The translations under genes were made by a program, and so were the position numbers. The notes beneath the pieces are model-generated. The model made no database searches. It was not told the origin of the DNA and worked only from the letters and a program-made list of their open reading frames with translations. From NCBI GenBank assembly GCA_036785375.1, contig JAWMAR010000388.1, positions 1,798,001-1,862,000 on the forward strand: 64,000 nucleotides of DNA, read 5' to 3'. This document shows positions 1 through 64,000 of this stretch, in pieces; positions within the stretch are counted from its first letter, which is position 1, and the number at the start of each line of letters is the position of its first letter. Source of the DNA: Leucoraja ocellata. Taxonomy: Eukaryota.

Positions 1-3000
1 GCAAACCCCTGTAAACCCGCAAAACCCCTCTAAACCCCAGATAGACCCTCTTAACCCATCTAAACCCTATGTAAACCCCATGTAAACCCCCCTAAACCAA
101 TGTAAACCCCCCTAAACCAATGTAAACCCCTCCAAACCCCTCCTCATTCCTACAAACCGCACTAAAACTCTCCAGATCTCTCTAATCCAATAGAAATCCC
201 TCTAAACCCCTATAAACCCCTCTGTAAACCTCATGTAAACCCCTCCAAACCTCTGTGAACCACTCTAAACGCCTCTTAACCACAATAAATCCCGGTAAAC
301 CCCTCTAAACCCATGTAAACCCCTCTATCCCCTCTAAACCCCTATAAAGCCCCGTAAACCCCTCTAAACCCATCTAAACGGCCTATAAACACCATACAAA
401 CCTCCTAAACCCAATTAACCACATCTAACCCCCTAAAGGCATGTAAAACCCCTCTAAACCCCCTGTAAACCTCTAAAATCCTCCAAACCCCCTGTAAACC
501 GTTCTAACCTCTCTACACCTGTAAACCCACATGTAAACTTTTTCCAAACCCAGTAAACCCATGTAAACACCTATAAACCCCCTGTAAACCACTGTAAATC
601 CATGTAAACCTCCCTAAACCTCTTTTAATTCCCAGTAACAACTCCAAATCCCTCCAACCCCTCAGCCCTTGTAATCCCCTGTAAATGCATCTGAACCCCT
701 CTAAACACCTTTAAACCTAAACATTTCTAAACCCCTCCAAACCCCTCCAAGCTGCTCTAAATCTCCCCCAACCCCTCCAATCACCTCCAAACCCCTCTAA
801 ACGCCCATCCAAACTCCTCTAAACCCCTGTAAACCCCTCTAAACCCATCTAGCCCCCCCTGTAAACATCATGTAAGCCCGTCTAAACCTCTGTAAACCCC
901 TCTCAACCCCTCTAAACCGATATAAAGCCCTCTACCCTCAAAACCCATCATAACCCCTGTAAACCCCATGCAACTCCCCTAACCCCCTGTAAACCCGCCT
1001 CAAAACCCTGTAAACCTCCCTAACACCATCTAAACCCCTGTAAACCCCCACCCCCAAACCCCTGTAATCCCCATGTAACCCCAGCTAACCACTTAAAACC
1101 CTCCACACCCATGTAAACCTCTCAAAACCCTCTAAACACATGTAAACCCTATGTAAACCCCTGTAAATGACTCTAAACCTTTTAAACGCCTGTGAAACGA
1201 TCTAAACCCCTGACAACATCTGTAAACAACTCTAAACACGTAAACCACTGTAAACCCCTCTAATCCCTTCTAAACACATCTAAACCCCTGAAAACCTCTC
1301 TAAACACCTGCAAACACATGTAAACCAGTCTAAACACCTGTAAATCCCTCTAAAGCACTGTATTTCCCTCTAACCCCTCTAAACCCATGTAAATCCCCCT
1401 AAACATCTGTAAACCCCATATAAACCCCCCTAAACCTCTGTGTGCCCTTCTAAACCCCTGTAAACTTCTCTAAGGCACTCGAAACACCTCTAAACCCCTC
1501 TAACCCCCTCTAAACACATTTAAAACCCTCTAACCCCCTCGAAACCCAATTAAAACACTCAATCCCTCTAAACGTCTGAAAATCCTCCCCAAACCGATGT
1601 AAATCCCTCCACCCCTCCAAACCACTCTACACCCCTGGAAACCCCTCCAAATCCCATCCAATCCGCTCTATACCTCTCCAGCCACCGCCAAACCCCATGC
1701 AAACCCCCTATACATCCCTCCAGATCCCTCCAAAGCCCTCCAAACACCCTATAAAGCCATCTAAACCCCTCCAACCCCCCTGTAAACCCCTCTAATCACC
1801 TGTATACAACCTTGAACGCCTCTAAACCCCTATAAAGCCCGCTACACCCCTCAAAACCTACGTAAACCCCTGTAGACCCCTATAAAGCCCTGTAAACCCC
1901 ATGTAACCCCCCTAATCACCTATAAACCACTCTAAACACCGGTAAACACCTTTAATTGCCACTAATCCCCTGCAACCCCCTCTAAACCCCCTGTAAACCT
2001 GTCAAAACTCATCTAAACCCCCTGTAAACCCCATGTAAACCCCTCTAAAGCCATGTAAACCTCTCTAAACCCATCCAAACCCCATATAACGCCCTCTAAC
2101 CCCTCTAAACCCATGTAAACCCCATGTAAACACTTCTACACACCTGTAAACCCCTCTAAAATCCTCTAAATAACTGTAAAATCCTCAAAATACTGTAAAC
2201 CCCTCTACACCCCTGTAATACTCTCTCAAACCCTCTAAAGCCGTCTAAACCCCTCTAAACCCCGTTAAAGCTCTCTAAACACCTGCAAACACTTGTAACC
2301 CCTCTAAACCCATATAAAACATTCTAAACCCATCTAAACCCCATGTAAATCCCTCAAACTCCCTGTAAACCCCTCTAAACATCTGTAAACCCCATCTAAA
2401 CCCTGTAAACCCCTCTGAACACCTCTAATCCCATGCAAACTACAGTAAACCCGTCTAAGCCCCAGTAAACGCATGTAAACCCTCGACACCTCCCCCCCAG
2501 TAAACCCCTATAGCGCCCTCTAAACCAATCGAAACCCCCTGTAAATCCCATGGAGCCCCCTCTAAATCCATGTAAACCTCTCTAAACCCCCCATGAACCT
2601 CTCTAAACCACTCTATACCTTGCAAGCCCCATGTAAACCCCTCTAAACCCATCAAAACCCCTGTAAACCCCTCTAACCACTAATCCCCTGCAAACCCCGG
2701 AAAACCCCTCTAAGTCCCAGTAACTGCCTGCACACCCTGTAAACCCCTCGAGACCACCTGTAAAACCCTATAACGTCCTCTAAACCACCTAAACCCCCTG
2801 TAAACCCCATGTAAACCCCTCTAATCCCATGTAAACCTCACGAAACCCCTCTAACCCCCCTATAAAGCCCTCTAACCCCTCTAAACCCATGTAAACCCCT
2901 CTAAACCCATGTAACACCCCTGTAAACCCCATGTAAACATCTCTAAACACCTTGTAAACCTCTCTAAAATCCTCTAAATAACTCTAAAATCCTCTAAATC

Positions 3001-5560
3001 CTGTAAACCCCTCTACACTCCTGTAATCCTCTCTCAAACCCTCTAAAGCCGTCTAAACCCTCTAAACCCCATGTAACTCCCTCTAAACCCCTCTAAACAC
3101 ATGTAAACCCACCTAAACCATTGTAAACCCCTCTAAACACTTCTAATCCCCAGCAAACCCCAGTAAACCCCTCTAAGCCGCAGTAAACACATGTAAACCC
3201 CTCGTCCCCCCCCCAGTAATCCCCAGTAAACCCTTATAGCGCCTTCTAAACCAATCTAAATCCCCTGTAAACCCCATGTAAACCCCTCTAAACCCCTGTA
3301 AACCCCAATAAACGTCTTTACACCTGTAAACACCTGTAAACCCCTGTAAACCCCTCTAAACTCCAGTAAATCCTTCTAAATTCATTTTAAACACCTGTAA
3401 ACATAATCTAAACCCCTCTACACCCATGTAAACCTCTCCAAACATCTCTAAACAATGTAATCAACTTTAACCCTCTCTAAACTTCTCTAAAACCCGTTAA
3501 ATCTCATGTAAACCCCTCTAAACCGTACTACACATGTAAACACATATAAACCCCTTTAACCCCTATAACGCCATCTAAACCAATCTAACCCCCCTGTAAA
3601 CCTCACGTAAACCCCTCTAAACCCATGAAAACATCTCTAAACCCATGGAAACCCATGGAAACCCCATGGCAACCATTCTAAACCCCTGTAAACCCATGTA
3701 ACCCCATGTAAACCGCTCTAAACATCTCTAAACCACTGTAAACAACTCTAAACCCCTCTAAACCGTACTACACCTGTAAACACGTGTAAACCCCTTTAAA
3801 CCTAAACCCTTCTAAACACCTGTAAGCATTCCTAAAACCCTCTAAAACCCTTTAAACCCCTTTAAACACATGTAAACACCTGTAAAACCCTCTAACCGAT
3901 GTAAACCCCTCTAACCCCTCCAAACTGCTGTAAACCTCTCCAGGCACCTCCAACCACCTGCAAACCCCCTTTAAATCCTTCCAACGCCTTCAAAACCCCA
4001 TAAATGCATCTAACCCCCTATAAACACCATGTAAACCCCATGTAACCCCCTCTAAACCCCTGTGAACTACTCGAGACGCCTCTAAACCCATATAAATCCC
4101 TGTAAACCTCTCTAAACCCATCTAAAGCCCCCCATAAACACCATGAAACCCCCCTAAACCCCCATAACCCCACGTAAAACCCCCCTAATCACCCCCAAGG
4201 CCCTCTAAACCCCTGTAAACCCATGTACATCCCCCTAAACTACTGTACACCCCCTGTAAACCTCTCAGACCCTATAAACCCCTGTAAACCCCCCTAACCC
4301 TGTAAACCCCATGGAAACCTCCCTAAACCACTGTAAACCCCTCTGAACCCACGTAAATCTCTCTAAACCACTGTAAACCTCTCTACAACCCTCTAAACAA
4401 CTGTAAACCCCTGCAAACCCGATGTAAACTCCCCTAAACTCCCGTGAACTTTCTAAACACATGTAAACATCTCCAAAACCCTATTAACCCTATGGAAACC
4501 TGCCCAAACCACTGTCAACCCCTCTAAATCCCTATTACCCTCTCTAAACCCTCTAAACATCTGTAAACCCCTCTAAACCCCTGTAAATCCAAACCCCTCT
4601 AAACCCCTCCAAACTGTTGTGAACCTCTCCAGGTACCTGCAAACACCTGCAAACCCCCTTTAAATCCTTCCAAAGTCCTCCAAATCCCTATAAAGGCATC
4701 TAACCCCTATAACACCCTGTAACCCCATGTAACCCCCTCTAAACCCCTGTGAACTACTCGAGACGCCTCTAAACCCCTATAAAGCCGTGTAAACCCCTCT
4801 AAACGCAATCAAAAGCCCCCTGTAAATACCATGTAAATCCCCCTAAATCCCATTAAACCTCATGTAAACCCCCCTAAACTACTGTAACCCCCTATAAATC
4901 CATGTAAACCTCTAACCCCTGTAAACATCTCTAAATCCTCTAAACACTGTAAACACATTTAAACTTGTAAACCTCCATAAACCCCTCTAAAACCCTGTAA
5001 ACCCGTCAAATCACCTATAACCCCCCTGTAAACCCCATGTAAATCCCCCTAAACCTCTGTAAACCCCTCTAAACCCCTGTGAACCCACCTAAGACCCACT
5101 AAACCCTTGCAAACCCCTCTAAACATCTCTACGCCTGCAAACACATATAAACCCCGTTAACAACTTTAAACCCCTGTACACCCTCTAAACCTCTCTAAAC
5201 ACCTGTAAACACCTGTAAATCCCTCTAAACCCATGCAAATCACTATAAACCACACCAAACTCCTCCAACCCCCTCTAAACCCATGTAAACCGCTGAAAAC
5301 AACTCCAAACCCTCTAAACCCATATAAAAACACTTTGAAACCCATGCAAACCCCATGTAAACTCCCCTAAACTCCCATAAACATTCTAAACACCTGTAAA
5401 CATCTCTAAAACCCTATAAAACCCTATGGAAACCTCCACAAACCACTGTCAACCCTTCTAAACCCTGTAAACCTCTCTAAAACCCTCCAAACACCGGTAA
5501 ACACATGTAAACCCTATGTAAACACCTGTAACCCCTATATACCTCTCTAAAACCCTCTAA

Positions 5561-5783
5561 TAATAATAATATAATAATAATCTTATTTGTATAGCACATT
5601 TTTAGTCAACTTGCATTGACTCCAAAGTGCTTCACATAATTACATTACATTTACACACAGGCAAAGTGGGTGAAGTGTCTTGCCCCAAGGACACAACGAC
5701 AGTATGCACTCCAAGCGGGATTCGAACCGGCTACCTTCAGGTCGCCAACCGAACACTTAGCCCATTGCGCCATCTGTCGTCCC
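5561..5783 (-). mobile_element. tRNA-derived CORE-type SINE with L2-like tail, inserted in the satellite
   Basis: Minus strand: A box TGGCGCAATGG, B box GGTTCGAATCC, CORE-like GTGTCCTTGGGGCAAGACACTT, tail ...GTGCTATACAAATAAG(ATT)n. Confidence 0.75.
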
Positions 5784-8714
5784 ACATAAAACCCTATAAA
5801 ACCCTATGGAAACCTCCACAAACCACTGTCAACCCCTCTAAACACCTGTAAACCCCACAATGCCCTGTAAACCCTTCTAAACACCTGTAAGCATCCCTAA
5901 AACCCTCTAAAACCCTTGAAACCCCTCTAAATACAACATGTAAACACCTGTAAAACCCTCTAAACACCTATAAACCCATCTAAACCTCTGTAAATCCCTC
6001 TAACCGATGTAAACCCCTATAACCCTCCAAACTGCTGTAAACCTCTCCAGGCACCTCCAAACACCTGCAAACCCCCTTTAAATCCTTCCAACGCCTTCAA
6101 AACCCCTATAAATGCATCTAACCCCCTATAAACACTATGTAAACCCATGTAACCCCCCTCTAAACCCCTGTGAACTACTCGAGACGCCTCTAAACCCTAT
6201 AAAGCCCTGTAAACCTCTCTAAACCCATCTAAAGCCCCCCATAAACCCCACGTAAACCCCCTAATCACCCCTAAGGCTCTCTAAACCCTGTAAACCCCAT
6301 CCCCCTAAACTACTGTACACTCCTCTAAGTTCATGTAAACCTCTAAACCCCTGTAAACCTCTCTAAATCCTATAACACCTGTAAACACATGTAAACCCCT
6401 GTAAACCTCTCTTAAACCCCTGTAAACCTCTCTAAAACCCTCTAAACACCTGTAAACCCCATGTAAACCCTCTGTAAACCCCTCTAATCACTCTAACCCC
6501 CCTAACCCCCTGTAAACCTCTCTAAACACCTGTGAATCTATCTAAGACCCGCTAAACCCTTGCAAACCCCTCTAAACCTCTCTACGCCTGTAACCACATA
6601 TAAACCCCATGTTAACTCATTTAAACCTCTGTACACCCCTCTAAACACCTGTAAACACCTGTAAATCCCTCTAAACCCATGCAAATCACTATAAACCACA
6701 CCAAACCCCTCCAACCCCCTCTAAACCCATGTAAACCCCTGAAACAACTCCAAACCCCTCTAAACCCTGTGAACCACACTAAATGCATTTAAACCACAGT
6801 ACAGCCGGCTAAACCGCTCTAAAACCATGTAAAACCCCTCTAAACCTATTTAAACCCCTCTGCAAACACCATGTAAACCCCCATAACCCCTGTAAACCAC
6901 TCTAAACCTCTCTAAAATCCTGTAAACCTCACACAATCTCTCCACACACCAATAAAGCACTCTAAACCCCTCAAAACACATCTACGCCTCTGTAAATCAC
7001 ATGTAAACCTGCCTAAACGCCCTGTAAACCCCAATAAACACCCTGTAAACCTCTTTGAAACCCTCTAAAGTCATCTAAACCCCTCTAAACCTATCTAAAT
7101 GCCTGCAAACACCTGGGAACCACTCTAAACACCTGCAAACACATGTAAACCTCTCTAAACCCCCTGTAAACCCCATGTAAACCAACCTAAACCCCTGTAA
7201 ACCCCATGTAAACCCCCCTAAACACCTGTAAACCCTTCTAAACACCTGTAAACATCTCTAAAACCATCTATATCTCTCGAAACTTCTCTACTTTAAACCT
7301 CTCTAAATACCTGTAAACACCTGTAAACCCCTTTAAACCCCGCAAACCCCATGTAAACGCCCCTAAACCCCCGTAAACCCTTCTAAACACATGTAAACAC
7401 CTCTAAAACCCTATAAAACCCTTTATACCCCTCTACACCACTCTAAATATCTCTAAATACCTGTAAAGCCCTCTAACCCCCTCTAAGCCCATCTTTAACC
7501 CCCTCTAAACCCCTTTAAATCCCTATAACCCGATGTAAATCCCTCTAAACCCCTCTAACCCCCTCCAATTCCCTCCAAACCTCTCCAGACACATCGAAAC
7601 CACTGCAACCCCCCTCTAAATCCCTCCAAAGCCCTCCAACCCCCTATAAAGCCATATAACCCCCTATAAACACCATGCAAACCCTTCAAAACCCATGTGA
7701 ACCAGTATAGATGCCTTTAAACCCCCATAAAGCCAGCTATACCCTTCAAAACGCCTATACACACCTGTATACCCCATGTAAACCCCTATAAAGCCATTTA
7801 AACCGCTCTAAACCCCATGTAAACCCCCCTAAACCCCTGTAAGCCCCAGGAAACCCCCCTAAACTACTGTAACCCCCTCTAAACCCATGTAAACCTAGTC
7901 TAAACCCCTGTAAACCTCTCTAAAACCCTCTAATCACCTGTAAACCCCTGTAAACCCCATGTAAACCCCTCTAAACACCTCTTAACCCCCCTGTAAACAC
8001 TTGTAAACCCCTCTAAACTTCTCTACGCCTGTAAACACCTGTAAACCCCATTTCAACCCCCTTGAAATCCCCGTACACCTATCTAAAACCATCTACACAC
8101 ATGTAAACCCCTCTAACCCTCTCTAAACATCTGTAAACACCTATAAACACATGTAAACCCACAAAACCCCTCTAAACACATCTAAAACCCTCTATACCCC
8201 TCTAAACCCCTGTAAATCTCCCTGGACCCATGTAAATCACTCTAAACCCCAACAAACCCTCCAACCCCCCTCTAAACCCCTGCAAACCGCTCTAAACTTC
8301 CCCAGACCCCTCCAAAGCGCCCGAAACCCTTCTAACCCCATATAAAGCCCTGTAAACCCATACAACTCCTCCCTGTAAACCTCATGTAAACCCCTCTAAA
8401 CCCCTGTGAACCACTCTAAACGCCTCCAAACCGCAATAAAGCCCGCTAAACACCTCTAAACCCATATAAATCCCCCTGTAAACACCATGTAAATCCCTCT
8501 AAACCCCTGTAAATCCCTCTAAACCCATGTAACCCGCTGTAAAGACCTGCAAACCCCATGTAAACCCCTCTAAAACCCTGTAAACCTCTCTAAAACCCTC
8601 TAAACCCCTTTAAACCACTCTAAACCTCTGTTCACCTGTAAACACCTGTAAACCCCTATAAACCTCTCTAAAACCTTCTAAACATGTGTAAACCACTCTA
8701 AAACCCCTGTAAAG

Positions 8715-8994
8715 GATAAGGGGGAAATCCTTTAAAACCGAGATGAGAAGAACTTTTTTTCACACAGAGAGAGGTGAATCTCTCGAACTCTCTGCCACAG
8801 AGGATAGTTGAGGCCAGTTCATTGGCTATATTTAAGAGGGAGTTAGATGTGGCCCTTGTGGCTAAGGGAATCAGGGGGTATGGAGAGAAGGCAGGTACGG
8901 GATACTGAGTTGGATGATCAGCCATGATCATATTGAATGGCGGTGCAGGCTCGAAGGTACTCCTGCACCTAATTTCTATGTTTCTATGTTTCTA
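8715..8994 (+). mobile_element. 5'-truncated CR1 LINE 3' end
   Basis: Typical CR1 ORF2 end/3'UTR, (TTTCTATG)n tail, candidate TSD TGTAAAG at 8708-8714 and 8995-9001. Confidence 0.9.
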
Positions 8995-11320
8995 TGTAAA
9001 GACTACTAAACACCTGTAAACATCTCTAAACCCCTCTAAGACCCTTTAAACCGCTGTAAACCACTACAAACCCCTCTAAATACCTGTAAACACCAGTAAA
9101 CCCATCTAAAACCATCTAAACCCCTCTAACCCCATCCAAATCCCTCTAAACTGCTCTAACCATCTCCAGGCACCTCCAACCCCCTGCAAACCCCCTCTAC
9201 ATCCCTCCAAAGCTCTCCAAACAACCAAATACAGGGGTTTACAGGGGTTTAAAGCCACCCAACCCCCTGTAAACCCCCTGTAACCCCCTCCAAAGACCTG
9301 TAAAACCCTGTATACCATTGTAAACCCATGTAAACTTTTCTAAACATCTGTAAACCTCTGTAAACATCTCTAAATCCCTCTAAACCACTATAAGCCCCTG
9401 TAAACCCCCTGTAAATGCACCTGAACCCCTCTAAATAATCTAAAACCCTGTTAACCGCTCTAAACCTCTGTGAATCTCTCTAAACCCCACCAAACCTCTC
9501 TAACCGCCTCTACACATCTCTAAACCCCTCCAACCCACTCTAAATCTCTCCAGACCCCTCCAATCCCATCCAAACCTCTCCAAACACCACTAACCCCGTG
9601 TAAACCAGTCTAAACACATAAACTCATCTCAACCTCTCTAAACCCATATAAAGCCCTTTAACCACTCAAAACTCATCTAGACCCCCCTGTAAACCCATGT
9701 AAACCCCCTAACCCCATGTAAAGCTCTATAAACCCCATGTGAACCTCTCTAAAACACTCTAAAGCCGCCCAAATCCCTCTAAACCTCTAAACACCCTTAA
9801 ACCCGTGTAAACCAAACTAAACCCATCTAAACCCCTGTACATCCCTCTAAACCCCTGTAAACACCTGTAAACCTCGGTAAGCCCCGCTAAGCCCCAACGA
9901 AACCCTCTAAAATCCCTCTAAACACCCTATAAAGATCTCTAAGCCCATCTAACCCCGTGTAAACCGCTGAAAAGGCCTGTAAACCCCACGTAAACCAGTC
10001 TAAACACCTGTAAACCTCTCTAAAACCATTTAAACCGCTCTAAACCACTATAAACCTATCTAAATACCTGTAAACACCCGTAAAACATCTAAACCCCTCT
10101 AAACCCATCTAAAACCCTCTAAACCCCTACAATTCACTCTAAACCAATGTAAATCTCTCTAAACCCCTGTAACCCCCTCTAAACCCCTCCAAACCCCTCT
10201 AAACCCCTCCAAACCCATGTAAACCCCTCCAAACCACTCTAAACCCATATAAACCCATCTACACCTTTATAAACACCTGTACACCCCATGTAAACTCCTC
10301 TAAACCATGTGAACCACTCTAAACGCACCTATACCCCATAAAGCAGGCTAAACCCCTCTAAAACCACGTAAAACACCTCTAAACCCATCTAAAACCCCTG
10401 TAAACTCCATGTAAACCCCCCTAAATCCCTGTAAACACCAGGTAAACCCCCCCTTAACCCATGTAAACCACTCTAAACCACTACAACCCTCTGTAAAACC
10501 CTCTAAACCCCTGTAAACCCCATCCAAATCTCTCTACACAGCTATAAAGTACTCTAAACCCCTCAAAACACATCTAAACCTCTGTAGACCCCAAGTAAAC
10601 CCCCCTAAACCCCTCTAAACCCCATGTAAACATATTTAACAACTTCTAAAGCCCTCTAAAGCCGTCTAAACCCCTCTAAACACCTGCACACCTGTAAACC
10701 ACTCTAAACTCATCTAAACACTCTAAACCATTCTAAACGCCTGTAAATCCCTCTAAAGCCTAGTAAATCCCACTAATCCCTCTAAACCCCCTGTAACACC
10801 CCTACACCCCTGTGAACCCTTCCAATCCCCTGTAAGCATCTCTAAAACCCTCTAAACCCCACTAAACCCCTCTAAACCACTCTAAACACCTGTAAACCTC
10901 ATGTAAACCCTTGGAAACCTCTCTTAAAACCCTCCAAACCTCTGTAAACCCCTCTAAACCTCTCTACACATGTAAACACCTGTAAACCCCTTTAAACCGC
11001 TCTAAACCCCGCTAAACCAATCCAAAACCCTCTAAACCACTCTAACCCCCTGTAAATCATTCTAAACCCGCTGTAAACCCATTTAACACCCTCTAAAGCC
11101 GTCAAAACGCCTGTAAACCCATCCAAACCCCTGTAAACCTCTCGAAAACACTCTAAAGCCATCTAAACCCCTCTAAACCTATCTAAACCTCTCTAAACAT
11201 CTGCAATCATCTGTAAACCCATCTTCCATCTAAAACCTCTAAACCCATGTAAACCCCTGTACGCCCCTCTAAACCCCTGTAAATCCCTCTAACCCCCTCT
11301 AAACACCTGTAAACACATGT

Positions 11321-11441
11321 AAGATTTTTAGGACTTTAAGATTTTTGCCTTCCATCACAGTGAGGAGGTGCCTGGTGAACTCACTGTGGTGGATGTTAAA
11401 TTTGTCTTTATTGTGTGTTTTTGTCATTTTTATTATATATA
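11321..11441 (+). mobile_element. 3' part of a non-autonomous retroelement, split by the Helitron (tail appears to resume at 17602-17650)
   Basis: GCCTTCCATCACAGTGAGGA...GTGGATGTT matches the reverse complement of 56580-56760; TGACAATAAAGG...CTTTGACTT tail lies after the gap. Confidence 0.6.
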
Positions 11442-11721
11442 CTAGACCAAGTGCAGACCCGTTGGGTCTGTTTCCCCAACAGCGTTTGCGGGGGGGGGGG
11501 GGGGGGCGTGAGGTGTGAAGAGGGGAGGGAGGAGGAGGAAACGGGATAGATTTGGGAGTGAAAGGAGAGCCCGGTAGGGGGTGAGAGATGGGGAGAGAGA
11601 TGTGGGGGAGGGGGGATGGGGAGGAGGGAGGGATGGGGAGAGGGGGTGGGGTAGAGAGGGAAGGGGGTGGGGGAGAGAGGGATGGGTGGGAGAGGGAGAG
11701 GGAGAGGGGTGAGGAGGGAAA

Positions 11722-12065
11722 AATAGAAACATAGAAATTAAGAGTAGGAGTAGGCCATTCGGCCCTTCTAGCCTGCACCACCATTCAATATGATCATGGC
11801 TGATCATCCAACTCAGTATCCTGTACCAGCTTTCTCTCCATACCCCCTGATCCCTTTAGCCACACGGGCCACATCTAACTCCCTCTTAAATATAGCCAAT
11901 GAACTGGCCTCAACTACCTTCTGTGGCAGAGAGTTCCAAAGACTCACCACTATCTGCGTGAAAAATGTTTCCCTCATCTCAGTACTAAAGGATTTCACCT
12001 TTATCCTTAAACTGTGTCTCGCTTGTCCTGGACTTCCACAACATCGGGAACAATCTTCCTGCATC
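11722..12065 (-). mobile_element. CR1 3' fragment inside the Helitron (copy 1 of an internal duplication)
   Basis: Translates to CR1 ORF2 C-terminus (RHSLRIK...FFTQIVVSLWNSLP); AGAAACAT tail. Confidence 0.85.
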
Positions 12066-12124
12066 AGACAAATGCAATTCAGGACTTTTGTCTTCACAAG
12101 CAAAGTCAGAATGACGGTTGTGAA

Positions 12125-13331
12125 CAAAGATCTTATAGCGGAGCAAGATAGGCTACTCCTGCTAAATGCAATGGACTGACGTGTAGTACGCTATGGAGGG
12201 GGATCATGGGCATTTTCCACGCCCATTTTAGCAACCTGAGCCTACCTAACCCGACCCGACTCGCACTGTAATCAATGTTGCGGGGCAACAGTTTGTGTGG
12301 GTCAGATTCATAAATCTGTCAGTTCAAACTTCTTGTCAAGAATAAAATTTGATTCTGGTAATTGTCTTTTTTAATGTTTTTTAAATCATTTCTTTTTAAA
12401 TGGCTCACAAGCAGTGTTTGAGTTGATTTTGTAGTAACCGGAACCGACCGACTCGCAGGGTGATTGACAGGGGGGACTTTTTGTGCGTGATTATAGGGTT
12501 AGATTCATAATTCAATTAGTTCATAATTCTGTTGATTCTTGTTAAGGAATAAAATGTTTATAAACACACATACATGAAAATTATATAAATGTATATAACA
12601 CACACAATTATATTTCTTCTAAACCAATAATGAACTTTATTTCAGACTAGACAAGGGACATTAAATAAGAAACATTGTAAATAAGAAACATTGTCTTGGG
12701 GCACTCTCTCTCCCCGCTGCCCCGGGCCCCGCACTCCTTCTCCCCCGTACTCTCTCTCCCCGCTGCCCCGCACTCTCTCTCCCCGCTGCCCCGGGCCCCG
12801 CACTCCTTCTCCCCCGTACTCTCTCTCCCCGCTGCCCCGTACTCTCTCTCCCCGCTGCCCCGCACTCTCTCTCCCCGCTGCCCCGGGCCCCGCACTCCTT
12901 CTCCCCCGTACTCTCTCTCCCGCTGCCCCGGGCCCCGCACTCTCTCTCCCGCACTCCTTCTCCCCCGCTGCCCCGCACTCCTTCTCCCCGCTGCCCCGGG
13001 CCCCCCACTCTCTCTGCCCGCTGCCCCGCACTCCTTCTCCCCCGCTGCCCCGGGCCCCGCACTCTCTCTCCCCGCACTCCTTCTCCCCGCTGCTCCGGGC
13101 CCCGCACTCTCTCTCCCCGCTGCCCCGGGCCTTGCACTCCTTCTCCACGCTGCGGATCCAATCTTTGGCCGGAAGCAAGAAGGCGGGACCAAGAAAGCGG
13201 TGCAAGATGGCGGAACAAGATGGCGGAGTCAGCTTGCTAATATGTGTCCTGTAATCACCCATGAAACCGCCCATGAGCGTACCTCACGTTTGCGTGAGAG
13301 TAACCTATCTTGCTTCGCTCTAAGATCTTTG
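12125..13331. mobile_element. Non-autonomous TIR DNA transposon (P-superfamily-like MITE), copy 1
   Basis: ~34-bp TIRs CAAAGATCTTATAGCGGAGCAAGATAGGCTACTC; perfect 8-bp TSD GTTGTGAA (12117-12124, 13332-13339); near-empty site in the duplicate at ~15327. Confidence 0.9.
12701..13150. repeat. GC-rich minisatellite inside the MITE (CACTCTCTCTCCCCGCTGCCCCGGGCCCCG-type units)
   Basis: Tandem units; far fewer copies in the second MITE (26235-26348). Confidence 0.9.
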
Positions 13332-13415
13332 GTTGTGAAGAATTCGAACAATCGCTGAACGTTCAGATGCTGCGCGCGCCTCCTGCACCAAAGGGGGGGG
13401 GGGGGGAGTCACACA

Positions 13416-13455
13416 CAAAGATCTTGTAGCGGTGAGCTCCGCTATAAGATCTTCG
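13416..13455. mobile_element. 40-bp TIR-only remnant (putative excision footprint) of the same transposon family
   Basis: CAAAGATCTTGTAGCGG-TGA-GCTCCGCTATAAGATCTTCG flanked by 8-bp direct repeat GTCACACA (13408-13415, 13456-13463). Confidence 0.85.
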
Positions 13456-13934
13456 GTCACACACTAAGCTCGTGCCTCCACAAACAGATGAGCGTCTTCT
13501 TGAATGGAGAGCGCGTGGCTGCCTCCACAAACAGTCACACACACTGTGGACCCGCCCCCACAAAAAATATTGTGTGAGGAAGGGGAGGAGGAGGGTGGGG
13601 AGGGGGAGAAGAGGGGGAGGAGAGGATGGGGGGAGAGAGGTGGAAGAGTGGGGCGGGGTTGGAGCGGGCGTGCATGAGTCGAGAGAAGAGAGAAGGGCAG
13701 AGAGAGAGAGGGGCTGGAACAACAACAAAAAAGCTGCATAAACTCAGCGGGTGCAGCGGCATCTATGGACCGAAGGAAACCCTTCTTCCGGGTTTTCGAC
13801 CAAAAACGTTGACCATTCAATTCGCTCCATAGATGCTGCCGCACCCGCTGAGTTTATCCAGCTTTTTTTTAATGTCTACCTTCGATTTTCCAGCATCTGT
13901 AGTTCCTTCTTAAAGACAGAGACTGTGCACGGTA

Positions 13935-14935
13935 AGGGAATGAGGAGGGAGAGGGGGAAGAGTGTGGAGGGAGGGGGAGAGTGGGATGGGAGGGGGAGAG
14001 GGGTGGTGGGAGAGAGGGGAAAGACGGAGGGGGGGAGAGAAGTGGAAGAGTGGGGAGGGAGGGAGGGGGGGAGAGGAGTAGCAGGAGTGGTGGAAGAGGG
14101 ACAGGGGGCGTGGTGGAAGAGGGACAGAGGGAAGGGGTGAGGGAGAGGGGAAGGAAGGGGGAGACAGGGGTGGAGGAGGGAGAGGGGTGGGGTAAGGGGA
14201 GAGAAGTGGGAGAGGGAGGGGTAGGGGGAGTGGTGGAAGGGGGCGGGGGAGAGAGGGAAGAGGGTGGGGTAGAGGGAAGAGGTGGGGGAGGGAGGGATGG
14301 GAGAGGGGTGAGGAGAGGGAGAGGGGGAGGAGAGAAGGGGGAGAGCAGTGGACGAGTGGGGAGGGAGGGAAGGGTAGCGGGAGTGGTGGAAGAGGGACAG
14401 AGGGGTAGGGGAAGGGGTGTGACAGGGAGGGGTAGAAAGAGGGGTGAAGGAGGGAGAGGGGTAGGGTAAGGGGAGAGAAGTGGGAGAGGGAGGGGTAGGG
14501 GGAGTGGTGGAAGAGGGACAGAGGGGAAGGGGGCGGGGGAGAGAGGGAAGGGGGTGGGGTAGAGAGGGAAGGGGTGGGGGAGGGAGGGATGGGAGAGGGG
14601 TGAGGAGAGGGAGAGGGGGAGGAGAGAAGGGGAGAGTAGTGGACGAGTGGGGAGGGAGGGAGGGGTAGCGGGATTGGTGGAAGAGGACGGGGAGTGGTGG
14701 AAGAGGGACAGAGGGGTAGGGGAAGGGGTGTGACAGGGAGGGGTAGAAAGAGGGGTGAGGGAGGGAGAGGGGTGGGGTAAGGGGAGAGAAGTGGGAGAGT
14801 GGGGAGGGAGGGGTAGAGGGACTGGTGGAAGAGGGACAGAGTGGTAGGGGAAGGGGCGGGGGGAGAGAGGGAAGGGGGGTGGGGGAGAGAGGGATGGGTG
14901 GGAGAGGGAGAGGGAGAGGGGTGAGGAGAGGGAAA
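13935..14935 (+). repeat. Polypurine G/A-rich low-complexity minisatellite
   Basis: ~1 kb of mostly G/A, with repeated GGAGTGGTGGAAGAGGGACAGAGGG units. Confidence 0.9.
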
Positions 14936-14937
14936 AA

Positions 14938-15272
14938 GAGAAACAGAAATTAAGAGCAGGAGTAGGCCATTCGGCCCTTCTAGTCTGCAACACCATTCAA
15001 TATGATCATGGCTGATCATCCAGCTCAGTACCTGTACCTGCCTTCTCTCCATACCCCCTGATCCCTTTAGCCACAAGGGCCACATCTAACTCCCTCTTAA
15101 ATATAGCCAATGAACTGGCCTCAACTACCTTCTGTGGCAGAGAGTTCCAAGACTCACCACTACCTGTGTGAAAAATGTTTTCCTCATCTCTGTACTAAAG
15201 GATTTCCCCTTTATCCTTAAACTGTGTCCCGCTTGTCCTGGACTTCCCCAACATCGTGAACAATCTTCCTGC
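14938..15272 (-). mobile_element. CR1 3' fragment inside the Helitron (copy 2)
   Basis: Near-identical to 11722-12065, with the same junction into CAGACAAATGCAATTCAGG. Confidence 0.85.
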
Positions 15273-15424
15273 AACAGACAAATGCAATTCAGGACTTTTC
15301 TCTTCACAAGCAAAGTCAGAATGACGGCTAGTGAAGAATTCAAACAATCGCTGAGCGTTCAAGATGCTGCGCGCGCCTCCTGCACCAAAGGGGGGGGGGG
15401 GGGGGGTGCGTGTGTCGTCACACA

Positions 15425-15464
15425 CAAAGATCTTGTACCGGTGAGCTCCGCTATAAGATCTTTG
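15425..15464. mobile_element. 40-bp TIR-only remnant, duplicate copy
   Basis: CAAAGATCTTGTACCGGTGAGCTCCGCTATAAGATCTTTG with TSD GTCACACA (15417-15424, 15465-15472). Confidence 0.85.
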
Positions 15465-16024
15465 GTCACACACTAAGCTCGCGCCTCCACAAACAGATGA
15501 GCGTCTTCTTGAATGGAGACGTGGCCGCATCCACAAACAGTCCACCACACACTGTGGACCCGCCCCCACAAAAAATATTGTGTGAGGAAGGGGAGGAGGA
15601 GGGTGCAGAGGGAGAGGGGGAGGGGGGGAGAAGAGGGGGAGAGAGGTGAAGGGGGGGGGGGGGGGTTGGAGCGGGCGTGCATGAGTCGAGAGAAGAAAGA
15701 AGGGCAGAGAGAGAGAGAGGTTGGTACAACAACAAAAAAGCTGGATAAACTCAGCGGGTGTCTTCTTCCGGGGTTTCGGCCAATGGTGACCATTCAATTC
15801 GCTCCATAGACGCTGCCACACCCGCTGAGTTTTATTCAGCTTTTTTATGTCTACCTTCGATTTTCCAGCATCTGTAGTTCCTTCTTAAAGACAGAGACTG
15901 TGCACGGTAAGGGAATGATGAGGGAGAGGGGGAAGAGTGTGGAGGGAGGGGGAAGAGTGGGATGGGAGGGGGAGAGAGGCGAAAGATTGTGGGAGGGAGG
16001 GGGGGGGTCTAAGCTATTACAGTA

Positions 16025-16437
16025 AATTAAACATTGTCACTAATGCCAGCGTGTTGTAGAGTAATAAGTCTTTAACAAATAATCTCGGAGCTGCCTGTGA
16101 AAAGTTACCGGTACTCGCGGTAAAGTGAAGCCGCGGTCTCAATTAATAAGCGGCCAATTCGCGGTCGTGGAGCCGAGGATGATCTCCGCGGGCGGGCAGG
16201 GGTGGGGAAGGGGGGGGGGGGGGGCTGTACATAGTGCCGTCTGTAGCGGTCGTTTGCTCATTTTCAGACCCTGATAACGGGAGAAAAACGGAGGGATATC
16301 GATCGCTATTTACCGCGAGTACCTAAGTTTCGCGATCGGAGCACTTTTTCCCGGCAAGTTTTCGCAGGCAGCTTCGAGATTATTTGTTAAAGACTTATTA
16401 CTCTACAACAGGCTGGCATTAGTGACAATGTTTAATT
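16025..16437. repeat. Foldback / MITE-like inverted repeat
   Basis: 16025-16111 is the reverse complement of 16351-16437; inner pair 16111-16124 / 16309-16322. Confidence 0.85.
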
Positions 16438-17649
16438 GACCGTGTTATAGTTTAGGCCCTCAATTTCATGAATGACTGAGTGAGTGAGTGAGTGAAAAGT
16501 AGGGACTTTGCTTTCTTGCACTTTAATCCACTTTGCAGCACTTTGTTCAGCCTTTTTTATGCTTTTCCCACTAAATACAATGAACCTGCTGCAAGTTTCC
16601 ATGACATTTATTCTACAGAACAACACATCGGAATCTCCAGTAAAACAGGCATCTGTAATGCCCCCTCAGCCATTTTGTGTGCTTGCCTGAAACAAAGCGC
16701 ATGATTGGCCAACTGGCAGACAACTCAATGTCAAACGTGCTTTCATTGGACTAAAAAATTCCTGACATTTTTCCCGTTTTTCTCTAATTTAATAAAAATG
16801 TGCAAGTCTTCTTCATATCGAGTTTCAGGGGTGATTTATATAAATATTTTTACACAATATGTGAAAATTTCATGTAGTTTAGTGACTTGGGTCACGAAAC
16901 TGCAGAGTAAAGCTCCTCGGCCCACAGCCTATTCCCTGTACTCCCAATATGGCAACAATGTATTTGAACATTGGGCATTGTGACATCACACGATGGAACG
17001 TTCACCGGGGCTGTGGCTCCTGCAAAGGCATATGTAAATGAATCCATTCCGATTGGACATCTGTGAGCATCGGGCATTGTGACATCACACGATGGAACGT
17101 TCACCAGCGGCTTAAACACGACGAAATGTAATGAGGAGCGGATATTTAGAAAGAAAAGCGAAATCTCTACCGAAATGGAAAAGACGTCGGCGATTCTGCG
17201 TCCGGTTTCGGAGTTGCGGTGAATCAAAGGAAGATATGCGGCCAGAAGCCGTACATGCAAATGGATCCATTCCGATTGGACGTCCGCGAGCGTCGGGCAT
17301 CGCGATTGGACGTCCGCGAGCATCAGGCATTGTGACATCGCACGGCGGGAACGAATCGAAAGGCAGGAAGGGATCCTTACGGCAGGCGGTCGGATGNNNN
17401 NNNNNNNNNNNNNNNNNNNNNNNNNNNNNNNNNNNNNNNNNNNNNNNNNNNNNNNNNNNNNNNNNNNNNNNNNNNNNNNNNNNNNNNNNNNNNNNNNNNN
17501 NNNNNNNNNNNNNNNNNNNNNNNNNNNNNNNNNNNNNNNNNNNNNNNNNNNNNNNNNNNNNNNNNNNNNNNNNNNNNNNNNNNNNNNNNNNNNNNNNNNN
17601 NTTTCGTTCAGACCGAAAGGTCTGAATGACAATAAAGGCTACTTTGACT

Positions 17650-20600
17650 TAAACCCCGGTAAACCCCGCTAAGCCCCAGTAAATGCCTGTAAACCCATGT
17701 AGACCCCTCTAGATCCCGGTAAACCCCTATATTGCCCTCTAAAACCATCTACACCCCGTCAACCCCATGTAAACCCCCCCAAACCCCATGTTAACCTCTC
17801 TAAACCCTTCTAAACCCCTCTAAACCCATGTAAACCCCTGTAAAGACCTGTAAACCCCGTGTAAACACCTGGAAACCTCTCTAAAACCCTTGAAACCTCT
17901 GTAAACCCCTCTAAACCTCTCTACACCTGTAAACACCTCTAAACCAAATCCTTCTAAACCTCATGTAAACCCCTGTAAACACCTCTAAACCCATCTAAAG
18001 CCCCCTGTAACCACCATGGAAACTCCCCTAATCCCCTGTAAACCCCACGAAAACCAATACTAAACATCTGTAATCCCCTCTAAATCCATGAAAACCTCTC
18101 TAAACCCCTGTAAACTTCTCTAAACTCGCTAAACCCTTGTAAACCCCTCTAAACCTCTCTACGCCTGTAAACACATGTAAACCCCATGTTAACACCTTTA
18201 AACCCCTGTACACCACTCTAAAACCCTCTAAACACATGTAAACTCCTCTAAACCACGCTAAATCTCTCTAAACACCCGTAAACACATGTAAAGTCATGTA
18301 AACCCATTAAACCCCTCTTAACACATCTAAAACTGTCTAAACCCCCCGCCAACCTCTCCAAACCGCTCTAAACCTCTCCAGACTCCTCCAAACCCCTGAA
18401 CACCCCTCAAAACCACTCCAAGCCCCTCTAAACCGATATAAAGCCATCTACACCCTTACAAACACCTGTATACTACATGTAACCCCCTCTAAACCCTGTG
18501 AACCACTCTAAACACATCTGTACCCCCAATAAAGCCGACTAAACCCGTCTAAAACCATGTAAAATCTCTCAAAACACTAAACCTCTGTAAACCCCATGTA
18601 ATCCCCCGCTAAACCCCTCTAAACCCCCCTGCAAACCTCTTTAACACCCTCTACAGCCATCTAAACCCTTCTAAACCTATCTAAACACCTGCGAACAACT
18701 GTATACCACTCTAAACCCCTCTAAACTCATCTAAAATACTCTAAACCATTCTAAACGCCTGTAAATCTCTCTAAACCCCTGTAATTCGCACTAGCCCATA
18801 AACCCCCTGTAAACCCCATGTAAACCCCCAGAACACATGTACACCCCATGTAAAACCTCTCTACACACATCTAAAACCCCTGTAACCTCCAAGTAAACCC
18901 TCCTAAACGCCTCTAAACCCCGTGTAAACCCATTCAACACCCTCTAAAATTGTCTAAACCCCTCTAAACCTCTCTAAACACATGCAAACACCTGTAAACC
19001 TCTCTAACCCCCTCTAAACTCATCTAAAACACTCTAAACCACTCTAAACGCCTGTAATTCCCTCTAAAGCCCTGTAAATCCCACTAACCTCTCTAAACCC
19101 CCTGTAAACCCCATGTAAACCCCCCTAAACTCATGTAAAACCTTCTAATCCCCTGTAAACATCTCGAAAACCTTCTAAACCCCTCTAAACCTCTCTAAAT
19201 ACCTGTAAACACCTGTGAACACATGTAACTCCCTCCAAACACGTCTAAACCCATCTAAAAACCTCTAAACCCCTCTAAACCCCTGTAAATCCCTCTAAAC
19301 CCCATGTAAATCCCTCTAAACCCCTCCAAACCACTCTAACCCCCTCGAAATTCATCCAAACTGCTTTAAACCTCCTCAAATCCCGGCAAACCCCTCCAAA
19401 GCCCCCCGAACCCATGTAAACCCCTCTAAACTCTCGTGAACCACTCTAAATGCCTCTAAACCGCTACAAGGCCCGGTGAACCTGTCAAAACCCCTGTAAA
19501 GCCCTGTAACACCTATACAGCCCTGCAAATCCCTCTAAACCCATCTAAACCCCCTGTAAACCCCATGTAAACCCACCAAAACCACTGTAAACTCATATAC
19601 CACATGTAAACCACTCTAAACCCTGTAATCCTCGGTACAACCTTCTAAACATCTGTACACACAGGTAAACCCTGTCGAAATTCCTCTAAACACCCTGTAA
19701 ACCTCTCTAAAACCCTCTAAACATCGGTAAACCCCTCTAAACCCCATGTCAACTCCCTAAACACCTGCAAACATTTCTAAAACACTCTAAACACCACTAA
19801 ACACCTCTAAACCACTCTAAACCTCTCTAAATATCTGTAAACACCTGTAAATTCCTCTAAACCGATGTAAATCCCTCTAAACCCCTCCAAACCCCTCTAA
19901 CCACCTCCAAAGCCCTCCAAACCCCTATGAAGCCCTCTAAACCCCCTATAAACACCCTGTAAACCCCATGTAAACCCTTCCAAACCCCTCTAAATCCATC
20001 TAAATCCCCTGTAAACCCCTGTAAGATACTATAACCCCATGTAAACCCACTAAACCCCGGTAAAACCCATGTAAACCTCCCTAAACCACTGTAAACCTCT
20101 CTAAACCCCTATAAAGCCTTGTAAACCCTTCTAATCCCATCTAAACCCCCTGTAAGCACCATGGAAACCCCCATAAACCCCTGTAAACCCCGTGTAAAAC
20201 CCCCTAAACCCTGTAAAGCCTATTAATCCTCTGTAAACATCTTTAAAACCCACCAAACCCCTCTAACCCACTCTAAACCACCAAACCTCTCCAAACCTCT
20301 CCAGACCCCTCCAAACCGCCCCACACCCCTCTAAACCCCTATAACCCCTCCCTGTAAACCTCATGTAAACCCCTCTAAATCCATGTGAACCACTCTAAAC
20401 GCCTATAAACCGCAATGAAGCCCGCAAAAAACCTCTAAACCCATATAAACCTCTCTAAACCCCTATAAAGCCTTGTAAACCATTCTAAACCCATCTAAAC
20501 CCCCAGTAAGCAACATGGAAATCCCCCTAAATCCCTGTAAACCCCGTGTAAAATCCCCTAAACCCCTGTAAACCATTGTAAACGCATGTAAACCTCTCTA

Positions 20601-22635
20601 AACATCCCTAACCCCTGTAAACAACTCTAAATCCCTCTAAACCACTACAAGCCCTTGTACACCCCCTGTAAATGCATCTGAACCCCCCTAAACACCTCTA
20701 AACCCCGGTAACCGCTCTAAACCCCTGTGAACCTCTCTAAACCACTCCAAACCTCTCTAAACCTCCTGTAAACCCATGTAGAACCCCTAAACCCCTGTAA
20801 ACCTCTCTAAACCCCTCTAAAGCCGTCTAAACCCCCCTCTAAACACCCGCAATCATCTGTAAACCCCTCTAAACCCATCTAAAACGCTCTAAACCCATCT
20901 GAACCCCTGTAAATCCCTCTAAACACTTGTAATCCCTGGTAAACCTCGCTAAGCCCCAATAAACGCCTGTAAACCCCTTTAGATCCCTGTAACCCCCTCT
21001 AAACCTCTATAAACACCCTATAAAGACCTCTAAACCCATCTATACCCAAGTAAACACCTGTAAAGACCTGTAAACCCCACGTAAACCCGTCTAAACACCT
21101 GTAAACCCTCTAAAACCCTGTAAAGCCTACTCAACAGCTGAAAACATCTCTAAACCTCTAAGACCCTTTAACCCGCTCTAAACCACGCTAAACCTCTCTA
21201 AATACATGTAAACACCCGTAAACACCTGTAAAACGCGCTAAACCCCTGTAAATCTCTCTAAACCCCTCCAAACTGCTCTAAACCTCTCCATACACCCCCA
21301 AACACCATGCAAACCCCCTCTAAATCCCTTCAAAGCCCTTCAAAGACCCCGCAAATCCCCAGTAAACGCCGGTAAACCCCTTTAGATCCCTGTAAACCCC
21401 TCTAAACTCATGTAAACCTCTCTAAAACCCTCTAAACCCCCTGTAAACCATACTAAATCTCGCTACACCTGTAAATCCCTCTCCACCTGTAAACACCTGT
21501 AAACCCCTATAAACCTCTCTAAAACCCTCTAAACACGTGTAAACCCCTCGAAACCCCTGTAAAGCCTACTAAACACCTGTAAATATCTCTAAAACCCTCT
21601 AAACCATTTAAACCGTTCTAAACCCCTCTAAACCCATCTAAAACCCTCCGAACCACTCTAACCCCCTCCAAATCCCTCCAAACTGCTCTAAACTGCACTA
21701 AACCTCTCCAGAGACCTCCAAACTCCTGCAAGCCCCCTCTACATCCATCCAAAGCCCTCCAAAGCCAACCAAACACATATAAAGCCATCTAACCCCCCAT
21801 AACACCCTGTAAACCCCATGTAAACCAACCTAAACCGCAGTTAGTTACTCGAGACGTCTCTAAACCCTTATAAAGCCCGCTAAACCCCTTAAAACCCCAT
21901 GTAAACACCATGTAAACCCCCAAAACCACTGGAAACTCCTCTCAACCCTTGTAAACCTGTTAATCTCTCTAAAACCGTCTAAGCACCTATAAACACGCGT
22001 AACCCCTATGTAAACCCCTCTAATCCCCTGTAAACCTCTCTAAAACACCCTAAACGCCTGTAAACCACTATAAACCTCTGTAAACCCCTCTAATCCCCTC
22101 TAAACACATATAAAACCCACTAAACCCCTCAAAACCCATCTACCCCCCCAAACCCCGTAAACCCATGTAAACATCTCTAAACAACTATAAAAGCCCTCTA
22201 AACCCCTAAAAACCCATCAAAACATCTGTAAACACGTAAACCCCCTAACCCCCTGTAAATCCTTTAAACCCATATAAACCCCTGTACATACCTCTGAACC
22301 GCTGTACATCCCTCTAACCTCATCTAAACACCTCTAAACACTTGTAAACCCCGGTAAACCCCGCTAAGCCCCAGTAAACGCCAGTAAACCCCTCTAGATC
22401 CCTGTAAACCTCTGTAAACCTATCTAAACACACCATATATACCTCTAAACCCCTCTAAACCCCTGGAAACCCCTCTAAAACCATCGAAACCTCTGTAAAC
22501 CCCTCTAAACCTATAAACACCTGCAAACCCCTTGAAACCTCTCTAAACCCCCTAAAACGCCCTCTAAACCCCAGTAGGCCCATCTAAACCCCGTGTATAC
22601 CCCATGTAGGCCCCCTTAAACCCCTGTAAACCCCC
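17650..22635. repeat. Continuation of the ~10-bp TAAACCCCTC satellite
   Basis: Same unit and orientation as 1-11320. Confidence 0.95.
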
Positions 22636-22834
22636 GGAGGGTGGGGGGGGGGGGGGGGGCGGCGGGGTGCGGCGGCGGCGGCTGGGACGGCGGCAGCAGC
22701 AGCGACAGCGGCGGCCTGGCCACGGAGCTGGGGCGGCGGCCCGGACTCGGAGCAACAATTTTTTTGCGCCCCTAAAAATTTAGCGCCCGGGGCAACCGCC
22801 CCACTGCCCCCTCCCTCCCCACGCTACGCCACTG
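22636..22834. mobile_element. Truncated hAT-like DNA transposon end
   Basis: Ends in GCTACGCCACTG, a typical hAT-family terminus; partner end not seen. Confidence 0.5.
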
Positions 22835-22839
22835 GCTGT

Positions 22840-22990
22840 TTCTACCAAAGGTTGTATCTACCAAGGGATGTGTTTACCCAGGGTTGTGTTTACCAATGGT
22901 TGTGTCTATCGAAGGTTATGTCTACCAAGCTTTGTTTCGACCAAGTTGTGTTCATACCAAGGGTTGTGACTACAAAAGGTTGTGTCTATC
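22840..22990. repeat. Degenerate 16-bp tandem repeat (~9 copies, TCTACCAAGGGTTGTG)
   Basis: Direct reading of units. Confidence 0.75.
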
Positions 22991-23103
22991 TCGTGGGTCT
23001 GGTGCAAAAGGGGCGAGCCTGGAGCGTAGAGTGTGAACCTCGTCCGCAAACTGTGAGCCGGGCGCACAAGCTGCGAGCCAGGTGCGAAAAGAGCGAGTCT
23101 CAG

Positions 23104-23247
23104 TAAATGGTGAATTAGTGGAGCGCACCAATAAATGGTGAATTAGTGGAGCGCAACATTAAATGGGGAATTAGTGGAGCGCAACATTAAATGGGGAATT
23201 AGGGGAGCGCATCATTAAATGGGGAATTAGGGGAGGGCACCAGTAAA
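23104..23247. repeat. 28-bp minisatellite, 5 copies (TAAATGGKGAATTAGKGGAGCGCAMCAW)
   Basis: Direct tandem copies without spacers. Confidence 0.9.
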
Positions 23248-23249
23248 CA

Positions 23250-23700
23250 GTGGCGCAGCCGTAGAGTTGCTGCCTCACAGGTTCAGAGACCCGGGTTCGA
23301 TTCCGACCACCGCCGCCGTCTGCGCGGTTAATACGTTCTCCCCGTGACCGCGTGGATTTTCTCCAGAGATGCTGCCTGCCCCGCTGTTACTGCAGAGTTT
23401 TGTGACCACATGTGTTAGATCTGCGTTTCTGATCTCAAGCTATCCAGCACGGTGGCACAGCGGTAGAGTTGCTGCCTGACAGCGCCAGAGACGCGGGTTC
23501 AATCCCGACTAAGTGCTGTCTGTGTGGAGTGTGCACGTTCTCCCCGAGACCACGAGGATTTTCTCCGACATCTTTGGTTTCCTCCCGAACTCCAAAGACG
23601 CACAGGCTTGTAGATCTACGGGTTTAAATGTAAATTGTCCCCAGTGTCTGTAGGACATCGATTATGTGTGGGGGTCGCTGGTCAGTGCCGACTCGCACAG
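23250..23700 (+). mobile_element. Two tRNA-derived V-SINE (HE1-like) copies
   Basis: A box TGGCGCAGCCG / TGGCACAGCGG, B box GGTTCGATTCC / GGTTCAATCCC, V-domain CACGTTCTCCCC...GGTTTCCTCCC. Confidence 0.8.
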
Positions 23701-23837
23701 TTCCTTTTCGAGACCCTTTTACCCACAGATGCTGTCTGTCACGCTGGGTTACTCCAGCTTTTTGTGTGTATCTTCGGTTGAAAGCAGCATCTGCAGCTTC
23801 TACATGTGTGAAGCAGTACTTACGTCTGGATATTTGC

Positions 23838-24025
23838 GGGGTTTAGAGGAGAATTAGAGGGGATTAGATAGGTTTGGGGGGTTTTGAGTGGTTTCGAAGT
23901 GTTTAGAGGGGGTTTCGTTGGGCATAGAGGAGTCTAGAGGAGTTTCAAGGGGTTTAGAGGGGCTTAGGGGGGTTTAGAGGTATTTCGAGGTGTTTAGACG
24001 GGTTTAAAGGTGTTTAGAGGGGTTA
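23838..24025. repeat. Short block of the same satellite in inverted orientation (GGGGTTTAGA)
   Basis: Reverse complement of the main satellite unit. Confidence 0.9.
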
Positions 24026-24203
24026 CTCTATGCATTCACAATAATATATGAATGCATAATTTCGACTGGTAACTGCGCACTTCATCCGAGCACGCTTCAT
24101 GCAAGCCATCTTAAATGACTACCTAAAATGTCATTTGGCAACCTAAAAAGCTGCCGAGGTTGCCCGGCTGGCAACAGGGAAAAAAGGTTAAGCGAGAGCC
24201 CTG
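24026..24203. mobile_element. Truncated hAT-like transposon end
   Basis: Ends in TTAAGCGAGAGCCCTG (CAGGG-type terminus). Confidence 0.45.
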
Positions 24204-24413
24204 TGTCTCCTCCCCTTCCTACCTCCGCCTTCGAGCTCCTCCTCCTTTTTCCTTTCTTCTCACCGCCTCCCCCCACCCCCTATTAGTCTGAAGAAGGGAT
24301 TCGGCCCGAAACGTTGCCTATTTCCTTCGCTCCATAGATGCTGCTGCACCTGCTGAGTTTCTCCAGCATTTTTGTGTACCTTCGATTTTCCAGCATCTGC
24401 AGTTCCTTCTTAA
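24204..24413 (+). mobile_element. Penelope-like element terminal repeat with minimal hammerhead-like motif
   Basis: CTGAAGA-AGGG-ATTCGG-CCC-GAAACGTT at 24288-24315; similar module adjoins the GIY-YIG ORF at ~62540. Confidence 0.7.
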
Positions 24414-24419
24414 GCAATT

Positions 24420-25113
24420 TCCCTCCGAGCTGTTTCTTTGCCCCTTCCTCGCGGCCTACCTCGGGCTGGAGCTGCGTTTCCCGTCGGTACCAGCTGGGAC
24501 TGCAGCTTCGGCGGTGGCACAGCGCTGGGACACCAACATGGAGCGGGTGATGCCCTACCCGGGTCGCCGTGCGGTAAGCTCCGGAGTGCGGTCACCGCCA
24601 ACTAACATCCGAGGAGTTGTGGCTGCGGGCGTCCAGCCGCAGGCGGTGCTGGATTTGGAGCACCGTGGAGCCTGGGATCCGAGATCGCCAGAGTCGAAGC
24701 TCCAGTCAGCGCGGCCTGAGGACTTCGGGAGCCGCGGTCTCCAGGGAGGAAGTGGCCGCTCCTGACATTTCCAAGACGCTGAGGAGTGTTCACCTGACGC
24801 CGGAGTTCCAGCTTCCCGGCAAGAGGGCCTGAAAACATCGGACTGGCTGTGGAGGCCACAATTGGGCCCCGACCTCGAGTGATTCACAGAGGAAGACTTA
24901 ACTTTCTGGTGCCTTTCCCCACAGTGGACATTTTTGATTCTGTTATGGGGGGGACGTTCTTGTTGAATTCTATAATGTGTTGTGTCATTTTTCTCTTTTT
25001 TAATTTTTCTATAGATGTACGGAAACTTTATTGTTTCTTTTGTGTAAAGCACTTTAGTTTCAACGCGAGTTGATTTAAACGTGTTATATAAATAAAATTT
25101 ACTTACTTACTTA
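24420..25113 (+). mobile_element. GC-rich non-autonomous retroelement with AATAAA-(ACTT)n tail
   Basis: Tail AATAAAATTTACTTACTTACTTAC; architecture like 56575-57265. Confidence 0.5.
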
Positions 25114-25119
25114 CAAGGA

Positions 25120-25395
25120 AACTATGTGTATCATTAAGATCCCCTCTCATCCTTCTAAATTCCAGAGTATACAAGCCCAGCCGCTCCATTCTCTCAGCAT
25201 ATGACAGTCCCGCCATCCCGGGAATTAACCTTGTGAACCTACGCTGCATTCCCTCAATAGCAAGAATGTCCTTCCTCAAATTAGGGGACCAAAACTGTGC
25301 ACAATACTCCAGGTGTGGTCTGACTAGGGCCCTGTACAACTGCAGAAGGACTACTTTGCTCCTATACTCTTCTTATTATAAAGGCCATGCAAACC
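25120..25395 (-). mobile_element. CR1 ORF2 fragment
   Basis: YRALVRPHLEYCAQFWSP motif. Confidence 0.85.
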
Positions 25396-25399
25396 TCTT

Positions 25400-38735: not shown

Positions 38736-39039
38736 CTGCAAAGCAAAGGCCACATGAATGTTAACCTCTCTCTCTCTCTCTTGTCTATTTCATGCAACTT
38801 CACCTGAGTATCACACACTATTAGTTAATCACTCCGCCTTGATCCCACCTTGGAAAACATTGGCTGAAAACGTCTTGGGTGCCAATATCTGGCAGTTACT
38901 GCCAAATGTACGCACAATTTCGAGTTGGAAATATATCGATAGGCCTCCAGTATTAATTACTGTAAAATTCCCAGCATTTCTCAGGAATGCTCAATGGCTA
39001 TAACTAACGTTGGCGTATGTGTTACAATCTCACCAAACT

Positions 39040-39500
39040 TCTTGTTGCGACTGGGGATGATGGAGCAAGGGCGGATCTACGGGATACAGTGTAGACACGT
39101 GTGAGAGTCTCGTCTATTGTAAAAGTGGAGAATACCCGCTCTCTAAAGAATGAGGACCTCGGATATCCTGGGATGGAACAACTCATCTTGGGAGCAGTTG
39201 CACGGAGATGGATGAATTTGGGAATAGGACATACAGTCTTTGCAGGAGGCAAGGTTGGAAGAGGTGTAGTCCTGATAGCTGTGTGAGTCCGTAGATTTGT
39301 CATTTACGTCAGTCGATAGTCTATCTCCTGCGATGGAGACGGTGAGATCAACAAAGGGGAGGTATGTGTCGGGGATAGACCCGGGGAATTTGATCGTACG
39401 GTCAAAGTTTGTAGACAATGAAGTCGATGAGTTCTGCATGGGTACAAGAGGAAGAGTTCGGGGAATCGGCCAGTCTGTGTCAGGGGTTGTCCCGTGTACC
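39040..39500 (-). mobile_element. Penelope-like element RT fragment in the J-Cmu intron
   Basis: PFVDLTVSIAGDRLSTDVNDKSTDSHSY motif. Confidence 0.8.
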
Positions 39501-39535
39501 CAACTAAATGGAAATTGGTGAATGAAATGATGTGC

Positions 39536-41041
39536 AATGTTGGAAACAACATTTTCTCTGCTATTTGAATCGAACAGTTATCCCACTAATCCGTGAACAG
39601 AGTGGGAATTGAAATCAATGGTTCAAACGAGGGGTTGACTGACGTTCAAAATTACATTTGCATTTATTTAATTAAAATTAAATAATTTTGGTAGGTTTCG
39701 CTTGGGCCACTGAGAGGGCCCGTGGCTAAACTTTTGATTTGAAGGAAGAGGGAAGAGTTTTTGTCATAAATGGTTCAGAGATTATCCGATAAAATCAGAA
39801 ACAATGGAAGGATGGCTGTGGTTTTCCACATCGGGTCCCGAACATAATTTGGGAGAAGACAAAAAATAAACAATCACAATCTTGTTCGTGTAATTTGGCC
39901 TTAAATGTGTCCATCGAACGAAACCAACTAAGGGGGTGAATGGGATTGAAATGGTAGCGACAAATAACACACTTCAAATGTTACTTTTTAACTGTATTTT
40001 GTTGTCCCATCACTCACGAAAATATACCGATCATTTCTATGTCGACCGTAATTGCAAGGACATTCCAAAAAGCAAACCAGCCGGCAAGAACATTACATTC
40101 ATACCAGATTAAAAACATGTATGAGATTGCATTGGTAAGGATTAAAAAGAACTCCCTCAATATAATATCTGAATTAGTAAAGGTTATGTACCACAACTTC
40201 TGGAAACTAAATGTAGCATATAAATTGTAACAACATGTTAATACTTCGTAATTAAATAAATTGGCACATGTTTCAAATGTTTGTCTGTGTACATCATTGC
40301 CTCAATGAATTCAATAATAATCAATTAAAATTAATGTTGATGCAATTCAGTTCAGTTTCCAGCATCTTTAAAACGAGTTTACGTTTACAATGTGATCGGC
40401 ACGGAAGAACGAATGATTAACATTGTATCACTGTGTTTAAGAAGGAACTGCAGATGCTGGAAAATCGAAGGTACACAAAAAAGCTGGAGAAACTCAGCGG
40501 GTGCAGCAACATCTACGGAGCGAAGGAAAAGGGCAACGTTTCGGGCCGAACCCCTTCTTCAGACGGGTTTGTATCATTGTAAACATTGTATCACTGTCCG
40601 ATAGGAAACGAATATCAAATATACCAATTATAAATTATAACCTGCAATCTATTAAAACAATATCTGAGTTTGCTTCGTGACTTTAACAGGAAAAGGCTTT
40701 CATTCATATAGATGAAGTTTACTTAGAATAGTGAAAATGCACAATGTTGCTAAATCAATGTCTTAATTAAATAAATGCAAATGTAAATTTGAACGCCACT
40801 CAAACCCTCCTTTAAGCCATGGATTTCAATTCGCACTCTGTTCAATGATTAATGGGATACCCTGTTTTGTAATTAAAATTAAGATAGCGGAGTCAGGGGA
40901 TATGGGGAGAAGGCAGGAAAGGGGACTGATTGGGGAAGATCAGCCATCACATTAAATGGCGGTGCTGGCTCGAAGGACCGAATGGCCTCTACTCCTGCAC
41001 CTATTGTCTAAATTAGCAGAGAAAATTCCGTTTCCAACATT
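39536..41041. promoter_or_regulatory. Inverted pair of ~140-150-bp elements, each with a perfect octamer (39656-39663, 40775-40782); candidate intronic enhancer
   Basis: 39536-39675 is the reverse complement of 40763-41041 once a CR1 tail insert (~40881-41009) is removed; the enhancer role is inferred. Confidence 0.5.
40435..40565 (-). mobile_element. Penelope-like terminal-repeat fragment with 16-bp flanking duplication
   Basis: AACATTGTATCACTGT at 40419-40434 and 40582-40597. Confidence 0.75.
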
Positions 41042-42900
41042 CCATTTTTCCCAATTTCTCTTTTTTTTTACCGCAACTATTCGTAAAACGGACATTTTTC
41101 ATTAGCAATTCAGTAGAGGAACATTTTGTTTAAATGACATTTGGAGCCATAGACAAACACGAATTCAAATTCGCTTTCTAATAAATCCACGGATTACAAA
41201 TTATTCAAGAACTGCATCCCCCGTTTTACATTCAACGCATTTTCCAAATGGGAAAACTCGTGATCTTTGACATAAAACAGAGAAATGGGTCATTGGGTTA
41301 GGCAGCATTTGTGGAAAGAGGAAAGCAAGCATTTGCCAGGTCGACTATCGTTGGGAGAATAAACCATGGCGAATTCAGTTTCGATTAGAGATATAGCATA
41401 GAAATAGATCCTTCTGCCAACCAAATCCACGGCGACACACAAGTTCTACGTTATCTCACCCCCGACCCACCCGGGTCAATCACCCGGGTCAATTAACCTG
41501 CAAACCTGCACTCTTTTGGGTTGTGGGAGGAAAGCAGAGAACCAGTAACAAACCGCAGGGAGAACGCACAGTTCTCAGTCTGCACCTGATTTCAGGAACG
41601 AAGTCGTGTCTCTGGCGCTACCAGCTGTCATTCGGCTCCCCTCTATGGGATTTGTCTTTCGCCACAGGCTGCGTGACCCTCTAGGTGTTTGCAACATTTA
41701 CTCTTCCTATTTATGATTTCTAATAATTTCTTGTTATTTTTATTTTTAAACATATATCTTCTTTGCGTTTATTGAAATAACCGAATCGGACACTTCATAC
41801 AACAGCAATACCCGGTCCTGCCAATCGAATGGAACGTACAAACACGTCCAATTGCGCACCAAATATCGTCTCCCACAATGACCGGCTGAATCATACCGCC
41901 GATGGGATCAATCGCTTAACACAAATTTGCTGAAACTCTTCACAAAAATCCAAATATCTCTGTCCAAAGACCACCGATATTCATTGTTCCATTGACCACC
42001 GAGCCAATCATTGTTGAAATAACGAGGAATAACACAATACACGTGGATTACATAGATAACATTTCCATATAATGTGAATTTCATTCAGTTCCTCCGTCAC
42101 GCTAGTTCCTCTGTCCCCTATTACACCCGGTACATTGTCATTCTGTAGATCGCGTTTCACGGACTTTGCTTTCTTAGCTTTGCTGTATCATTGGTTCACA
42201 TGGCCAACTCATTGTACTTCAAGATAGACACAAAAAGTTGTAGTAACTCAGCGGGAGAAGCAGAGTTACTCCAGCTTTGTGTCAATCGGCAACATAAATC
42301 AGCATCCACAGTTCCTCCCTATTCATTGTACTTCAAGATATATAACTGACGCTGAACCTTGCTGTCTGTGTTTTGCTGCAAGAAATGTTTACTTCTTCCA
42401 TGCAAGTTTTGTTAGCGATTGGATTAAAGTTGGCAAGGTGATTCCACCAATTAATACATACACTTTAAAAACTTGAACATTTTACACCCAGGATTTATCC
42501 GTTTGTGTCGTTTGTTTCATATGCGCTGAGAAGAAACAAACTGAGACAAAGTACCTGCTGTTGATCAGAAAATACAGTTCGATGCATCGCAGATCAAGGA
42601 CCACAACAATCTCAAACAATTAGAAAGCCTAGTGAAAGCAAATTGATGCACATTTTCCCAGTAATTAGGAACTTAAACCGAATCCGTTTCATAGTCAAAG
42701 GATCGAAAGTCATAGCACACAAGGCAAGTTTAAATCGTGAATCTTGCAGCGGAATCACATAACATTTTAAAGCAACATCGATCCAACATTGCAATGAATG
42801 GGTAATTAATGTAGAGGAACAATTTAATATGATTATTGGAAATATCGAGTAAAATTACAACTGGATACATCTAGATACTGAATAGGATGAAGTTTCTTAC

Positions 42901-42950
42901 CGTTGGTTACCGTCAACATGGTGCCTCCTCCCCAGTAGTCATGATAGTAA
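42901..42950 (-). CDS. IGHJ: JH segment (YYHDYWGGGTMLTVTN)
   Basis: WGxG motif; gtaag donor in phase with Cmu1; flanked by a 23-RSS. Confidence 0.97.
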
Positions 42951-42989
42951 CACAGTGTTACATTCTATGGGCTGCCTCACACAATAACA
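42951..42989 (+). other. 23-RSS of JH
   Basis: CACAGTG (42951-42957) + 23 nt + ACAATAACA (42981-42989). Confidence 0.93.
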
Positions 42990-43314
42990 TGATCTGCACA
43001 AGGTAGGCAAAAAAAAAAAATTCCTGTAATTATTCGTATTTCACATCGAAAGCGAATGACTTATTGCTCTTTGAAAACAATGAATGCGTTAAATAAATCA
43101 TTTCCAACAATAATCAGATACCACGGCTCCGTGTATTAAACAGGGCAGTGAAATGTGATAAGAATTATCTACATATAAAATACAAATTACTTCAAGTTAC
43201 CTATACAACAAAATGTGCGAAAATATCCCTGGACATGTTTATGCTCTTGTTGTATGAAATATTGAATTGAAAATATCATATACTGGCCCAGACCACCGTA
43301 TTATGGGTTGTGGA

Positions 43315-43342
43315 TGTTTTTGTATTGGTAGGAACCGCTGTG
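43315..43342 (-). other. 12-RSS at the 3' end of the fused V-D segment
   Basis: CACAGCG + GTTCCTACCAAT (12 nt) + ACAAAAACA. Confidence 0.93.
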
Positions 43343-43668
43343 TACAATATAGTTCCATTGGGCCCTCGCACAGTAATAGACAGCCGTGTCTTCGATCTTC
43401 AGGCTGCTGGCCGTCACGATGAAGATATTATTCGTATAGTCTTTGGACGGAGTAAATCGGCTCTCTATCCCCGGAGGGAAGTACTTGGTGTAAGTAGAAC
43501 CGTAGTAGGTAAGCAGCCACTCCAGCCCCTGCCCGGGGACCTGGCGGACCAAAGCCATCCAGTAGCTGCCAACACTGAACCCGCTGACTTTACAGGTCAG
43601 TGTGATGGAGCCTCCAGGAGTGGCCGTCTCTGTCTTGGGCTGGGTTAGAACGATATCGGAATGGACGC
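43343..43668 (-). CDS. IGHV: VH exon fused in frame to D-like sequence ([39 protein letters not shown]...[12 protein letters not shown])
   Basis: tgcag acceptor, both V-domain Cys, [13 protein letters not shown]; 21 extra nt before the heptamer. Confidence 0.95.
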
Positions 43669-43840
43669 CTGCAAGTTAAAAACAAGGCATGAATGGCGAG
43701 GATAAAATATTGACCATTGATCCCGACTCTAATTATCAAGAGGAAATAATTGGGACGGTTCTAGAGTGGGTAGAAGGGGAATGGTGTAGTGGATACACCA
43801 CTGTGAAACTTGCGTGGGGAATTTGTCCAACATCACTCAC

Positions 43841-43886
43841 GGACTATTAACGCCAGGAACAAACTCAGTGAAACCGCCGACCTCAT
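43841..43886 (-). CDS. IGHV: VH leader exon (MRSAVSLSLFLALIV)
   Basis: 46-nt hydrophobic signal exon, gtgagt donor in phase with the V exon. Confidence 0.93.
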
Positions 43887-43976
43887 CCCGCTGGGAAGTG
43901 TGACCCTGTTGTTTCTGTACAGAACCTCGCAACAAACCAACTGCAAGGAAGTTGGATTTCGGCCCCTCTTAGAGAG

Positions 43977-44046
43977 AATTAAATACCCGGCAAAAGAGGG
44001 CGCGGCTGTGGGCGGGACTTGTAAACCGAGTGGTGCAGCGGGCGGA
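43977..44046 (-). promoter_or_regulatory. Candidate VH promoter: TATTTAA box and two GC boxes, no proximal octamer
   Basis: TATTTAA at 43979-43985 (minus strand); GGGCGG at 44010-44015 and 44040-44045. Confidence 0.55.
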
Positions 44047-44101
44047 GCTGAAACACGGCCCCCAACTCAACAGCAACATGGACTCACGCTATCACATCTA
44101 T

Positions 44102-44733
44102 TAGACACATAGAAACATAGAAAATAGGTGCAGGAGTAGGCCATTCGGCCCTTCGAGCCTGCACCGCCATTCAATATGATCATGGCTGATCATCCAACTC
44201 GGTATCCTGTACCTGCCTTCTCTCCATATCCCCTGATACATTTAGCCATAAGGACCACATCTAACTCCCTCTTAAATATAGCCAATGAACTGGCCTCAAC
44301 TACCTTCTGTGGCAGAGAATTCCAGAGATTGACCACTCTCTGTGTGAAAAAGGTTTTCCTCATCTCAGTCCTAAGAGTTCCCCCTTATCCTTAAACTGTG
44401 ACCACTTGTTCGGAACTTCCCCAACATCGGGAACAATCTTCCTGCATCTAGCTTGTCCAACCCCTTAAGAATCTTGTAATTTTCTATAAGATCCCCCCTC
44501 AATCTTCTAAATTCTAGCGAGTACAAGCCGAGTCTATCCAGTCTTTCTTCATATGAGTCCTGACATCCCAGGAATCAGTCTGGTGAACCTTCTCTGTATT
44601 CCCTCTATGGCAAGAATGTCTTTCCTCAGATTAGGAGACCAAAACTGTACGCAATACTCCAGGTGTGGTCTCAGCAAGACCCTGTACAACTGCAGTAGAA
44701 CCTCCCTGCTCCTATACTCAATTCCTTTTGCTA
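44102..44733 (-). mobile_element. CR1 3' fragment ~215 bp upstream of the VH ATG
   Basis: AGAAACAT tail and CR1 ORF2 C-terminal sequence. Confidence 0.9.
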
Positions 44734-44809
44734 TATATTGCTTATATTTTGCTTATATTGTGTAAGGGGCGGAAAAGCACGCTGTTTTATTAACCTCTTG
44801 TGCATCTGT

Positions 44810-45243
44810 ATCAGCAAGGAGCATTCGTAATAAGGTGGATGAGTTGAATGTGCGGATAGCTATTAATGACTATGATATAGTTGGGATCACAGAGACATGG
44901 CTCCAGGGTGACCAAGGCTGGGAGCTGAACATCCAGGGATATTCAATATTCAGGAGGGATAGACAGAAAGGAAAAGGAGGCGGGGTAGCGTTGCTGGCTA
45001 GAGAGGAGATTAACGCAATAGAAAGGAAGGACATTTGCTGGGAGGATGTGGAATTATATGGGTAGAGCTGCGAAACACTAAGGGGCAGAAAACGCTAGTG
45101 GGAGTTGTGTACAGGCCACCTAACAGTAGTAGTGGAGTTGGGGATGGCATCAGACAGGAAATTAGAAATGAGTGCAACAAAGGTAAAACAGTTATAATGG
45201 GTGACTTCAATCTACATATAGATTGGGTGAATCAAATTGCCAT
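44810..45243 (+). mobile_element. CR1 ORF2 APE endonuclease fragment
   Basis: DIVGITETWL, GGGVAL, VVYRPPN, IMGDFN. Confidence 0.88.
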
Positions 45244-45249
45244 AACTGC

Positions 45250-47423
45250 ACTATGAGACGAGGGACGTAAAGCGGTGGTCCGACCAGTCAGAGGCCATGC
45301 TGCAAGATGCACTGAGTGAAGTCGACTGGAATATGTTCGAAGCAAGTTCCAGTGACGTCAGTGAGTTCGCGGAAGCAGTCACGGACTTCATCGCAACAGT
45401 AACCGACAACATCGTCCCCACGGTAAGGGTAAGCACCTTTCCGAACCAAAAACCCTGGGTAGACAGGTCTGTTCATGTGGCCGTGAATGCTCGTACCGCT
45501 GCCTACAACTCGGGCTTGGCATCAGGAAACATGGACGTCTACAAGGCAGAGTCCTACCGACTGCGAAGGGCGGTGAAGGACGCAAAGAGAAGGTACAGGG
45601 ACAAGATGGAGTTACAGATGGAGCAGCAGGACACCAGAAGCCTGTGGCAGGGGTTACGGATTGTAACCAACTACCGGAGCACCCCTTCCTCATCCGCAGG
45701 TGCCGGCACCTCCCTAGCTGACGACCTGAACTCCTTTTACGCTCGTTTCGAGAGGGGCAACACCACTCCAGGTCTGCCGACTATCGACAATACCGCCAGC
45801 GGGCTGGCTAACGAGGCTGAAGGGAGGAATGTGCACACATTCTCGCAGTCTGAGCATGACGTGAGGAGGGCACTGACATGGGTGAACACGAGAAAAGCTG
45901 CAGGCCCCGATGGCATCTCGGGGCGAGTACTCAAGTCCTGTGCTACGTAGCTAGCTCCAGTGCTGACTACATTATTCAACCTCTCCCTGGACAAGTCCGT
46001 GGTCCCTGCCTGCTTCAAAAAATCCATCATTGTACCGGTACCAAAAAATGCCTCCCCAGCCTGTCTGAATGACTACCGTCCGGTGGCCCTTACCTCGGTA
46101 GTCATGAAATGCTTTGAGAGGCTGGTGAAGAATCACATCTGCGCCTTCCTCCCTCGGAACATGGACCCGTTGTAGTTCCCATACCGTCCGAACAGATCCA
46201 CGGACGATGTGGTCTCCCAGGTCTTGCACACCGCTCTCTCCCATCTGGACAGCCAGAAGGGGGGCTACGTGAGGATGCTGTTCATAGACTACAGTTCAGC
46301 CTTCAACACGATAGTCCCCACCAGACTGGCCGGGATGCTAATGGAATTGGGCTTCAACACCTCCCTGTGTGCCTGGGTCCTGGACTTTCTCACCGCCAGG
46401 CCCCAGGTAGTCAAGATGGGAGGGAATACATCAGAGTCCCTCACCCTGAGCACAGGATCGCCCCAGGGTTGCGTCCTCAGCCCCCTATTGTACTCCCTGT
46501 ACACACATGACTGTGTGGCTAGGTTCAGCTCCAATTCAATAATTAAGTTTGCTGATGACACTGTGGTGGTGGGCCTGATCTCAGACAACGACGAGAAGGT
46601 GGCTGATCTAGCACTCTGATGCCAGGATAACAGCCTCCTCTTGAACATCAAAAAAACGAAGGAGCTGATCATGGACTTTAGGAGGGCACATCATCCGAGG
46701 ACGTACACTCCATTGAGGATAAATGGGGATCCTGTGGATAGGGTGAACTGTTTTAAATATCTGGGAGTCCACATCTCCGAGGATATGACATGGGCATCAC
46801 ACGCCTCAGCACTCGTGAGTAAGGCAAGGCAGCGCCTTTACCACCTCAGGCAATTGAGGAAATTCAGAGTGTCTCCGAGGATCCTCCAGTGCTTCTACGC
46901 AGCGGCGGTGGAAAGCATCTTGTGCGGGAACATTACCATCTGGTTTGGGAATTGCTCTGCCAAGGACAAGAAGGCTCTGCAGAGAGTAGTGCGTTCGGCC
47001 GAACGCACTATGGGAACTTCACTCGCCCCCCTGCAGGAACTATACAACAGGAGGTGCAACTCCAGAGCAAATAAAATCATGGGAGACCCCTTCCACCCCT
47101 GCAACGGACTGTTCCAGCTGCTACGGTCAGGCAAACGCCTCCGTTGCCATGCGGTGAGAACGGAGAGGTTGAGAAGGAGTTTCTTCCCAGAGGCAATTCG
47201 GACTGTAAATGCCTATCTCACCAGGGACTAACTCTACTGAACGTTTTTCCTTCCATTATTTATTATGTAAAAGAATATGTGTGTTATGATTGTGTTTATA
47301 ATTTGTTTGGTTGTTTTGTTGTCTGTCTTTTGCATAAAAGTCCGCGAGCATTGCCACTTTCATTTCACTGCACATCTCGTATGTGTATGTGACAAATAAA
47401 CTTGACTTGACTTGACTTGACTT
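45250..47423 (+). mobile_element. Rex1/Babar LINE, 5'-truncated, with in-frame stops
   Basis: [37 protein letters not shown]; stops at 45948, 46173, 46617; (CTTGA)n tail. Confidence 0.92.
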
Positions 47424-48443
47424 GCATCTGTGAATTTGTCACGTGTGGCATTCATATGTATGCAGAGAATGTTATTAATCCCAGCCATTGTTGGTAAATA
47501 AAGAGATATGATACATGTTCTCAGTAAACCTAGCTTTGTAGAAATATTATTGACTAACATCATCCATATGCACTTCAACTTTATTTTTACAGGAGAGAAC
47601 ATTGACAATTTAAAATAAATGTCTCTGGTGTAATCTGTTCAGAGATTTGCATTTCTTTCTCACTTTATCTGTTTTCCGCCTCTGGGGAAACATTGCTTCT
47701 GTTTCTGTCCTTCAGTAAACGAACCTGGGTCTGGGGCTGTTGAAATCACTGTTTATTTAAATCAGCTCATCTCTGTTTCCAGCCATTTTTAGATCAACAC
47801 AAACAAGGCAATGAAGATATCATTCTCGACGGCGATTATATGTTTTAACAATATTAGCAGTTGGCGCGAATCAACTGGATTCTCCGAGGGAGTCTATTTT
47901 ATCATATCTTGTTCAAATAAAATGGTGCATTTATATTACAGATTCACCAGAATATTTTGCTGTCCACTTGAATCTCCACTTGAAGAAATGTCTAAGCAAG
48001 CGAGGTCAATGGAGGAATCGAGTGCTTTCCACACCTCCACTGTAGNNNNNNNNNNNNNNNNNNNNNNNNNNNNNNNNNNNNNNNNNNNNNNNNNNNNNNN
48101 NNNNNNNNNNNNNNNNNNNNNNNNNNNNNNNNNNNNNNNNNNNNNNNNNNNNNNNNNNNNNNNNNNNNNNNNNNNNNNNNNNNNNNNNNNNNNNNNNNNN
48201 NNNNNNNNNNNNNNNNNNNNNNNNNNNNNNNNNNNNNNNNNNNNNNNNNNNNNNNNNNNNNNNNNNNNNNNNNNNNNNNNNNNNNNNNNNNNNNNNNNNN
48301 NNNNNNNNNNNNNNNNNNNNNNNNNNNNNNNNNNNNNGCACGATCCACTGCAATGTACGTCCAGGCCCAAGTAAGAATTTATTTGTAGCGCTCTCGGCAC
48401 TTATGAAAATTATACATTCTTGATACTTGACGCGTCATGTGTT

Positions 48444-51400
48444 AGAAACATAGAGGAAACATAGAAAAATATGTGCAGGAGTAGGTCATTCGGCCCTTCG
48501 AACAGGGACCATTCAACATAATCATGGCTGATCATTTAAATTCAGTACCCCATTCCTTCTGTTTCCCCATATCCCTTGATTCCATGTCCTAAGAGCTAAA
48601 TCTAACTCCGTCTTGAAAAGATCGAGTGAATTGGCCTCCGCTGCCTTCTGTGGCAGAGATTTCCACAGATTCATAACTCTCTGGGTGAATTTTTTAATCC
48701 TCATTTCAGTCCTACATGGCCTATCCCTTATTCTTAAACTGTGACCCCTGGTTCTGGACTCCCCCAACGTCGGGAACATTGTTCCTGCATCTAGCCTCTC
48801 AGTCCCGCCATCCCGGGAATTATCCTGGTGAACCTATGCTGCACTCCCTCAATAGCAATAATGTCCTTCCTGAAATTTGGAGACCAAAATTGCACACAAT
48901 ACTCCAGGTGTGGTCTCACCTGGGCCCTGTACAACTGCCAGAAGGACCTCCTTGCTCCGAAACTCAAATCCTCTCACAATGAAGGCCAACATGCCATTCG
49001 CTTTCTTCACTGCCTGCTGTACCTGCATGCTTATTCAGTGACTGATGTACAAACACACCTAGGTCTCGTTGCACCTCCCCTTTTCCAAATCTGACAGCAT
49101 TCAGATAATAAACTACCTTCCTGTTCTTGCCAATAAAGTGGATAACCTCACATGTATCCCCATTATACGGCATCTGCCATGCATCTGTCTTATTTTAAGT
49201 CACCTTGCAGCCTCATAACATCCTCATCGCAGCCCCCATTGCCATATAAACCATATAATATAAACCATATAACAATTACAGCATGGAAACAGGCCATCTC
49301 GACCCTTCTAGTCCGTGCCGAACACATAATCTCCCCTAGTCCCATATACCTGCGCTCAGACCATAACCCTCCATTCCCTTCCCATCCATATAACTATCCA
49401 ATTTATTTTTAAATGATAAAAACGAACCTGCCTCCACCACCTTCACTGGAAGCTCATTCCACACAGCTACCACTCTCTGAGTAAAGAAGTTCCCCCTCAT
49501 GTTACCCCTAAACTTCAGTCCCTTAATTCTCATGTCATGTCCCCTTGTTTGAATCTTCCCTACTCTCAGTGGGAAAAGCTTTTCCACGTCAACTCTGTCT
49601 ATCCCTCTCATCATTTTAAAAACCTCTATCAAGTCCCCCCTTAACCTTCTGCACTCCAAAGAATAAAGCCCTAACTTGTTCAACCTTTCTCTGTAACTTA
49701 GTTGCTGAAACCCAGGCAACATTCTAGTAAATCTCCTCTGTACCCTCTCTATTTTGTTGACATCCTTCCTATAATTAGGCGACCAAAATTGTACAACATA
49801 CTCCAGAATTGGCCTCACCAATGCCTTGTACAATTTTAACATTACATCCCAACTTCTATACTCAATGCTCTGATTTATAAAGGCCAGCACACCAAAAGCT
49901 TTCTTTACCACTCTATCTACATGAGATTCCACTTTCAGGGAACTGTGCACAGTTATTCCCAGATCCCTCTGTTCACCTACATTCTTCAATTCCCTACCAT
50001 TTACCATGTACGTCCTATTTTGATTTGTCCTGCCAAGATGTAGCACCTCACACTTATCAGCATTAAACTCCATCTGCCATCTTTCAGCCCACTCTTCCAA
50101 CTGGCATAAATCTCTCTGTAGACTTTGAAACTCTACTTCATTACCCGCAACCCCACCTATCTTAGTATCATCTGCATACTTACTAATCCAATTTACCACA
50201 CCATCATCCAGATCATTGATGTACATGACAAACAACAGTGGACCCAACACAGATCCCTGTGGCACCCCACTCGTCACTGGCCTCCAACCTGACAAACAAC
50301 CATCCACAATTACTCTCTGGCATCTCCCATTCAGCCACTGTTGAATCCATCTTGCTACACCATTAATACCCAACCATTGAACCTTCTTAACCAACCTTCC
50401 ATGAGGAACCTTGTCAAAGGCCTTACTGAAGTCCATATACACAACATCCACTGCGTTACCCTCATCAATTTCCCGTGTAACATCTTCAAAAAATTCAAGA
50501 AGATTAGTTAAACAAGACCTTCCAGGCACAAATCCATGTTGACTGTTCCTAATCAGACCCTGTTTATCCAGATGCTTATATATATTATCTCTAAGTATTC
50601 TTTCCATTAATTTGCCCACCACTGACGTCAAACTAACAGGTCTATAATTGCTAGGTTTACTCTTAGACCCCTTTTTAAACAATGGAACAACATGCGCAGT
50701 ACGCCAATCCCCCGGCACTATTCCCATTTCTAATGACACTTGAAATATTTCTGCCATAGCCCCTGCTATTTCTACACTAACTTCCCTCAATGTCCTAGGG
50801 AATATCCTGTCCGGACCTGGAGACTTATCCACTTTTATATTTCTCAAAAGTGTCAGTACTTCCTCTTCTTTGAATCTCATAGTTTCCATAGCTACTCTAC
50901 TTGTTTCCCTTACCTCACATAATTCAATATCCTTCTCCTTGGTGAATACCGAAGAAAAGAAACTGTTCAATATCTCCCCCATCTCTTTTGGCTCTGCAGA
51001 TAGTTGTCCACTCTGACTCTCTAATGGACCAATTTTATCCCTCGTTATCCTTTTGCTATTAATATAGCGGTAGAAACCCTTCGGATTTACTTTTACCTTA
51101 CTTGCCAAAGCAACCTCATATCTTCTTTTAGCTTTTCTAATTTCTTTCTTAAGATTCTTTTTACATTCTTTATACTCCTCAAACACCTCATTTACTCCAT
51201 GCTGCCTATAATTATTGTAGATCTCCCTCTTTTTCCGAACCAAGTGTCCAATTTCCCTTGAAAACCATGGCTCTTTACAATTTTTACGATTTCCTTTCAA
51301 CCGAACAGGGACATACAGATTCTGTACTCTTAAAATTTCACCATCCAGCTTTGTCTCATCCATAGACTTACCTTGGAAATTACATATTTAATTCCCTCGT

Positions 51401-52600
51401 CTAAATCGTTAATAAATATTGTAAATAACTGGGGTCCCAGCACCGACCCTTGCCGCACATCATTTGTCACTGCCTGGCATTCTGAAAAGGACCAGTTAAT
51501 GCCTACTCTTTGCTTCTTGTCTACCAACCAGTTCTCTATCCATATCAATACCCTTCCCCCAATACCATGTGATCTAATTTTGCACACTAATCTCTTGCGT
51601 GGAACCTTGTGAAAGGTTTTTTGAAAGTCCAGATACACCACTTGCACTGGCTCTCTCTTATCCTCAAAAAATTCCAGAAGATTAGTCAAGCATGATCTCC
51701 CTTCATAAAGCCATGTGGACTTCGACCAATCCTGTCACTGCTTTCCAAATGCGCTGCTATAACATCTTTAATAATCGACTCCAGCATCTTCCCCACTACT
51801 GATGTCAGGCTAACGTCTATAATTCCCCGTTTTCTCTCTCCCTCCTTTCTTAAAAAGTGGAGTTACAATGGCTACCCTCCAGTACACAGGAATGGATCCA
51901 GTCGGGAGAATATTGGAAGCTGATCACCAATGCATTCACAATTTCTAGGGCCACCTGCTTGAGTACTCTGGGATGCAGACCATCAGGCCCTGTGGATTTA
52001 TCTGCCTTCAGTTCCAACAGTTTACATAATACCATTTCCTGGCTAACGTGGGTTCCCTTCAGTTCCTCCCTCCCACTAAATCCTCAGTCCCCTAATATTT
52101 CTGGGAGATTGTTTGTGTCTTCCTTAGTAAATACTGAACCAAAGTACTCGTTTAACTGTTCTGCCATTTCCTTGCTTTCCATTAGAAATTCACCTGTCTC
52201 TGATTGTAAATGACCTATATTTTCTTCACTGATCTTTTCCTTTTTACATATCTAAAGAAGCTATTGCAGTCAGTTTTGATATTCCACGCCAGCGTTCTTT
52301 CATACTCTCCTTTCCCGCCTTAATTAACCCTTTTTTTGTCCCCTGTTGAGTTCTACATTTCTCCCAATCCTCTGGCCAATTTATATAACCTCTTCCTTGG
52401 ATTTAACACTATCCTTGATTTCCCTCGGTAGTCACGTTGAGCCGCCTTCCCCATTTTATTTATTTCTCTAGCCGGGGATGAACACATTTTGGAGTTCATC
52501 CATGCAGTCCTTAAATATTTGGAATTGCATCTCCACCATCAACACTTTAAGTATAATTTGCCCGTCTATCCCAGCCAATCCCGACTCATACCCTCAATGT
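48444..52600 (-). mobile_element. Older degenerate CR1 LINE, split by a younger CR1
   Basis: CR1 motifs on both sides of 49240-51338 are collinear. Confidence 0.8.
49240..51338 (-). mobile_element. Young 5'-truncated CR1 LINE with uninterrupted RT ORF (49336-51338)
   Basis: ~667 codons without stop: KSPGPD, NYRPVSLTS, DFSKAFD, GVPQGSVLGP, YADD; (TTATATGG)-type tail. Confidence 0.92.
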
Positions 52601-53088
52601 CTCTTCTTAGTTACTTAATAACATTTGGCTTGGCTCTGTATATAAAAGATGCTTCAATCCCTTTTGTTATTACATATGGTCTTGGAAACAACACATCATT
52701 CCTCCACAGTGAACATATTATAATCAGTTTCCATTTAAATCAGAAAAGGCATTTCCCTCACATTTGATCGTCGCTTACCAACTTAAATCCATTTTAATTC
52801 ACGTGAAGTCGCCACCATTCAATGATCATCAATGATAGGCTGTTTTATACAATGTTGCTAGATTCTGAAGAAAATTGATGTGCTGAGGGATCTTGGAGTC
52901 CAAGTTCATAGCTCACTGCATTTGGCAGCACATGTAGATGGTAAAGTGGATGTATGGTATACTTGCGTTCATTGCTAGGGGTGTTGAGCATAAGGGTCAT
53001 AAACATGATGCAGTTCTATATGAGTTTGATGAGGCAGCAATTGGAGTATTGAGTACAGATCCGATCGCCCCATTAAAGGGAAGAAATT

Positions 53089-55990
53089 AGATTCAGATTC
53101 AGATTCAGATTCAATTTTAATTGTCATTGTCAGTGTACAGTACAGAGACAACGAAATGCATTTAGCATCTCCCTGGAAGAGCGACATAGCAAACGATTTG
53201 AATAAATAATAATAAGTGTCCGGGGGGGGGGGGGGGGGTGGTGATTGGCAGTCACCGAGGTACGTTGTTGAGTAGAGTGACAGCCGCCGGAAAGAAGCTG
53301 TTCCTCGACCTGCTGGTTCGGCAACGGAGAGACCTGTAGCGCCTCCCAGATGGTAGGAGGGTAAACAGTCCATGGTTGGGGTGAGAGCAGTCCTTGGCGA
53401 TGCTGAGCACCCTCCGCAGACAGCGCTTGCTTTGGACAGACTCAATGGAGGGGAGCGAGGAACCGGTGATGCGTTGGGCAATTTTCACCATCCTCTGCAA
53501 TGCCTTCCGGTCGGAGACAGAGCAGTTGCCATACCATACTGTGATGCAGTTGGTAAGGATGCTCTCGATGGTGCAGCGGTAGAAGTTCACCAGGATCTGA
53601 GGAGACAGATGGACCTTCTTCAGTCTCCTCAGGAAGAAGAGACGCTGGTGAGCCTCCTTGATCAGAGTAGAGGTATTGTGGGTCCAAGAGAGGTCATCGG
53701 AGATGTTGACTCCCAGGAACCTGAAGCTAGAAACACGTTCCACCTCCATCCCGTTAATGTGGATGGGGGTGTGCGTGCCGCCTCTGGACTTCCTGAAGTC
53801 TACAATGAGCTCCTTGGTCTTCTTGGAGTTAAGGGCCAGGTTGTTGTCAGCGCACCATGCTGCTAAGTGCTGGACCTCCTCCCTGTAGGCCAGCTCATCG
53901 TTGTTGCTGATGAGGCCAATCACCGTTGTATCATCTGCATACTTGATGATGGTGTTAGTACCATGTACAGGTGTGCAGTCATAGGTGAAGAGGGAGTAGA
54001 GGAGGGGGCTCAGCACACAGCCCTGTGGAACGCCGGTGTTCAGGGTGAGGGTTGAAGAGGTGTGCTTGTCTAACCTCACAGGCTGGGGTCTGTTGGTTAG
54101 AAAGTCCAGTATCCAGTTGCAGAGGGAGGGGTCGATGCCCAGGTTACCAAGTTTGGTGATCAGTTTTGATGGTATAATGGTGTTGAATGCTGAGCTGTAA
54201 TCGATGAACAGCATTCTTACGTAAGTGGCTCTGTTGTCGAGGTGAGAGAGGGCGGAGTGAAGTGCCGTTGAGATGGCATCCTCCGTACTCCTGTTCTTGC
54301 GGTAGGCAAACTGATAGGGATCCAGTGTGGGGGGTAGGCAGCTTTTGAGGTGTGCCAGGACCAGCCTCTCGAAGCACTTGGTGATGATGGGGGTAAGTGC
54401 AACTGGGCGGAAGTCGTTGAGGCTTGCCGCAGTGGAGTGTTTTGGCACTGGCACGATGGAGGTGGTTTTAAGGCAAGTGGGGACAACTGCTTGGGCAAGC
54501 GACAGGTTGAAGATGTCAGTCCAGACGTCTGTCAGCTGCGCAGCACAGGCCCTGAGCACGCGCCCGGGGATGCCGTCAGGGCCAGCAGCTTTACGTGCAT
54601 TAGTCCTACTCAGTGCCATGTATACGTCGTAGGGGGTGAGTGTGAGCGGTTGGTGATCGGCAGGTAGCACAGCCTTGATGGCTGTCTCTAGATTGTCCCT
54701 GTCGAAGCGGCCATAGAAGTGATTAAGCTCCTCAAGGAAGGAGGCGTCGCTGGATGTGGGGGTGATGTTGGAGGGTCTGTAGTCCGTGATGGCCTGGATG
54801 CCTTGCCACTTGCGTCGGGGGTCGGAGTTGTTGTAGAAGTGCTCCTCAATCCTGAGCTTATGGCAGTGCTTGGCCTTCCTGATGCCCTTCTTCAGGTTAG
54901 CCCTGGATGAACTGTAGGCTCGAGCATCGCCTGACCTGAAAGCGGTGTCCCGTGCTTTCAGCAGTAGCCTGACCTCGCTGTTCATCCATGGCTACTGATT
55001 CGGGTATATGGTCACCTGTTTGAGGGAGGTGACACTATTGATGGTGGAGTTTATAAAGTCCAGAACAGAGGATGTGTAGGAATCAATGTCCGTGTGGGAG
55101 TCAAGGGTGGCCTGGGCTGCAAATGCCTTCCAGTCAGTGTTTCCAAAACACTGCTGAAGTGTGAAGTCCGCTTCCTTTGACCAGACTTTAACTGTCCTCA
55201 CAGTTGGTTTAACCCGTCTGATGAGTGGGGAGTACTTAGGGAGCAGGAACAATGAGACGTGATCAGACTGACCAAGGTGGGGGAGGGGGATGGCTTTCTA
55301 AGCTTCAGCCATGTTGGTGTAGACTTTGTCCAGTGTCTTGTCTACTCTAGTGGGGAAGGATACATGTTGGTGGAATTTGGGGAGTACAGTCTTCAGGTTA
55401 GAGTGATTGAAGTCACCCGCACCAATGAAGGCTGCCTCGGGGTTGTGAGTCTGTTGATTGCTAATGGCAGTATGCAGCTCTTTCATTGCAAGCTTGGCAT
55501 TAGCGTCAGGAGGGATATAGGCTGCAGTCACAACAGTGGAGGTGAACTCTCTGGGCAGATAGAACGGTCTGCATCTAACCAAGAGGAACTCAAGGTTAGC
55601 TGAGCAGTGACTCTCGATGATGGTGGAGTCCGTGCACCATGCTTTATTTACATAAATGCACAGACCCCCACCTCTGGTCTTACCAGAGTCTGATGTCCTG
55701 TCCGCTCGGAGTAAATGACGCCCCGATAGCTGGATGGCGCTGTCAGGAACGTCAGTGTTGAGCCAAGTTTCCGTGAAAATCAGGATGTTGCAGTCCTTGA
55801 TCCGGTTGTGGGAGGTGATCCTTAGCCGGAGTTCATCCATTTTGTTTGTCAGTGAATGCAGGTTGGCGAGGAAAAGGCTAGGAATCGCTGCCCTGTGTGG
55901 GGCTAGCTCTAACCTGGCCTTTAACCCACCTCTGCGTCCCCGGCGGTGTTTTCGTACCCGTCGCCGTCTGTTGGTGCTTCTGGTGGGCCG
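53089..55990 (-). mobile_element. Near-complete Rex1/Babar LINE (APE + RT), with lesions at ~54990 and ~55255-55300
   Basis: 577-aa RT ORF with YADD; upstream APE motifs FTETWL, GGGLCIY, GDFN; (GAATCT)n tail; inserted in a CR1 fragment. Confidence 0.93.
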
Positions 55991-56574
55991 AGCTGGCTTG
56001 GGTTTTGGAGAGGGTACAAAACAGGTTAACCAGAATGCTGCCTGGATCAGCCACAGGGAGAGAGTGGATATCCATGGATTGTTTTCTCTGGAATGTCGGA
56101 GGTTCGTGGGAGACTTGATAGAAGTATATACAATGATGAGAGTCATTGATAGGGTAGACAGTCAGTGTCATTTTCCAGGATGGAAATGTCCAACACCAGA
56201 AGACGTAGCTATAAGGTGTGAGGGGGAACGTTTAATGCAGATGGGAAAGGCAAGTATTTTACACGGAGTGTGGTACGGAGCAGGAACGCATGATGGTGGT
56301 GTGGGTGGATATGATAGCGGTGTTTAAGAGGCTCATTGTAGGTACATTGAAGTGTAGAGAGTACAGGTTAACCAGAATGGATATGGATATGGATCAGGAC
56401 AGGCAGATCAGTTTAATTGGGCTTAATGTTCGCCACAAACATTGCCTTCCTAAGGTCCCGTTACAGCCAATATTCAATAAATCTCTGCACCTGTGCATAT
56501 ATATTTAGTCTGTTTTCTGTATTCACCACAATCAGAGGCAACATGCATTTTACCCGTTGTTGTTTATTTAATCT

Positions 56575-57265
56575 CACAATATCATAATCAGAATTATACT
56601 TTATTAGCCAAGTATGTTTTACAACATACGAGGAATTTGATTTGCCATCCAGTCATACCAATAAAAAGCAACAGAACACACAAAATACATTTTAACATGA
56701 ACATCCACCAGTGACTCCTCCACATTCCTCACTGTGATGGAAGGCGAAAAAAAGTTCAACCTCTTCCCTTCTTTGTTCTCCCGCGGTCGGGGGCCTCGAG
56801 CTTCCGTTGATCTTGACTCCCGTAGCCAGCGGCGGTCCCTACGCGTCAGGGCGATCAAGCTCCTGCATCGGGGGGATCTCAGCTCCCCGCGCCGGGCGAT
56901 CTGACCCCCGGGTCAAGGCTGGTCAAACCTTCTGTGTTGTTGGAGCTTCCCGACGTCGGTCTCTCCCGAGATTACGAGGTCTTTGATGTTAAAGTCCGCA
57001 GGCCGCGGTTGGAGCATCGATCCCAGGCAAGGAATCAGCTTCGATGTAAGTCCACGCCCCGCGGTGGGGCTCAAAGTCAGTCCTGAGCAAGGCCGCCAGC
57101 TCCATGATGTTAGGCCGCAGAGTGACTGGAGAAATGACCCGGAAAACAATCGCATCTCCGGCAAGGAACAAAACTTTCCCCCGATCCCCTCCCTCACCCC
57201 CCACATAAAACAAACCAGAGAACATTAGCACAAATTTCAAAACACACTAAAAATAATAAAAACAA
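56575..57265 (-). mobile_element. GC-rich non-autonomous retroelement
   Basis: 3' end homologous to 11321-11441; AATAAA-containing tail. Confidence 0.55.
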
Positions 57266-57379
57266 CGGTATATTGTCCAACTTCTTGTATTATCTAAGCT
57301 TGTCTTTGCCCCGCATAAACCATGTTAGACCCAGCCTCCATATTCATTAAACTCACTGGACATAAAAAGAAAATAATGA

Positions 57380-58022
57380 TCATGGGGAACAAGGACCGCT
57401 CTTTTCACAATGAGCCCTTGGACCACCGCGCCCACGCCGACCAGTGGTGCCCATACACTAGCACTATCCAACACACTAGGGACAATCTACATTTGTTTCC
57501 AAAGGCAATTAACCAACAAACCTATACGTCTTTGGAGTGTGGGAGGAAACCGGAGCACCCGGTGAAAACGCACGAGGTCACATGGAGAAGGGACATACAC
57601 CGTACAGACAGCCTCCAGTCAGGATCGAAACGTTGTTTCTGGTGCTGTTAAGGGCCTGTCCCACGAGCATGCGACTGCATGCGGCAAGCGCGACCTAACA
57701 TGGTCGCTTGAGCCGTATGGCCACGCGGGGTCGGTCCCACTTTGATCACTGGAGCCGTATGGAGTTGTGAGTCCCGACATCGCGCGGGGCTCCGGAAAAC
57801 TGACACTGTCCAAAAATTCCGTGCACCGCCTCGACGGACGTGCGCAGCGTCTCGACGCGGTACGCAGCGTTTTGATGGCGTACGGGATCACTCGACCTCC
57901 GCGTGGCCCCCGCTTCCGAATTGGTCACGCTTGCCGCATGCTGTCGCATACTCGTGGGACAGGCCCTTAAGGCAGCATCTCTACCACTGTGCCAGCCTGT
58001 CACCCCATATGCCACTGTGCCG
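57380..58022 (-). mobile_element. V-SINE (HE1-like) interrupted by a Harbinger-like MITE
   Basis: GTCTTTGGAGTGTGGGAGGAAACCGGAGCACCCGG and GGCAGCATCTCTACCACTGTGCC. Confidence 0.75.
57651..57967. mobile_element. PIF/Harbinger-like MITE
   Basis: TIRs AGGGCCTGTCCCACGAG...CTCGTGGGACAGGCCCT (~45 bp), TWA flanks (TTA / TAA). Confidence 0.85.
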
Positions 58023-59039
58023 CCCCTATATCTACTATAATAGGCAACGTCATTGTTTATGGGCTGTATTTATTTATATGATATTTTGAATCACTAAACT
58101 AAAAAAATAATATAACTATAGTACCATGTTCTGAAGCACAATTCTATGTCACGTTAGGCCTTACGTTTCCATACTTTATATTGAAACACGTATCCATCTG
58201 TCGAGCCCAACGTCTGTATTTGCTTAAATCACAATCTGCCTCAGCCTTCTGTACTCACTCCACAATAGTCTTGCAAAGACACTATATAGCCCATAGAAAT
58301 GTACTGTAGTTACATGCCTTTCAATTCACAATCTCTCTACAAAATATAATGCCAAGATAAACCAATCTCACCTACGTGCAAATGATTCACATCCCGACAC
58401 TCTCTGCATATCCATATGCCTGTCTAAATACTTCTGGTGCATTACACAATGTGTTTCAAGCACCTATCCACTTCATATGCTGCACTATGTCAACAATAAT
58501 TACACCCCAAATTGCCGCTGACTCTAAAGCACGAGGGCGCATCTATATTTATTTCAGACTTCACTAAAAACTGAATTAATCCTACAGAGACTGTAGCAGT
58601 CCAGAATAAAGTTATCCGTGTTGGCAAGTTGGGTTAAGGTCACATATTTTCTCAGTTCCACTACCGGATCTGGGCTGCGCCACTTTTTGTGCAACAAATA
58701 TACAAAAAATACAAGTATTTGAAAATTCTGAATAAACATTATCAACTGATCTCATCACTTTGGTGTTCAAGAAGAGACTGCAGATGCTGGAGAATTGAAG
58801 GTAGACAAAAGTGCTGGAGAAACTCAGCGGGTGAGGTAGCATCTATGGAGCGAAGGAAATAGGCAACGTTTCGGGCGGAAACCCTTCTTTAGACTGGTTA
58901 ATCACTTTGGTTCTCTGTTAAAAGAAAGATGGAAACCTGCAATGATGGAAATACTGCATCTTGCATCTATTTTAACATCACCGTAAATTATCTAAGCTTA
59001 TAGATGCAGAAAATCTCAAAGCACTTGACTTTGTGGCCA

Positions 59040-59710
59040 TGTTAGCAGATGATATGAACATAGGTAGTGGGACAGGTAGTGTAGAGGAAGCAGGGAGCCT
59101 GCAGATGAACTGGACAGGTTGGTAGAATTGGCCAACAAGGATATGGAAAATGTTGAGCCGAGTTTGGGCCCATACAGTATCGGAGGCGGGATAAGCTGGA
59201 CTTGGAGAGGGATCCGATGAGGCTTAGAATAATGATCCCGGGGATGATTGGGGTAACCTTTGATGAGCGTTTGACAGCGCTAGGCCGATGCACGCTGGAC
59301 TTTAAAAGGATGTGGTGAGACCTTATTGCGACTGATTGAGATTGAAAGGCCCGAGGAGGGTTGATGTGGAGAGGATGTTTCCACTCATTGGAAAGTCTAG
59401 GACAAGAGAGCACAGCCTCAGTGTAAAAGTACATAGACTTAGAAAGGAAATGAGGAACTTATTTAATCAGCGGTGAATCTGTGGAATTCATTGCCACGGG
59501 CAGCCGTGAAGGCCAAGTATTATGGTTCTGTTTTAAAGTGGAGATTGGCAGATTTATGTTTAGTTAGGGAGCCAAGGGCTTTGGCGGAAAGGCAGCAGAA
59601 TGGGTACGAGAGAGAAAGATAAGTCAGCGGCGATTGAATGGCAGAGTAGACTCGACGGGCCGAATGATACAATTATGCTGCTATGATTCATGAATATCTG
59701 AACTTATGAA
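59040..59710 (+). mobile_element. Degenerate CR1 3' fragment
   Basis: GTGAATCTGTGGAATTCATTGCCAC and 3' UTR GGGCCGAATG; (TATGAAC)-type tail. Confidence 0.7.
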
Positions 59711-61121
59711 AGTACGCTGAATCACCAGAGAAAATGTAGTAAAATAATGCGCTAGACATCGACAAGTCACCTGGACCCAATGACTTGAATGTGAGCATTA
59801 GAAATAAGTAGATGTAGACAAAGAGAGAGTATGGATTATAATATTTTAGAAAATAACATTTGCAAATGATGTAACATTGTGAAAAAACTCTAATTTAGTT
59901 AAAACTGCAAAAGTGACCACGATTAAGAAGGAGGAGAGCCAGAAATGAGCACGAAAAATGTCAAATAGTCGAACATCTATCGGAGGGGAGATATTGAATG
60001 CCATGATTAAGCAGATAATATCCGGGTGCTTAGGGTTCATAAGCGCTTCTAACAGATTGTTCATCATTTTTTGAAAAAGCAACGGTATTTGACAAAGTTG
60101 TTGTAAGTCTTTGAAGATGGAATGTGTGCCTGGTTTATTTTTGGATGAGGTACTTGCATAGATCAGTGATGATATGTCAATTGTTTACAATGCATATTAA
60201 TAACTTCAATAAATGGACTGATTGCTGTGTTTAGGCCTTTTGACAGCACACACAGTGTTCCGGTGAGAAGTGTCAGGCTAACACAAAGAACCTGCAGTGT
60301 GATATGTACAATGGGTACCAAATTGGACGATGCTTTATGAAACATTGAGGACATCATATTGGAAATGAAGAAGGAAAGCAAGTACTGACAATATTATTTC
60401 AGTGAGGTGTACCTTCAAAATTTTGTGGTGCAAACATTTCTGAGCAACCAGATTATGACACACAAAATATTAACCGGAGGTGCAGCAGCCGTCTTGGGAG
60501 GCTAATGGAGTGAAGCTTGTATTGAAGTGGGATAAATAAGCAGTTTGTGGTACCTGCTGAGATTATTTCCTCCATTAACTGGTGAATAGAGTGGGGACCG
60601 GATAAAGCCTGGGAAGTGATAAGTGAAGGAAATGTGTAGGGAGGATCTGCAATTACTGGTTTACAAAGAGGATAGACACAAATGGCGGAGTAACTCGGGG
60701 GCTCAGGTCGCATCTCCGGCGAAAAAGAATCTGTGACTTTCGGCTCCAGACCCTTCTTCTTCAGACTGAGAGTCAGAGGAGAGGGGCAATAGTAGATATA
60801 CTAATATTGGATAACATTCTTACTTTTTTGGCTTAAACATCAAGGGAGGGGGGGAAACTAGAGGCATGTAAGGGTACAAATAACAAGTTAATGAAAGTTA
60901 CGAAAAGAACAAATCAAAGCCAGCCCAACGATCAAGGAATGGTGGAGCCCACAATGGCCTCTTGTTGGCTGTGGAAAAGGTGATAACAAGTGCATACAAG
61001 CCGTAAAACTAAGCAGGACGACAGTGAAACTAGTAGGATGACTGGGTGGGTGATGGACTGATGGATTGCAACGGTTAGAGGAAATAAGGAAGATCAATAT
61101 TCCTACCGCTGGGGTTCGTGA

Positions 61122-61144
61122 TAGGGTTAGGGTTAGGGTTAGGG
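61122..61144 (+). repeat. Short interstitial telomeric repeat (TTAGGG)~4
   Basis: TAGGG TTAGGG TTAGGG TTAGGG. Confidence 0.85.
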
Positions 61145-61774
61145 AGAGTGCAGGTGAGGATATCGATTGGCAGATGGCTGGAGGAAGGATACGGATGATG
61201 GGACGTTTTATAGGTTTCTAATGAGATCATGTCTGGAGACATTTCTAATACCGAAATACAATGCTTGGGACTATTGTAAGGATGGTAGTGCAAGGTTCAC
61301 TAAGCTGATTCTTGCATGACAAAATGATGTGGCAGATAAACAGAAAGAGGCCGATAAACAGAAAGAGGCCACTGCATAACATTTCAAAGACTTAGAGATG
61401 ACCTTACTATTGTTAATATTCTGAGCTGGGTTGATGGGCTAGCTGTTGAGATTATTTTTTCTACAGTGGTGTTCAGGACTAAGGAGCGTGGATTCAGAAT
61501 AAGGGGTAGCTAATGCAATCGGTGACTAAGAGTAATTTGTGACAAGGAGTTGTGGTACTTTGGAATTCTCTATTCCCGAAAACAATGGATATGAATATAT
61601 TGACAATATTTCAATTGGATGCTGGTGGAGTTAAAAAAAAATCAAATAAGGCAAGGAGTACGTGGAATGAGCAGAAAGGTGATGAGGATTCTTAGACGGC
61701 ATCCACCGTGATATTATGGAAGAGCGAAGCGCCCATGAATGATGGGTCAGCATCTTTCTGCAGTGTTTCTCGAT

Positions 61775-62290
61775 TGACAATAGACAATAGACATTAGGTG
61801 CAGGAGTAAACCATTCGGCCCTTTAAGCCAGAACCGCCATTCACTGTGATTATGGCTGATCATCCACAATTAGTGCCCCGTTCATGCCTTCTCCCCATAT
61901 CCCCATGACTCCGCTATCTTTAAGAGCTCTATCTAACTCTTTCTGGAAAGCATCCAGAGAATTGGCCTCCACTGACTTTTGAGGCAGAGAATTCCACAGA
62001 TTCACAACTCTCTGGGTGAGAAAGCTTTTCCTCATCTCCGTTCTAAATGGCCTACCCCTTATTCTTAAACTGTGCCCCCTGGCTCTGGACTCCCCCAACA
62101 TCGGGAACATGTTTCCTGCCTCTAGCGTGTCCAATCTCTTAATAATCTTATATGTCTCAATAAGAACCCCTCTCATTCTTCTAAATTCCAGAGTATACAA
62201 GCCCAGTCACTGCATTCGTTCAACAGTGCCGCCATCCCGGGAATTAACCTCGTGAACCTACGCTGCACTCCCTCAATAGCAAGAATCTCC
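61775..62290 (-). mobile_element. CR1 3' fragment
   Basis: YTLEFRRMRG...VVNLWNSLP; (GACAATA) tail. Confidence 0.88.
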
Positions 62291-62474
62291 TCTTTTCAAG
62301 CAATACACAAACTGATGTAGCATTTCAGCGAGCCAATGAACATCTATGGAGGGGCTGGACAGATGACGCATCCTAACGGGATGCTTTCTTCTGAGTAATT
62401 GCCGTCGGGGTGGGGAGAAAACTGGAAAAGAGTGGGTGTGGCAGGAAAAAGTTTGGCAAACAATAGGTGGAAGA

Positions 62475-63800
62475 TAGACACAAAATGCTGGAGTAATTCA
62501 GTGGGACAGGCAGAATCTCTTGAGAGAAGGAATGGGTGATGTTTCGGGCTTCTTCAGACTGATGTCAGGGGAGTGGGCGGTACAGAGTTAAAATGTAGTT
62601 GGAGCCAGCAAGACTGGTGGGAGAACTGGGAAGGGGAAGGGAATGGCCAGAGAGGAAAAGCAAGAGCTGCTTGATGTTAGAGAAGTCAATGTTCATACCG
62701 CTGGGGTGTAAGTTGTCCGAGCAACAGATGTTCCTCCAATTTGCACTGGGCCTCACTCTGACAATGGAGGAGGCCCAGGACAGAAAGGTCAGTGTGGGAA
62801 TGGAGGGTGAGTTAAAGTGTTGAGCAACCGGGAGATCAAGTAAGTTTAGGTGGACTGAGCAGAGGTGTTCTTCGAAATGATCGCTGAACCTACGCTTGGT
62901 CTCGCCGATATACAAGAATCCACACCTGGAACAGCGGTTACAGTAGATGAGGTTGAAGGAGGTGAGTGAACTTCTGCCTCACCTGACACAACTGCTGGGG
63001 TCCTTGGATGGAGTTGATGGGGAGGTATAGGGACAGGTGTTGCAGGGGAAAGTACCTGGGTGGGAAGGGAGGAGTTGGCCAAGGATGTGCGATGGGAGCT
63101 GTCTCTGCGGAAAGCAGAAAGGGGTGGAGATGGCTAGTAGTGGGATCATGTTAGAGATGGCGAAAATGTTGGAGGATTATGTGCTATATGCGGCAGCTGA
63201 TGGGGTGGAAGCCGAGGACAAGGAGGAATCTGGCCTTGTTACGAATGGGGGGGAGGGAGAGCAAGAACGGAGCTGCAGGATGTTGACAAGATCCTAGTGA
63301 GAGCCTCATCTATAATGGAAGAGGGGATCCCCATTCCCTGAAGAATGAGGACATCTCGGATGACCTGGTATGGAACACTTCATCATGGGCGCAGATGCGG
63401 CGTAGGAGGAGGAATTGGGAGTAGGCAGAGAGTCTTGACAGGAAACACGCTGGGAAGAATCTAGATAGCAATGAGAGTCAGTGGGTTTGTCATAGATGTC
63501 AGTCGATAGCCTGTCTCCTGTGATGGTGACGGTCAGATCTGGAAACGACATGGAGATGTCGGGGTGGTCCAAGTGAATTTCAGTGCAGGATGTAAATTTG
63601 GTTGTGACGTTAATGGTCAGTTAGTTCTGCCTTGGTACAGGAGGTGGCACCGATGCAGGCGTTCATGTAGCACAGGTAGAGTTTTTAAATTTAAATGACG
63701 AAGGTGACTTGAGAGCTGGGGGCTGGGGAGTAAAATATGGGCACAAGAATGATGAAGAGAGCGTGTGCAGGGTGCTATGATTCTAAATTGAAGAAATCGG
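62475..63800 (-). mobile_element. Degenerate Penelope-like element (RT + GIY-YIG endonuclease)
   Basis: YIGETKRRFSDHFEEH...PVAQHFN and DLTVTITGDRLSTDIYDKPTDSH motifs. Confidence 0.88.
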
Positions 63801-64000
63801 TGTTTATACTGTTCCATTGAAAGACATCCAAGTGGATCATCATCGGGTGCTGCTCTCCACTGTGTGTGAGGCCAAGATTGACAATGGAAGATGCTCGGTG
63901 TGGGAATGGGAAACAGAGCTTAACTGACTGTGAACCTTACAGAGAGATCATAATGGTCATCAAAACGGTTGCCTGGTCACTCTTGGTCTCACCAATGTAC

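What the first reader, a model, noticed from the sequence alone, without database searches (positions are those of the whole stretch)
13408..13463. 40-bp TIR-only relic matching a P-element-type excision footprint (17-nt end retained)
Seen: between perfect 8-bp direct repeats (GTCACACA) lie only the first 17 nt of the left TIR, 3 filler nt and the last 20 nt of the right TIR of the CAAAGATCTT family. It was copied with its segment to 15425-15464. Known: Drosophila P transposase makes a 17-nt staggered cut, and end-joining repair leaves about 16-17 nt of each TIR plus both TSDs; hAT excision goes through flank hairpins and does not leave TIR ends. Inference: this is a fossil of germline excision by a P/THAP9-type transposase in a vertebrate, and a mechanistic signature that classifies the family.
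Basis: partly seen in the sequence, partly recalled or inferred. Interest (0 to 1): 0.75.

Follow-up and report, generated by a model that had tools for sequence, protein, structure and literature searches.

The report
Fossil transposon excision scar, probably P-type
A 40-base leftover of a jumping gene's two tips in a skate-like fish genome looks like the scar that P-type transposons leave when they cut themselves out, but one scar cannot prove the cutting chemistry.

Summary
The relic is real: a 40-bp near-palindrome of the two tips of a 34-bp-TIR DNA transposon, between perfect 8-bp repeats (0 of 40 shuffles give one). The second copy is the same event carried by a tandem duplication, so n = 1. 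Two longer non-coding family members lie in the window. The best reading is an excision scar of a P-type element: its size falls within Drosophila P end-joining scars (30-44 bp). But '17 nt' is one of several parses (17+3+20, 19+1+20, 20+20, 17+6+17), and the 20-nt arm exceeds what a 17-nt cut leaves. Abortive gap repair, reported for hAT too, is not excluded. No transposase was found, and no eukaryotic genome could be searched, so the retained-length histogram was not run. Verdict: observation confirmed; P-type scar about 0.6; not by itself a classifying signature.

The parts
13408..13415 (.). left 8-bp target-site duplication GTCACACA
13416..13432 (+). left arm: first 17 nt of the TIR (one mismatch at position 11; 16 nt if this end carried A17, 19 nt if position 18 is a later substitution)
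13433..13435 (.). junction nucleotides TGA (13433-13438 under a strict 17+6+17 parse)
13436..13455 (-). right arm: first 20 nt of the TIR, read inwards (19 of 20 here, 20 of 20 in the second copy)
13456..13463 (.). right 8-bp target-site duplication
15417..15472 (+). second copy of the relic with both repeats, carried by the tandem duplication; not an independent insertion
12125..13331 (+). E1: 1207-bp non-coding family member, 34-bp TIRs, target repeats GTTGTGAA (12117-12124, 13332-13339), 76 bp from the relic's left repeat
26088..26925 (-). E2: 838-bp non-coding family member in opposite orientation, target repeats CTTGAAAT, inserted in a LINE-like repeat
12179..12192 (+). 14-bp box shared by both ends; position 55-68 from the A end of E1 (partner 13276-13289, position 43-56 from the B end; in E2 26858-26871 and 26130-26143)
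12224..12239 (+). 16-bp subterminal inverted repeat; position 100-115 from the A end (partner 13229-13244, position 88-103; in E2 26811-26826 and 26175-26190)
11581..16002 (+). tandem duplication of a roughly 2-kb unit (11581-14019+ interrupted by E1; 14791-16002) that carries both relic copies
15327..15335 (+). site in copy 2 matching E1's target, without E1; differs from the single target by one substitution and one extra base

Best explanation
An element of this 34-bp-TIR family inserted into GTCACACA and duplicated it (shown). Later a P-type (THAP9-like) transposase cut it out with a long staggered cut, leaving single-stranded tails of the element's tips on both flanks (inferred from Drosophila P chemistry). 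The tails were end-joined with a few added or copied bases, leaving both target repeats and 16-20 nt of each tip (product shown; route inferred). The 20-nt arm needs one extra step: about 3 nt copied from the sister chromatid before joining, a filler that happens to match, or a stagger longer than 17 nt in this family. The scar became heritable, and a later tandem duplication copied it (shown). It is inert: it lacks the inner 14-17 bp of each TIR, the shared box and the subterminal repeat.
For: Structure beyond chance. Both breakpoints within 10-20 nt of the ends: probability 0.0002-0.0003 for a random internal deletion of an 838-1207-bp element. Drosophila P scars: 17-nt 3' tails stay on the flanks; 32 of 66 listed junctions keep at least 13 nt on both sides, total 30-44 bp; 6 of 66 have inserts of 4 nt or more with both arms at least 15 nt (counts hand-entered from the table, spn-A mutants only). 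hAT and MULE excision leaves flank hairpins, not element tips. Family anatomy: 8-bp target repeats in 3 of 3 sites, CA...TG ends, 34-bp TIR (P: 31 bp Drosophila, 27-31 bp Anopheles, 27 bp medaka Izanagi; Ac: 11 bp); one 16-bp subterminal inverted repeat (longest shared word in 200 shuffles: 10); a 14-bp box 20 and 8 bp inside the TIRs on the same 12-bp offset (E1 12 of 14: 2 of 500 shuffles on any diagonal, 0 of 500 on that offset; E2 11 of 14: 30 of 500 and 1 of 500), against 21 and 9 bp for the Drosophila transposase sites.
Against: One event only. Parse not unique. One arm is 20 nt, above the 17-nt maximum of pure end joining. A nearby template for a 6-nt filler (13465-13471, 6 of 7) is no better than chance (P 0.12-0.25). 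No transposase or THAP remnant: 0 of 12 frames of E1/E2 above a Pfam cut-off, 0 DNA-transposase hits in 246 of 379 stop-to-stop frames scanned. The 12-bp offset was noticed after the fact, could be a single indel in a decayed 103/115-bp inverted repeat (spacer similarity: 15 of 2000 shuffles), and zebrafish Pdre2, a true vertebrate P, does not share the Drosophila layout. Target repeats of 8 bp and CA ends are shared with hAT.
Confidence: 0.6

Rival explanations
1. Abortive gap repair after excision of a hAT-type (or other 8-bp) element: opened flank hairpins invade the sister copy, restore the target repeats, copy 17-20 nt of each end and anneal at the short self-complementary centre.
For: Abortive gap repair is invoked for Ac, P, Tc1 and Mutator derivatives. 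It explains an arm longer than 17 nt directly. TIR positions 19-20 are self-complementary and the relic centre holds a 6-nt palindrome, so a 20+20 join with 2-nt overlap plus a 2-nt insertion scores almost as well as the best parse (31.5 vs 32). 8-bp repeats and CA ends fit hAT.
Against: Both tracts must stop within about 20 nt; the Ds classes described are about 400 bp or longer (passages). The long TIR and single subterminal repeat are unlike Ac's 11-bp TIR with many hexamers.
Confidence: 0.17
2. Transposase-independent loss of the interior: the TIRs pair as a stem on single-stranded DNA and replication slippage or nuclease processing removes the inside.
For: The relic folds as a 17-bp hairpin (z -4.9 and -3.6). 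Many TE polymorphisms in rice are internal deletions unrelated to transposition. The region is rich in unstable low-complexity repeats.
Against: The stem of a full element is 34 bp, yet both breakpoints lie in the middle of it, not at the loop; slippage between the 8-bp repeats would remove the whole element (reasoning). The hairpin score is a consequence of any end-only product and favours no route.
Confidence: 0.12
3. A mobile 40-bp mini-MITE that inserted as such.
For: It has both termini and a perfect target duplication; TIR-only mobile elements exist (human Made1).
Against: The two copies share flanks and target repeat, so there are 0 independent second insertions among the 8 family ends in the window. 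It lacks half of each TIR and all subterminal motifs. Anopheles P-MITEs share 114-198 bp with their masters; 40 bp is probably too short for end pairing (own knowledge).
Confidence: 0.07
4. Add-on to the best explanation (local hop): E1 is the element that left the relic and reinserted 76 bp away; it was later lost from duplicate copy 2.
For: Chance of two of three sites within 100 bp is about 0.013. The 20-nt arm matches E1's A end (G17), not E2's. The copy-2 site has 2 changes in 9 nt (P 0.08 at background). P elements hop locally, though at 50-150 kb in the review.
Against: E1 and E2 differ at 19 of 782 sites, the duplicates at 31 of 710 (Fisher P 0.04): E1 looks younger than the duplication. 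Needs a second excision.
Confidence: 0.15

Closest known systems
Drosophila melanogaster P-element excision footprints (Chan, Yu and McVey 2010, PMC2895639, Table 1)
   Same: Both 8-bp target repeats intact, tips of both TIRs kept, short filler, total 30-44 bp.
   Different: There arms are at most 17 nt (SDSA-deficient flies) and the event is induced; here one arm reads 20 nt, the event is an old natural one in a vertebrate, and the transposase is unknown.
Drosophila P element ends (PMC7776569; site coordinates in PMC3698922)
   Same: About 31-34-bp TIR, 8-bp target repeat, one subterminal inverted repeat about 100 bp in, internal shared site offset by 12 bp between ends (54-61 at the 5' end there; box starts at 55 and 43 here).
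   Different: No sequence identity shown; box not shown to bind a THAP domain; subterminal repeat 16 bp rather than 11.
Vertebrate P families: zebrafish Pdre2/THAP9 (PMC10983969), medaka Izanagi (PMC2820524)
   Same: 8-bp target repeats, CA-starting TIRs, non-autonomous copies of about 1 kb; Pdre2 has subterminal inverted repeats.
   Different: Pdre2 TIR 13 bp with 400-bp spacers; Izanagi has a 27-bp TIR and a decayed THAP domain, which E1/E2 lack; TIR sequences differ.
hAT superfamily (Ac/Ds, TcBuster) and abortive-gap-repair derivatives
   Same: 8-bp target repeats, CA ends, internal deletion derivatives.
   Different: Direct footprints alter flanks through hairpins and hold no TIR; Ac TIR is 11 bp with many short subterminal repeats; described derivatives are far longer than 40 bp.
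Made1 (TIR-only MITE of Hsmar1)
   Same: Element reduced to its two ends with a few junction bases.
   Different: Made1 keeps whole TIRs and was amplified (80 bp, TA target: recalled); this keeps half of each TIR and shows one insertion.

Membership tests
P superfamily | 7-8-bp target-site duplication | tested here: met
   8 bp at 3 of 3 independent sites
P superfamily | TIRs starting CA, typically about 27-32 bp (range 3-32 in papers read) | tested here: met
   34-bp TIR beginning CAAAG; comparison. Not exclusive: CA also fits hAT
P superfamily | subterminal inverted repeat and asymmetrically spaced internal site | tested here: met
   16-bp repeat and 14-bp box, 12-bp offset versus 9/21 bp; post hoc, and not universal among P families
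P superfamily | THAP + RNase H-type P transposase in an autonomous copy | tested here: inconclusive
   No coding remnant in E1/E2 or in 246 frames; both are non-autonomous, and the rest of the genome was not available
P superfamily | internal site bound by a THAP domain | not testable with these tools
   needs the family's transposase
P-type excision footprint | both target repeats intact with tips of both TIRs | tested here: met
P-type excision footprint | retained arms of at most 17 nt | tested here: inconclusive
   left 16-19, right 17-21 depending on parse; best-matching right arm 20
P-type excision footprint | peak of retained length over independent events, with varied fillers | not testable with these tools
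   one event in the window; no eukaryotic genome collection; bacterial, plasmid and phage collections gave 0 hits
hAT superfamily | 8-bp target duplication and CA/TA ends | tested here: met
   Table 1
hAT superfamily | short TIR with many short subterminal repeats | tested here: not met
   34-bp TIR; few repeated 7-mers in E2's ends apart from one tandem 10-mer and the single 16-bp repeat; compared with Ac only
hAT superfamily | direct footprint with altered flanks and no TIR sequence | tested here: not met
   flanks perfect, TIR tips kept; does not exclude gap repair
mobile mini-MITE | identical copies at unrelated sites with different target repeats | tested here: inconclusive
   2 of 2 copies share flanks; only 64 kb examined

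The most novel reading that the evidence does not exclude
A P-superfamily transposon with Drosophila-like 12-bp end asymmetry was mobile in skates, and its excision scars are a genome-wide fossil record from which the stagger of a vertebrate P transposase can be read; here it would be about 20 nt rather than 17, showing that the long staggered cut is conserved in kind but not in length.
Probability: 0.2. Interest if true: 0.65.

Novelty: new member of a known kind. Interest (0 to 1): 0.4.

Why it matters
The 17-nt staggered cut is described for the Drosophila enzyme; in the parts of the zebrafish THAP9 paper that I read, excision is shown but no cut position is given. If scars like this are common in a skate genome, their length histogram gives the cut position of a natural vertebrate P transposase without any biochemistry, and offers a way to tell P from hAT among 8-bp-TSD families that have lost their transposase. 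The single relic has no sign of function; its value is as a lead.

Tried and rejected
Search for the TIR in prokaryotic genomes (25-mer, then 20-mer: 0 and 0), E2 in plasmids and the relic in phages: nothing, as expected for a vertebrate repeat. Rfam over 11320-17400: 0 matches. Pfam: 30 long frames, 12 frames of E1/E2 (three weak hits, E 0.34-1.6, all below cut-off) and 246 frames of 55 aa or more gave only LINE, immunoglobulin and two sub-cut-off chance hits; 133 of 379 frames were dropped beforehand (satellite, LINE-like, E1/E2, low complexity). Templated-filler test: not significant. Target-site consensus: three sites are too few. Rejected: chance structure; two independent insertions; treating the hairpin z-score as evidence of function. 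A recombination-signal-like site at 13542 is 80 bp from the relic and has an 11-nt spacer; no link seen. Literature: the 10-nt TIR start gave 68 papers, the 20 listed unrelated by title; searches listed no report of this family or of fossil P scars in cartilaginous fish, but only top listings of an open-access library were seen, and Repbase and Dfam were not available, so the family may already be catalogued.

Full report
Context. The window is vertebrate DNA: satellite arrays, LINE fragments and an immunoglobulin heavy-chain-like gene. The only named homologue of one constant exon is from the thorny skate Amblyraja radiata, 87% identical, so the source is probably a skate or close relative (inference from one hit).

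Observation. The relic is as described: 40 bp at 13416-13455 between perfect GTCACACA repeats, and again at 15425-15464. An unbiased scan for short inverted-repeat elements between direct repeats found these 2 and nothing else in 64 kb; 0 of 40 shuffles gave a hit. The two copies lie in a tandem duplication whose halves differ at 31 of 710 sites, so they record one event. The arms come from a family with two longer members, E1 (12125-13331) and E2 (26088-26925), each with 34-bp TIRs and its own 8-bp target repeat. Duplicate copy 2 lacks E1 and shows one slightly altered target, which supports E1 as a true insertion. Neither element has coding remnants.

The parse. The left arm matches the TIR for 17 nt, mismatches at 18 and matches again at 19; the right arm matches for 20 nt. 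Counting mismatches plus filler, 19+1+20 and 20+0+20 are as economical as 17+3+20 or more so, and a 20+20 join overlapping at 2 nt with a later 2-nt insertion is close behind. With about 4% divergence since the duplication alone, a substitution at position 18 is possible, though my rough estimate still favours 17+3 by a few fold (reasoning, not a call). Position 17 is G in both relic arms but A in 3 of 4 full ends, so the left arm could be 16 nt. A strict P reading, 17+6+17, needs three filler bases to match TIR 18-20 by chance; a near-template in the right flank exists but is expected 12-25% of the time. The honest statement is that 16-20 nt of each end are kept.

Mechanism. Both breakpoints lie near the termini, which a random internal deletion would do with probability 0.0002-0.0003, so the loss was directed at the ends. 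Drosophila P transposase makes a 17-nt staggered cut (PMC7776569), and the tails stay on the flanks; in Table 1 of PMC2895639, 32 of 66 listed isolates keep at least 13 nt on both sides, 30-44 bp in all. The relic is of this shape and size. hAT and MULE enzymes leave hairpins on the flanks, giving small flank changes without element sequence (PMC5499845; PMC3499496). But abortive gap repair copies ends back in for several superfamilies (PMC3814204), and an arm of 20 nt cannot be a plain 17-nt tail. So the scar favours P chemistry without proving it.

Independent test of the family. Aligning the two ends of the full elements beyond the TIR gave a perfect 16-bp subterminal inverted repeat in E2 (2 mismatches at one end of E1) at 100-115 and 88-103 from the ends, and a 14-bp box at 55-68 and 43-56, on the same diagonal. 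The best diagonal over the 53-nt spacer is offset 12 in both elements (28 and 23 matches; next best 24 and 21). Drosophila P has 31-bp TIRs, an 11-bp subterminal repeat about 100 bp in, and transposase sites 9 and 21 bp inside the TIRs; the 5' site is at 54-61 (PMC3698922), and the 3' site falls at 42-49 from the end if the element is 2,907 bp (length recalled). Here the spacers are 8 and 20 bp. The match is striking but was seen after the fact, could be one indel in a decayed long repeat, and is not shared by zebrafish Pdre2. With the 34-bp TIR (P 27-32 bp; Ac 11 bp) I put P-superfamily membership at about 0.7 and the P-type scar at about 0.6.

Shown versus inferred. Shown: the structure, its origin from this family, one event copied once, non-coding full elements, subterminal repeat and box with 12-bp offset. 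Inferred: the transposase type, the staggered cut, the repair route, germline origin (from the copy being duplicated afterwards in the genome), the order relic, then duplication, then E1. A local-hop variant (E1 as the departed element) is possible: E1 sits 76 bp away (chance about 0.013), but E1-E2 divergence (19 of 782) is lower than that of the duplicates (Fisher P 0.04).

Limits. No transposase in 246 of 379 frames scanned. No eukaryotic genome was searchable; prokaryotic, plasmid and phage searches were empty. The decisive histogram was not run. Papers seen: PMC10983969 parts 1-2 of 7 and passages; PMC7776569 passages and sections 6 and 9; PMC2895639 passages and section 7 with Table 1; passages only of PMC2820524, PMC1562414, PMC2233675 (not useful), PMC4423477, PMC3814204, PMC5499845, PMC3260210, PMC3499496, PMC3698922; no supplements. 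Ten searches listed nothing on this family or on fossil P scars in cartilaginous fish; repeat databases were not available.

Verdict. A real end-only relic, most likely a P-type excision scar: a new instance of a kind well known from Drosophila, and P elements are already known in fish. It does not classify the family alone, but with the end architecture it makes a testable lead. Interest 0.4; 0.65 if the genome-wide data show a fixed stagger, above all one other than 17 nt.

Noticed in passing
window 34521-43675, minus strand: Heavy-chain-like immunoglobulin gene: a VH-type exon with a 12-spacer signal (43342), a J segment with a 23-spacer signal (42951) about 390 bp on, no D segment seen between them, and four C1 exons. 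Direct V-J layout is unusual for a heavy chain; a chain named UrIg2 was among the PDB hits but not the best, and identity with it was not tested.
   Followed up: partly
window 15327-15335: E1's empty site in duplicate copy 2 has two changes in 9 nt; background divergence or a second excision scar.
   Followed up: partly
window 1-11314, 17650-22634, 23838-24024: Long degenerate 10-bp satellite arrays with strong strand skew, the last one inverted.
   Followed up: no
window 16005-16459: Element with about 100-bp inverted arms (92% over 93 nt); no clear target repeat found.
   Followed up: partly
window 29645-30302: About 660-bp imperfect palindrome (71% self-match), MITE-like; no target repeat found.
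   Followed up: partly
window 39654-40784 and 57652-57966: Two further inverted-repeat elements; the second is flanked by TTAA.
   Followed up: partly
window 11441-11475: Start of the repeat-rich block after the satellite has a 7-bp hairpin, resembling a Helitron-like end (recalled); folding not significant (z -0.9). If the relic rides in such a repeat, passive copies could confound the genome-wide count.
   Followed up: partly
window 13727-13868: Inverted pair of fragments of a dispersed SINE-like repeat (48-nt arms); copy 2 lacks 27 bp of it.
   Followed up: no
window 12701-13151 and 26253-26322: GC-rich minisatellite inside the family, expanded in E1; accounts for most of the E1/E2 length difference.
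   Followed up: no

Follow-up and report, generated by a model that had tools for sequence, protein, structure and literature searches.

A probable partially germline-joined VD(D)-J IgM heavy-chain minilocus in Leucoraja ocellata

Layout of the IgM locus

The window analysed here is a stretch of 64,000 nucleotides of Leucoraja ocellata DNA (GenBank assembly GCA_036785375.1, contig JAWMAR010000388.1, positions 1,798,001 to 1,862,000 of the forward strand), and all coordinates below are counted from its first letter. On its minus strand, between 31624 and 43886, lie a leader, a VH, a JH, Cmu1-4 with a secretory tail and a TM1 exon, all in the same orientation. These features, the two RSSs between VH and JH, and the transposon block upstream are as follows.

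44105-47300, no strand assigned: transposon block, a high-copy short element with plus-strand LINE reverse-transcriptase ORFs after it; ends approximate
43841-43886, minus strand: leader exon 1, ATG at 43886-43884, 15 codons plus 1 nt, encoding MRSAVSLSLFLALIV; GT donor at 43840
43669-43840, minus strand: leader intron, 172 nt, GT..AG
43364-43668, minus strand: VH exon up to and including the Cys-Ala-Arg codons; Pfam V-set, E=3.5e-13
43343-43363, minus strand: 21 in-frame nt after Cys-Ala-Arg (AQWNYIV), a presumed D2 remnant with or without D1 and added nucleotides
43315-43342, minus strand: 12-RSS, heptamer 6/7, 12-bp spacer, nonamer 8/9
42990-43314, minus strand: intergenic stretch of 325 bp, D-less by RSS and heptamer scan
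42951-42989, minus strand: 23-RSS of JH, heptamer 7/7, 23-bp spacer, nonamer 7/9
42901-42950, minus strand: JH, 50 nt, encoding YYHDYWGGGTMLTVTN, with a W-G-x-G motif; GT donor at 42900
38439-38735, minus strand: Cmu1 exon, open, AG/GT sites; C1-set, E=1.3e-10
36751-37068, minus strand: Cmu2 exon, open, AG/GT sites; C1-set, E=2.3e-19
36006-36308, minus strand: Cmu3 exon, open, AG/GT sites; C1-set, E=3.9e-10
34518-34909, minus strand: Cmu4 exon with secretory tail, stop at 34520-34518; C1-set, E=1.3e-20
31624-31751, minus strand: TM1 exon, open, AG/GT sites

The constant-region exons downstream of JH are all open, their phases match and their splice sites are canonical; a donor for the membrane form (GGTAAA) lies inside Cmu4 at about 34580. 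Pfam and homologue searches were run with the exons queried singly, the joined spliced model being left out. The best named match of the VH exon is a VH of Heterodontus francisci (63% identity), followed by sequences of Chiloscyllium (59-61%) and Rhincodon (58%), and the leader resembles that of horned shark VH P0001, with which it aligns. For Cmu4 the identities are 67% with a Chiloscyllium fragment, 56% with Callorhinchus IgH and 80% with one further fragment. When each exon was used as a tblastn query, no second Ig gene was found in the 64-kb window, nor was there a further copy of the V-J region within it. We consider that the locus is most probably a single elasmobranch IgM heavy-chain minilocus in a partially germline-joined VD(D)-J configuration. 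The intron between Cmu4 and TM1 (32449-34243) is AT-rich (GC 0.24) and holds three of the five N runs in the window.

The V end, its RSS and the proposed joining

A VH normally bears a 23-RSS, and the spacers of an unrearranged elasmobranch IgM cluster follow the order V-23, 12-D1-23, 12-D2-12, 23-J. At this locus the V exon, read from 43668, runs for 108 stop-free codons (43666-43343), in which the Cys-Ala-Arg codons (43372-43364) are followed by 21 extra in-frame nt (43363-43343) that directly abut a 12-RSS made up of the heptamer CACAGCG (43342-43336), a spacer (43335-43324) and the nonamer ACAAAAACA (43323-43315). The JH bears a 23-RSS whose nonamer (42989-42981) is separated by a 23-bp spacer from a perfect heptamer (42957-42951). 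A strict scan, which required at least 14 of 16 consensus positions and a spacer of exactly 12 or 23, returned two RSSs in the whole 64-kb window, both at the V-J of this gene; block-shuffled sequences (n=200) contained a mean of 0.075 such RSSs, and one of the 200 reached two. A loose scan of both strands gave 18 matches in 64 kb, this pair being the only one within 42000-44100. At the V end the strict scan found no 23-RSS, since at 43342 only the 12-bp reading passes.

The two RSSs are convergent on one strand, 12/23-compatible and oriented for deletion, so that a single RAG step would complete the gene, and we infer that RAG can use the pair today. Free D segments were sought between V and J as heptamer pairs flanking 5-44 nt, of which 43335-42958 contains none, and the 325-bp intergenic stretch has no consensus heptamer at all. 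These results bear out an initial annotation of the same DNA, which had placed 21 in-frame nt and a 12-RSS after Cys-Ala-Arg (its coordinates, both RSSs and its 325-bp figure all proved correct on reading), had found neither a 23-RSS at the V end nor a free D before JH, and had concluded that one RAG step is left, as the deletional pair, the sole strong RSSs in 64 kb, would allow. From coding end to coding end, VD and JH are 392 bp apart; this gap fits one inter-segment distance of the nurse shark clusters, whose segments are spaced by about 400 bp according to a passage in PMC2435157.

With a 12-RSS after 21 in-frame nt, no D, and the spacing of one segment interval, the simplest reading is a V-D fusion. 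The 21 nt are presumed, from the 12-RSS that adjoins them, to derive from one or more D segments. A palindrome, GGGCCC (43365-43360), spans the presumed V end and may represent P nucleotides from a hairpin; because we roughly estimate its chance of occurring there at 1 in 10, we give it little weight.

In the history that we propose, RAG would have acted in the germ line to fuse the VH to the D segment or segments of its own cluster, deleting the 23-RSS of V, the inner RSSs flanking the Ds, and the V-D and D-D spacers, while the 3' 12-RSS of the last D would have been retained, facing the 23-RSS of JH. The join is likely to be germline rather than somatic. A single deletional 12/23 join in a lymphocyte would then yield a complete V exon, with variability confined to the D-J joint. 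A blunt D-J join, as had been pointed out and as can be read from the sequence, is out of frame and runs into a stop; an in-frame product would require a net loss of 1 nt or a net gain of 2 nt.

Clusters of this kind have been known since 1988, and the locus is an ordinary further case. Horned shark VD-J and VDD-J clusters are attributed to Kokubu et al. 1988 in passages of PMC2193156 and PMC4279169; heavy-chain clusters with partial joining, some of them VDD-joined, figure in passages of PMC2193156, PMC4279169 and PMC5192425, in line with the annotation's statement that germline-joined clusters occur in sharks and skates; and the latter two trace such joining, whether partial (VD-J) or complete (VDJ), to RAG in germ cells. 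Like the Heterodontus francisci clusters as portrayed there, the present locus would be an IgM cluster with V and D fused in inherited DNA, J separate and one RAG step left; unlike them, it belongs to another species, has a divergent VH, carries a Leu in FR2 and has transposons abutting its promoter. Chicken pseudo-VH genes, which serve as gene-conversion donors, resemble it in that a passage of PMC2193156 describes a germline-fused VD and ascribes it to germ-cell RAG, but they are said there to be without a leader, an RSS and a C gene of their own, all three of which the present cluster has.

RAG action on the germ line leaves its clearest trace in germline-joined antibody genes, and these are also candidates for innate-like, pre-determined receptors. 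A chromosome-scale catalogue of joined and split clusters could show how frequently joining occurs, whether joined clusters are later duplicated and whether selection on them continues. To such a catalogue this locus would contribute one well-defined entry with a possible sign of decay, leaving existing knowledge unchanged.

Functional state of the copy

The Trp of FR2 is a hallmark residue of the V domain and belongs, in IMGT usage, to the criteria for a functional IGHV, together with Cys23, a hydrophobic residue 89 and Cys104. In this VH, FR2 reads ...YWMALVRQ..., with a Leu (TTG, 43552-43550) at a position that is Trp in 14 of 14 aligned homologues. Across 19 columns in each of which 90% or more of the homologues agree, this replacement is the sole deviation within the V exon; a second deviation falls in a leader column, outside the query. 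Both hallmark cysteines (Cys23 and Cys104) are present, and residue 41 is not Trp. An allele or an error in the sequencing could account for the Leu.

An octamer forms part of the VH promoter in elasmobranchs, and an octamer/TATA promoter near the leader also counts towards a functional IGHV. Allowing up to one mismatch and either orientation, we found none in 43886-44400, the roughly 515 bp upstream of the ATG, although a TATA-like run lies near 43985. The transposon block starts about 220 bp upstream of the ATG, with its LINE ORFs at 45297-47231. Exact octamers number seven in the window, against about 2.4 expected by chance; on the strand of the gene, the closest of them upstream is at 47652-47645. 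We rejected this octamer as a displaced promoter, because it would still be over 500 bp away from the ATG if the transposons were subtracted and because some octamers are expected in any such window by chance.

The initial annotation had described the rest of the gene as intact. This holds for the Cmu gene, which is open and canonically spliced; it is called into question by the Trp-to-Leu replacement in the FR2 of the V domain and by the upstream region, whose first 515 bp or so have no octamer and contain transposon sequence. Because of the FR2 replacement, the missing octamer and the transposons beside the promoter, we lean somewhat towards a decaying or poorly functional copy over a semi-invariant antibody gene in working order. 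The near-consensus RSSs and the openness of all exons count against a long decay.

The same open exons, canonical splice sites and near-consensus RSSs would suit a working one-step IgM gene under selection, with a semi-invariant, germline-encoded CDR3 and perhaps a use in early life, a reading that we entertain tentatively and hold to be the less probable. Its precedent, by analogy, would be the nurse shark IgM1gj, which in passages of PMC4279169 and PMC5192425 is likewise an IgM-class cluster whose CDR3 is germline-encoded and is proposed to act early in life; IgM1gj is described there as fully joined, RAG-independent and without Cmu2, whereas the present cluster needs a D-J join and has four Cmu exons. 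The FR2 Leu, the octamer-free upstream region and the nearby transposon all speak against a working gene, as does a passage in Lee et al. (PMC2193156) according to which the horned shark H genes that are joined or partially joined were not found to be expressed. A further, weak point comes from mapping 38300-44100 at 90% likeness in three DNA runs from three studies (X1, X2 and X3) and one RNA run (X24): in X24, of which about 5% was read, depth was 0 over 42374-44100 and 0-0.46 over Cmu1. Since X24 thus holds almost no IgM of any kind, it is uninformative on the expression of this gene.

A broader version of the working-gene reading, which we think unlikely, would trace this cluster and putative VD(D)-J siblings on the same contig to one germline joining and would see in them a subfamily of one-step IgM genes that was kept, with a CDR3 mostly encoded in the germ line and with the FR2 Leu tolerated or compensated. 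If true, the subfamily would provide an innate-like heavy chain when RAG or TdT is limiting, as in the embryo or neonate.

Alternatives for the joint, read coverage and neighbouring repeats

In one alternative the 21 nt would not stem from a D: a VH with an extended 3' end would have come to carry a 12-RSS, for instance through an 11-bp deletion in its spacer, or the cluster would never have contained D segments. We judge this very improbable. Three homologues end at the V end, two of them stopping at Cys-Ala-Arg and the third one residue later, and the remaining homologues run on into other sequence; besides the 12-bp reading, the only RSS reading at 43342 is a weak 22-bp one (heptamer 6/7, nonamer 6/9, from the loose scan); and the V-J spacing equals one inter-segment distance. 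Fusion of V to D is the reading that we retain.

The germline status of this V-D fusion was considered against DNA reads. A run search for 42880-43900 returned 20 rows from 8 studies, none recorded as RNA; the best share of sampled words in any run was 0.47, and none reached half. In X1, X2 and X3, 30 of 30 bins of 38300-44100 were covered, the V, RSS and J bins among them. Depth over 42762-43731 was 10.7-33.3 in X1, 573-1061 in X2 and 235-660 in X3, and the longest pieces listed for these runs had depths of about 7-12, 175-300 and 160-370, respectively, which marks the region as low-copy DNA in these samples. Among the pieces listed, a set crowded with high-copy repeats of the J-C intron, none bridges 43343/43342, and the nearest span 42873-43158. 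The exact 37-nt junction pattern occurred in 0 metagenome contigs.

The lack of a bridging piece among those listed and the best word share of 0.47 would be compatible with a join that is somatic (a VDD-J intermediate of a lymphocyte) or an assembly mis-join, the true germline being split as V-D1-D2-J, and VDD-J intermediates, with V-D1-D2 joined and J unjoined in the configuration presumed here, are often encountered in the lymphoid DNA (lymphocytes and thymocytes) of the nurse shark according to a passage in PMC2435157; but those intermediates are described as arising per cell and in lymphoid DNA only, whereas the present join stands in a genome assembly and is presumably inherited, the consensus of an assembly should not come from one lymphocyte clone, 21 extra in-frame nt would not be expected from a mis-join at shared heptamers, and V, RSS, intergenic stretch and J have depths of low-copy order in the three DNA runs, those of X1 being 10.7-33.3 against 8.7-12.4 for its listed pieces, so that we regard this explanation as highly improbable.

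Two differences between the assembly and the reads were seen elsewhere in the gene. In each of X1, X2 and X3 a contig skips 163 bp within 40418-40582 in the J-C intron, reflecting either an indel polymorphism or a difference between paralogues. At 38576-38600 in Cmu1, the sole contigs mapped there, one in each of X1, X2 and X3, share six differences in 25 bp, the most likely source being a paralogous Cmu1 and not this locus.

The J-Cmu1 intron contains two exact octamers in opposite orientation, at 39656-39663 (minus) and 40775-40782 (plus). Pieces of the short, high-copy interspersed element lie in the same intron (40434-41015 and 42180-42373) and at about 44105-44750; its summed contig depths reach 10^5-10^6 in the three DNA runs, and X24 contains it in abundance. 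Upstream of the cluster, two further long LINE reverse-transcriptase ORFs occupy 49336-51363 (minus, 675 aa) and 53252-54985 (minus, 577 aa), possibly from recently active elements. On the 3' side of the IgM gene, degenerate arrays of a 10-nt unit, with the plus-strand consensus TAAACCCCTC, extend over 3-11314 (about 1126 copies) and 17650-22634 (about 496 copies); their GC skew is about -0.7, so that they are G-rich on the strand of the gene. A purine-rich block of GGGAGG-type repeats (GC 0.585, skew +0.55) lies beside a C-rich 23/69-nt tandem repeat (13945-14933 and 12701-13153, respectively).
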